Assembly: GCF_018977255.1 (NCBI RefSeq)
Contig: NW_024704742.1
Span: 71,426,001 to 71,490,000 of the forward strand
Length of the DNA: 64,000 nt
DNA from: Callorhinchus milii
Lineage: Eukaryota
Reading direction: 5' to 3'
A model generated the notes under the pieces. It saw only the letters and a list, made by a program, of their open reading frames with translations. It was not told the origin of the DNA and did no database searches. Position 1 is the first letter of the stretch; every line of letters begins with the position of its first letter. Both the position numbers and the translations under genes were made by a program. Positions 1-64,000 of the stretch are shown here, one piece after another.

Positions 1-539
1 ACATGAAAAAACTTGAGATGTTTATTGGAATGGAATGTGCACTCTCTCCCTGGAGAGGTGACATTTGATACAGTGCCTTTCACATTCGGAGAGCATCTCA
101 AAGAACCTCATAGAATTTTACTATAAAGTGCAGTGATTGTGTATTTTGTAGACAAACATGGCAGCCAATTTGTGCACAGCAACGTCCCATAAACAGCCAT
201 GAGGTGAATGACTGATTTTATTTGAGGGATTGTTGGCCAGGACACTGGGAGAGAGAAACTCCTGTCTCTTTTCGAGCAGTACCATGGGATCTTTAATGTC
301 CCCTGAACAGGCAGACAGACCTCGGTTTAATGTCACATCAGAAGGAACTATCCAGAATATTGGTGAGAGTCAATCTTGATCAGACTCTTCATGTGTCAGC
401 CTGGCTTAGTCGGAAGCGCTCTTGCCTCAGAGTCAGAAAGTTGTGGGTTCAAGCGCCATGTTTGAACTCTGAACTGTGAGCTCACAGTCTAGGTTGAATG
501 CATCGTCAGATGTGCTATCCTTCGGATGATACATTCAAC

Positions 540-1420
540 TTAACAACAACAAAATTACATTGTAGAGCGCCTTTCACATTGGGAAGGAAGCCATCGCAAG
601 GCGCTGGACAATCAGTGTTGCGGGCCCGAGCAGGGGGTTGGGATTGGGGAGGGTGGAAAGGAAGGTGACCAAAGGTACGGTTGAAGAGGAGGTTCTTGAC
701 ATGGGTCTTGAAGAAGACAAGGGAGGGGGCGAGGTGGAGGGACTGTGGGGTGGAGCTCCAGGGGGTGGCAGCAAAGTGACTGAAGGCCCACCCGCCAATG
801 GTGAAGCAGACTGGAGCCCACTGAGCAGGGGGAGCAGGCAGGTTGGTAGGGGTCAGGTGGTCGCAGAGATAGGGGGGAGCACGACCATGGAGGGCTTTGA
901 AAGTGAGGACCAGGATCGTGATGACTGACTTTCCTTTCTCCATAGATGCTGCCTGACCTGCTGAGTGTTCCCAGCGACTTCTGTTTTTGTACAGAGATAA
1001 CTTTGGGTGTCATTCGCATACATGTGGAAGTTGACCCCTTGTCTCCGGATGATGTCACCAAGAGGAAGCATAAATATATATAGAAAAGGAGGGGACCATG
1101 GACAGTCTCGGTGAGGGGGCTAGATGAGAAGCTATTTATGGAGATGTAGTGGAGATGTGTGTGAGGTAGGAATTGAAGGACAGAACAATGAAGGTTAAAG
1201 TGAGAGGAGAGGACGTAGAGGAGTGGTCAATGGTATCGAAGTCAGCAGAGAGGTCAAGGAGGACGAGAAGGCAGAGGGAGCCCTGGTCGCAGATGGACAA
1301 AATGTAATTTGTCACTTTGACTAGGGCTGTTTCTGTGCTGTGGGCGGCACAGAAATCCAATTAGAGGGGTTTGTGAAGGGAGTGGCGGGAAAGGAAGGAG
1401 CAAAACTGGAAAGAAACAAC
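540..1420 (-). mobile_element. L2-clade LINE fragment
   Basis: HSTETALVKVTN, LLDLSADFDTIDH, HMYANDTQ and ILVLTFKALHGRAPPYL, followed by a (TTG)n tail. Confidence 0.88.
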
Positions 1421-1823
1421 TTCAAATTTAAGTCCCATCTGTGCCTGTTCATCAATGATCCTGTAGTGCTATTCAAAAAAGGAAGAGATTTTCCCTGTCC
1501 CAGTGTCCTGGCTAACAATCCCCTGATAAAATTAATCATTCACTTCATGGATGTTTGTGTGTTATACCTATATGTAAATTTGCTGCTACACTAACTACAC
1601 AACAAAAACATTACATTTTATAGCGCTTTCACATTGGGAGGACATCCCAAGGCGCTGTTAATAGTAAATCCTGTGAAGCGCTTTGAAACAATTTGATGCT
1701 GTGATTAGGTGTGACATCAAATAGCAGTTCTCAGCCTCTGAGATCAATAATAATAATCCTTTATCTTGCATGGTATCAAGCTTCTCGGGTTGGGAGTGGG
1801 GGGGTAAGTCAGGTCTCCTCGGA

Positions 1824-2302
1824 GAGAATCTGGCTCCGATTCATGAGCCAGGCAGGTCCGCAGTATTCCAGGGCACTGCTGATGACAGTACAGCCCAGCC
1901 TGGCTCATCGGCAGGACTTGGAAGGGCAGACCAGTCACTGGGACCAGGGAGTCTTCCCACCCAGCTCATTATCCAAAGCCCTCACAGGTGAGGTGGTCCT
2001 AGCTGGACAAGCAGGAGGAAAGCTTGCCAGACAGTGCTCTCAATCGTAAGCCAGGCAGTTTCAGCTGATTAGACTCCAGTAGTTAACCCATGCACACTCT
2101 GGGGTCCCCGAGCCTTGCCAAGCTGTTCCTAATACTCTGCGGAATTAGGTAAGCAGGATATGTCCCTCCAGAAAGAGAGTGTGCATTCTGTTCTAGACAA
2201 GGAAATTTCCATGTGTAGGTGTATGAGGATTCTCAGCATGGCTTGGAGATTTTTAAGCACAGTGATGGGTTTCCGATTATGTCAGACACCCGGCTGACCA
2301 AA
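1824..2302 (+). mobile_element. Unidentified ~480-bp interspersed repeat (at least 12 copies in the window)
   Basis: Recurring blocks gggcactgctgatg, caatggcaagctatgcgg, gactccagcagttacccc and gatgggtttcc..tcagacacccggctgacc followed by As. Confidence 0.8.
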
Positions 2303-2349
2303 GGAAACAGAGATAATAAAGGGAAAAAAAATCAATTGTGCCTCCTAAT

Positions 2350-2800
2350 GGCCAAGTTGAGAGTTCCACATGTGTTTGCTACCCACACAAAGAAATCGCT
2401 GTCTGGAATGGATTGCGCACTCTCTCTCTCCCCAGAATGAGCCATCTTGCTAATGCAATTCCAGAAAGTATTAGGTGCAGGTTGGCAAAATCCAAGGCTT
2501 GGGGACCCCAGAGTGTGTGTTGGGGTAACTGCGGAGTCTAACCAGCTAAAACCGCATAGCTTGCCATTGATATCACTGTCTGGCCAGCTTTCCTGCTGTT
2601 TGTCCAGTCAGGACCATCCTACCCGTTACGGCTTTGGCTTGCAGGGTTAACAGGAGCTGAGTAGGAGGATTCCCTGCCTCAGTGACTGGTCTGCCCTTCC
2701 AAGTCCTGCCATTGAGCCAGACAGGGCTGTGCTGCCATCAGCAGTGCCTTGGAATACTGTGGACCCGCCTGGCTCAGGAATTGGACTAGAGACCATCACA
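2350..2800 (-). mobile_element. Inverted copy of the same unidentified repeat
   Basis: Reverse complement of most of 1824-2250. Confidence 0.8.
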
Positions 2801-2859
2801 GAGGTCTGGCTCGATTCTGACATTCAGTTGCCAAACATGTCACTTTAGAATGGAAAATT

Positions 2860-3022
2860 GAAGTCGCTGGGAACATTCAGGTCAGGCAGCATCTATGGAG
2901 AGAGGAAGCCCGAACGTTGACTCACTTTCCTTTCTCCATAGATGCTGCCTGACCTTCTGAGTGTTCCCAGCGACTTCTGTTTTTGTTTCAGATTGCCAGC
3001 ATCTGCAGTATTTCGCATTTTA
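2860..3022. repeat. Palindromic short element (Penelope-derived type; one arm also at 929-990)
   Basis: Arms gaagtcgctgggaaca..ggtcaggcagcatctatggaga and tctccatagatgctgcctgacc..tgttcccagcgacttc. Confidence 0.7.
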
Positions 3023-3454
3023 TTGCCACGTTAGAGCCAGTTCAGCTCTGAGGTGAGCCTGTTTACATTCCCCCTTCCCCACCCCAGGAGGATGATCACT
3101 CGTGCAGCCTGGCTCAGTCCACAGTTTATAGTATCATCAGTCAGGAGGACCTCACACATCACTAGCTGCTCGTGCAGCGACTCCTGCTGACACCAAAGGG
3201 AAATAGCAGCAAGAATTCATCAGACAAATCTCAACTATCAACAACTTTTATCATTATTATTATTATCCTCTTTCTCAGACTCTCTCTCCCTATCAGTCTC
3301 TCTCTCTCTCTCTCTCTCTTTCTACCTAACAGTCTCTCTCTCTCAGTCTCTCTCTCCCTCAGTCTCCCTCTCAGTCTCTCTCTCCCTCAGTCTCTCTCTC
3401 TCTCTCTCTCTCTCAGTCTCTCTCTCTGTCACTCTCTCTCTCAGTCTCTCTCAC

Positions 3455-4357
3455 TCTATCTTTGACTGCCTGTCCGGCATTAAGTCCTGGACGAGGGACA
3501 ACTTTCTCCAACTGAACGTCAGAAAGACCGAGGCCCTCCTGATTGGCTCGCAAAGCAGATCCGCACCTCGGGCGCTGGCAGCATCAGCCTCCACGGCTGC
3601 ACACTCAACCTCACTAAGCCAGTCAGGAACCTGGGTGTCTTGTTTGACCCTGAACTGTCCTTTCTCCCTCACATCCGCGCCATGACCAGCACTGCCTACC
3701 ACCACCTCCACAACATTGCCAGACTCCGCCACTGCCTCACCCCTCAGGCTGCCGAAACCCTCACCCACGCATTCGTCACCTCAAGGCTCGATTACGGAAA
3801 CTCCTTCCTCATCGGCCTTCCCAACTCTTCCCTTCACAAGCTGCAGATCATCCAAAACTCTGCAGCTTGTGTACTCTCACACACCAGGCTCCGTGACTCC
3901 ATCACTCCCACCCTCGCCCGACTCCACTGCTCCCCATCCCCCAGAGAGTCGAGTTCAAGATCCTCGTCCTCACTTTCAAGGCCATCCATGGCCTTGCCCC
4001 CTCCTACCTCTCTGACCTGCTGACTCCCTACCAACCTGCCCGCTCCCTCCTTTCATTGGGCTCCGGTCTGCTCCATGTCTCCCGCCCGACCCGCCCTATC
4101 ATCAGCAGCCGGGCTTTCAGCCTCTCTGCCCCCACACTCTGGAACTCCATCCCACGGTCCCTTGGCCTCGCTTCCTCCCATGCCTTCTTCAAGGCCAGTC
4201 TCAAGACCCTTCTCTTCTCTTTGGTCTCCCTCTCACCTCTCTGCCTTCCCTCACCCCTACACCACCCTTCCCCCATGCTCGGGCTCCGACACCTGACTGT
4301 TCAGCGCTTTGGGACGTCCTCCCGACGGGAAAGGCACTCTATAAATGTAATTCTGTT
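3455..4357 (+). mobile_element. L2-clade LINE 3' fragment
   Basis: FDPELSF, HNIARLR, HAFVTSRLDYGNS, LQIIQNSAA and an L2 tail. Confidence 0.9.
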
Positions 4358-4489
4358 GTTTCTCCCCTCTTGTTTGTATGTGTATGTCTCTCTCTTTGTG
4401 TCTGAGTGAGTGTATGTTTGTGAGTGTGTATGTCTCTTTCGGAGAATGTGGGTGTCTATTTCTGTGAGTCCATTTTTGTGTCTATTGTT

Positions 4490-5930
4490 TGAGGAGATTG
4501 ATATTTTATTCACTAGATATGTTGTCATGCCATTTCTGAATAGTATTATTAACAGTTCCAGTTGCACTGATGACTATAGGAACTATGTTGGTTTTATACT
4601 GTCACATATGTCCACTTTCAATTTGTAGATCAATTTATTTCCTGATCTTCTCCAGTTGCTTATTTCTTATGTTGTAATCATTTGGGATAGCCACATCGAT
4701 AATACTACATGTACAGTCTATTTGGTTCTTTATGATAATATCTGGTTAGTTACAGATTACTATTCTATCTGTATGTACTTGTGGATCCCAGATTATTGTG
4801 ATGTTATTTGTCAATTTTGCTAGGTGATGTTCATACCATTGGGTTTTACATCAATATCAGAGTGTTTACAACCTGTCCAGTGAATATATTTAGCAATGTT
4901 ATTATGTGGAATCAGAAACTCTGATTATGGTAGGGTTGACAATATATGGTCTACTACAACAACTACAACAACAAGATTACATTTGTACAGCTCCTTTCAC
5001 GTTGGGAGGATGTCCCAAAGCGCTGGACAGTGTACAGCAGTTTAGATCCTAGCTGGGGTCAGGGGGGGGGAGGGGAGGGGTAGGGGGGGTGCTGATGACA
5101 TGGTCGAAGAGGAGAGTCTTGAGGTGGGACTTGAAGGAGTCTAAGGAGGGGACGAGATGGAGTGATTGGGGGATGGAATTCCAGAGGTTGGGGGTAGAGT
5201 GACTGAAGGCTCTCTCAATGGTTGGGCGGGTGGGACGGGGGATGTGGAGGTCGCAGATGTAGGGTGGGGCGAGGCCATGGAGGGCTTTGTAGGTGAGGAC
5301 CAGGATCTAGAACTGGATCCTCTGAAGGATAGGGAACCAATGGAGTCGGGCGAGAATGAAGGAGATGTGGTCACGGAGTTTGGTACAGGAGAAGACACGG
5401 GCTGCAGAGTTCTGGATTATCTGCAGCCTGTGGAGGGAGGAGTTGGGAAGGCTGACAAGCAGGGGGTTTGCATAGTCGAACCTGGATGTGATGAAGGCAT
5501 GAACAAGAGTTTCAGCGGCCTGAGGGGTGAGGTAGTGGCGGAGTCGGGCGATGTTATGGAAGTGAGGGAAGGGAAAGCGGGTCATGGCTTGGATGTGGGG
5601 AAGAAGACAGTTGAGGGTCGAACAAGACACCGAGGTTCCTGACTGGCGGTGAGTTGTAGTGTGCAACCATGGAGGTTGACGCTTCCAGAGCCTGAGATGC
5701 TGAGGGGCTGGCGTGAACCAATCAGGAGGTCCTCAGTCTTGTTCACATCCAACCGTAAGAAATTTGCCCTCTTACTTCTGGTACTTGATGACATATTCGG
5801 TATTTTTGATCAATGTTTCGCGAGGTCTTATTTTCATAATAATGAGTAAGTAGTATTAGCTTGATCTTATGAGAGCTTATGTTTCAGCTTTCAGATAGTC
5901 AACCAGTTATAGCTTTGGTTCATATCAAGC
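4490..5930 (-). mobile_element. Degenerate R4/Dong-clade non-LTR retrotransposon 3' part (zinc knuckle plus restriction-like endonuclease), split by an L2 insertion
   Basis: Minus-strand translation gives SYNWL..LKAET..DQA (5930-5760), then DHILS, HNNIAKYIHW, WYEH, IIWDPQVHTDR, N*PDII, IIDVAIP (4950-4490), with stops and frameshifts. Confidence 0.75.
4951..5755 (-). mobile_element. L2-clade LINE 3' fragment inserted in the R4/Dong fossil
   Basis: HAFITSRFDYAN, LHWFPILQRIQF and a (TTG)n tail. Confidence 0.9.
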
Positions 5931-6837
5931 CGTGTTTCGCCCACAAAATAAACTCTGCTTTACAGTACATGCTATGAAGCTCTTTGAGATATCTCAACGA
6001 CATGATAAGATGCTATATCAAATGCAAAAATGATTATTATTTTTGCTATGTGTACATGTGTGAAGTTGCTGTTGTGCATGAGCCACATGTGAAATTCCAC
6101 AGTGCTGCAAGAGCAATTTACATTTGGCAGCAACAAACTGTTACAACAAAGTGCTGGGCTCGATCGTCAATCTTGTGAGCTCAGATCCCCAGAGGTCACA
6201 CTGTACTCGAGTCAGGCCACACCTTGAGCACTGCAGACAGTTCTGGTCACTGTGACATAAGGGGCTGCTCAGGCCCCAGGATTGCTGCCCGGTGTGGAGG
6301 GCGTTGTGTAAATGCAAGTTGTTGTTGTTGCAAAGCCAGTGCAGAGGAAAGCCCTGAGGCTGATCCCCAGTGTTAGTGGAATGAGCTGTGAGCAACGATT
6401 AGACAAGGCAGAGCTCTTTATTGTTGAGAGAAAACAACTCAGAAAGGACCTAATAGAAGTGTTTAATATTTGAAATGAGAATGAAAAAGTAAATCAACAT
6501 CAACACTTTCAGAGGACACCGGTTTAGAGATATAAAGGGGGCAATTTCAGGACAGACACCAGGAAGTGTTTGTTTACCCAGAAGGTAATTAATGACGGGA
6601 ACAGGGTTACCAGGAAGGGGGTTTGAGGCCAGGACACTGGAACTTTTATAACTTCAGGGCACTGCTGATGACAGTCCAGTTAGCCAGGCTTATAGGCTGG
6701 GCTTGGAAGGGCTGATCAGTCACTGGGGCAGGGAATCCTCCCACTCAGCTCCTGTTAACCATGTAAACCAAAGCCCTAACGGGTTGGGTGGTTCTAGCTG
6801 GACAAGCATCCCTCAATGGCAAGCTATGCGGTTTTAC

Positions 6838-7835
6838 AACAACAACAAAATTGCATTTTGTTTTATTTTATTTGTTGTATTTTACGTCGCGGATTTGTCC
6901 CAAGGCGCTGGACAGTCTGTGTTTCGAACCCGACTGGAGGTCAGGACTGGGGAGCGTGGAGGGCCGGGGGGAAGGAAGGTGATCAAAGTCACGGTTGAAG
7001 AGGAGGGTCTTGAGATGGTTCTTGAAGGAGGTAAGGGAGGGGGCGAGGCGTAGGGATGGAGTTCCAGAGGGTGGGGGCAAAGTGGCTGAACGCCCGCCCG
7101 CCAATAGTGGAGCAGGTGAGGCGGGGGTTGTGAAGCAGGCCAGAGCCCGCTGAGTGGAGGGAGCGGGCAGATTGGTAGGGGATTAGGAGGTCGCACAGAT
7201 AGGGGGGAGCAAGACCATGGAGGGCTTTGAACGTGAGCACCAGCATCTTTATCTTTATCTTCCGTGTGATGGGAAGCCAGTGGAGTTGGGCAAGGATGGG
7301 GGTGATAGGGTCACGGAGCCTGGTGTGGGAGAGGACATGGGCTGCAGAGTTCTGGATGATCTGCACCCTAAGGAGGGAGGAATTGGGGAGGCCGACAAGC
7401 AGGGAGTTTGCATAGACACACGTGGATACCCCACCATTGGCGGGCGAGCATTTAGCCACTCTGGCCCCACCTCTGGACTCCATCCCGCAGTCCCTCTGCC
7501 TTGCCCCCTGCCTTGCCTGCTGGACAGTCAGTGTGTATTTGAGGGTTTCGGTAGCCTGCAGTGTGAGACAGTGGCGGAGCCGGGCGATGTTACGGAACTG
7601 GGGGATGGCAAAGTGGGTGTTGACACGGATGTGAGATAGAAAGGATAGTTGAGGGTCAAACAAGACCCCAAGGTTCCTGACTGGCTCAGTAAGATGGAGT
7701 GTGCAACCATAGAGGGTGATGCTGTCAGTGTCTGAGGTGTGGAGGCGCTGACGGGAGCCAAACAGGAGAGCCTCGGTCTTGTTGACGTTCAACTGAAGAA
7801 AGTTACCTCTCATCCAGGACTTGATGTCTGACAGA
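6838..7835 (-). mobile_element. L2-clade LINE 3' fragment with a small internal inverted piece
   Basis: ORF 6989-7813 reads QLNVNKTE, VRNLGVLFD, LHWLP. About 7430-7520 is L2 sequence in the opposite orientation. Confidence 0.88.
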
Positions 7836-9692
7836 CATTTTCGCAGTTGAGACTCCAGCAGTTACCCCAACGCACACTCTGGAGTCCCCAAGCCTTGACT
7901 CTTGCCAACCTGTGCCTAATACTCTCCGGAATTAGTGATTTGGGGAGTGAGTTTCAGAGGGCAGGGTTCAGTGGCTGAAGGATGGGTCCCTGATGGTGAG
8001 TGGCGGGATTGAGGAACAAGGAGAATGGAGGGAACCGGCCACAGAGTGGGGCAGGAGAAGGGATGTGAAGGATCTTGTTGTCAATCTGCCAGTTGTGCGC
8101 AACTGACTGCCTGTTTCATCCACAAAATAGTAACCCTTTCATTTGATATAGTGCTTTTCATTGTCTTCGAGACATCGCAAAGTACACAGTCAATCCACTT
8201 TACAGTTTATCCTAACAACGTGATCAGGCGCAATATCAAATGTAAGGATTATTATGACAGGATTGGGGTTAGAACCAAGTGGTTTACATGGAAACAAACA
8301 CCGGCGCGGCCTGGGCAGGGCACAATCTGTTTCAGTTCCAGAACATTCTCAGATTTCAAGCTCAGGATATGAGAAGTTCTCCCACCCACCCACACTGTCC
8401 TGTGACTCTGTCAGCAGCTCGGTGCAGTGTGAGGCTGTATAAGGAAGAGGTCACTGACCCCCCCAACATCCCCCCGCCCAGTCAGCCAGCGAGGATCTGT
8501 CTGGGACCTTGGTTTAACGTCTCGTCCAAAGGACGGCACCTCTGACAACGCAGGTTCCCCAAGCACTGTACTTGAGCTCACAGTCTAGGCTGACGTTCCA
8601 AGACCTGATGTGCGGCTCGAACCCACAGGCTTTTGACTCAGAGGCGCGAGTGACTGGGCCTGTGAGTGCAGCTCCGAAAACGTCAGCCTGGTTCACGCTG
8701 AAGAAAGGAGAAGTGCAGCGAGGATATGGTTCTGCAAATCAGGCAGTGAAGATCAGCTGCTCAACTTTAACTTCGACTTTGTTTATCTATGGAGCCTTTC
8801 AGGGTGATTAGCCACTGTAAACGTGCAAGTTCCTTTCTTTTTTGGCTTCTGGTTACCTCTGCAGGAAGGGTCATTACTGCAGCCTATTGTAACGGTCTTT
8901 AGTCCAGTTCCTGAGTCAGCATTGTCAAGAGTTGCTGTTGTTTGGACACCGAGGTCCTGTCTGTGCCCTGTTGAGGTGGACATTAAAAACTCTATCACAC
9001 TATTCAAAAAGAGATGGCAAGAAGTTTCTCGTGTCACCTGACTGTTTGAAGGACATCGCTGTGCATAAATTGTTGAGTTTGCCTGCAAGTACAATCACTG
9101 CACTTGAGAGTCATAATAATAAATAATAATAATCCTTGCATTTGACATAGCACCTTGTCACATCGTTGAGACGTCTCAAAGCGCTTCACAGAATATACTG
9201 TTAAAGTGTAGTGACTATTTTGTGGGTGAAATGCGGCAGCCAAATGCTCACAGCGGTGTCCCACGAACAGTCATGACCACATTATTATTATTACTGTGAA
9301 GCTCTTTGGGGTGTTTTAATAGAATCCTACAGCACAGAAGGAGGCCATTCGGCTCTTCAGAAGAGCCGCACAACCAGTCCCGCACCCCGGCTCTTTCCCC
9401 CTATCCTCGCGCATTTGTCCTCTTCCAAGTACCGATTTAATTCCCTTTCGAAAGCCGTCGTGGGATCGGTTGCCACCGCGGTCAAGAGGCAGCGCGTTCC
9501 GGAGCGGAACAACTATTCTGCGTGAAAACATTTCCCTTCGGGTTCGTATGTTGAAGCGGTGTCCCCGGGTTTACTGACCCCACCCACCACACAGCGGGAA
9601 CAGTATCTCCCCATCCACACTCCTATCATCCGGTACATTGCTATATGCAAATTGCAAGTATTATTATTATTGTTGTTGTTGTTGTTGTCTCT

Positions 9693-10468
9693 GCCCCCCC
9701 CCCCCCCCTGGGGTGACAGTGCAGTGGGGGCAGCGGCTCAGAGCCTCCCCCTCTCCCCCCCCCTCTCCCCTCCAGCCCCCCCTCTCCCTCCAGCCCCCCC
9801 CCTCTCCCCGGTCCCCCCCCCTCTCCCCAGTCCCCCCCCTCTCCCCGGTCCCCCCCCCTCTCCCCCCCCCTCCCCCCCCCTCTCCCCCAGTCCCCCCCCT
9901 CTCCCCCCCCTCTCCCCAGTCCCCCCCCCTCTCCCCGCCTCTCCCCAGCCCCCCCCCCCTCTCCCCCCCCCTCTCCCCAGCCCCCCCTCTCCCCCCCTCT
10001 CCCCCAGCCCCCCCCCCTCTCCCCCCCCCTCTCCCCAGCCCCCCCCCCCTCTCCCCCCCCCTCTCCCCAGTCCCCCCCCTCTCCCCCGCCTCTCCCCAGC
10101 CCCCCCCCTCTCCCCCCCCTCTCCCCCAGCCCCCCCCCCTCTCCCCCCCTCTCCCCCAGCCCCCCCCCCTCTCCCCCCCCCTCTCCCCAGCCCCCCCCCT
10201 CTCCCCCCCCCTCTCCCCCCCCTCCCCCGCCGCCCCCCCCCTCTCCCCCCCCCCTCTCCCAGCCCCCCCCCCTCTCCCCCCCCCTCTCCCCCCCCCTCTC
10301 CCCAGCCCCCCCCCCCTCTCCCCCCCCCCTCTCCCCCAGTCCCCCCCCTCTCCCCCCCTCTCCCCAGCCCCAGCCCCCCCCTCTCCCCAGCCCCCCCCCT
10401 CTCCCCCCCCCTCTCCCAGCCCCCCCCCCCCTCTCCCCCCCTCTCCCCAGCCCTCTCCCCCCCCCTCC
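9693..10468. repeat. C-rich low-complexity tract (CnTCTCnAG)
   Basis: Direct inspection. It produces the spurious poly-Pro and poly-Gly ORFs. Confidence 0.97.
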
Positions 10469-10500
10469 CGGGGACCCGCCCCTGTGGGGCTGCGGCGCGG

Positions 10501-10524
10501 GGCACGTGACCAGTGTCACATGAC
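10501..10524 (+). promoter_or_regulatory. Tandem E-boxes GGCACGTGAC and GTCACATGAC (CLEAR/USF/MiT-TFE-like)
   Basis: Both motifs lie in a CpG-rich patch within 40 nt upstream of the NAGK ATG. Confidence 0.6.
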
Positions 10525-10539
10525 CCCCTCCCGACAGCG

Positions 10540-10574
10540 ATGGCGATGGCGGAGGGTTATGGAGGAGTTGAAGG
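10540..10574 (+). CDS. NAGK: NAGK coding exon 1 (MAMAEGYGGVEG)
   Basis: ATG at 10540 with a second in-frame ATG at 10546. YGGVEG matches the NAGK N-terminus. Phase-2 donor GG|gtcagc joins in frame to exon 2. Confidence 0.9.
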
Positions 10575-10586
10575 GTCAGCGTCACT

Positions 10587-12682
10587 GAGAGGGAGTGAGG
10601 GAGAGAGTGTGAGAGAGAGGGAGAGAGAGTGAGAGAGAGACTGAGAGAGAGGGAGAGAGTGTGTGAAATAGAGAGAGAGTGTGTGTGAGAGAGAGAGTGT
10701 GAGAGAGAGAGAGAGAGTGTGAAATAGAGTGAGAGAGAGACAGAGAGGGAGAGTGTGTGAGAGAGAGAGAGAGTGTGTGAAATAGAGTGAGAGAGAGTGA
10801 GAGACTGAGAGAGGGAGAGTGTGTGAGAGAGAGAGAGTGTGTGTGTGAGAGAGAGAGAGTGTGTGAGAGAGTGAGAGAGAGTGTGTGAAATAGAGTGAGA
10901 GAGAGTGAGAGACTGAGAGAGGGAGAGTGTGTGAGAGAGAGAGAGAGTGTGTGTGAGAGAGAGAGAGTGTGTGAGAGAGTGAGAGAGAGTGTGTGAAATA
11001 GAGTGAGAGAGAGTGAGAGACTGAGAGAGGGAGAGTGTGTGTGAGAGAGAGAGAGAGTGAGAGAGAGTGTGTGAAATAGAGTGAGAGAGAGTGAGAGAGG
11101 GAGAGTGTGTGAGAGAGAGAGAGAGACTGAGAGAGGGAGAGTGTGTGTGAGAGAGAGAGAGAGAGAGAGTGAGAGAGAGTGTGTGAAATAGAGTGAGAGA
11201 GAGTGAGAGACTGAGAGAGGGAGAGTGTGTGAGAGAGAGAGAGAGAGAGAGACTGAGAGAGGGAGAGTGTGTGAGAGAGAGTGTGACAGAGACTGAGACA
11301 GAGAGAGTGAGAGAGAGTGAGTGTGTGAGAGAGTGTCAGAGACAGAGAGACTGAGAGAGAGAGAGACTGAGAGTGTGAGAGAGAGAGTGTGTGAGAGAGA
11401 CAGAGAGAGTGTGAGAGAGAGTGAGTGTGTGAGAGAGACTGAGAGAGAGAGAGACTGAGAGAGAGTGTGAGAGAGACTGAAAGAGAGAGTGTGTGAGAGA
11501 GAGTGTGTGAAATAGAGTGAGAGAGAGTGAGAGACTGAGAGAGGGAGAGTGTGTGTGAGAGAGAGTGAGAGAGAGAGTGTGTGAGAGAGTGAGAGAGAGT
11601 GTGTGAAATAGAGAGAGAGAGTGAGAGACTGAGAGGGAGAGTGTGTGTGAGAGAGAGAGAGAGAGACTGAGACAGAGAGTGAGAGAGAGTGAGTGTGTGA
11701 GAGAGTGTCAGAGACTGAGAGAGTGTGTGAGAGAGACAGAGAGAGTGTGAGAGAGAGTGAGTGTGTGAGAGAGACTGAGAGAGAGTGTGAGAGAGACTGA
11801 AAGAGAGAGTGTGTGAGAGAGAGTGTGTGAGAGAGAGACTGAGAGAGAGTGAGAGAGTGTGAGAGAGAGAGACAGAGAGAGAGAGTGAGAGACTGAGAGA
11901 GAGTGAGAGAGAGTGAGTGTGTGAGAGAGTGTCAGAGACTGAGGGAGAGAGAGAGAGACAGAGAGTGTGAGAGAAAGAGAGTAAGAGAGACAGAGAGATT
12001 GTGAGAGAGAGTGAGTGTGTGAGAGAGACTGAGAGAGAGAGACTGAGAGAGTGTGAGAGAGACTGAAAGAGAGAGTGTGTGAGAGAGAGACTGAGAGAGA
12101 GAGAGAGTGAGAGACTGAGAGAGAGTGAGTGAGAGAGTGAGAGAGAGAGACAGAGAGAGAGAGAGACTGAGATAGTGTGAGAAATACTGAGAGAGACAGA
12201 GATGGAGATAGAGTGTGAGCGACTGAGATGGTGTGAGCGAGCGAGAGACTGAGCGAGCGAGAGAGGCTGAGCGAGCGAGAGGCTGAGCGAGCGAGAGAGG
12301 CAGAGAGAGAGAGAGAGAGACAGAGAGTGAAAGAGAGAGAGACTGAAAGAGAGAGAGAGAGACTGAGATAGTGAGAGACTGAGAGAGAGTGAGAGAGACT
12401 GAGCGGGCGAGAGACTGAGACAACGAGAGAGCAAGAGCGAGAGACAGAGTGAGCGAGAGACAGAGTGAGCGAGAGACAGAGTGAGCGAGAGACAGAGTGA
12501 GCGAGAGACAGAGTGAGCGAGAGACAGAGTGAGCGAGAGACAGAGTGAGCGAGAGACAGAGTGAGCGAGAGACAGAGTGAGCGAGAGACAGAGAGTGAGC
12601 GAGAGACAGAGAGTGAGCGAGAGACAGAGTGAGCGAGAGACAGAGTGAGCGAGAGACAGAGTGAGCGAGAGACAGAGAGTGT
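10587..12682. repeat. (GA)n/(GT)n compound microsatellite ending in a 14-bp GAGCGAGAGACAGA/GT-type array; fills most of NAGK intron 1
   Basis: Direct inspection. Confidence 0.97.
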
Positions 12683-12822
12683 CTCTAAATTTATTTCCTT
12701 GTCTCACTTTTTGTAGCAGCTATGTCTCCTGACCCTTGACCCCCTGTGCTTCCTCGGGTGTCAGGGGGGCTCTGGGCACGGAGTATCCCGGCTGTAACGT
12801 GTTCTCTAATCTCCTCCCTCAG

Positions 12823-12907
12823 GGGCGGCACTCGCTCAAAGGCTGTCGTGCTGTCAGAGAATGGCACCATCTTGTCAGAGATTTCAGGACCATGCACCAA
12901 TCCCTGG
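12823..12907 (+). CDS. NAGK: NAGK exon 2 (GGTRSKAVVLSENGTILSEISGPCTNPW)
   Basis: Acceptor ccctcag, 85 nt, donor gtgagg. Completes the VEGGGTRS phosphate-binding motif. Confidence 0.95.
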
Positions 12908-14086
12908 GTGAGGAGCCGGACTCAGCCCTGTATCTCACTTTCACTCACTGGGGTCAGAACACTGGGGCCATTGATATCAATGGCAAACTATGTGGTTTTA
13001 ACTGGTTCGACTCCAGCAGTTACCCCAACGCACACTCTGCGGTCCCCGAGTCTTGGCTCTCGCCGACCTGTGCCTAACACTCTCTGGAATTAGGTAAACA
13101 GGATGTGTCCCTCCAGGGAGAGAGCGCACATTCCATTCCAACAACCTGACTCTCGGATTTCCGTGTGTAAGTGGGATACATGGAAATGTCAGTTTGGTTT
13201 AGAGACTCTACAGCATGGTGAAGGGTTTCTGCATGTATCAGACACCCGACTGACCAAAAAAAGAGGAAGACTTTGCTATGGGCTGCACACAAACTGTCAC
13301 CCAGGCATCCCCCCGAGCTTGTGGGTTAAAGCTCCTACATTATGCTCCTCATAGTCCAGGTTGATGCTCCAGCGCAGTGCTGGGGGAAGTGTTGCAGTGC
13401 CCGAAGCCTCGCACTTCAGATGAGACATTAAACCAAGCTCATATCTGCGACGATTCAGGTGGATGTTAAATATCCTGCTGTGCTGCTCGAAAAGAGAATA
13501 ATAATAATAATACTTGCATTTGATGTAGCACCTTATTGTCTCAAAGCGCTTCACTGAATATACTGTAAAGTGGATTGACTATATTTGTGGGTTTTTTTTG
13601 GGGGGGGTAGGAAGGATTATTACCCCCGGAAAGCAATCCACCAATTGACTACAACCGGATTCCTACTTACTGCTAGGTAAACAGGTGTGTGGAGTAAGGA
13701 ACTTGCCTAAGGTTTCTACCTGCCCGGGAATCGAAGCCGGGTCCTCTCGCTTGTGAGGCAAGCGCTAACCACCACACTGCAGGATCCCCAGTGAGAAGGT
13801 AGTTTCTCTCTCCGGGTGTCCTGGCTGACAATGCCCCCCAGATAAAATCGGTCACTCACTCCCTACAAATGTTTGCGGAATGTTGCTGTGTGTAAATTGG
13901 CTGCCACGCTTTGCCTACAAAATACAGTCGCTGCAATTCACAGTAAAATCCTCTGAAGCGCTGTGAGACATCTTTATGACGTAATAAGGCTGTATCACTG
14001 TAAGGAGTCTTGTTCGTGCGCGGGCCGGTAACTCGGATTGTGACGTCCCTCGGTGTTTAAGATCCCTCTCTTTGTTTTGCTCTTAG

Positions 14087-14185
14087 CTGGTCGGGGAGGA
14101 GAAATGCATTGAAATCATTTACCATTTGGTGCAAGATGCCAAGGTTCAGAGCGGTTTAAACCCCAAAGTGCCTCTCAAGGTCCTG
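14087..14185 (+). CDS. NAGK: NAGK exon 3 (LVGEEKCIEIIYHLVQDAKVQSGLNPKVPLKVL)
   Basis: Acceptor tcttag, 99 nt, donor gtaggt. Resembles NAGK LIGTDKCVE...VPLRSL. Confidence 0.93.
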
Positions 14186-14307
14186 GTAGGTGACTGGCAG
14201 GGAGGGGGTAACAACAACAACAACAACAACAAGATTCCATTTATAAAGCGCCTTTCACGTCAGGAGGACGTCCCAAGGCGCTGCACAGTTGGGTCATGAC
14301 CCGAGCA

Positions 14308-14497
14308 GGGGGGAAATGGTCAGGGTGAGGGGAGGGAAGGGAGGGGGTGAGGAGGGGGAAATGGTCAGGGTGAGGGGAGGGAAGGGAGGGAGCAAGGAGG
14401 GGGGAAATGGTCAGGATGAGGGGAGGGAAGGGAGGGAGCGAGGAGGGGGGAAATGGTCAGGGTGAGGGGAGGGAAGGGAGGGAGCGAGGAGGGGGAA
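14308..14497. repeat. About 39-bp G-rich tandem repeat, four copies
   Basis: Unit ggggggaaatggtcagggtgaggggagggaagggaggg. Confidence 0.9.
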
Positions 14498-14999
14498 GAG
14501 AGTCGAGAGGGGAGCTGAAGGCACGGTCAAAGAGAAAGGTTTTGAGACCGGCCTTGAAGGAGGAAAGGGAGGAGGCGGCGAAGGCACTGGGGGATAGAGT
14601 TCCAGAGCCTGGGGGCTGAGAGGCTGAAGGCCCGACCACCGATGGTCAACTTGCATTTACATTTACATTTACATTTGCATTTACAGAGCACCCTCATGCA
14701 GGATAGCATCCCAGAGAGCTTGACAGTGGCGGAGCACGATGCAGAAGGGGGTTGGGGTGTGTAACCCCAGGCACGGTCAAAGAGGAAGGTCTTCAGGCGC
14801 AACCTGAAGATGGGGAAGGTGGAGGGATAGAGGAAGAGTGTTCCAGAGTTTTGGGGCATAGTGGCTGAAAGAGGGCACGAGGGGTAAGCAAGCAGCTGGA
14901 GCTAGTCGAGCTGAGGCAGGGGGTAGAGGGTTGGGAAGTAAGCAGGTCAGAGAGATAGGGAGGTAATGAAAGGATTTGAAAACAAGTTAAATTAAAAAT

Positions 15000-15443
15000 G
15001 AGTTAGATTATGAGGACATGTTGCATAAACTTAGTCTTTATTCCCTTGAGTTTAGGAGGTTGAGAGGTGATCGTTACTGTAAAGCGCTCTGAGACGCCAC
15101 CCAGCGTGGAGGGCGCTATATAAATCCAAGTTGTTGTTGTGGTTGATCTGATTGAGGTGTCTAAAATAATAAAGAGGTTTGATAGGGTAGCTACAGAGAA
15201 ACTATTTCCTCTGGTGACGGAATCCAGAACAAGAGGCATCATCTTAAAATTAGAATGAAATTAAGAGGCAGTTTTTCACCCAAAGGATTGTAGAAATCGG
15301 GAACTCTCTCCTAAGAGGCTGTGATATTGGATCCATTCACATTTTCAAACCTGAGGTGGATAGATATTTGTTAGGTCAGGGTATCAAGGGAAGGTTGAGG
15401 TGCAGACAATCTCGAGGGGTTGAATGGCCTACTCCTGTTCCTA
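15000..15443 (+). mobile_element. CR1 3' fragment (a similar one lies at about 15800-16145)
   Basis: aggttgagaggtgatc, gagaaactatttcctctgg and gaatggcctactcctgttcctat, typical of CR1 3' ends. Confidence 0.8.
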
Positions 15444-15515
15444 TGGGGGTGGGAGGAGAACGGAGGATTGATTCCTGGACTCGTGGTATTCCCGTTAGCT
15501 TTGCTTCATCTCCAG

Positions 15516-15657
15516 GGTATGTCATTGAGTGGTGTGGAACAGAAGGAAGCCAGTAGAAGGCTGAAGGGGCATCTGATATCCCGATACCCGATGATGGCCG
15601 AGCACATCTTCATCACCACAGACGCCATTGGAGGGATGGCAACTGCCAACAACACCG
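15516..15657 (+). CDS. NAGK: NAGK exon 4 (GMSLSGVEQ...HIFITTDAIGGMATANNT)
   Basis: Acceptor tccag, 142 nt, donor gtgagc. Contains SLSG and the catalytic ITTDA motif. Confidence 0.95.
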
Positions 15658-17139
15658 GTGAGCTCTCGACAGCACAGGGTTAAACATAATAATGTGGTCA
15701 CTCAATCCACAACGCTTTCTGAGACACTGCTGTGTGCAATTGCCTGCCGCGTTTCACCCACAGAATACACCGTCAATTCACTTTACAGTATATTCTGTGA
15801 AGGGTTTAATTATGAGGACAGTTTGCATGAACTTGGTCGCTATAAATTGAGTTTAGAAGTTTAAGGGGTGATCTGATCTGATTGAGGTTTTTAAAATAAT
15901 AAAGGTATTTGATAAGGTAGATACAGAGAAACTATTTCCTCTGATGTGGAATCCAGAACAAGGGGCATCAACTTAAAATTAGAGCTAAGCCATATAGGAG
16001 TGAAATCAGGAGGTAGTTTTTCACCCAAAGGGTAATGGGAATCTGGAACTCTCTCCCCCAAAAGTCTCTGAATGTTGGATCCATTCACATTGTTAAGACT
16101 GAGGTGGATAGATGTTTGTTAGGTCAGGTTATCAAGGAATACAGGGTGTCATGGAGCTTGGTATTTTATACCCAGTGTTTTAGTGATTAGAGTTGGGGCT
16201 TCTCGAGTCGAGAGGACAAAACCAGTATCCCGTTTATATTAACAAATTTAAAATATGCACTTCTTGAAATAAATTTAAAATATTAATGGGCACAAGCATA
16301 TATTTTGACAACACCCCAAACTGAGTCAGAGCTGTAATATATAAAATGCTGGCTCTTACGGTTTGAGCAGAGGAGTGAGCTGACCCACTTGTTTGTTACA
16401 ACAATAAATTACATTTGTATAGTGCCTTTCACGTAAGGAGGACGTCGCCAAGGTGCAACTCTCCTGCCTGCTCAAACTCCTAGTGTTTTATCCCCTTGTG
16501 CCTCTGACACTCACACAATACACATTCATATAGATGATAATTTTTCATGTAAATCAGGGCTACTTCAGACAACAACAATATCCTTTAACAGTTCCTCTAC
16601 CTGTGGGGTGTAATAATAATACTAATCCTTGCATTTGATATAGTGCCTTTTCATGTCTTCTCGGCGTCTCAACGCGCTTCACAGAATATACTGTAAAGTG
16701 AATTGACCGTATATTTGTGGGTGAAACGCGGCAGCCAATTGCACACAGCAGCGTCCCACATACAGTCGTGGATTGAAAATGACCAATTTATTATTGTTTT
16801 GTATTTTGGAGGGATTATTATTAGGTGTGTGGAGTAAGGAAACTTGCCCAAAGTTTCGCCCTGCCTGGAAACCTGGTAAATGCTTATTAGGCGCAGTTTG
16901 GCAAGAGCCAAGGCCTGGGGACCTCAGGTTGTGTGTTGGGGTAACTGCTGTAGTCTAACCAACTAAAAACACATAGCTTACTAGATATTGCTGTCTTGCA
17001 AGCTTTCCTGCTGCTTGTCCCAGATAATGGGAGCCATGTGGCTAAGAAACTCACATAGCATATTCATAATATATCAAAGGCTTTTACAAGGACCGTACCA
17101 GAGAGTGAGCAATGCATGTCTGTGGAGGTGAACTACATT

Positions 17140-17575
17140 ATAATAATTATACTTGCATTTGATATAATGACATTGAGATGTCTCAAGGCGCGTCACAGAA
17201 TATATTATGAAGTAGATTGACTCTGTATTTTAGGTGAACGCAGAAGCCATATTTGCACACAGCAATGTCCCACAAATAGTCCGGAAGTGAGTGAGCAATT
17301 TATATTTGGCAGGATTGTCGGACAGGACATCAAGATAGAGAAACTCCCTTCTCTTTTCCAATAGTGCCACGTGATCTTTAACATCCACCTGAACAGGGCA
17401 CAGACAGAACTTTAGTTTCACGTTTCATCTAAAGGACAGAGCCTCCTTCAATCCTCCGTTTCCCCCCAAACACTGCTTTGGAGCCTCAACCTGGATTGTA
17501 AGCTCAAAGTCCCCGCCATAGGGCTTGAACCCACAACCTTTTGATTCAGAGCCGAGAGTGCGAGCCGGACTGACA
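17140..17575 (-). mobile_element. Second tRNA-SINE family (DeuSINE/SacSINE1-like; pieces also at 60-345, 395-540, 8500-8660, 60430-60730)
   Basis: Head ctcggctctgaatcaaaaggttgtgggttcaagccc, core gatgaaacgtgaaac..tgttcaggtggatgttaaagatc and an L2-like tail. Confidence 0.75.
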
Positions 17576-20500
17576 TCATGATTTCAATGTACTCACCTAT
17601 AAATTCTTTAACGCCTTAACACCTCCATATCTCTCTGAACTTCTCATATGCCAGTCCTTCGCCCGCCCCCTCTGCTTGGCTAACTAGAGCTTGTTGCATG
17701 CCCCCCCCCCCACCCCCGAGATGTTATTCTTTGTGAATGGCGCTGCATAGCTTTCAGGAGGGAACTAGATAATTAGGTATAAAAAGGAGTAAACAACAGT
17801 ATGTGGGGATAGGGCAGTAAATGGGACTTAATGGATAGGAATGCTCTTTAGTATACCATGTGCCGAATGGTTATCTTCTGTGCCGGAGGTGTGGCGCGGG
17901 GAGAGACACGGAGTTGCATAGGTTAGAGTCATAGTGAGTTAAGGCCGAGTCTACCCCTAGCCTCCCTGCCTTACATTCTTCCTGATCCCAAACCCCAGCT
18001 TGTGTCCAAATCCTTGACTGCCCAGTGGTTTGGGACGTCTTCCCGATGTGAAAGGTGCGAGATAAATGTTATTTGTTGTTGTGGGGGTGAGAACACAAAG
18101 CAGGTTTGTGTTAGCGAGTGTCTGGGGGGACAAAGGAGTGAAGTACAGGTGGTCAGTGAGCTGCTGGAGTGTGGCGGGATTGATATTTGAGGTCAATCCA
18201 TTTGAGACAAGGAGCCAGTGGAGCCTGGCCAGGTGATGGGGGTGCGGAGTTTGGTGCAGGTGAGGACACGAGTGGCTGAGGTTTGGATGAAGTGAAACAT
18301 GGATGGTGGGGAGAACTTTTGAGAAATCAAGGCAGGAGGTGCACCCACTATTTCCCACCCCACTTGTTCTCTGTCAGGCATTTTAACTACAGCTGTGTAA
18401 GTACAAGTCACATCCTCTGTGTACAGTACTGAGAGAGAATCTGGCTGATCACCTTGCCCTCTCATTCCCTCCCCGAAGCCTTGAGATTCATGCTCATTGT
18501 GATAAGACTTTTATGACTACACAGCTTGCAGGTTATCTCTGCCCTTTGCATCATCCTGTACATTATACATTAGGAGGTTGTTGATTGTCTCGCCTCTGGG
18601 TCAGAAGGTTGTGGATTTATGTCTGAGACTTGAGTTCACAGTCTCACAGGCAGGGAGAGGAGGGCAGGGGAAGGTGTGTTGCTTTGTAGGAGGCTCCATC
18701 CTTCATACAAAGTGGAGTGCTGTAGCGTAATGGTTAAAGCTCTCGCCTCACAAGCAAGACCCGGATTCAATTTCTGGGCAGGGCAAAACCCTAGGCAAGT
18801 TTCCTTACTCCAAAAGGCTCTGTTTAGCTTTGAGACGCCTCGAAGACGTGATAAGGCGCTAGATCAAATGTGAGGATTGTTATAATTACCTAGCAGTAAG
18901 TAGGAACCCGGTTGTTAGTCGATTGGTGGATTGCTTTCCGGGGGTAATAATCCTCCTAAAATAAAATGTGATTACTCAATCCATGACTGCAGTGCACAAT
19001 TGGCTGCCATGTTTCACCCACAAAATGCACAGTCATTCTATTTAAGGCGCTATATCAAATGCAATGATTATTATTATTATAATAGAATCTTATAGCTGAG
19101 CTCCCATCTGTGTCTGTTCAGGTGGACGCTAAAGATCCCGCGGCGCTATTGGCAAAGATGATTGTCCTGGCCAACAATCCCCCAGATAAATCGGTCATTC
19201 ACCTCCCAATGGTGCAATCATTGACAGGTTTGACATAAATAGGCTATTTCCACTGGTTGGGGAGTCCATAATCAGAGAACACAAATATAAGATAATGACT
19301 AGGAGATCTGAAAGAGAATTTAGCTGGGTCGTGAGATTATGGAACTCGCTGCCTATAGCAGTGGTTGAATCAGATAGTGTAGATAATAATAATGTTTGTA
19401 GGACACTGCCGTGCACAATTGGCTGCCGCGTTTCACCCACAAAATATACAGTCAATTCATTTTACAATATATTCTGCGAAGTGCTTTGAGCAACGCAAAG
19501 ACGTGATAAAGTGCTAAATCAAATGCAAGGATTATTATTAATATTCCTTGCATTTAATATGGTGCCTTATCACGTCGTTGAGATGTCTCAAAGCACATGA
19601 CAGAATATATTGTAAATTGTATATTGACTGTGTATTTTAAAGGCAAAACATTCAATGATTCAAGATGCTTTGAAGAGGGAGCTAGACCTTCATATGAGAA
19701 AGAGGGAATAAAGGCTGTGGGAGGGAAGGGTGAAGACTCCTCTGGAGTATAAACACTAGCACGGACTGGTTGGGCCAAGTGGCCTGTTTCAGTGCTGTAC
19801 ATCACATGGACAAGGTTCTTCCAGATGCTCATTCTCCACCATTCACAAAGTTCAGCTGATTCAGATCTGTGCTGCCCATATCCTTACCCACACTGAACTC
19901 CGCACCCCCATTTGAAACAGGGAGTCAGTCCTTGCCAGACCCCACTGATTCCCTGTTGCAAAATGCATTGATTTCAAGATCCTGATACTTGCATACAAAT
20001 CACTTCATGTCCCTACCTCCCCGACCTGCTCTCATCCGACTTCTCTACCTGCCTGCTCCAGACTCTTCCTGTACGTGCCTCGCCCCCTCCGCTCCACCAT
20101 TTGTGGAGTCCTGTAGTGGAGTGGTTAGTGCGCTCGACTGGCAAACGAGAGGACCTGGGTTCGATTCCCAGGAGGGGCGAAGCCTGAGGGAAGTGTCCTT
20201 ATTCCACAACCAGAACAGCAACAAATTGCATTTACACAATGCCTTTAACGTCGGGAGGACGTCCCAAGGCGCTGGACAATCGGGGATTTGGACCTGAGCA
20301 GGGAGTTAGGATCAGGAGGGGTGGAGGGCAGGGAGGGTAGGGGTAGGAGGGTGACAGAATATGCAGTCAAAGCGGAGGGTCTTGAGACATGCCTTGAAGG
20401 AGGCAAAGGAAGGAGCAAGGAGAAGGGAATGTGCGATAGAGTTCCAAAGGGGCAGAGCGGCTGAAGGCCTGACTGCAGATAGTAGAGTGAGCTCGGCATC

Positions 20501-21167
20501 ATGCTCCGTCATCGTCCAGTGTGAAGGGCGCTATGCAAATGCAAGTTGTTGTTGTTAATGCTATCAGCGCCTGAGGTGTAGAGGTGCTGGTGGGAGCCAA
20601 TCAGAAGGGCCTCGATCTTGTTGATATTCCTTACTCCACACACCTCTGTTTATCTAGCAGTAAGTAGGACCCCAGTTGTTAATCGATTGGTGGATCGCTT
20701 TTGTTCGCAGGTAATAATTCCTGAGAAAAAAATAATAATTTGGTCACTCAACCCATGACTGTCTGTGGGACACTGCTGTGCACAATTGGCCCCCACGTTT
20801 CGTCACAAAAAGATACAGTCGATCCACTTTACAATATAATCTGTGAAGCACTTTGAGACGTCTCAACGACGTGATAAGGCGCTATATCAAATGCAAGGAT
20901 TACTATTATGTTATTATGAAGCACAAAGTGCTCAAAATCTCCACCTCAACTCAGGCCATTGTCCCCACTGACCCACAAGTTAGCTGTCCTGTCAACGATA
21001 CAGGGAATCTGACAGCTGGGCATTTGAACGCAATGTAGCCCACCATCCTGTCTGTATCAAATGCAAGAATTATTATTATCTGGGGTGGGGGGGTTGGAGG
21101 GCAGTTAGGAGGGCAGTGTGGGGTGGGACTCTCTGCCGAGGTGCCCTGATGAAGGTTTGTGTTGCAG

Positions 21168-21278
21168 GAGGCATTGTGCTGGTGGCCGGAACGGGCTCTA
21201 ACTGTAAGCTGGTGAACTCCGACCTCTCGGTCATTGGCTGCGGAGGGTGGGGGCACCTGATTGGGGACGAGGGTTCAG
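21168..21278 (+). CDS. NAGK: NAGK exon 5 ([36 protein letters not shown])
   Basis: Acceptor ttgcag, 111 nt, donor gtgagt. GTGSNC and GGWGHxxGDEGS signature motifs. Confidence 0.97.
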
Positions 21279-21775
21279 GTGAGTCGAGAGGGGAGCGGGA
21301 GGGGGCCAGCGCTGGGGAATCTCACCCCGGCTGCCCGCGAGGCTCTGGTTAAACTCACTAACTCTGGGCGAGACATGCCTTGTATGGGAGCTGCCAATAG
21401 GTGTTTGGGAGGAGAAAAAATATTCTGGTGTTTTCGCTCTCCACCGGATCGCCACGTTATCTGATTTCACCCCCCCCCCCCGCCCAGCCAACGCCTTATA
21501 ACAGGGTTCACTGACTGTGCAGGTGGTTGATGTTGACTGGAGTCAGAGCGTGTTCCTGCCTCTATCTCTGTCTCTTACTCTCCCTTTCTGTATCTCTCAC
21601 TCTTTCTCTGTGTCTCTCGCTGTATCTCTCGCATTTTCTCGTGCGCTTGCTCTGGTTCTCTTTTGCTCTCGCTCTTCCACTCAAGCTTTCTCCCTCTCTC
21701 TCCCTTGCCCTCTCTCTCTCTCTCCTGCTCCCTCTCATCCTCTATCTCTCTCTCGCTCTTTCTCTCTCCCCCCAG

Positions 21776-21888
21776 CATACTGGATCGCACAGACTGGTAT
21801 CAAATGCGTCATCAACGGCCTGGATAACTTCGAGTTGCCCCAGTACAGCTTCCGCAACCTGGAAAGAAAGATATACGAGTATTTCCAG
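21776..21888 (+). CDS. NAGK: NAGK exon 6 (AYWIAQTGIK...YEYFQ)
   Basis: Long polypyrimidine tract plus cag, 113 nt, donor gtacct. AYWIA motif. Confidence 0.95.
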
Positions 21889-22981
21889 GTACCTTCTCGC
21901 CCCGATACCCCAACCGTCCTCCCAGCCTGAGCAAGAGAGGGACGGAGAGCAAGAGAGAGCGCGAGATCAAGAGGGAGAGAGAGAGATAGAGAACGAGAGC
22001 GACAGAGAGAGCTTGAGAGGTCGTCTCGTAGTGTGTCGGGTGGGTGACTGGGAGACCTGGTGTGGTGGGTAGGGGCGGGGAGGTGGAACGATGGATAACA
22101 GTGTGATTGAAGAGATGGGACACAAGGGGTCTTTAAAGGTAGGCAGAGGGGAACGGTGAGGTGGAGAGAGAGGAAAGGTGAGGCGGAGGGACTCTGGGAT
22201 GGAGCTTCAGAGAGCAGGAGCAGAATGTCTGAACGCTAGCCCGCTGATGGTGGGGGAGGGGGCATCGACCAGCCCAGCGCTTGCTGAGCGCAGGGAGTAG
22301 CCGGGAAGGTAGGGCTGCAGGAGGTCACAGAGGTCGGGTGGGGATGAATCCATGAAGGGGTTTGAATGTGAGGCCGAGGGTCTTGAATAATAATAATAAT
22401 CTTTGAATTCGATATAGCGATTGATCATGTTGTTGAGACATCTCACAGCGCTTCATAGAATATTCTATAATGTGAATTGACTGTATTTTGTGGGAGAAAC
22501 TCCATCCGCTGAGGGAAGGGGAGCCATTGGAGCTGAGGGAAGATGGGAGTGATCCCCAGTGTTAGAGGGATAAACCACGAGGAATGACGGAGAAAATCGA
22601 ATTCTTCAGCCTTGAAAGACATCCTCTCAGATGGGGAAATTATAGGGATTGTGGAGGCCATTCAGCCTGTTCTATATGTGTGTTAGTTCCTCTACTGAGT
22701 TAGAGAGCTCCAGTGGGGGAGCGAGCACCAGGGCAGACGCGATGGGCTGAGCAGCATTAAGAAGATAATTGACATTCTGCTTTGAGGAGGTAGGGGGTAG
22801 GGAGGGGGGGTGGTAGGGATTTGGTTTGAAACTCTTGTCATGTTGAGGTGATATTGAAAGCCGTTCCTATTACTCTTCTCTCTCCTCTTCCTCTCCCCCC
22901 ACACCCTCTCCTCTCTTCTCTTTCCTCTCTCCCCCACCTCTCTCTCTTCCCCAACTCTCTCTTCTCTCTTTCTCTCCGCAG

Positions 22982-23069
22982 ATATCGAATCCCTTGGATC
23001 TCCTTGATCACTTTTATCACAACTTTGACAAGTCTAAAATTGCAGGATTCTGTTACAAAATGTCAGAAG
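22982..23069 (+). CDS. NAGK: NAGK exon 7 (ISNPLDLLDHFYHNFDKSKIAGFCYKMSE)
   Basis: Acceptor ccgcag, 88 nt, donor gtgagc. FDK..AGFC motif. Confidence 0.95.
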
Positions 23070-23875
23070 GTGAGCTCTCTCTGTTTAGGGGTTTCGAAGC
23101 CTTGTCTTTCTTAACCATCTACGCCCCACCATATACAAACACACAACTTACTCACCTCCAATCTTTCTCATTTTCTGCAACCGTCTCTCCTCTTTGAAGC
23201 CCTTTACAGCGCCACACTTTTTTTGGCCATATGCAGAAACCCATCACTATAATTAGCCGGGTGTCTTGACACACACGGAAACCCATCACCGTGATCAGCC
23301 AGATATCTTGATAGACACCTTGCTTGAGTCTCCAAACCAGACTGAGAGTTCCACATGTGTATGCCACTTACCCCTAAAAACTTCTGATGTCTGGAATGGA
23401 ACATGCACTGTTTCTTTCTCTCTCTCTCTCTCTCCGCAGAGGGATATACTTACCTAAATCCGGAAAGTAGGCGCAGGTTGGCGAGGTCCAAGGCTTGGGG
23501 ACCTCAGAGGGTGCGTTGGGGTAACTGCTGGATTCTGACCAGCTAAACCCACATAGCTTGCCACGGTGTCCGGATGCACGGAATACTCATTCTGATTTGG
23601 AGTCTCTTATGCTGTTGATGGGTTTCCACACATGTCAGACCCCCGGCTGACCCGAAACCAAAAATGATTGCGCCTCACACCACGTGACCCTCGTTATAAC
23701 CTCTTGTCCCGCTCCTGCTGTCTTGATGTGTCTTTAGTTCTCGTTTTCTGAATTTAATATTTACTACCACTCCCCAGAGAGTGTCTGAGACCCGCCACTC
23801 TTGAGTGGCCTGTGACAGACTGGGGGGGAAGGGAAAGAACTGAGAATTATTTTTATTCTCTACCCCCCTCCCCAG

Positions 23876-23973
23876 TGGCGTACAACTCGGACCCCCTCGC
23901 TCGCCGAATCTTCCGAGACGCTGGAATGCATCTGGCTCGGCACGTGGTTGCTGTGCTACCGAAAGTCGACAAG
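23876..23973 (+). CDS. NAGK: NAGK exon 8 (VAYNSDPLARRIFRDAGMHLARHVVAVLPKVDK)
   Basis: Acceptor ccccag, 98 nt, donor gtaaga. DPL..IF..AG..L.RH.VAVLP motif. Confidence 0.95.
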
Positions 23974-24484
23974 GTAAGACCCCTGCACACCCCTCCTCCC
24001 ACACAAGCCCCCACTCAACCCCACAAACACACATGAGACCTCAAGAATCCATTGTAACTGGGGGCAGGAACTCTTCCCACTCAGCTCTTGTTAACCTTGT
24101 AAACCAAAGCCCTAACAGGTAGTGTGGTCCTAGCTGGACAAGCAGTGGGAAAGCTTGCCAGACAGCGATATCGATGGCAAGCTATGTGGTTTTAGCTGGT
24201 TAGACTCCAGCACACACCTGAGTCCCCCAAAGCCTCGGCTCTCGCCAACCTGCACCTAACACTCTCCAGAATTAGGTGCATCCCTCCAGGGAGAGAGAGT
24301 GTAGACGTGGGGAAATTCCCATGTGGAGGTGGCATACATGTGTTTAACTCTGTCTGGTTCGGATACATAAGCACAGGATCAATCCCTCCGCCTTGCCCCC
24401 TCCCTCCTCACTTTCAAGTCCTGCCAAAAGACCTTTTTGATCGTGCTTACGGTCAACTCCACCCTCCCTCTCCCCCTGGCCCCC

Positions 24485-25120
24485 TGCCACTCCGCCACTG
24501 TCTTACACCGCAGGCCCGAAACCCTCATACACGCATTCATAACATCGAGGCTTGACTATGCAAACTCCCTGCTTGTCGGCCTCTCCAACTCCTCCCTCCA
24601 TCGGCTGCAGATCATCCAAAAATCTGCAGCCTGGGTCCTCTCCCACACCAGTCTCCGTGACCCTATCACCCCCAACCTCGCCCGACTCTACTGGCTTCCC
24701 ATCAACACAGAGGATACAGTTCAAGATCCTGGTCCTCACCTTCAAAACCCTCCGTGGTCTTGCTCCCCCCAACCTCTGGGATCTCCTAACCCCCACCATC
24801 CTGCCCAGTCTCTCTGCTCAGCGAGCTCCAACCTGTTTCACATCCCTCTCCTCACCCTTTCCACCATTAGCGGGCGAGCCTTCAGCACTCTGCTCCAACC
24901 CTCTGGAACTCCATCCTGCAGGCCCTCCACCTCGCCCCCTCACCTCCTTCAAGATCCATCTCAAGATCCTCCTCTTTGACTGTGTCTTCGATCACCCTGC
25001 TTCCCCCCTGCCCTGCATCTTGCCCGATCCCAAACCCCAGCACGGGTCCAGTGATTGTCCAGTGCCTTGGGTCCTCCCGACATGAAAGGCGCTATACAAA
25101 TGTAATTTTGTTGTTGTTGT
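24485..25120 (+). mobile_element. L2-clade LINE 3' fragment in NAGK intron 8
   Basis: LIHAFITSRLDYANSLL, QRIQFKILVLTFK. Confidence 0.88.
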
Positions 25121-25656
25121 CAGAATGCCACTGTCGAGCGCTCTGGGATGCCACCTCATGTGAAGGGCTCTATATAAATGCAAGTTGTTGTTGATGGGTT
25201 TCTGTCTGTCAGACACACGGACACCCTAGATGCCCCTCTCCGCTAAAACCCCTTCTGGCAAACTTCTCCGCTAGAGCCCTCCACTCTAAAACTCTTTTCC
25301 CCCCCCCACCCAATAAAAAACACAGCAGACAATTACGCACAGCAGTGTCCCACTAACAATCATGGACGGAGTGGCCAAATTATTATTTTTTTTGAAGGGA
25401 TTATTACCCCCAGAGAGTGATCCGCCAATTGACTAACAAATGGGGTTCCTACTTATTGTTGGTACAATGAGAGGTGTGCGGATTAAGGAAACTTGCCTAA
25501 GGTTGCACCCTGCCCAGGAATTGAACCGGAGTCAGCTCGCTTGCGAGGCGAGTGCTCTAAACAGTACACTACAGGACTATGTATGTATAGAGAGATGGAT
25601 GTGGTTTGGGGTGCATTACTGTCGTTGACTGATGGAGAGCATCTCTTGTGTTGTAG

Positions 25657-25735
25657 AAGCTGTTTAAGGCTGAGACTGGGCTCCCCATTGTGTGCGTGGG
25701 GTCAGTGTGGAACAGCTGGGACCTGCTCCGGGAAG
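25657..25735 (+). CDS. NAGK: NAGK exon 9 (KLFKAETGLPIVCVGSVWNSWDLLRE)
   Basis: Acceptor ttgtag, 79 nt, donor gtgaga. GLPI.CVGSVW.SW motif. Confidence 0.95.
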
Positions 25736-25876
25736 GTGAGAGCCTCGTTTCCACATCACACCATCAGCACTGCTCAACACCCCTCGAGGGAGCTTTACTC
25801 TGTCCATAATCCATTCTGTGGCTGACCTGGAAGTGTAAATGGACAGTGGTGTAAAACGTGTGTCTTGCATTGACAG

Positions 25877-26079
25877 GATTCCTGCAGGTATTGTTGGAGG
25901 CTCAGAGATCGTTTCCCAAGAACACCTACTTCAAGCTGAGCCTGATGAAGCTGACGTGCACGGCGGCTCTGGGAGCTATCAACCTGGGCGCCAAGGAGAT
26001 CGGCGTCCACATTCCCATCTCCTACACCAACAATGTCAATATCTTCTACATTCACAACTTCCTGACTCCCAAGAGCTGA
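25877..26079 (+). CDS. NAGK: NAGK last coding exon (GFLQVLL...HNFLTPKS*)
   Basis: Acceptor tgacag, TGA at 26077-26079. The ten exons sum to 1053 nt (350 aa plus stop) with consistent phases. Confidence 0.93.
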
Positions 26080-27292
26080 TGGGGGAGTGTCCCCACTCCG
26101 CTCCCCACCACTAAATCCCGCCAACTATGCTTCCTTTGCTCGTGGGAATCGTGTGCTTTTCTTTTATCTTCACTCAACCCAAGCCAATCCCATTCCACCC
26201 ACTCATGCACACACACACATGTCTTCTCTCTTCTTGTCCCCTTGAGTTGCTGCCCAGTCTCTAACTTGGGGTATTTCCTAAAAGGAAACCTTCAGAAGGA
26301 GCCCAAGTTACCTGATCATGGGCCTGTCTCCCTCGGGGAGATATCTATCCACTGACCAGGGTCTTTCAATGGTTGAACGTATGCACCGAGGCCCTCCAGT
26401 GGTGGAAATGTAGTTCTGCAGGACATCCCATAGGAACAGGAGTTCAGCCACTCGAGCCTGTTCCGTCGTTCAATAAGATCATGGCTGATCGATCTCAGCT
26501 CCATTTACCCGCCTTTGCTCCATATCCCTTGATACCCTGACGTAACAAGCATCTATCCACATCAGTCTTGAAAATGTGAATGGATTCAGCATCCACAGCT
26601 TTTTGGGGGAAAGAGTTCCAGATTTCTGGTGTACCCATCTCAGCAACACCTCGTGTTAATTTTAATTTGTGTCTTTGCCCTGAGACGAATCCCCTTCCCC
26701 CACATACCAGAAACTTCGCTGGGGGTAGATCTCACTCACTGAACGTCCACCGATCGCAAAATGTTATTGGAAACGCTTCCCTGATGTCCTGGCCACTGGG
26801 ACGGAGAGAGAGAGAGGATGTTTCAGAGGTTATTCACAGTGCCTGTAAACTCAGACATTGATGGTAGTGCTGAGGGAGATGGAGTAGACAACGACCCTGT
26901 TAGCGGAGGAGGCGCGGGAAGGAGTGGGGAGTGAATAGATCAGAGAGATAGGGAGGTGTGAAGGGATTTGTAGATAATTGTGGGGATATTGAAACCGATC
27001 TGCGGGGGCCAGTGGAGCCTGGTGGTGAGTGGGGTGAAAGGGGTGTAGAGTTAGTGCGGGTGAGGATGAGGGTGTCAGAGTTTGGGATAGGCTGGGACTG
27101 GGTCTCGGAAACACTGATTTGCTTTAAGACCCATAGTCTGAAATTCCTGATGATTTAACTAGGTGCAATATCAAACAAAAATTATTACTGTTATTACTCC
27201 GCCTTCGCACTTCAACTCGCCTACTGCTTCTGGGACAGAAAGTCGCAGGTTCGAGCCGCTTTGCCTCCCACTCCCTCTCTTTCCCTCCCCCC

Positions 27293-27414
27293 AATAAAAT
27301 TGATCATTTGCCTCAAGACTCGTGGGATATTGCTGCACGCAAACTTGCCGGAGTGTGTCTCATGTTGTCAAGAAATTCTTCAAATTCCTTCTGATCAGCA
27401 ACTGTTCGAATAAA
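27293..27414 (+). terminator. Candidate NAGK polyadenylation signals (AATAAA at 27293 and 27409)
   Basis: Two AATAAA hexamers about 1.2-1.3 kb after the stop. The second is followed by a T/GT-rich tract. Confidence 0.55.
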
Positions 27415-27584
27415 CATGACATTTTTTTCCATTGTTTTTGTCATCTTTTTGGGGGGAGCTGGTGATCGGGAAATGGAGGGACCCAGAAAGTAGAGACTTT
27501 TGGCAAGGATGCGGGTGGGGAGAGGGCCGAGGTTATTCCTCGCTTGGAATAATAGGAGAGATTCCAGTCCATTGAATTTAGAAC

Positions 27585-29500
27585 CATAGAATTATTCAGC
27601 ACAGAATGAGGCCATTTGGCACATCGTATCTGTGCCGACTCTTTGAAAAGAGCTATCCAGTTCAATCCCACTCCCCCCGCTCTCTCCGAATAGCCCTGCC
27701 AGCTTGTCCTCCCCGAATAATTTTGAAAACTTCTATTAAGTCTCCTCTTAACCTTCTCTGCTCCAAGGTGAATAATCCCAGCTTCTCTAACCTCTCCTGA
27801 TAACTGAAGTCCCTCATTCCTGGTACCATCCTGGAAAATCTCTTTTGCACCCTCTCCAATGCCTTGACATCCTTCCTAAAGTGTAGTGCCCAGAACTGAA
27901 CACAGTCTCGAGCTGAGGCCTAACCAGTGTGTTATATAAAGGTTCATCATAACTTCCTGACTTTTGTATTCTATGCCCTATTTATAAAGCCTAGTATCCC
28001 GTATGTTTTTTTAACAGCTTTATCTACCTGTCCTGCCACCTTGAAAAATTTACCTATATGAACCCCCAGGTCTCTCTGTTCCTTCGCCCCCTTTAAGATT
28101 GTACCATCATCTTATATTGCCTTATATTCCCATTCTTCCTCTCAAAATGCATCACTCCGCAGTTCTCCACATTAAACTTCATCTGCCACTGTCTGCCCAT
28201 TTTACCAGTCTGTCTATGTCCTCTTGCAGTCTGCTACTATCCTCCTCACTGTTTGCTACTTCTCCTAGCTTAGTATCATCTGCAAACTTGGCAATTGTAC
28301 CCCCTACACCCAAGTCCAGGTCATTTATATATGGGGCAAAATCTTGGCAAGATTCCTTACTCCACATGCCTGATAATAATCCCTCAAGAAAAAAAAGCAA
28401 TAAAAAGGTCACTTCAATCCACGACTGTTTGTGGGACACTTCTGTGCGCAATTGGTTGCCGCGTTTCGCCCACACATATATACAGTCAACTCACTTTAGA
28501 GTATATTCTGTGAAGCGCTTTGAGATGTCTAGCAGACATGAAAAAGCACTATATCAAATGCAAGGTTTATTATTATTATATAGATCAAAAACAGCAGTGG
28601 TCCCCATACTGACCCACCACTGCACACTTCCCTCCAGTCAGAAAAACTACCGTTCACCACTACTCCCTGCTTTCTGTTTCCCGGCCAGTTCTGTATCTAT
28701 GCTGCCACTGTCCCTTTAATACCGTGGGCTTCTATTTTGCTTACAAGTCTCTTATGTGTCACTTTATCAAACGCCTTTTGAAAATCCATATAAACGACAT
28801 CAACTGCACTACCTTCATCCACCCTCTCCGTTACTTCCATCAAAAAACTCTTATCAGGTTTGTTAGACACGATTTGCCTTTAACAAATCCATGTTGGCTG
28901 TCTTTATTAACTCATGTTTTTCTAAGTAAAAATGTATTTTGTCCCGGTTTATAGTCTAGAAGTTTCCCCACTACTGATGTTAGGCTGATTGACCTGTAGT
29001 TCCTGGGTTTATCCTTCTGCGCTTTTTTGTACAGGGGAGTAGCATTTCCAACCCTCCAGTCCTCTGGCACCACCCCGGTGTCCAAGGAGGGTTGAAAGGT
29101 TGTGGTCAGAGCTTCCGTTATTTCCACCCTCAGTAACCGAGGATGCATTGCGTCCGGACCGGGTGACTTATCTATCTTAAACACTGACAACCTTTTTAGA
29201 ACCTCCTCTCTGTTTATTCTTATCTTATCCAATTTCTCTACCCTCTCCTCCGATACTGTGGCATTGGCTGCATCCTCTTCTTTTGTGAAGACAGATGCAA
29301 AGACTCATTCAGTACGTCAGCCATGCCCTCTGCCTCCACAAGAAGATTTCCTCTTTGATCCCTAATTGGACCCATCCTACCTTTGACTAACCTTTTATTC
29401 GTTATATGCTTATAAAATACCTTAGGGTTCCCTTTTATATTACCTGCTAATCTTTATACAATCACTTTGCCCCTCTTATTTCCTTTTTCAGTTTTCCTCT
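27585..29500 (-). mobile_element. CR1-clade LINE ORF2 fragment with a SINE inserted at about 28332-28580
   Basis: KSPGPD.MHPRLL, VPEDWR, NYRSISLTSVVGKLL, KFADDTKLG, LEQRRLRGDLIEVFKI. Confidence 0.92.
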
Positions 29501-30429
29501 GTACTTTCTATAATCTATTTGATTATCTTCTGTATTTTGAACCTGACATTTATCACGAACATTTTTCTGTTTTCTTTTAATCCCAATTTCCTTATTCATC
29601 CAGGGAGGTGTGGATGCCCTACCTTTCCCCTTTGTGGGAATGGAATCATAGAATTATACGGCACAGAAGGAGGACTTGTCAGGACTGTTCTCGTTTGGAG
29701 GATTCAGGGAGAGAAAGAACTTGTGACTGATAAAATATCTCAACAGTTCTTCACAGGCAACTGCAAGTGAAGTGACTGTTTTGTGGGTGATTACAGCTGC
29801 CAATTGCAGCTGTACATCGACGTCCCACAAACAGCTTTGAAGTGAATGAGTGATTTTATAGGAACACAAATTGCTAGACAATAAAAAACCAAGGCCCTTC
29901 TAGTTCGTCTTCTCCCATTCTGGTCGTCGCAAGTTATGATAATGGAGATGCTGATAATAATAATCCTTGCATTTGATATAGCATTTTTCACATATTCCAG
30001 ACGTCTCAAAGCACTTAACAGACTATACTGTAAAATGAATTGACTGTATGTTTGTAGGTAAAAATGCGTCAGTTATTGCACACAGCAGTGTCCCACAAAC
30101 AGTTGTGGATTGAGTGATCAAATCATTATTTTTTTTGAAGGATTATTATCCCTAGAGAAGCGATCAACCAATCAACTAACAAATGGGTTCCTGTTTACTG
30201 CTAGGTAAACAGAGGCGTGTGGAGTAAGGAAACTTTGGCCCTGCCTAGGAATTGAACCCAGGTCTTGCTTGTATGGATTCATCCATAACAGTGTGCAGTG
30301 TAGTGGTTAGCACGCAAGTGAGAGGACCTGGATTCGATTCCTGGGCATTGAGAAACCTTAGACAAGTTTCCTTACTCCACACACCTCTTTTTACTTAGCA
30401 GTAAGTAGAAACCCAGTTGTTAGTCACTG

Positions 30430-30976
30430 GTCTAACAACTGCACTCCTCGCCGGTCTCCCCAGCTCCACCATTCAAAAGATCCAGCTCATTCAGAACTCT
30501 GCCGCCCGCATACTGACCCGGACCAATCTCTGAACCCACATCTCACCAGTTCTGGCCCGGCTCCACTGGCTCCCCATCACCAAACAGATCGACTTCAAGA
30601 TCCTCACACTTGTGTTCAAATCCATTCACTCCCTGACACCTCCCAACCTCTCCGACCTCCTCACTCCCCAGTCCACCACCTGGCGTCTCCGCTCGACTGG
30701 CACCGGCCTCCTGCTCGTCCCTCACACCCTCCCCCCATGATTGGATGTGCTTTCAGCCAATACACCCCAAAACTCTGGAACGCTCTCCCTCAATCCCTCC
30801 ACCTTGCCCCCTCCCTTTTTTCAAGTCCTGCCTGAAAACCTTCCTCTTCGACCATCCTTGCGGCTACCTCCCCACCCCTCCCCCTCACCTGGCTCGGAGT
30901 CAGGCTCCACCACTGTTAAGCGCTCTGAGACGCTACCCTGCGTGGAGGGTGCTATATAAGTACAAGTTATTGTTGT
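30430..30976 (+). mobile_element. L2 3' fragment nested inside a tRNA-SINE
   Basis: IQLIQNSAARIL and LHWLP-type sequence. The SINE head at 30295-30425 resumes at about 30978. Confidence 0.8.
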
Positions 30977-31536
30977 AGTCGATTGGCGGATCACATTTAT
31001 GGCGGTAATAATCCCTTCAAAACACATATATAATAATAATTTGGTCACTCAATCCACGACTGTCAGTGGCACCCTGCTGTGCACACTGGCTGCCACATTT
31101 CACCCACAAAATATACAGTCAGTTCACTACAGTATATTCTGTGAAGTGTGTTGAAACGTTTCAACAACTTGATAAAGCGCGACATCAAATGCAAGATTAT
31201 TATTATTATAACAAGCTTTTGGAACCTTAGATCCAAAGTTGCCTGGTTGTTCCAAGCCATACTGCACTTATTACATGTCATTTCTCACATTACTCATAAT
31301 CTGTATCCCAAAATATTATTTTCTTAAAGAAATCTGGGGGATTATTGGCCATGATGCCAGGAGAGAGAAACTCCCACCTCTTCCAATCTTTAATGTTTCA
31401 TCTGAAAGATAGTGCCTTCGACAATTCAGCGCTTCCCCCCAGTACTGCGCTGGAGCATCAGCTTAGACTGAGCTCAGAGGCTTGAACCCATGACCTTCTC
31501 ACTTAGAGGCAAAAGTGCTGGCTGAGCCGGGCTGAC

Positions 31537-32700
31537 GTGGAGATGGTGGGGAGAGGGCGGGGAGAGGGCGGGGAGATGGTGGGGAGAGGGCGGGAGAGGG
31601 GGGAGAGGGGGGGAGAGGGCGGGGAGATGGTGGGGAGAGGGCGGGGAGATGGTGGGGAGAGGGCGGGGAGATGGTGGGGAGAGGGCGGGGAGATGGTGGG
31701 GAGAGGGCGGGGAGATGGTGGGAGAGGGCGGGGAGATGGTGGGGAGAGGACGGGGAGATGGTGGGGAGAGGACGGGGAGATAGCAGGGAGAGGGCGGGAA
31801 GAGCACGGGGAGATGGCGGGGAGAGAACGGGGAGATGGCGGGGAGAGGGCGGGGAGATGGGGGGAGAGGGCGGGGAGAGGGCGGGGAGAGGACGGGGAGA
31901 GGACGGGGAGAGGAAGGGGAGAGGACGGGAAGAGGGCGGGGAGAGGACGGGGAGATGGTGGGGAGATGGTGGGGAGAGGGCGGGGAGATGGTGGGGAGAG
32001 GACGGGGAGAGGAAGGGGAGAGGACGGGAAGAGGGCGGGGAGAGGACGGGGAGATGGTGGAGAGATGGTGGGGAGAGGGCGTGGAGATGGTTGGGAGGGG
32101 AGGGGAGAGGGTGGGGAGATGGTCGGGAGAGGACAGGGAGATGGTGAGGAGAGGATGGGGAGAGGGCGGGGAGATGGTGGGGAGAGGGCGGGGAGAGGGC
32201 GGGGAGATGGTGGGGAGAGGGCGGGAAGAGGACGGGGAGATGGTGAGGAGAGGACGGGGAGATGGTGGGGAGATGGTGGGGAGAGGGCGGGGAGATGGTG
32301 AGGAGAGGACGGGGAGAGGACGGGGAGAGGGCGGGAAGAGGACGGGGAGATGGTGAGGAGAGGACGGGGAGATGGTGGGGAGATGGTGGGGAGAGGACAG
32401 GGAGATGGTGAGGAGAGGATGGGGAGAGGGCGGGGAGATGGTGGGGAGAGGGCGGGGAGATGGTGAGGAGAGGACGGGGAGAGGACGGGGAGAGGGCGGG
32501 AAGAGGACGGGGAGATGGTGAGGAGAGGACGGGGAGATGGTGGGGAGAGGACGGGGAGAGGAGGGGACGGGGAGAGGACGGGAGAGGATGGGGAGAGTGG
32601 GGAGAGGACGGGGAGAGGACGGGGAGAGGATGAGGAGAGGAGGACGGGGAGAGGATGCGGAGATGGTGGGGAGAGGACGGGAAGAGGACGGAGAGAGGAC
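31537..32700. repeat. G-rich minisatellite (GGGGAGAGGGC/GGGGAGATGGT/GGGGAGAGGAC units)
   Basis: Direct inspection. Confidence 0.97.
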
Positions 32701-32855
32701 GATGGTTGTTCTTTGTGATGTTGGGAAGAATCATCACAGCAACTTTTGTGACTTCACAAAGACCAGAGTACACCTCACGTCCCGGGAAAGGGGAAGAGCT
32801 CATTCTCACAGACGCACTCACACCCACACACCCACACACCCTCTCCCTTTCCTTC

Positions 32856-33280
32856 TCACTCACTCACTCACTCACTCACTCACTCACTCACTCACTCACT
32901 CACTCACTCACTCACTCACTCACTCACTCACTCACTCACTCACTCACTCACTCACTCACTCACTCACTCACTCACTCACTCACTCACTCACTCACTCACT
33001 CACTCACTCATTCCACCACCACTCACTTGCTTGCACACTCCCTCACTCACTCACTCACTCACTCACTCACTCACTCACTCATTCCACCACCACTCACTCG
33101 CTTGCACACTCCCTCACTCGCATGCTCTCACTCACAGCCTTTCACGCACACACTCACTCGCACACTCACTGAAACTGCTCACTCACATGCTCTCACGTAC
33201 ACTTGCACACTTGCTGACTTGCACACTCGCTCACTCACACTCCCTCACTAGCTCACTCACGCACACTCACACACACTCTT
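32856..33280. repeat. (CACT)n microsatellite, degenerate at its right end
   Basis: Direct inspection. Confidence 0.95.
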
Positions 33281-33506
33281 GCACAATTGCTCTCGCTTGC
33301 TGACTCAAATCCACTTACACATTCGCTCCTTTAAAAATCAGAGGACCCTCTATGAAGTGAATCCTAGGCTCAGGAAGCCTCGAGGCTTTTTCCCCACCCT
33401 GAGAAGCGTGTGACAGACTGTGAAGGCAGCCTGACTCCATCCCTGGTGATGTGAGAGATAGACTCTTCGCACATCACTGTGGTGTCCCTTCGCTCCCCAC
33501 CCTCAG

Positions 33507-33596
33507 GCTCTGACACGTAGCGGACGCTCAGTGTGACCTCTCCGACGATCGTCATCTCACGTTCATCCTCGCTGAAGATAGACGTGCCCAGTCATG
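33507..33596 (+). other. Putative 5' UTR exon ending in the start ATG (33594-33596) of the Mn-motif gene
   Basis: Acceptor ccctcag at 33506 and ATG|gtaaga donor. In-frame TGA upstream. Phase 0 fits the next exon. Confidence 0.55.
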
Positions 33597-34199
33597 GTAA
33601 GATCGAGTAAAGGTGGGGGGAGTGGGAGGCCATTCAGCCCAGCGAGTTGATTGAGTCAGTGCTGCGTTCTTGCAGGTTGGAGTGACGTCACAGTCACCTG
33701 TAGGAGATCTTATTAGGAATCTTTGCTAAATTGGTGCATCTGTAGCATAATGGTTAGGGTGCTTGGCTCGCAAGCAAGAGGACCCGGGTTAAAACCCGGG
33801 CAAAACCTTAGGCAAGTTTCCTTGATCCACATATCTGTTTACTTAGCAGTAAGTAGGAAACTGGTTGTTAGTCGATTAGCAGATCACTTTCCAGGGTTAA
33901 TAATCCCTCTAAAAAACAACAATTTGGTCACTCAATCCACGACTGTTTGTGGGACACTGCTGTGCGCAATTGGCTGCCACATTCCACCCACAAAATACAC
34001 AGTCAATTCACTTTACAGTATATTCTGTGAAGCGCTTTGAGACTTCTCAATGGCGTTATATCAAATGCAAGGATTATTATTATTATTATTCTTTGATCCC
34101 GCCCGCCTATCCTCCAATCATGCATTCAGCTGCTTCTTAAATCAGTCCTACCCTTCCTGGTGACCCTATTCCCTTGTCATTAACATATAAATAGCGGGT

Positions 34200-34497
34200 T
34201 TGTCGGTAACCCGAGTGCACCAAGTTAAAATAGTTGTTAAAAGAAACAGAGGGGAGGTGAGAAGAAATGTTTTCACGCAGCAAGTTGTTTGGATCTGGAA
34301 TGCATTGCCTGAAAGGGTGGTGGGAGCTGATTCCATAACAACTTTTAAGAGAGAAGTAGATAATTATTTGGGAAGAACATGTCTGCAGCCTATGAAGAGA
34401 GAGCGGGGGAGTGGGATTGAATTGGATAACTCTTTTCAAAGAGTCGACACAGACACGATGGGCCGAATGGCCTCCTCCTGTGCTGTATAGTTCTATG
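34200..34497 (+). mobile_element. CR1 3' fragment
   Basis: RRNVFTQQVVWIWNALPERVV and a gggccgaatggcctcctcctgtgctgta tail. Confidence 0.85.
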
Positions 34498-35172
34498 GTT
34501 GCCATCCTGCTGTTGCCCTTGGCACCCATTGAACTCCTGTCCTGCTGTCTTGGTGAAAAAGTGTTGTTCTGGGTGTACTTTCAATGCTGTCAGAAAGAGA
34601 AGGGAGTTTCTCCTTCCCCCCACAGCTGTGTCCTGGCTGACAAGCCCCCAAATAAAATCAGTTACTCACTTCACAGCAGTTTGTGTGACTAGCGTCGTTA
34701 GTCAATTGGCAGATCGCTTTCTGGGGCTAATAATCCCTTCAAAATAACTTGGTCATTCAATCCACTACTGTTTGTGGGACACTGCTGAGCACAACAGGCT
34801 GTGCATTTTGCCCATAAAATACACAGTCAATTCATTTTACAGTTTATTCCGTGAAGATCTTTGAGACGCCTTGATGACGTGATAAGGCACTATATCAAAT
34901 GTAAGGATTATTATTATTATTCCTCTTTGATTGCACCTTCCATCATCTCCCCCACCCCAACATGCCCTCTGATCTGACCCCGAGAAGGGGGTTCCTCTCT
35001 TCCGGTGTCCTGCCCAACAATCCTCCCAGATAAAATCAGTCGCTCACTTCACGGCTGTTTGCAGAGATGCTGCCGTGAGCAAACTACATGGTAAACAGTC
35101 ACATTTCAGAAAACTGTGAAGCTCTCTCTGAGGTGAGGTGAGATGATTATTGACTACGTTCTCTCTCCGCAG

Positions 35173-35286
35173 AGTAACGTGCTCACCACATACCAGGATG
35201 ACTTCAAGGCTTATTCGAAGCATGCCTGGAAGTCAGCCAAACCCGAAGGCGTGGAGGCCAGAAAAGACCACCTCAAACTTGCCCCG
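35173..35286 (+). CDS. Unnamed Mn-motif gene exon (SNVLTTYQDDFKAYSKHAWKSAKPEGVEARKDHLKLAP)
   Basis: Acceptor ctccgcag, 114 nt, donor gtaaca. Unique open sequence among repeats with TTYQDDF. Confidence 0.8.
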
Positions 35287-35548
35287 GTAACACACACACA
35301 CACCATCACCAGTAACACACACACACACACCGTCACCCCGTAACACACACACACACTGTCAGCGGTAACTCACATACACACACCATCCTCAGAAAAACAC
35401 ACCGTACCCAGTAACACACACACAAACCGTCCCCAGTAACACACACACACCATCCCTAGTAACACACATACGCACACCATCCCCAGTAACACACACACCA
35501 TCCCCAGTAACACACACGCACGCACAGTCCCCGGTAACACACACACTA
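35282..35548 (+). repeat. Tandem repeat cccc(a/g)gtaac(ac)n starting at a splice donor
   Basis: About ten units of roughly 20-40 bp. Confidence 0.85.
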
Positions 35549-35853
35549 TCCCTGTCCCGTCTCAATCACTTCCTTTTCGACCGTGCCTTTGGTTATCTTC
35601 CCTCCAATCTGATCCCGATCCACAGGTCATTACCCAGGGCCTCCTGACGTGAAAGTCGCTGTGTCAATGCAATTTGTCACTGTCACTATACACAGACAGC
35701 CTCGCTCACTGTCAGCCTCACAGTGATTGATAGTTGTGTGTGCATTTGTGTGTGTGGGTATTGATGGCTGTGTGTGTGATTATTGATGGCTGTATGTGGT
35801 TACTGATCGCTGTGTGTATGTGTGTGTGATTATTGATCACTGTGTGTGCGTAG

Positions 35854-35982
35854 GACGGGACGATGCTGGAGTTCCCCACCACTTACCTGGATGATTACAA
35901 ACCCATGAAGCGTCGGCTGATCCCAGCCACCAGCTCTGCTGACCAGGGAGGTTTGTCGGTCAAAGAATTCCAGGATCCCCAG
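35854..35982 (+). CDS. Unnamed Mn-motif gene exon (DGTMLEFPTTYLDDYKPMKRRLIP...EFQDPQ)
   Basis: Acceptor gcgtag, 129 nt, donor CAG|gtaaca. Second motif TTYLDDY. Confidence 0.8.
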
Positions 35983-36130
35983 GTAACAGGCCAGCGAGAC
36001 CCAATTACAACCGGGCAGTCAGAACAGTAACATATTGTATCACAATACTGAATGGAGTGACTGACCGATTTTATCTGGGGGGCATTGGCGGCCAGGACAC
36101 CTGGAGAGAGAAGCTACCTTCTCACTGTGG

Positions 36131-36480
36131 GATCCTGTAGTGTAGTGGTTAGAGCATTCCCCTCGCCAGCGAGAGGACCCAGGTTTGATTCCCAGGCAGA
36201 GCGAAACCTTGGACAAGTTTCCTTAATTCACACCTCTGTTTACCTAGCAGTAAGTAGGAACCCGGTTGTTTGTTGAATCTCTTTCGGGAGGTAATAATCC
36301 CTCTAAAAAAAAATTGGGGTCACTGAATCCACAACTGTCTGTGGGACACTGCTGTGCGCAATTGGCTGCCATGTTTTGCCCACAAGATACACATCAGTTC
36401 ATTTTAGAGTATATACTGTGAAGCTCCTTGAGACATTTCAACAACGTGATATCAAATGCAAGGATTATTATTATATTATT
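36131..36480 (+). mobile_element. Near full-length tRNA-derived SINE with L2-like tail (many copies: 18715+, 20108+, 33740+, 38934+, 13500-, 25330-, 29950-, 43595-, 53040-, 55520-)
   Basis: A-box tagtgtagtggt and B-box ggtttgattcc, a shared body, a Deu-like gggacactgctgtgcgcaattggctgcc segment and a (TTA)n tail. Confidence 0.88.
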
Positions 36481-37873
36481 GTCCCGTCCCCCCACACACA
36501 CTCGCATGCACTGCTCACTCTCTGGTACTGTTCTTGTAAAAGCCCTTGATATGTTATGAATACGTTATATGATTTTCTTGCCACTCAGCTCCCATTATCT
36601 CTGGGACAAGCTGTGGGAAAGCTTACCAGACAGCGATATCAATGGCAAGCTGTGTGGTTTTAGCTGGTTAGACTCCAACGCACACTCTGGGGCCACCAAG
36701 TTTTGGCTCTTGCCAACCTATAATTTGGTCACTCAAGCCACGACTGTTTGTGGGGAGCTGTGCTGTGCGCAATTGGCTGTTACATTTCGCCCACAAAATA
36801 TAGTCAATTCACTTTACAGTATACTCTGTGAAGCACTTTGAGACATCTCGAAGACGTGATAAGGAGCTATACCAAGTGCAAGGATTATTATTATTATTAA
36901 CCTGCGCCTAATTCTCTCAAGAATTAGGTAAGCAGGATGCTTCCCTCCAGGGAGAGAGTGCGCATCCCATTCCAACAACGTATCTCTGGGATTTCCATGT
37001 GTAGGTGGGATACATGGAATTCTCCGTTTGGTTAGGAGACTCTTAAGCATGGGGATGGGTTTCCACATGTGTCAGACACACGACTGATCAAAATAAATAT
37101 ATCTCTGAGTATATGTGTGTATTTCTCAACAGTTGTTGAGAGGTAACCGGCTGGTGTGAGCTGAGGAGCTAGTGATTTTGATAGCAGTCTCGAGGGTTAT
37201 TTATAACGTTTGAGGCTGGGTGTCTGGCGAGGAGGGAGTTGAGGTCACAATTGCCTACAGTTGGCAATGCTGATGCCAGGCAGCAGTGGGTCAGTGCCAG
37301 GCGAGGAGGTCAAGGAAGAACAGCTACGTATCATAACTCCCCCCAAGCCCCCCCAAGGCCCGAAGACCCTGAGATCCGGAGGCAGCCAGGAAGCAGATTC
37401 CCAGCCAACCTCTGATTCCCAACAACTCCAGAGGTAGAGTGTTGTCAAAGATGGGAAGATGTGTGTCTCAGCCTGGCTTAGCCATCAGCGCTCTCGCCTC
37501 TGAGTCAGGAGGTTGTGGGTTCGAGCCCCAGTGAGGAGCGAGCACCAGCACAGACGCAATGGGGGGAGAACAGGGAATAGGATTAGAGTTGAGAGCTCCA
37601 GTGGGGGAGCGAGAAACAGCACAGACACATTGGGGAGACTTGGCTCCTGTGCTGTAATTTCTATGAATTATGAAGCTGCTGATGCTGGTTTCTGGAACTG
37701 TGTGTTAACTATTCCTCTCTCTCTACTTATCTCTATCTTTGTCTGTCTGTCTGTCTCTCTCTCTCTATCTCTGCTCTTGTCCCTGTCTATGTCTATGTCT
37801 CTCTTTCTCTGCCTCTATTTCTCTGTGTCTCTCCATTTTTCCCTCTGTTATCAATTTGTCTCCCTCCCATTGT

Positions 37874-37905
<32 letters not shown>

Positions 37906-38056
37906 GTCTTTATATATATATCTGTTTCTCTATCTCTGTCTCTCCGGTCTCTCCCTCTATCTGTTGTCTCTCTTTGTTGTCTTTCTCTGTCTTTCTCTCT
38001 CACACACACTCTCTCTCGCTCACATACACTCTCTCTAACTCTCACTCTCTGAGTAG

Positions 38057-38263
38057 ATCCCAAACATCGACGCACGAATCCCCACCACCTACATGGATCA
38101 CTACAGAGGAAACTGCCTGCCCCCTGTCAGACCATGTATCGAGTACTGCAAGCCTCATATGAACGAGTACACAGCTTGTATGGACCGTTACAACAACTAT
38201 CGCTCGGAGCCGTGTGGCTACCAGATCTGCCCACAGACCTCTTGCACGTACGACACTAACAGG
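38057..38263 (+). CDS. Unnamed Mn-motif gene exon (IPNIDARIPTTYMDHYRGNCLPPVRPC...TYDTNR)
   Basis: Long pyrimidine tract plus gagtag acceptor, 207 nt, donor gtgggt. Third motif TTYMDHY; Cys/Tyr-rich. Confidence 0.8.
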
Positions 38264-38742
38264 GTGGGTTCAACCGCTCGCTCCCCTTCTTTCTCTCTCT
38301 CTCTCCCCGGATCGATCCCCACAGTGCTCTCAATGGCAAGCTATGCGGTTTTAGCTGGTTAAACTCCAGTAGTTACCCCAACACACACTCTGGGCTCAGC
38401 CAAGCCTTGGCTCTTGCCAACCTGGGTCTAATCTGCTGTGCGCAATTGGCTGCTTTGGTTACTCCTCAACCTCCGTGGGTTCTCTCTCACTCACAGACCA
38501 GTGCGCAATCTAGGCATCCGGTTTGACCCCAGTTGTCTTTCCTCCCCCACATCCATTTCCTGACCAGGGCAGCCTTCTTCCACCTCCACCATATTGCCCA
38601 CCTCCGACCGTACCTTACCCCAAATGCAGCCGAAGCCCTTTGGTGTGATAAGGTGCAGTATCAATATAGGGATTATTGAAGTACAGGTGTGTTACTCTCA
38701 CCTGTACTGTGTATATCTCACCTGTATCTATGTTAATCTCAG

Positions 38743-38820
38743 GCTGCTGAGGATGCTCTGGCTTGCTTCCGGTATAAGAAATGTTTGGACAGTCTGTTCG
38801 GGGCCTCACCAATAGCTGAG
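38743..38820 (+). CDS. Unnamed Mn-motif gene exon (AAEDALACFRYKKCLDSLFGASPIAE)
   Basis: Acceptor tctcag, 78 nt, consensus donor GAG|gtaagt, open in phase 0. Confidence 0.72.
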
Positions 38821-39625
38821 GTAAGTCAGAAAGTGATCAGGGCTTCAGCCTTTCTATTCCTTCTCCTGGAGCTCCTTTACCACATCGCCACCCCAGCCTC
38901 CTTCAAGGTCCATTTTAAGACCTTCCTGAGGAGTACTGTAGTTTAGTGGTTAGAGCACTTGCCTCACAAGCAAGAGGATTCAGGTTCGCTTCCCAGGCAG
39001 GGCGAAACTGTAGGCAAGTTTCCTTACTCCACACTCCTCTGTTTACCTAGCAGTAAGTAGAAACCAGGTTGTTAGTCGATTAAGGGGATTATTTTCTGGG
39101 AATAATAATCCCTTCAAGAAATAATGTGATCACTCAATCCACAACTGTTTGTGGGTCACTGCTGTGCGCATTTGGCTGCCAGGTTTCACCCACAAAATAT
39201 ACAGTTACAGTCTACAATATAGTCTGTGAAGCACTTTGGGACGTCTTGACAATGTGATAAGGCGCTATATCAAATGTAAGGATTTTTATTATTATTCCTC
39301 TTTGACCACACCTTCGAACATCTCTGCTCCCAATATTCCCTCAATATTCCCACCCTAACTTGGTTGCAAACCCTGTAATGTCCGTTGCCCTGAACATCCC
39401 ACCGATGTGAAAGGCACTGATTTTACCTATGAAACACGCAGTCACTACTCTTTACAGTGGTCCTGTGCAGCACTTTGATATATCTTTCTTCTCAGAGATA
39501 TCAAAGCTCTGGCAGGGGGAGGGGGGGCAGGGTCACGGGGTATGTGGAGAAGGGGCTGAATGGCCTTGTGCCACTCATACTCCCCATCACCTGAGAGCTA
39601 ATAACCTTTTTCTCGTTGTTCACAG

Positions 39626-39677
39626 CAAGAGAAATATCCCCCTGAGGAGACGTTTACTAGACCCTGTACATTCAAAG
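39626..39677 (+). CDS. Unnamed Mn-motif gene exon (QEKYPPEETFTRPCTFK)
   Basis: Acceptor ttcacag, 52 nt, donor AAG|gtgatc, phase 0 to 1. Confidence 0.62.
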
Positions 39678-40134
39678 GTGATCGATTTACACTTAACCTT
39701 ACTGATCAAATACTTATCCACACTCCAACACACTCTCTCTCCTCTCACATTTACACTCTCTCTCCCGGTCTCACACACTCCCCCCCCCGCCCCGCACCAC
39801 TCTCCTTTCACACTCTTCCCCTCCTCCTCTCTCTCCTCTCTTCACACTCTTCCCTCTCTCTCTTCCCTCTCTCTCGCTTTCTCTCTCTCTCACACACACA
39901 CACGTTATTCCCTCTCTCTTTCTCTCCCTTTCTCCTCTCACACTCTTCTCGCTCTTCTCACACTCTTCTCTCTCTGTCTCCCCCCCTTTCTCTTCACTCT
40001 CCTGTCTTCACACTCTTCTCTCTCTCCTCTCACACTCTTCCTTCTTGGAGATGTCTCAAAAGCCTTGTTCTATATAAATTGCTAAACAGGATTCAAAAAG
40101 TAAACCCAGATCAATACTTTCAGATGCACGAAGA

Positions 40135-41060
40135 CAACAACAACAACAAGATTACATTTGTATAGCGCCTTTCACGTCGGGAGGACGTCCCAGGGCACTA
40201 GACAGAGTACAGCATTTCAAACCTGAGCTGGGGTCGGGGGGGGGGGGTGGAAGGGAGGAGAGGGGAAGGGGGGTGATCAATGGCATGGTCAAAGAGGTGG
40301 GTCTTGAGGCAGGACTTGAAGGAGGCTAAGGAGAGGGCGAGACGGAGTGACTGGGGGATGGAGGTTGGGGGCAGAGTGGCTGAAGGCTCTCCCACCAATG
40401 GTGGGACGGGTGGGTCGGGGGACGTGGAGCAGGCTGGAGCCGGCTGAGCGGAGGGAGCGGGCAGGTTGGAAGGGGGTTAGGAGGTCGCAGATGTAGGGTA
40501 AGGCGAGGCCATGGAGGGCTTTGCAGGTGAGGACCAGGATCTTGAACTGGATCCTCTGAAGGATAGGGAGCCAATTGGAGTCAGGCGAGAATGGGGGAAA
40601 TGGGGTCACAGAGTTTGGTGTGGGAGAGGACACGGGTTGCAGAGTTCTGGATTATCTGCAGCCTGTGGAGGGAGGAGTTGGGAAGGCCGACAATCAGGAA
40701 GTTTGCATAGCCGAGCCTGGAGGTGATGAAGGCATGAACAAGAGTTTCAGCGGCCTGAGGGGTAAGGTAATGGTGGAGTCGGGCGATGTTACGGAGGTGA
40801 GGGAAGGCAGAGTGGGTCATGGCTTGGATGTGGGGAAGAAAAGACAGTTGAGGGTCGAACAAGACACCGAGGTTCCTGACTGGCGGTGAGTTGAAGTGTG
40901 CAACCATGGAGGTTGATGCTGCCGGAGCCTGAGGTGCTGAGGCGCTGGTGTGAGCCAATCAGGAGGGCCTCAGTCTTGTTCACATTCAACTGTAGGAAGT
41001 TTGCTCTCATCCAGGACTTGATGTCTGACAGGCAGTCTGTCAGCACAGCAGAGGTCCTGG
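40135..41060 (-). mobile_element. L2-clade LINE 3' fragment
   Basis: DCLSDIKSWMRANFLQLNVNKTE, VRNLGVLFD, WLPILQRIQFKIL. Confidence 0.9.
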
Positions 41061-41928
41061 AGGTGACAATGGAACAAGAGGACACAAGTTTAGAGATGTA
41101 AAGGGGGCAATATCAGGACAGACACCAGGAAGTGTTTCTTTACCCAGAGGGGAATTAATGAATGGAGCAGGATTACCAAGAAGGGGGGTTGAGGTCAGGT
41201 CACTGGGACTTGTTTACAAAGCAGCTCGATGCTGTGATGGGGGAACGGTAGTGAAGTGTTCTGCAGGAATGAGATCAGCTGGGCCGAAAGGTCTTCTTCA
41301 TCTGAATCTCTTCAGATCTTTTGTTCTCTGCTCTCCCCTCACTTTTTCCCTCTCCTTCTCTGACTCTTGCACTCTATCTCTCTCACTCTGTCTTGCTCCG
41401 GGACCTGACCCGACGTGAAGGGCGCTATATAAATGGAAGTTGTTGACTTTCTCACTCCTCTCTCACTCTCACTCTGCCGGTCACTCTCTCTGTAGCGGTC
41501 TGTCTTTATTTTCTCTTTCTCTTACTCACCGTGGGTCTCTCATTCTTACTTTCTATCTCTTTCTCACTCTCACTTTGCCTTTGTCATACTCTGTCTTTCT
41601 CAACTCTTTCTCACACTTGCTCATTGACTGACTCACTTACAATCACTCTTTCTCTTTTTCTCTCACTCTCATCTGTCATTCTTTCCTTCCTCACTTACAC
41701 TTCTCTCACACTCATTACTATCTCTCTCACTGTTTCACTCTTTCTCTCACCCTTCCTCTCACTCTCTCTTGCACTCCCTCAGTCTCTTTCTCCCTTTGAT
41801 CTCTCCCTATACCATTGCCCTGTGTATGGGATGAGAATCAGACTTGCTGCCCAATGGATCTCTCTCTCTCTGAGTTGTTCTTGTCTATGGTTCCCCCGAT
41901 TTACATGCACTTTCTCCCCCCTCATAAG

Positions 41929-42039
41929 CTCCGAATATTCCGAACTGTATTGATTATGTTAAGAAATCATCCTCAATGGTCCGCATACCGGAGGGAGGAG
42001 TTAATAGGAAGCTGGAGGCGTGCTCCATATTCCCGACAG
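41929..42039 (+). CDS. Unnamed Mn-motif gene exon (APNIPNCIDYVKKSSSMVRIPEGGVNRKLEACSIFPT)
   Basis: Acceptor tttctcccccctcataag, 111 nt, donor CAG|gtcagt, open in phase 1 to 1. Confidence 0.62.
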
Positions 42040-43082
42040 GTCAGTATCCAGCTCCCAGCGGCGAAGGAGAGGAGAGGAACTGAGGATGCGGAGAGGAGAT
42101 GGAGGGGATAAGTGGGCTCAGTGAAGAGAAGACATATTTAAGTGCAAGGGGGCATCACCCTCTCAATGCCCCGACAGACAGAGAGAGAGGCTTGCAGATT
42201 GATCGACGTCAAAATCATTATTAATAAAAGAGTCTTTTATTAATAATAATTATATTCACAGGATCAGGAAATGTCTCCCCGTCACAACAGCTAACGTTTT
42301 ATACCCAGAGACCCACGGCCGCTAGATAAATGCAAGTTGTTGTTGGTGCAAAACCTTCACTGTCCAGCGACTGGGATGACCATTGGGAGTGAATTGTGTC
42401 AGGGATCTGCGGGGAGTGAGACAGGTGGATGGTTCATTTGGACTTTGGTTGAAGGAGGGAGTGTGGACTAGGGAAGTGGAGAGTAGGGGGTGGACTATGT
42501 AAACCAGGTGAAATCACATTGTGGGAAAATGGTGTCCCTTAATGTGTATGAGAATCACATGGCAGACTGCAGGGAAATGAATGTCTCAATAACAGCTCAG
42601 GGTCCCTGGGGTGGGCTCTATTTCTGACATGGCCACGCGTTTTATTGTGGATCGAGTCTCTCACAACATTTCACGGCTCCCAAAAATATTGTGACCACCA
42701 TCCCTTTGAATAGCTCAAAATGAGATCCATAATTAGGTTTGGATTGTGTGCGTGCGAGTGTGTGTTTGAGGGTGTGCCAGGGTATGAGAGTGAGTATGTG
42801 AGTGTGTCTGCATGCGAGAGTGTGTGTGTGTGATAGAATGTGTGCGAGTGTGTACCCAAGTGAGTGTATGAGTGTGTATCAGCATATGAGGGTCTGTGTG
42901 GGTCAGCATATAAGAGTGTGAAAGTGTACACGTCTGTGGGGAGTGATGTCACGATCTGTGTGTGAGTAGGGAAATGTGTGTGTCTGTGCAAGTGTAAATG
43001 CAATTTGCGAGTATGTGAATGTGACAGCCCGAACAGTTTGAAACAGACAGACTGGTAACTGTGTGGTTGTGTTTCCTCTTAG

Positions 43083-43209
43083 CACAAATGAGCCATATCT
43101 CAGGATTCCCATCCAACAAGGTGGACAGTCGCTACTGTCACTACCCTGGGCTGGTCGCCAACCCCTGTGACCCTTACATGCGTATGCCTCGCCGTTACTC
43201 TGAGTACAG
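43083..43209 (+). CDS. Unnamed Mn-motif gene exon (AQMSHISGFPSNKVDSRYCHYPGLVANPCDPYMRMPRRYSEY)
   Basis: Acceptor tttcctcttag, 127 nt, donor CAG|gtaagc, open in phase 1 to 2. Confidence 0.7.
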
Positions 43210-43594
43210 GTAAGCCGTCTGGCTGCTCCCCATGGGGATGTCTGACCTCTGTGACCTGCTAACACTGTATAGATCTGTCCGTTCCCTCTGCTCCAGCAGG
43301 CTCTGGCCTGCTCCACGTCCCCCGCCAATGGCAGTCGGGCCTTCAGCCTCTCTGGCCCCAACTCCATCCCACAGTTCTTTCGCCTTGCTCTCTCCCTTGC
43401 TTCCTTCAAGGCAGGTCTTGACCACGCCTTCGGTCACCCTCCTACCCATACCCTTCCTGGTCTCCACCTCTCCTGATCCCAACCTCCTGCTCGGGTCCAA
43501 ATCCCTGACTGTCCAGCACCTTGGAATGCCCTCCCGACGTGAAAAGTGCTGTACACATGTAATTTGTTACTGCTGTTGTTGAGAAAGGGGAGAA

Positions 43595-43956
43595 ATAATA
43601 ATTATCCTCGCATTTGATATGGTGCCTTATCATGTAGTTGAGACATCTCAAAGCGCTTCACAGAATATATTGTAAAGTGAATTGACTGTGTATTTTGTGG
43701 GCGAAATATGGCAGCCAATTGCACACAGCAGTGTCTCACAAACAGTTGTGGATTGAGGGACCAAATTTTTTTGGAGGAATTATAAACCCTGGACAGCGAT
43801 CCACCAACCGACTAACAACCGGGTTCCTACTTACTGCTAGATAATCAGAGGCGTTTGGAGAAAGGAAACTTGCCTAAGGTTTCGACCCGCCTGGGAATCG
43901 AACCCTGGCCCTCTCGCTTGCGAGGCGAGTGCTACTAACCATTACGCGATGGGACG
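43595..43956 (-). mobile_element. tRNA-derived SINE
   Basis: Reverse-complement copy of the same family with B-box ggttcgattcc. Confidence 0.87.
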
Positions 43957-44154
43957 CCACAGATATTATCACATCCTGTGATTGGGCCAAATTGACAAGG
44001 TGCCTGAGTGTCTCATTGGAAGGGTGGCCTCTCCAAACGTGTTCTGAGACAGTGCTGGTGGCAGAGACAATCGGCTGACAATGAGTCGACCTTGGCTGTT
44101 GTGTTTCTTTGACACTTATTATTAATATTGAGTTTTTTTGCTGTTCTCTTTCAG

Positions 44155-44224
44155 TCCCAGTTGTCGTCGGCTGGAAAGTGATAGGTCAGGATACTCAAAG
44201 CTTGAAAGAACAAACTATTGCTAA
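44155..44224 (+). CDS. Unnamed Mn-motif gene last coding exon (SPSCRRLESDRSGYSKLERTNYC*)
   Basis: Acceptor ttctctttcag in phase 2, TAA at 44222-44224, AATAAA at 44874. Total CDS 891 nt. Confidence 0.62.
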
Positions 44225-44314
44225 CAGGAGAGGGCGACATTACACAGGATCAGTGCAAAGGCTTCATGTTAACGGATCAGCGATACTTTAGCAATACCAC
44301 AGTTGTGATGCCCT

Positions 44315-44472
44315 GAACCAAACTCAACTCCATTCAACTCAAACCAACTGAATTCAACTAACTCTACCCAACCCACCTCAAACCAACCCAACTGAACCCA
44401 CCTCAAACCAATCCAACTAACCTCAAACCATCACAAGCTCAACCCAACCCACCTCAAACCAAACCAACTCTA
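44315..44472. repeat. (CAACC/CAACT)n degenerate pentamer repeat in the predicted 3' UTR
   Basis: Direct inspection. Confidence 0.8.
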
Positions 44473-44873
44473 CTCTCCCCTTCTTTACTGTTAACATCTA
44501 CCATCCAACAAATGACTTGACCTTACGAATACCAGTTGAAAGCAAGTATCACGCCAGACATTTCCCCCTAAAAGTACCACTCATCATTTACCTATGAGTT
44601 AAGCCATCCAACTTACCCATTATGTTTTACTAGTACTGTTCAGGTGTCACTTAAAACCTACACCTTATCAATATCATTACCATACTTGTACATCTGACGT
44701 CAATTGAGCTACTGCCTCTGATCCCAACCCAAAGCCATCAAGCCCTTGTGCTTGTTTCGCCACACCCACTCTCAAAGGAAACCTTTCCCATCTAGCAAGC
44801 AAACCCACATACTGACTCACACACACACACACAATGCAGCCACTATAATTGCTTATCTGTACTGATACTCAGA

Positions 44874-44879
44874 AATAAA
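44874..44879 (+). terminator. Candidate polyA signal of the Mn-motif gene
   Basis: AATAAA 650 nt after the predicted stop. Confidence 0.5.
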
Positions 44880-45919
44880 AGTGCAATGGAGACATTGGAG
44901 TAAGATGTCGCTTCATGTGGAAGGTTTGAGAATTTGGAAGGTAGCGCTCCATGAAGTCATCGATAATAATTCTTATCTGTGCTCTCAATGTCTCTCATAC
45001 TGTGTGGTTTTAGGTGGTTACCCCAACACACATTCTGGGGTCCCCAAGCCTTGGCTCACACCAACCTGTAATTAATATTCTTTAGAATTAAGTAAGTAGG
45101 GCGGGAAGGAGAACGAGAAAGAGAGAAATTGTGTGCGCGCGCATTATATTTTATACACTCTGCCCCCAACCTCTGGAATTCCATCCCCCAATCACTCCGC
45201 CTCACCCCCTCCTTAGCCTCCTTCAAGTCCCGCCTCAAAACCCTCCTCTTCGACCATGCCATCGGTCACCCCCCCTGCCTGACCCCAGCTCAGGTCTGAA
45301 ATGCTGTACTCTGTCCAGCGCCTTGGGACGTCCTCCCAACTTGAAAGGCACTATACAATATAATATTAATATATGATCTTGTATACACAGGGAAATTTCT
45401 ACATGTAGGTGACATACATGTGTGGAACTCTGTCTGGTTTGGATACTCGAAAGTAGTTATGGGTTTCTGCATTTGTCAAGACACCCGGCAGATCATGGTA
45501 ATGGGTTTCTGCATATGTCAACACACCCGGCTGATCGTAGTGATGGGTTTCCATGTGCATCAGGCACCAGCTGATCATGGTGATGGGAAAACTAGCCGAC
45601 TGTGAGGGTAGATTGAAGAACATTCCACAATTGTGAGTCGATGGTCCTGGGGCTGAGATTATGAAGAATTGCCAGACACATGCGTGTTTCCAGCATTTCT
45701 CATTCTTATATCCAATTTCCTGGGTCCTCCCAGGAAGCGGTTCCTAACTGGATTGTTCAATAAGATGACCTTCTTCTTGTTCCTGGAAGTAGACCAGGTC
45801 AACCAGCAGGAACTCTGGCTCTGAGGCAAGTAATGCAGAGCAGAGCTCCTGTGTCAGTCATAACTACAGCAGCCTTCTTTAGCGAAGAACTCAGCTGGAA
45901 AGTGCTGCGAGCAAGATAA

Positions 45920-48900
45920 CTTTTATTTCCTAACATTGACAGCTATGTATGTGTGTGTGTGGGAGGAGCACAATATGAGAAGAAGCAAGAGTAAAAACAT
46001 TTATTCACTACAGCTCACTCACCCAACACATAGCTCAAAGCCCACACAGGTGACCATTGTAAGCAGTCACGAAGACTATGTAGTTGAGGCTCATGTTAAT
46101 AAACCTCTAACATGGTTTGTGTGTGTTGGGGTGGGAGAAGGTGGCCAAGCAGAAAAAATTCCCACTGGGCATTTTTGTGAATTCCTCCAAAAATCAGCAG
46201 CTCATTGGGATGCAGTAACTTTTCACTCAAAACCATTGAAATGTGCTCAATCCTAACCTGCGCGGTCTCAAAACAGGCAGTACCGACCACGATGGGTGAG
46301 GGGGCACACAGGGAGGGGAGGGAGAGAATAGAGGCAGGAAGTGGATGGAGAGAAATTAAACCGAGTTCAATAAATATCAACTTGTAAGAGCCACTAATGC
46401 AGGTTTGCAATCACATCTCGTGGGGGGGGGGAGGAGCTATCCACCAGTGCGCCCCCCTTCCCCTCCCCAACCCCCCCCTAATTTCCCAATTCAGCTGTGA
46501 AATTCACGATTGATGCAAAAAATTCTGACTCCAGATGGGGAAGGAAGGGGCAAGGTGGAGGGTTTGAGGGAGTGTTCCAGAGCCTAGTGGCTGAAAATGC
46601 AGTCACCGATGGTGGAACAGAGGGCAATAGGGACAAGCTGCAATAGAAATAAGGGAAAATAAGAAATAATAGAAAGCCACAGGTGAGGACAAGTGAAGTT
46701 TTTAAAATATTTTTATTTAAATTGTTTTTTTCCTTTAATTTAGTGGGTTGCAGTTATTGCAGTAAATACCTGTGCTGTGTTTGAGATGCAGTTCATTACT
46801 TTGACAGTTCTCAGCCTCACAGTGTACATCAGCTGAAAACAAAGGGGTTCAGTTGGCCGGCAGAGACTGTGGTGGGGGACCATCAAACAAGAAACAGCAA
46901 AAAGCTTTGTGGAACCCATGACCGTCTCCAAGGGTTGATCCCACAAAGAATTTAACAGCGGAAATTATGTGATGTATGGGCATGGGGAGACACTCCTTTT
47001 AATCACCCGAGGATCTAACTAGCCCGCCTCAACCAGCAGTGATGGTGTCATGGTTTCACTGACAAGAAAAACGAAGTGTTCGGGGATGGGGAGAAGAGGT
47101 TGGAGTAAGTGAAGCTCATTTAAGCTCTCCCACCCCACCATCTTTGTCAAATGATGTTCTATAGGACACAAGTACTGTGTTGAGCACCAGCAAAGTGGAT
47201 AAATCCACATAGACGGCAATCTGCAACCTCTTTTTATTTGGGGGGGGAAGAGGAGAGAAAGAGTAGTCGGTATTCTCAGAGTTTGCAGTTGGGCCATCCG
47301 GTGTCACAGGCATGGGAGTGCTTGACACAGAGAAACATATATATTTTGGGATGAATAAAACAAGAGAAAGAGGAATTGGGCATCAGGACTCCCAGCACAG
47401 AAAATCCTTAAATCAAAATTAGCTCGAAAAAAACCCAGAGAAAACTATATATACACGTGCGACCAGAAAAACATGGCACAATAATGTGAACATCACCTCG
47501 GGTCTTGAAAGAAGCAACTCTCAGTCTGAAGGGTCAGTCAAGTCATACTGTGAGATTGAGAGACGAGCTGCCTCCCGAGTCCTCTGCTCACCCCCCCATT
47601 TCCTCCCAAAAAATAATCCCGCTTTTGCCTCGATCCGCAACACTGTTTCAGTCTTAAAAAAATGTAAAATTGCCGCAGAATTATGGAAAATTCTAAAGAA
47701 TCAGTCTTCGGCTGTGATGCTGCTTTTTGTTAATTTCAGAAACCCACCTTCCAAATTGACTCAAATGGGAGAATTTTCTGTGAAACATGAGGAAATGGTG
47801 TCGCGAGCTAAGGTTAGGTGGAATTCCGGGCCGCTGGTCTTTATGTGGTATCCAACCCCTCTCCCTTTAAGTGAAATGTCTTGCTCACAGCTTGATTTAC
47901 ACAGAGGAGAGGCTTATACACCAAAGACACTTATCACGAGCTTCACTGTTTGTGAGATTATGGAACTTGTGATGAAGTGTTTCTGTCCATTGAAGAGCAA
48001 GCACATAAATGTGCATAATCACAGCCAAGCCCGAGGCCCGCAATTCCTCCTGGTCTCAGCCCACAAAAGAACGTTCTTCGATTCAGTCTTCGATCTGAAA
48101 GAATTTCTTCCGATGCCCTGAAAAAGCCAGCTTCCAGACTAAGACTGGATTTGAGTTTTCTACAATCCAATACTGTTCTTACATTTTAAGACTAAAGGGG
48201 CTTGAGGCCTGAGGCGAGGGAGAAATTGCACCCCCGCTCCACGAAATTCCTCCTGTGCGAAAACAATCAGGATGGATGGATCACTGTTGATTCCCTCACG
48301 AGTGATCTGGTGAATGGGGGTGATTAGGGAGAAAGAGGTGGAAACTGAGGGAGTGTGAAAGAGAACAGGGCCCCACAATGGTGCATTTAACTAACCCACT
48401 GCTTGCGACCATTTCCTAAGGGCCGTTGAAGAGCCAGGAAAAAGCATGCGACTTCAACAGCACTGCTTGTCAGCACCTTTTTTNAATATTTTTTTTTAAA
48501 AAGTTCCATTTTATTCAGAACCAGCTTACTTTGGGTTTGGGTGGCGGTGGTGGGAAACAGAAGAGAAAAGGAGAATAATGAAACCCGCTAACTAGGTAAC
48601 TTACCAAATTCCAAAGCAATACGGTGCTCTTTTTCTATCAACACAAGCCCCCTCCCCATTTGATTTCACCCACTGAGAAACACACCAGGATTGTTCTGAA
48701 GGTCTGATTGGTGAGGGGGGAGGGGGGGGTGCAGACATAAGTGTGGCTCTGCTCTGGGGGACTGGAAGGGTACACGTGACAAGAGTTTCTTGACAATGGC
48801 TTCCAAGTGACGGCCGGGTTACTCTGTTCTGGGGGCAGTGAAAGGGAGGTTGCAAGGCAGATGGACCCTGCACTTAAACAGTACAGGAAATTTGAGACCC

Positions 48901-50585
48901 CGACTTGCCAGTCTCAAGAGTCCATGTGTCACTCCCCAGCGATCCCAGAAACCATTCACAATACTTTTTTGTTGAGTTATAAAGTTAGTCCCTTGACTTC
49001 CTGAAACATTCCACATACATCTCCCCGAGACCCTGAAACCCAGCCAGGCTGAGCCGTCAGACCAGCTGAGCTTGACATTTAAAATAGCCAGAGAACTGTT
49101 CTTAACCCGGCCGTCACTTGGAAGTCATCTTAAGAAATGAGTTTCCAAATTCAGCTTGTAATTAAGATTATTCCATAGCAATATTAAACTAACACAAGAT
49201 GGACTTACCGGCAAAGACTATGTGGAGTTTCAGCTAGCAGAGGAGGAGACAAGGGCTCTATTTAAGCCTACCTACACAGCATTAAAGCTACTATTGATAT
49301 CACTAGGTAAACTTCCTCCTTGCTCTCCTTTCCAAACAACCACTCCCCCATACGCCTCACAACACCCCCGCCATACATCCCCCACCACCCTCCTCAATGA
49401 GAAACGTTCAGAACCCTATAAACATCAGCCATGTAAGCTCGCTATCCCACCTTTCCTGGCAACCTCTGCATGTCATTCTACCAAATCAAAAGCGCTTACA
49501 ATTTTTCATCGTTTTTCAGCCTAACCCGAACTCTACACTTGAAAAAGATAAACTTTGGAAAAAAAAGTGTAAGAAGTTGCTTCAACACCAGAGAAAATAA
49601 AATCACCCCTTAGCTGCCATTTTGTGCATTTTTTTTAAAACTAGAAAAAAAAGTGGGTTCTTTTTGGAAAAATAATTTTCAAAACGATTAGGTATCAGAA
49701 AAAGTGGGCAGTTGGACTTAACTGGTTAATACTGGGCAACAATTGAACCTCTTTCTCCCCCCCCACCACCAAGTGGCGGTGAGGATGACAGATTTGTAAC
49801 AGGGAGCACGAGGGAGGGGAGAGGAAGCTTGTAACAAAACACACATCACCATAACCCCCACAACAAAACTACCGCCCCCTTCCCCTCCCCCCAACACAAA
49901 GTCTATCTGTGTTGCAGTGGTCCTTATTCAAATGGGGTCTTTTTAAGAGTCTACGTTTTTGACCAAGTGCTTAAATAAGCTAATTTTTTTTGGGTTAAAA
50001 TAAAGAAAACCACAGCTTTAAATTAAAATGCAGGTCAGGCAGACACTGTCCCACCCCTACACAAACAAGTTTTTTTTTTGAGCTGCGTTGTACAAATTCA
50101 GCGATTCAGACAGTTTCTCTTCACTGTTTACACTCCCACCCATTCCTCCTTTGAGGAAAAGACGGGTCTTATTCCCCCCCCCCCCCAAAGCCCCCTTCCC
50201 CACTGTTAAGAGGAATACTGCGCTGGCATGTGAATACTGGTTCACTTCAGTACGGGCAGAAATTATGCCGCTTTCTGCTTGGGTGTGGGGAAAACGTAAC
50301 AGGACCTGTGTGTGCGTGTGTGTGTGTGTTTGGAGAGTTTTGCAATGAAGCTGAAACAAGCTGGAAAACATTGAAATCTAATGCGTCTTGCAGATTTGGG
50401 AGTAAAGGGGAAGGAAAGGGTAGGAGGCAAGGAGGAGAGAGGGGAAAAAAAATACCCGGTAGCATCTATGAACAAAATCGACCCTCCTAAAGAGTGACTG
50501 GCTTCACAGTGTTCAGAAGTGTTGGTTTTCTCTTGTGCCACCGTCAACTCCTCCAGCAGAGGGCAGTCTGCAAGCCTTGGGGTCC
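45920..50585 (-). other. Probable long PAIP2B 3' UTR
   Basis: About 4.6 kb almost free of the SINE/LINE repeats found everywhere else. Minus-strand AATAAA near 48510, 47233, 46712, 46000 and 45922. Confidence 0.6.
48800..49124. repeat. 22-bp perfect inverted repeat (48800-48821 and 49103-49124)
   Basis: cttccaagtgacggccgggtta and taacccggccgtcacttggaag are exact reverse complements. Confidence 0.93.
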
Positions 50586-50642
50586 TCAGTATTTCACACC
50601 AGGTACAAACTCCTTCGCATCAGGATTCAGAGTACTTTTACT
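50586..50642 (-). CDS. PAIP2B: PAIP2B-like last coding exon (SKSTLNPDAKEFVPGVKY*)
   Basis: Acceptor ctttag and PAM2 motif LNPxAKEFVP. Total CDS 372 nt (123 aa). The B paralogue is assigned from linkage to NAGK. Confidence 0.92.
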   Translation of the reverse strand, partial: SKSTLNPDAKEFVPGVKY

Positions 50643-51038
50643 CTAAAGCAGCAAGAGGAGAGATGTTGGGTTACAGGGCAGGAAGAGGAGAAGACATACT
50701 AAAAACATTATCAGTACACAGGTCGATTTCAAAATGCTCACACTCGCTTTCAAATCCCTTCAGGCCCTGACACATCCCTACCTTTCCACCGCCGACGGGG
50801 TGGGGGGGAGGAGAAAGAGAGAGAGAGAGGGGTGAGCCTGGTTTGGGGACTCTTAAAGCACAGTGATGGGTTTCCAAGTGTGTAGAGACCCCAGTGACCA
50901 AAGAAAAGTTAAGACTGAATGGATGGATCCAAAATTCTGGATGCTCTGAAATAAGGAGTCAATCCCAACTCCGGCCAATTATCGACATGTATAGCTAGCG
51001 TCTCTGTCACCATTTATGTATCCTGCTCTGCCCCTCAC

Positions 51039-51212
51039 CACGAGTTCCTCTGTCTTGCTGCTGTCGTTCACGGACAATCCGTTCATCTGCTGTTGTATCT
51101 GGTTGATGCCGGGCAAATCCCGCTCTGGAATGAACCACTCCTTGTCCTCCTCATCCAGCATCTGCTGGAAACAACGCTCCAAGAACTCCTCCTCCCATAA
51201 CTCCTCCTCGAC
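51039..51212 (-). CDS. PAIP2B: PAIP2B-like second coding exon ([34 protein letters not shown]...EELV)
   Basis: Acceptor cgacag, 174 nt, donor gtgagg. Acidic PAM1 region with ERCFQxML and WFIP.RDLP. Confidence 0.93.
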
Positions 51213-53037
51213 CTGTCGATCACCACCGGGGGGGGGATTGGGGGGGGGGGGTGGAGAAGAGGGAGAGGAGCATTAGTTACTTTTGATTCAGTAAGCCACA
51301 CTGGGTCCATTCAGCACACACTGTGCAAATATCTCCCTTGAGCTACCAAAGAACCACACACCAACCATTCCACAAGTGTGCTCAGGGGCAGGCTCAGTTA
51401 CCAGGCGCACAATGAGCCAGACAACCTACATCGGCAGGTGGATATACGATTCAAGTGAAGACAGGATTAAAGAAAGAGCAAGAGAGACAGACAAACACAA
51501 ATCTGACATCCGCACTGTTTTCATATCCACAACAAGACTGGTCCAGTTAGTGCAGATATCAGGCGCTAAACTGTACTCTAATCCCTTCCCCGCGCTCTCC
51601 CCATCGTGTCTATGCTGGTGCTCGCACTCCCACTGGAGCTCTCTACTCTTGTCTCTGCAATCTCCTCCAGTCACTACTTGCCCTAGGCTTTTCCGCTGGT
51701 TCTGCTCCCCATCTGTCTCAGTGCCAGTGGGGCCACACTCTGGATCTCTCTCAAAATCCTTGTGCCTTCAGTCAGTGCTCTCAATGGCAAGCTGTGTGGT
51801 TATGGATAGTTAAGACTCCAGCAGTTACCCTAACACACACACTCTGGGTTTCCCAAGACTTGGCTTTTGCCACCCTGTGCTGAATACTTTCCAGAATCAG
51901 CAGGACGTGTCCTTCCAGGGAGAGATTGCGCATTCCATTCCAACAATCTATCTCTGGGATTTATTTCCATGTGTAGGCGGGACGCATGGAAATCTCAGTT
52001 TGGTCTGGATACTCTAGAATACAGTGATGGATTTTCATGTACCAGATACCCGGCTGACCAAAAAAAAAGCCTTCAAAACCCTCTTAGAAACTCCTCGGAT
52101 CGCACCTCTGGTTAACAAATTTAAACTTGCTTTTCCTCTTCCCCCCACCTTGGTGCTCCCCAACATTCCTGCAAAGGTCTTCAACGAATCCCTCCTAAAT
52201 GCCTTCCCCCAATCCCAAATCACATTAGGAGGTAAACTAAAGCCAGATCATTGGGTCCTGCTACAAACACACAGGCGAGGCTGCAATTGAAAACCTTGCA
52301 TTTCATAGCACGCCTACAATGCAAAAACATCTCAAAGTGCTCAACTGCTGTCAGATCCAATGACTGTTTTTATTTGTAGGAAACCACGGCAACATCATAC
52401 AAACCAGACGAGTCTAGTGTTGAAACCTAGGAAATACCAGGTCACTTACTTACTCCCCCTCCCCCCACCCCGGGTCCACATCAATTTCTGCCCTTCGCAA
52501 TTCTACAATATTGTTCCCTTAGGCATGCTGACTAATACGTTTTGTTTAACACTCTGTTAGTGTTAATACTGCACTTTGTTTTCCTCAGTTCAAGGTGGAA
52601 TTAGGTTTAAAAGGGGTCAGCTGACACCCAGCCACGTCCCCATCACCCTCCCCACAATCATCTCCCCTCTCCTGCACCCATCCACCCCCCACAAGATATT
52701 GCAGCTCCTTTCCCCTCAAATGTCCTCTGGTACCTCGCTTGATGGATCACAATTAATGTGCAAAACTCAACAGTAAGCCACATTTGGCCACAATTAGGAG
52801 GCGATAAGCGGGAAAGAGAGAAGAAATCAGTCTCCCTTTCACAGGTATTCAATCGTAACCTCCACCAAGTCGGAAATACCCACCTTTCGGGAAATCCGAG
52901 TGACGAGAAGGGCAGGGAACAGAGTGCGCCCGGAAAGCAATCAGCAGTTGGAAACCTTGATAACTACCGGCTCAACTGAGGTCAACTAACTAGTTCTGGA
53001 ACCGGATTAGTTAGTTGGCCTCAGCCTCTAACATTTT

Positions 53038-53400
53038 AATAATAATCCTTGCATTTGATATAGCTCCTTATCACATCGCAAAGATGTCTTAAAGCGCTTC
53101 ACAGAATATATTGTGAAGTGAACTGACTGTATATTTTGTGGGCGAAATGCAGCAGCCAATTGCACACAGCTGCGTACCACAAATTGTCATGGATTGAGTG
53201 ACTAAATTTATTTATTTATTCAGATGGGATTATACACTGGAAAACGAACCGCCAATCGATTAACAACCAGGTTCCTATTTACTGCTAAGTAAACAGACGT
53301 GTGTGGAGTAAGGAAACTTGCCTAAGGTTTCGCCCCGCCCGGGAATCAAACCCGGGCCTCTTACTTGAGGTGAGCGCTCTAACCAACACATTACAGGCTC
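53038..53400 (-). mobile_element. tRNA-derived SINE
   Basis: Reverse-complement copy of the same family. Confidence 0.87.
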
Positions 53401-54349
53401 TGTGGATTGAGATTGAAACCTGGGAGGTTCTTGTACATTTTTCCTTTGTTCATGTTCAGCTGTCTGTGTTCAGCAGGGAGTTACTCAGCTGACAGCAGCT
53501 GCAGGGCATGAGCTAACGCCTCCACAGGGAGCCAGTGGTGGCAGCCTGGCTTAGTCTGCACAACATTCATACCTCTGGATCAGGTTTACCTTGTGAGCTC
53601 ATAGTCCAGGCAGATGCAGAGACGCCGTCCTTTGGATGAGATGTTAAAATTGTGTCTGTTTAGGTGGATGCTAAAGATCCTATGATACTATGGTGGGGCG
53701 GGGGTTGAAGAGAAGGGTATTTCTCACGGTCAACAACAAACTGCATTTATATAGCACCTTCCACTTTGGGACAATGCCCTAAGGCATTGGACAGTTGAGG
53801 GTTTGTGCCCAAGTTGGGGGTTGGATTCAAGAGGGGTGGATGTGCAGGGTGGAGAGATGACCGAAGGCACAGTCAAAGAGGAAGGTTTTGAGATGGATCT
53901 TGACAGAGGTGAGGGAAGCGCCAAGGCAAATGGACTCCAGGACGGAGGTCCAGAGGGTAACGTCGGAAAAGCTGAAGGTCTGACCCTGAATGGTAGCGTA
54001 GGCAGTTTGGTAGGGTTTTAGAAGGTCACAGAGGTAGGGTGAGGCAAGAACCTGGAGGGCTTTAAAAGTGATGACAAGGATAGTATTTTGTTTCCAAATA
54101 AAACGGGTCACTTTGTGGCTTTGTTTTGAAACCTCATTGTGATTTCAGCATTCATGCCCCAAAACTCAAAACTCCCTGCCTCAATCCCTCTGCCTTGCCT
54201 CCCTTTTTACCAGTCTTCAGATCACACATTCCTCTTCAACCAGGCCTAGTCACCTCCCCCTTTTCCCCAGCTCTATGTCAAACTTCACCACTGTTAAGCG
54301 CTCCAAGATGCTACCCAACATGAAAGGCAAGTGTAAATACAAGTTGTTA

Positions 54350-56145
54350 GAATCATAGAATTATACAGCATAGAAGGAAACCATTTAGTCCGTCGTGTTC
54401 GTGCCAGCTCTTTGAAAGAGCTATCCAAATTAATCCTATCCCTCCCGCTTTCTCCCAATAAGCCCTGCAAATTTGTCCTCTCCAAATATCTATCTACTTC
54501 TCTCTGAAAATTGTTATCGAATCGTCTTCTACCACCCTTTCAGGTAATGCATTCCAGATCTGAACAACTCGTTGTGTGAAAAATATTCTCACCTCCCCTC
54601 TAGTTCTTTTGGCAACTATTTTAAATCTGTGTCCTTTGGTTAACAACCCACCCGCCAGTGGAAACAGTTTCTCCCTGTTCACTTTATCAAATCCCCTCAT
54701 AATTTTTGAACTATTAAATCTCCCCTTAACCTTCTCTGCTCCAAGGAGAATAACCCCAGCTTCTCTAGTGTCTCCTCATAACTGAAGTCCTTCATTCCTG
54801 GTACCATCCTGGTAAATCTCCTTTGCACCCTCTGCAAGGACTTGACATCCTTCCTAAAGTGTGGTGCCCAGAATTGAACACAGTACTCTAGCTGAGGCCG
54901 AACCACTGTTTTATAAAGGTTCATCATAATCTCTTTACTTTTGTATTCTATGCCCCTATTTATAAAGCTGAATATTCCTTTTTTTTAAAAATATAAACAG
55001 TTTTATCTACCTGTCCTGCCACCTTCGAAGATTTGCTTATGCGGACCCCCAGGTCTCTCTGTTCCTTCACCCGCTGTAAGATTGTAACATCTCGTTTATA
55101 TTGCCTCTCCCCCTTCTCCTCCCCAAAATGCATCACTTTGCATTTCTCCTCATTAAATTTCGTCTGCCATGTGTCTGTCCATTTTACCAGTCGATGTCCT
55201 CTTGCAGTCTTCTGCTATCCTCACCATTTACCACTTCTCCTAGCTTTGTATAATCTGCATACTTTGAAATTGTACTTCCAAGTCCAGTCATTTATATAGA
55301 TCAAAAAGAGCAGTGGTCCTAATACCGATCCCTGGGGACACTGCTGTATACTTCCCTCCAGTCAGAGAAACAACCATTCACCACTGATCTATGCTTTCTG
55401 TCTCTCAGCCAGTTTTGTATCCATGCTGCCACTGTCCCTTTAATACCATGAGCTTCAATTTTTCTAACAAGTATATTAAGTGATTATCAAAAGCCTTTTG
55501 AAAATCCATATATATATATAATCCTTGCATTTGATAAAGCACTTTATCACATCTCCGAGACGTCTCAAAGCACTTTGCAGAATATAATGTAAAGTGAATC
55601 GACTATATTTTGCGGGCAAAACGCGGCAGCATCCCACAAACCGCCGTAGATTGTAGTGACCAATTCATTATTATTTTTTTGAAGGAATTATTCCCCCCGG
55701 AAAAGTGATCTGCCAATCGACTAACAACCGGGTTCCTACTTACTGTTAGGTAAACAGAGGCGTGTGGAGTAAGGAAACTTGCCCAACACCTTTCCCTTCC
55801 GGGAGTTGAACCCCCAGGTTTCTCTCTTGTGAGGCGAGTGTTCTAACCACTGAGCTACAGGACTCCACTACATCAACTGGACTACCTTCATCCACCCTGT
55901 CCATTACTTCCTTGAAAAAGACTATAAAGTTTGTTAGACATGATTTGCCTTTAACTAATCTGTGCTGGCTGTCCTACATTAACCCATAATTTTCTAAGTG
56001 CAATTTATTTTGTCCCAGATTATCGTCTCTAGAAGTTTCCCCAGCACCGACGTTTGGCTGACTGGTGTGTAGTTCCCGGGTTTAACCTTCTCCCCCTTTT
56101 TGTACAGAGGAGTAACATTTGCAACCCTCCAGTCCTCTGCCACCA
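54350..56145 (-). mobile_element. CR1-clade LINE fragment with a SINE inserted at about 55520-55866
   Basis: LYKTVVRPQLEYCVQFWAP, LEQRRLRGDL, FFTQRVV.IWNALP, and an (ATTCT)-type tail. Confidence 0.92.
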
Positions 56146-56299
56146 GTCTTCTGTTGTGTGGAAAATGGCTACAAACAAAAACAAAAAAACTACATTTGAC
56201 AGCAATTATTGTGCCTTGAGCTCCTTCAACAAAGGTCTATAAAAGCACAAGTTCTTTTTTCCCCACTTGGTGCATTGGGCCATGTGCCCACCCCCTTGC

Positions 56300-56440
56300 C
56301 TGTCTATTGTATTCCTCTTCATGTTCCATCCACATGTACTCTGCGAAAGGGTTGGGTTCGCTCTCTGTGTGCCCATTGGAAACGATTTCCTCCTGTGTGC
56401 CGGAGCCCGATGATGTGTTATTCACGTTAGGGGTCTTCAT
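56300..56440 (-). CDS. PAIP2B: PAIP2B-like first coding exon (MKTPNVNN...NPFAEYMWMEHEEEYNRQ)
   Basis: NPFAEYMWME is a PAIP2 hallmark. The exon starts at 56455 after cccctcag and ends at a GC donor (CAG|gcaagg). Confidence 0.9.
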
Positions 56441-59400
56441 GTCCACAGAATCGGTCTGAGGGGCAGAGCATAGGAGGGCCGGTTACAACAACAAACTACG
56501 TTTGAATAGCAACTTTCACGTCGGGAGGACATCCCAAGGAGTTGGACAGTCAAGGATTTGCACCCAAGCTGGGGGTTGGGATTAGGAGAGATGGAGTGGT
56601 AGCAGCGATAGGAGGATGACCGAAGATACTGTCGAAGAAGAAAGTCTTTGATGAGATGGCCCTTGAAGGAGGCAAAGGAGCGGGCAAGGCAAAGGGACTG
56701 TGGGATAGAGTTCCAAAGAGTGGGTACAGAGGCTGAAGGCCTGACCACCAATGGTGGTGCGGGCAGGGGAAATGGAGCTGGCCAACAGATCTGAAAGGAT
56801 TAGAACCGAAAAAACCTCCCCACCCACCCACACCATTTAGCCCTGGTAAGACACACACATCACTGGTTAGACCACAGTTATTGGCTGGCCCACTTCAAGG
56901 TATGGAGAGGATGCAGAAGAGATTCACTCAATCATAAGAAAAATATAAAAAGGTACCAGGAAAAGGTAAGGGAGTCACACTAAATGGATAACTCTTAGCA
57001 AGCAGGCACTGGCCTCCTTCTGTGCAGCAAATTTCTAGGATTCCTTCTTGGGGATGAGAGACTTTAGTTATGATGGGAGAGGCTAGTCTTCATTAGAACA
57101 GAGAAGGCTGAGAGAAAACCTGCTGGACATGTTCACAATGATGCGAGGCTTTGAGAAGATAAATGGGGAGAAACTATTTCCACCGGTCGGTAAGTCAGTT
57201 AATCAAGTTAAGATCATCAAAAAAAATGATCTTGTCCCTCGGCCCCCCCCCGTTCCACCATCAGCGGTTGTGCTTTCAGCCATTGCGCTCCAAAATCTGG
57301 AACACTCTCACTCAATCCCCCCAGCTTGCCCCCTCCTTCCCCATCTTCAGGTCGAGCCTCAAGACCTTCCTCTTCGACCATGCATACGGTCAGCTCCCAC
57401 ATCCCTTAGTGGTGCGCTATCAAGCGCTCTGGGATGCTACCCTACATGAGGGGCGCTATATAAATGCAAGTTGTTGTTGAGGTTTGGAGCGCACACACCC
57501 AACCACATGGTTATTCAAACGTGGAGGCTTCACAACTCTGATACACTCACCATTTTCCTCAGACACTGCAATAATCAGAAGCGACAGCTGCTCCAGAGAA
57601 GTCACTGGAGAGGTAAAGAAACACACATTACATGGACCAGGCTATTGACAAACAAGACAGTGTCAATAAAAAAATAGGGGGTTTATTTAGCATACTGCTC
57701 AGATACTGTGCGATGCTATTGGAAAACAGAAGGGAGTTTCTCTCTCCCAGTGTCCTGGCTGTCAATCCCCCAGATAAATTGTTTGTTCAATTCATGGCCA
57801 TTTATGAGACTTTGCTGAGCGCAGTCACTACACTCATCAGCGATTATCTGTAAAACTCTCTGAAAACATTGCAGTGTTATGGCCGTGAAATCCGAGGGTT
57901 ACTACTGCCCAAGCGTAGGATCAAACCAATCTTTGGGGATCGCTCACTTTTACTCTCCCAGTTCGCTGGCAGCAAGCCGGGCTCCTGAAATTCTAGCCAG
58001 TAAAAAAAACATGCTGGCGCTGTGCATTTTTAACTAGCAGCTGCAACACTCAATAGCAACTCTCATTAATACAGACTTTCCTGCAGGATGCACGTCTCAC
58101 TTGCTTTGAGTGGACAGTGTACAAGAGCAAGGTGGGGACTTGGTGGGGGGGGGGGGGGTAGTGCAAGTGCAGTCGCCTTGGAGCTGGGATGGCTCTAGGG
58201 TGACATGTTTGGCAACCAAATGTCAGAATCAATCCCATCCTCTGTGACAGTCTCCAGTTCGGTTCTTGAGCCAGGTGAGTTCACAGTATTCCAGGGCACT
58301 GCTGATAAAAGACCAGTCAGCCTGGCTCATTGGCAGGACGTGGAAGGGCAGACCAGTCACTAGAGGCAGGGACTCTTCCCACTCAGCTTCTGTTATCCCT
58401 GTAAACCAAAGCCCTAAAGGGTAGGGTGGTCCTAGCTGGATAAGAAGTGAGACAGCTTGCCAGACAGCGCTCTCAATAGCAAGCTATGCTGTGTTAGCTG
58501 GTGAGTCTCAACTTGACAACTCACTAATGTATTTTATGAAAAGTACCCTCTACTCTCGTCCCTCTCCCCAGCAAAAATTACCTAAATTTCACAACAAGAC
58601 CATTTGAAGATTAACTTAGGGCAGACCCAGGCAGTACTCTCTGAGCCACTTGAGTATTATTTCATTTAAAAAAAAGGGAGTTGAGGAAGTAGTAGTTTTC
58701 ACCAGAGAAAGTGACATAACCATAATAAATTATCTCGGCAGTGTCACCCTGTACTGTACAATCAAGCCCAAAATAGCATTGTAAAGCGTTGGTCGTACTC
58801 TCACCTAAGAGGCTAAAGGTTGTGAGTTCAGGCCCCACATTGGGACTTTCAGCTCAATCTTTCTCTGACGTTCTTGGTCCCGACTCCCTAGTCTCTATCC
58901 CCACAATTTACCTGTAACAATGGTTAAATTGTGACCCATGTACTCTCATGCATGCAACTAGATTTTTTTAAACCAGTCCTGAGTTGAATTCCTCATTGGA
59001 GACAGATATGGACAGATGGACACTCAGGTAGTCAAGGTGCTATTGGAAACTGGCAGAATTATTTTAGAGCAAGCAAGAGAACAAGAATATTTAAACAAAT
59101 CTTTATTAGGCATCGATACCATTTGGGTGAGGCCCTCATGCAGATGAATACTGCCTGGCAGCCAGAACTATCCATAGGCAGTCACTGCATAACAGTATAG
59201 TATGCAAAACACTGCATACAGATTCCTGCTTGCATCCCATGATATCTGGAAATGCCTGAGATAGACTCCCCTGACCCTACGTCTCTCTCCCCTTCCCCAT
59301 GGCAACTAACATAAAGCTATGTTACGCATGGACTTTACAGGTGGTGGTTTGACAGACAATGAGCACAGCTTTGCTGCTTTTACTAAATAACCTCAAAGGG

Positions 59401-62400
59401 TAAAATCATGACTTCTTGAGTGCACATCTCCCGCTCGTGCTCTCTGCGAGTTTGTTTGTTTACAGCTTTCTCGTCATCCTCTGGGTCAGGGAATAATCCT
59501 TACATTTGATACAGCATATTATGTCATTGAAAATTCTCAAAGCATTTCAGAGGATTTTAATTTAAAGTGTAGTGACTATTTGTAGGCAAAACACAGCAGC
59601 CAATTTGCCCAGCAATTTCCCAAACAGCCATGAAGTGAAAGAACAGTCTTAACTGGGGATTTTTGGCCATCTGAAACAGTCCCAGATGGGACCTCAGTTT
59701 AACATCTCATCTGAAGGAGGGCACCTTTGACAATGGAGTATCAGCCTTGTCTATGAGCACAAAGTCTCATTGCAGGCAATTACAATTTTTTGTCGATAAT
59801 CGCAGCCAGACTTCACTTCCACACTTGGTACCATGGGATGTCCCTCCGACATGAAAGGCGCTATATAAATGTGATTTGTTGTTGTCATTGGTAGTGCAGA
59901 GAAGCACACATACACGTGTGTAAGAAGCACTCCACTATATAAGGGAATATTTGCTATATCAGAGCTAGATCCAGTTCAACAGAGGTCCTACAAGCCACTT
60001 AACTCAAATCATTTAAACAGGATTGTTCAGCAGAAATAAACAGACCTGCTATAAACCAGGGGTGTGAGATTAACGTGGCTGCCGCTGTTCTGTAAACCCA
60101 CAGCATCATCACAGCAGCTGCTATTTATAGGCTGTAGCTCACTCAGTGCCTCTCACACCCCTTTGTGATCAACCCTCCACCCCCATTCTCTGGAAAAATT
60201 CAATAAATCTTTTAAAATTTAATAATCTTTTACAAATGTTTAATAATTGTAATTTGATAGAGTTGATTTGTCAAAGCATTCCACGTCAGGAATTGCCAAA
60301 CATGGACATTTCCATGTGTAGGTGGGAGCGTGGAACTCTGCTTAGTTGGATACTCTTCAGCATGGTGATGGATTTCTGTATTCCGGCTGACCAAAAAAAG
60401 CAGTCCACAAAGCTTTTGTGAAGGGTAGTGATTGCTCTTAGGCAAAAACTGCAGGTAATTTACACACAGCAACATCCCACAAATGACCATGAAGCGAAAG
60501 ACCAATTTTAAATGGAGGACTGATGGCCAGGACACTAGAAGAAACTCCCTTTCCTTTAACATCCTGAACAGGCAGACAGGACCTCAGTTTAACATCTCAT
60601 CCGAAGGACAGTATCAGTGGCAATGCAGTGCTCTGCAATAGACCATCAGTCTTCAAAATCCCCAATGTGGAGGTTGAACCTACAACTTTCTGACCCACAG
60701 GTGGAAGTTGTACTGACTGAGCTGGGCTGAAACTTAACTGTTGACCAACACAATTCAGCTAATTCAGCTACGAGAGTGCACTCTACACCAGACAAAAGGA
60801 AATCGTGTATATGTAGTATAGGTCCTTCAATAGTTTGTTTTCAAGACTCAAGAATGACGATGGGTTTCTGTGCGTCCAGTCACCAGGTTTTTGCCATTAT
60901 AATCTCTAGCCAATGTTAAAATGCAGTTTGAGTTTCTAACAAACTCACATTCTGTCCTCCTCAGCACTGTTCATCTCCCCTCAACGCAGCTGAATCAGGA
61001 AGATCCTCACTCACTCACTGTCTGAAGGTGGGCAGGTCAGTGCAAAAAAGAACTTACATTTGCATAGAGTTTTATCGTTAACACTTCTCAAAGTAAGCAC
61101 AGACTTTACAGGAGTTGCTGTCAAGTGCAGTAACTGTTTTATGTAGGCGAAGGTTACAGCTGCTCTGCACACAGCAAGGTCTCACAAGCATGACCATTAA
61201 TCTGGACGATTGTCTGCAGAACTATTTGAAAAGAGGTGTCCTGGCCAACTGTTACATTAAAGTCAGTGTAGAATTATTCAGATGGAAACTGGATAACTAT
61301 CTAATCCCTCAAATAAAAAAAACTTGGGACGTTCACTTTATGGCTGGTTGCAGGATATTGATGTACACAAATTGGCTGCCAGGTTCGCATACAAGAACAA
61401 CTTGATATAGCACTCTTCCTAGAAGATATAGCATATCTTCTCCGTCACTACACTTTGCAGTGCTTTTTTTTCAAAATTCCTGACTGACCAGCGCCTTGGG
61501 AAGTCCTCCCAACGTGAAAGCCGCTATACAAATGTAATTTGTTATTGTATCCTTTGAAGCACTTTGAGAAGTATTGATAATAATAATCATTGCATTTGAT
61601 ATAGAGCCTTAAGTTGTTGAGACATCTCAAAGCCCTTCACAGAATATACTGTAAGGTGAATTGACTTTTGTGGGTAAAAAGCGATAGCCAATTACGCACA
61701 GCAGTGTCCCACAAAGTTGTAGATTGAGTGACCAAATTATATTTATTACTTTTTTTTGAAGGTCAAATTATTAATTGATGCTACATGTAGGTGCTATATC
61801 AAATCTTTGATCAGCTCCCCACTCCCTAGCAGATCAAATTTAAAATTCTCATTTTCACTTTCAAATGCTTCCAGTCTTACTCCACCCTATCTGGGTGACC
61901 TTCTGTTGCCCCAGCCGCTTGCGCTGCTCAGCCGGCCTCATGTCCTATGTCCAATCTGTCCCACCGTCAGGGACCGAGTTTATTGCCATTGTGTCCTCTC
62001 TTCGATCTTTAGTTGCTCCACCTCGCCTTCTCTCTCCTCACCTTCAAAACCTGCATTAAAAGCTATCTTTTGACTGGACTTTGGGCCACGTTCCCTCTCA
62101 CCCCAGTTCAGGCTTCCAGTCATCTGTGTTTTGAGGCTCTTTTGTGTCCTCCCAACACAAAAGGAGTTCTGCAAATGCAAGTTGTTGTCCACCTGAGAAT
62201 AGGTTGACAGGACCTGGGTTAAACACGTCATACGAAAGACGCTCCTCCAACAGTGCAGCTGAAGCATCCGCCGGTGAGGGCAAAGTTCCAATATGGAGCT
62301 CGAATCTTCAACCTTCACAGGCCAAGGTAGTACCAGAGCCAGGCGTAGACATAGATAAACGGACGGTTTGGCCAGCCAAGTATCCAACACGTGGCCACGT

Positions 62401-63334
62401 ATCACGTTTTAAAGGGTCTCCAAACCAGACTGAGATCCACACATTTATTCCATCTTCACAGTTTTCCTGGTGTCTGGAATGGAATGTGCATTCGCTCCCT
62501 GGATCCCGCTTACCTAATTCCAGAGAGTCTCGGTTCGCAAGAGTAGAATCTAGGGAACCCAGTGTGCTTTGGCCATCAAGAGCACTATGTGGCAAGTTTG
62601 CCACTGCCCATTCAGCTAGAACCACCCTACCAGCGTGCAGGGTTAACAGGAGCTAAATGGGAAGAATAACTGGCTTTAATGACTGGTCTGCTCCACTAAG
62701 TCCTGCCGATGAGCCAGGCTGGGCCGTCATCAACACTTGCTCAAGAACTGATCGAGACCGTCACAGAAGATCGACTCAATTCCAATATTCTGTTGCCAAA
62801 TGCTTCTAAGAGACCCCGGCTAGTCCCCACCCCAAAAGAACAGTATAGAGGCACCCAAAACTGGAATGAAAGTAATTCTATGGATAGTAAACAAAAACAC
62901 TCCTCCCTTCAAGAGTCTCTGGCAGCAAAATAGCCAAAGGCAGCTGAAGTTCTCTGCTGAAATTCTCAGCCATCTGACTGAATAGCAAAAGGAAGCAGTG
63001 GGCTGCACTGTTGACAGACAACGAACAGACTTTTCTGGAATGAATCTGGCCTCAGTACTGCCAGTATAAAAATAAGCAAGATCGGACTGAGCTTATTAAA
63101 ACAGCCCTGGCTCAGACTGGAATGCAATCTTGTACCCCAACTAATCTTGACCAGTGATGGCCATCCCATGGCCTGTGGGCCGGAAGGGGCCCCTCTGAAC
63201 AATCACTCCAGTCCAGTCCAAGCGAATCCATTCCAAATCAATGCCTTGTTTCCTGTAGCTACTGAGCGACAATGTCATGAATAAAGAAATATTCAATCAA
63301 GAAAATGTATTTTGTTGGTAGACCAAAAAGGTTA

Positions 63335-63845
63335 ACATAACATGTAGGAGTAGGCCATTCGGCCCTTCGACCCTGCCCCGCCATTCAATCATGGCTGATC
63401 TTCTAATCTAACTCCAGCTAATAACCTGACCCTGCCTTATCCCCATATCCCTTAATCCCTTTTGCAATAAGAAATCTATATCTCAGTCTTGAATATGTGC
63501 AAGGACTGAGCGTCAACAGCCCTTTGGGGTAGCGAGTTCCATACATTCACCACCGTTTGAGTGAAGAAGTTCTTCCTCAACTCAGTGCGAAAGGGCTGAC
63601 CTCTGATTTTAAGGTTGTGACCCCTGGTTTTAGTTTCTCCAACCAGGGGAAACAATCTCCCACTATCTACTCTATCATACCCTTTGATAATCTTATAGGT
63701 TTCTATAAGATCCCCTCTAATTCTTCTATATTCTAGAGAATATAGACCCAAATTGGTCAGCCTATCCTCGTAACTCATCCCCTTCATCCCTGGTACTAAC
63801 CAAGTAAATCTACGCTGCACCCCATCCAAAGCAAGTACATCCACT
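63335..63845 (-). mobile_element. CR1-clade LINE 3' end
   Basis: VQRRFTWLVPGMKGMSYEDRL, RRIRGDLIETYKI, FFTQTVVNVWNSLP. Confidence 0.92.
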
Positions 63846-64000
63846 GTTGGCCACCACTGTTACATTAAAGTCAGTGTAGAATTATTCAGATGGAAACTGG
63901 ATAACTATCTAAGCAGTAAACATATTAAGGGACTTGGGGAGATATCTGGAGAGTGGGATTGGTATGAGGTCAACAATACAGGTAGCTTTGACTAAGACAT

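What the first reader, a model, noticed from the sequence alone, without database searches (positions are those of the whole stretch)
33507..44879. Unrecognised multi-exon gene encoding a ~296-aa protein with three Mn-like motifs (candidate axonemal microtubule inner protein)
Seen: nine GT-AG-bounded unique segments (ATG 33594; 35173-35286; 35854-35982; 38057-38263; 38743-38820; 39626-39677; 41929-42039; 43083-43209; 44155-44224) splice with matching phases into an 891-nt ORF, followed by AATAAA. Three successive exons each carry one repeat, TTYQDDFK, TTYLDDYK and TTYMDHYR, spaced about 42-44 aa apart. The C-terminal half is Cys/Tyr/Pro-rich. Known: T-T/S-Y-x-x-D-Y/F is the core of the Mn motif of MAP6, SAXO and SPMIP proteins that bind tubulin. 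Inference: a fast-evolving sperm or ciliary inner protein. The N-terminus (DFKAYSKH) faintly recalls my memory of TEX37/SPMIP9, but I cannot assign orthology.
Basis: partly seen in the sequence, partly recalled or inferred. Interest (0 to 1): 0.8.

Follow-up and report, generated by a model that had tools for sequence, protein, structure and literature searches.

The report
Shark-lineage gene with microtubule-binding motifs
This is a real, intact gene found so far only in sharks, rays and their relatives; it carries three copies of a short motif that other proteins use to grip the inside of cilium and sperm-tail microtubules, but that role is untested here.

Summary
The nine segments at the stated coordinates join through eight GT..AG introns into an 891-nt frame (296 aa, TAA at 44222-44224, AATAAA at 44874). 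The gene is real. Predicted 'uncharacterized' proteins from six shark, skate and ray species align with it end to end at 59-62% identity. The three motifs TTYQDDF, TTYLDDY and TTYMDHY fit the published Mn-repeat syntax, lie 42 and 44 residues apart, and resemble the Mn repeats of this genome's own SAXO1/2 genes. Family membership fails everywhere it was tested: no Pfam family, no solved chain, and no relative outside cartilaginous fishes among 1.84 billion representative proteins. 'Fast-evolving' is wrong for the Cys-rich C-terminal 170 residues, which are 68-74% identical across the group. The TEX37 lead is not supported. The most likely reading (0.5) is a lineage-restricted microtubule-lattice binder, probably luminal in axonemes. 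Expression, tubulin binding and the first exon remain unproven.

The parts
33594..33596 (+). Proposed start codon at the end of exon 1 (ATG|GTAAGA).
   Evidence: best ATG+donor in unique sequence between 31500 and 35172. No homology or RNA support.
35143..35172 (+). Alternative start: an in-frame ATG contiguous with exon 2, which would add MIIDYVLSPQ.
   Evidence: TGA at 35134, then ATG at 35143, open into exon 2. Not resolved.
35173..35286 (+). Exon 2 (38 aa), carrying Mn motif 1, TTYQDDF, at 35185-35205.
   Evidence: (tblastn E 0.02-0.4).
35854..35982 (+). Exon 3 (43 aa), carrying Mn motif 2, TTYLDDY(KP), at 35878-35898.
   Evidence: (E 3e-5 to 0.015). A Narcine isoform starts at this exon border.
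38057..38263 (+). Exon 4 (69 aa), carrying Mn motif 3, TTYMDHY, at 38084-38104, and the start of the Cys-rich region.
   Evidence: single copy in the genome; 72-80% identical to 4 elasmobranch clusters; E 1e-29 to 5e-33.
38743..38820 (+). Exon 5 (26 aa, phase 0-0), a cassette exon.
   Evidence: E 5e-10 to 3e-8. Leucoraja isoform X3 lacks exactly these 26 residues.
39626..39677 (+). Exon 6 (52 nt).
   Evidence: E 0.02-0.18; collinear alignment.
41929..42039 (+). Exon 7 (111 nt).
   Evidence: E 2e-14 to 8e-13.
43083..43209 (+). Exon 8 (127 nt).
   Evidence: E 4e-13 to 7e-19. The short elasmobranch isoforms diverge at the exon 7/8 border, as skipping a 127-nt exon would cause.
44155..44224 (+). 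Exon 9 coding part, with stop TAA at 44222-44224.
   Evidence: It aligns with one of the two elasmobranch C-terminal variants. Not found by tblastn.
44874..44879 (+). AATAAA polyadenylation signal, the only AATAAA or ATTAAA between 44225 and 45500.

Best explanation
An intact, single-copy gene of a protein family so far seen only in cartilaginous fishes. The protein has two parts.

1. N-terminal 100 residues. These hold three SAXO/MAP6-type Mn motifs, 42-44 residues apart, joined by poorly conserved linkers.

2. A roughly 170-residue Cys/Tyr/Pro-rich region. It is strongly conserved, has 11 invariant cysteines, and has no detectable relatives.

Inferred mechanism: each Mn motif forms a short helix that docks at the luminal alpha/beta-tubulin intradimer site of successive dimers of one protofilament. 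This is how SPM1, FAP363 and SAXO1 bind. The N-terminal part would then cover about three dimers (24 nm). The conserved C-terminal region would contact the lattice or neighbouring inner proteins. The most likely place of action is stable microtubules of sperm flagella or cilia.

Shown: the gene, its conservation, the motifs, their spacing, and their likeness to this genome's own SAXO repeats.

Inferred: tubulin binding, luminal location, and tissue.
For: Gene reality:
- The splice model is correct.
- It aligns collinearly with one chosen isoform from each of six elasmobranch species (Scyliorhinus torazame, S. canicula, Mobula, Hypanus, Leucoraja, Narcine), at 59-63% identity. One search aligned all 19 isoforms.
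- tblastn finds exons 2-8.
- Isoform differences fall on the exon 2/3, 4/5, 5/6, 7/8 and 8/9 borders.
- Exon 4 is single copy in the 991-Mb genome.

Motif:
- All three sites fit [TS]-[TS]-x4-[YF] (PMC10973386).
- They also fit the description of T/S and F/Y six residues apart that mark a short helix bound at the intradimer interface with 8-nm periodicity (PMC8144581, passages).
- Motifs 2 and 3 are invariant in all 7 aligned sequences.
- This genome's SAXO1/2 exons carry near-identical cores: LTTFQDDY, PSTFQDDF and ISTMKEDYKPW, against LTTYQDDF and PTTYLDDYKPM here.
- An HMM built from 12 of those SAXO units hits exactly the three motifs (residues 5-13, 47-56, 91-100). It totals 16.9 bits, against a maximum of 7.1 in 2,000 shuffles.

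Spacing: 42 and 44 aa. SAXO proteins are quoted at about 40 aa per 8 nm (PMC13087473), SPM1 at 32 (PMC8144581), and this genome's own SAXO at 33-34.

Language-model leads only:
- The six named nearest clusters listed (of 30 hits) for the whole shark orthologue carry CFAP107, PPP1R32, CFAP143, CFAP95 (two clusters) and CFAP68, at 0.88-0.89.
- For residues 100-287, 9 of the 10 listed rows are such families or SAXO1, TEX26 or TEX37, at 0.81-0.83.

Structure: AlphaFold2 gives no fold (mean pLDDT 32.6), as expected for an extended lattice-lining protein. The alignment had only 4 rows.
Against: - There is no significant sequence homology to any Mn family. Pfam gives 0 families for 4 of 4 orthologues at E<=10.
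- The PF05217 SAXO1-2 model finds two other loci in this genome but not this one, even at E<=10.
- hhalign against this genome's SAXO exons gives probability 0.5%, E 0.11.
- The PDB profile search finds only Methuselah noise at E 0.19, and no sperm or ciliary inner protein.
- The HMM test is partly circular, because the training units were picked with the same syntax. The orthologues score lower than the window protein: 8.2, 5.5, 5.3 and 0.2 bits.
- Atlas scores below 0.9 are reached by many shuffled proteins.
- Three motifs is few. TbSAXO needs more than two, and SPM1 needs four or more repeats for localisation (PMC3280300, PMC8144581, passages).
- Motif 1 is degenerate in Mobula (SIYQHDY), and some isoforms lack it.
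- The best-conserved part of the protein has no Mn motif, so the main function may lie elsewhere.
- No X-box excess was found near the gene: 6 matches in the window against 5.15 expected.
- There is no evidence of expression in this genome.
Confidence: 0.5

Rival explanations
1. It is an Mn-motif microtubule stabiliser that acts outside the axoneme, for example on manchette-like spermatid microtubules, centrioles or cytoplasmic cold-stable microtubules, as MAP6, MAP6D1, MDM1/SAXO6 or Xenopus Saxo2 do.
For: The motif evidence is the same as for the best explanation. Mn proteins are not confined to axonemes. MDM1/SAXO6 is centriolar and ciliary (PMC13087473, passages). A Spaca9-Saxo2 scaffold lies inside Xenopus spermatid microtubules (preprint 10.64898/2026.08.28.747525, abstract and outline only). 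No X-box excess was found.
Against: Nothing in the sequence distinguishes the compartments. The nearest named language-model clusters are mostly axonemal inner proteins, which is a lead only.
Confidence: 0.2
2. It is not a microtubule protein. On this reading it is a cysteine-rich structural or metal-binding protein, for example a disulfide-cross-linked sperm component, whose function lies in the conserved C-terminal region, and the TTY..D.Y repeats serve another purpose.
For: Conservation is highest in the Cys-rich part: 102 of 172 columns are invariant against 34 of 100 in the N-terminal part, and there are 11 invariant Cys. Exon 4 gives a faint CHCH match, E 0.035 and 14.7 bits against a cut-off of 27.2. 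No Mn family is recognised by any profile method.
Against: The CHCH match is below cut-off and absent from the four full orthologues. Motifs 2 and 3, with their flanks (P-T-T-Y-x-D-D/H-Y), are invariant across the group, so they are under selection too. Their likeness to SAXO cores and their regular spacing would be a coincidence.
Confidence: 0.15
3. It is a strongly diverged orthologue of a named vertebrate Mn protein (TEX26, C2orf73, TEX37/SPMIP9, TEX36 or similar), so it is not lineage-restricted. This is compatible with the best explanation as to function.
For: Its length (281-296 aa) is like the atlas TEX26 cluster (300 aa). TEX26 and TEX37 clusters appear among the atlas leads at 0.82-0.83. 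Mn proteins are known to escape profile searches (PMC10973386, methods passage).
Against: The exhaustive profile search of 1.84 billion representatives found only the family's own cluster at E<=0.001, 1 of 1 hits. The word-indexed search of 5.8 billion found only the same 4 clusters at E<=10 among 8,000 scored candidates. TSC21 (TEX37) is not matched. TEX26 and C2orf73 sequences could not be obtained for a direct profile-profile test.
Confidence: 0.1
4. It is a pseudogene or a chance open frame.
For: There is no RNA evidence in this genome, and exon 1 is unproven.
Against: The frame is intact across 8 canonical introns. All 11 family-invariant cysteines and all three motifs are retained. Identity to lineages that are more like each other (71-81%) than like this genome is still 59-62%, which means long purifying selection.
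Confidence: 0.03

Closest known systems
SAXO1/SAXO2 (Pfam PF05217 SAXO1-2; MAP6-related stabilisers of axonemal microtubules) and their protist relatives SPM1, TbSAXO and FAP363
   Same: Repeated Mn core T-T-x-x-x-D-Y/F, in places followed by K-P, matching this genome's own SAXO repeats almost letter for letter. One motif per roughly 8-nm stretch of chain. Predicted to be unfolded on its own. A Cys followed by prolines lies just after the last motif (C-x-P-P here, C-P-A-S in this genome's SAXO).
   Different: It has only 3 motifs, whereas bovine SAXO1 has 12 (preprint 10.1101/2022.09.29.510157, passages). Spacing is 42-44 aa rather than 33-34 aa. It lacks the N-terminal cysteine motif (first Cys at residue 102). 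It has a long, conserved, Cys-rich C-terminal region that SAXO proteins lack. It does not match PF05217, and hhalign gives probability 0.5%.
Short Mn-motif inner proteins of mammalian sperm and cilia: TEX37/SPMIP9, SPMIP3, SPMIP6, TEX36, TEX26, C2orf73 (listed in PMC10973386, Table 1)
   Same: Small size, a few Mn units, otherwise featureless, and often annotated only as testis-expressed. TEX26 and TEX37 clusters are among the language-model leads.
   Different: No sequence match to TSC21/TEX37 or to any solved inner-protein chain. No hit to any of these proteins in the exhaustive search. TEX26 and C2orf73 were not compared directly.
NWE-Mn seam proteins: CFAP95, CFAP107, SPAG8/CFAP143, CFAP68
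   Same: They carry Mn units that bind between alpha- and beta-tubulin (PMC10973386). They are the nearest named atlas clusters.
   Different: The defining N-terminal [ILV]-L-I-G-N-W-x-E patch is absent from all 7 sequences examined. Their Pfam models do not match.

Membership tests
SAXO1-2 (PF05217) | Match to the family profile | tested here: not met
   0 Pfam families for 4 of 4 orthologues at E<=10. The six-frame genome search with PF05217 gave 9 matches at E<=10, none at this locus; the true SAXO genes lie at C26:4.755 Mb and C1:89.92 Mb. hhalign probability 0.5%.
SAXO family as defined by Dacheux 2012 (PMC3280300) | N-terminal cysteine-rich motif 1 | tested here: not met
   The first Cys is at residue 102 in the window protein. 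In the 5 full-length orthologues it lies at residues 44-100, and at residue 61 in the truncated Narcine isoform. The N-terminus runs straight into Mn motif 1.
SAXO family as defined by Dacheux 2012 (PMC3280300) | Linear repetition of Mn-like motifs | tested here: met
   Three motifs at residues 6, 48 and 92. All three are hit by an HMM built from this genome's SAXO units.
SAXO family as defined by Dacheux 2012 (PMC3280300) | Cys-Pro motif attached to the last Mn-like motif | tested here: inconclusive
   C-[LMF]-P-P follows 3-4 residues after motif 3 in 5 of 7 sequences; Mobula and Hypanus have N there. This genome's SAXO has C-P-A-S 8 residues after its last motif. It is similar, not identical.
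Mn-motif microtubule proteins (broad class) | [TS]-[TS]-x4-[YF] units (PMC10973386), with T/S and F/Y marking a short helix, one unit per 8 nm (PMC8144581) | tested here: met
   The syntax is met three times, at 42 and 44 aa spacing, and is conserved. The low-confidence AF2 model shows helical turns at residues 53-55 and 95-97 of the shark protein, inside motifs 2 and 3; this is weak evidence.
Mn-motif microtubule proteins (broad class) | Binds and stabilises microtubules through the motifs | not testable with these tools
   This needs cell or in-vitro assays or cryo-EM. The complex predictor was not available.
TEX37/SPMIP9 (PF15217 TSC21) | Match to the family profile | tested here: not met
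   No match in 4 of 4 orthologues. The genome search gave 1 match at E<=10 (E 3.1, on contig C2), none at this locus.
NWE-Mn module proteins (CFAP95, CFAP107, SPAG8, CFAP68) | N-terminal [ILV]-L-I-G-N-W-x-E patch followed by two Mn units | tested here: not met
   No NW.E in any of 7 sequences. PF15139, PF22595, PF22584 and PF06608 were not matched.
TEX26 / C2orf73 | Detectable sequence homology | tested here: not met
   The profile search of 1.84 billion representatives returned only the family's own cluster. No direct profile-profile test was possible because their sequences could not be obtained.
CHCH domain (PF06747) | Match above the gathering score | tested here: not met
   Exon 4 alone gives E 0.035 and 14.7 bits against a cut-off of 27.2. 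The match is absent from the full orthologues.

The most novel reading that the evidence does not exclude
Cartilaginous fishes possess a microtubule inner protein of their own. It pairs a three-motif SAXO-type 24-nm 'ruler' with a new, strongly conserved cysteine-rich lattice- or partner-binding module that has no counterpart in any other sequenced lineage. This would be a lineage-specific reinforcement of their sperm-tail or ciliary microtubules, kept since before chimaeras and sharks parted.
Probability: 0.3. Interest if true: 0.55.

Novelty: new variant of a known kind. Interest (0 to 1): 0.4.

Why it matters
Microtubule inner proteins are being catalogued almost entirely from mammals, sea urchin, Chlamydomonas and Tetrahymena. 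This protein has the canonical Mn docking motif but an otherwise unrelated, highly conserved body, and it is confined to one ancient vertebrate lineage. If it is an inner protein, it would show that the Mn motif is a portable module recruited by new genes. It would also give a compact three-motif test case for how many motifs, at what spacing, suffice for luminal binding. Practically, it is a gene model missing from this genome's protein set and unnamed in six other species.

Tried and rejected
1. RNA evidence. The look-up of sequencing runs listed no holder on record as RNA. I laid four runs guessed to be RNA (X1-X4) on 33300-45300. The cover was dominated by interspersed repeats. The listed joints were repeat-to-repeat, and no exon-exon joint was among those shown (985 more were not shown). 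The few unique contigs lay in introns or ran across the exon 4 acceptor unspliced. This says nothing either way about expression.

2. Complex prediction. I prepared alpha- and beta-tubulin alignments (A3, A4) and residues 40-104 of the family alignment for a complex with tubulin.

3. Fold search. I did not run it, because the only model has mean pLDDT 32.6 and pTM 0.14, and matches would be meaningless.

4. Solved structures. The profile search gave only the Methuselah ectodomain at E 0.19-0.2, which I rejected as cysteine-spacing noise.

5. X-box (RFX) scan. There were 6 matches with up to 1 mismatch against 5.15 expected, and none near the putative promoter.

6. Neighbouring genes. A Pfam scan of the 148 longest of 393 filtered open frames flanking the gene gave no family except a sub-threshold bacteriocin model, so the downstream neighbours were not identified. 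PF01869 found nothing in the genome. Even so, two exons upstream match human NAGK in the PDB.

7. Earlier notes of this scan. There was nothing on this locus or sequence. The word search returned Mn/SAXO findings in unrelated genomes, which did not change my reading.

8. Literature. No paper in the library holds LOC119963825, LOC129715036, LOC132390959, XP_038649070 or XP_055520839.

9. Pfam on the joined protein. This was not done; the exons and the stored orthologues were scanned instead.

10. dN/dS and synteny in other vertebrates. These were not possible, because no coding DNA or genomes of other vertebrates are within reach of the tools.

Full report
**Observation**

- Every intron begins with GT and ends with AG, and the acceptors follow pyrimidine tracts.
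- The segments join in phase to 891 nt, that is 296 codons plus TAA at 44222-44224.
- The only AATAAA or ATTAAA in the next 1.3 kb is at 44874.
- The three repeats are TTYQDDF (35185-35205), TTYLDDY (35878-35898) and TTYMDHY (38084-38104). They sit at residues 6, 48 and 92, so they are 42 and 44 residues apart.
- The protein has 16 Cys, 22 Tyr and 28 Pro, and all Cys lie from residue 102 onward.
- In 200,000 composition-preserving shuffles, 5 contained even one TTY.D[DH][YF].

**Is it a gene?**

Exon 4 (69 aa) is single copy in the 991.5-Mb assembly. It matches four protein clusters at 72-80% identity. Those clusters hold 19 sequences from six species: Scyliorhinus torazame, S. canicula, Mobula birostris, Hypanus sabinus, Leucoraja erinacea and Narcine bancroftii. 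All are named only 'uncharacterized protein'.

- The spliced model was built only inside scripts. It aligns end to end with one full-length protein from each of five species at 59-62% identity. The sixth, Narcine, was aligned through an isoform that lacks the first 40 residues (161 of 254 aligned, 63%).
The short exon 9 is not found.
- The elasmobranch splice isoforms differ at this gene's exon borders:
  - Leucoraja X3 lacks exactly the 26 residues of exon 5.
  - A Narcine isoform starts at the exon 2/3 border.
  - The 242-243-aa isoforms diverge at the 7/8 border, as skipping a 127-nt exon would cause.
  - The two C-terminal variants part at the 8/9 border.
- Sharks and rays are 71-81% identical to each other, but only 59-62% identical to this protein. 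The window's organism is therefore an outgroup to both. I infer that this fits a chimaera-like fish, and that the gene predates that split.
- No protein from this genome appeared in either database search. The gene therefore seems unannotated here.

**Weak point: the first exon**

ATG 33594|GTAAGA is the best ATG-plus-donor in unique upstream sequence, but nothing else supports it. An in-frame ATG at 35143 is an open alternative. It follows a TGA at 35134, runs straight into exon 2, and would add ten residues.

**What family?**

None that profile methods can see.
- Pfam gives 0 families for 4 of 4 orthologues, even at E<=10. On the exon pieces it gives only a sub-threshold CHCH match (E 0.035).
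- A profile of the family searched against every one of 1.84 billion representative proteins returned 1 hit, its own cluster.
- The word-indexed search of 5.8 billion proteins returned the same four clusters among 8,000 scored candidates at E<=10.
- The PDB profile search returned only Methuselah at E 0.19, and none of the solved sperm or ciliary inner proteins.
- The SAXO1-2 model PF05217 finds this genome's two SAXO genes on C26 and at C1:89.9 Mb, but not this locus.
- The TEX37 model PF15217 finds nothing here.
- hhalign of the family against the genome's own SAXO exons gives probability 0.5%.
- The NWE patch of the CFAP95/107 group is absent.

The protein is therefore not a member of SAXO1/2, TEX37 or the NWE group. 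Its family is, as far as present databases show, confined to cartilaginous fishes.

**What does it work like?**

The three repeats fit two published descriptions of the Mn unit.
- The syntax [TS]-[TS]-x4-[YF] (PMC10973386, section 8 read in full).
- T/S and F/Y six residues apart, bounding a short helix that sits at the alpha/beta-tubulin intradimer interface every 8 nm (PMC8144581, passages).

Supporting observations:
- This genome's own SAXO1/2 exons have cores such as LTTFQDDY, PSTFQDDF and ISTMKEDYKPW, spaced 33-34 residues apart. The motifs here read LTTYQDDF, PTTYLDDYKPM and PTTYMDHY.
- A small HMM made from 12 SAXO units of this genome hits precisely the three motifs. It totals 16.9 bits, against at most 7.1 in 2,000 shuffles. 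The test is partly circular, because the units were chosen by the same syntax. The orthologues score less: 8.2, 5.5, 5.3 and 0.2 bits.
- Spacing of 42-44 residues is close to the '~8 nm/40 aa' quoted for SAXO proteins (PMC13087473, passages). It is more than the 32 residues that SPM1 needs to span one dimer (PMC8144581).
- Motifs 2 and 3, with their flanking prolines, are invariant in all seven aligned sequences. Motif 1 is looser (SIYQHDY in Mobula), and some isoforms skip it.
- The protein language-model look-up gives leads only, with scores of 0.81-0.89. Its named neighbours are almost all axonemal inner-protein or Mn families: CFAP107, PPP1R32/SAXO4, SPAG8, CFAP95, CFAP68, SAXO1, TEX26, TEX37 and SAXO5-like.
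- AlphaFold2 with the four-row alignment finds no fold (mean pLDDT 32.6, pTM 0.14). That is what extended lattice-lining proteins give, but a shallow alignment gives it too.

**Against this reading**

- Conservation is concentrated away from the motifs. Residues 101-272 are 68-74% identical to the elasmobranch proteins, with 102 of 172 columns invariant and 11 invariant cysteines.
- The first 100 residues are 40-45% identical in the five full-length proteins (53% over the 60 residues present in the truncated Narcine isoform), with 34 of 100 columns invariant.
The C-terminal region, for which I have no homologue and no model, may carry the main function.
- Three motifs is also near the lower limit reported for stable binding: more than two in TbSAXO (PMC3280300) and four or more in SPM1 (PMC8144581).

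**Most likely mechanism (confidence 0.5)**

The N-terminal 100 residues lie along one protofilament inside a stable microtubule, with one Mn helix per tubulin dimer over about 24 nm. The conserved Cys/Tyr/Pro-rich remainder contacts the lattice or neighbouring inner proteins.

Rival readings:
- The same binding mode on non-axonemal stable microtubules (0.2).
- A cysteine-rich structural or metal-binding protein unrelated to microtubules (0.15).
- A diverged orthologue of a named Mn protein such as TEX26 or C2orf73 (0.1). This would be compatible with the function but would remove the lineage restriction.
- A pseudogene (0.03).

**Context**

Two exons of an N-acetylglucosamine kinase gene lie upstream on the same strand, within the open frames at 20984-21349 and 21502-21927. 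They match PDB 2CH5/2CH6 at E 1e-13 and 3e-4. The introns are full of repeats.

**Novelty and interest**

No paper in the library names the orthologues.

I file it as a new variant of a known kind. The docking motif is known, but the architecture is new: no N-terminal Cys motif, three widely spaced units, and a new conserved C-terminal module. It belongs to a family without detectable relatives.

Interest is moderate (0.4). It is useful to the inner-protein field and as a missing gene model, but it is not startling, and its function is untested.

Noticed in passing
window 20984-21927 (+): Two open frames, at 20984-21349 and 21502-21927, each contain an exon of an N-acetylglucosamine kinase (NAGK) gene. 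They match human NAGK residues about 109-198 (PDB 2CH5/2CH6, E 1e-13 and 3e-4). NAGK is therefore the upstream neighbour on the same strand. Its 3' exons were not mapped, so the gap to the Mn-motif gene is unknown.
   Followed up: partly
window 31539-32698 and 32855-33170: Just upstream of the putative first exon lie a 1.16-kb array of a G-rich 11-mer (GGAGAGGGCGG, about 106 copies, 77% matches) and a 316-bp (CTCA)n tract. They create long spurious open frames on both strands.
   Followed up: no
window 9500-12700: A region of more than 3 kb of low-complexity sequence gives open frames of up to 720 aa made of SL/SH/T repeats on one strand and P/S- or G/E/R-rich repeats on the other. It looks like simple-sequence DNA, not a gene.
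   Followed up: no
window 38933-39004 (+) and 43882-43956 (-): ARAGORN calls tRNA-Val(CAC)-like and tRNA-Ala(CGC)-like sequences inside introns 5 and 8. These spots also showed very high depth from many contigs in the laid runs, so they are probably heads of tRNA-derived SINEs rather than tRNA genes.
   Followed up: no
window 35282-35552: Intron 2 opens directly into a degenerate minisatellite of roughly 25-48 bp ((CA)n-CCATCCCCAGTAA units, about 5-10 copies). Each unit carries its own GGTAAC or AGTAAC donor-like site right after the true donor of exon 2.
   Followed up: no
G000 C26:4754267-4762605 and C1:89916866-89925466 (loci L002-L007): These are the genome's two SAXO1-2 family genes (PF05217, E 2.7e-67 and 3.9e-66). 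Each has a large exon carrying six or seven Mn units spaced 33-34 aa apart, or 67 aa where one unit is degenerate.
   Followed up: partly
G000, whole genome: The TEX37/TSC21 model (PF15217) finds no convincing match anywhere in this genome. The best is E 3.1 on contig C2. The gene may be absent, or too split by introns to be seen.
   Followed up: no
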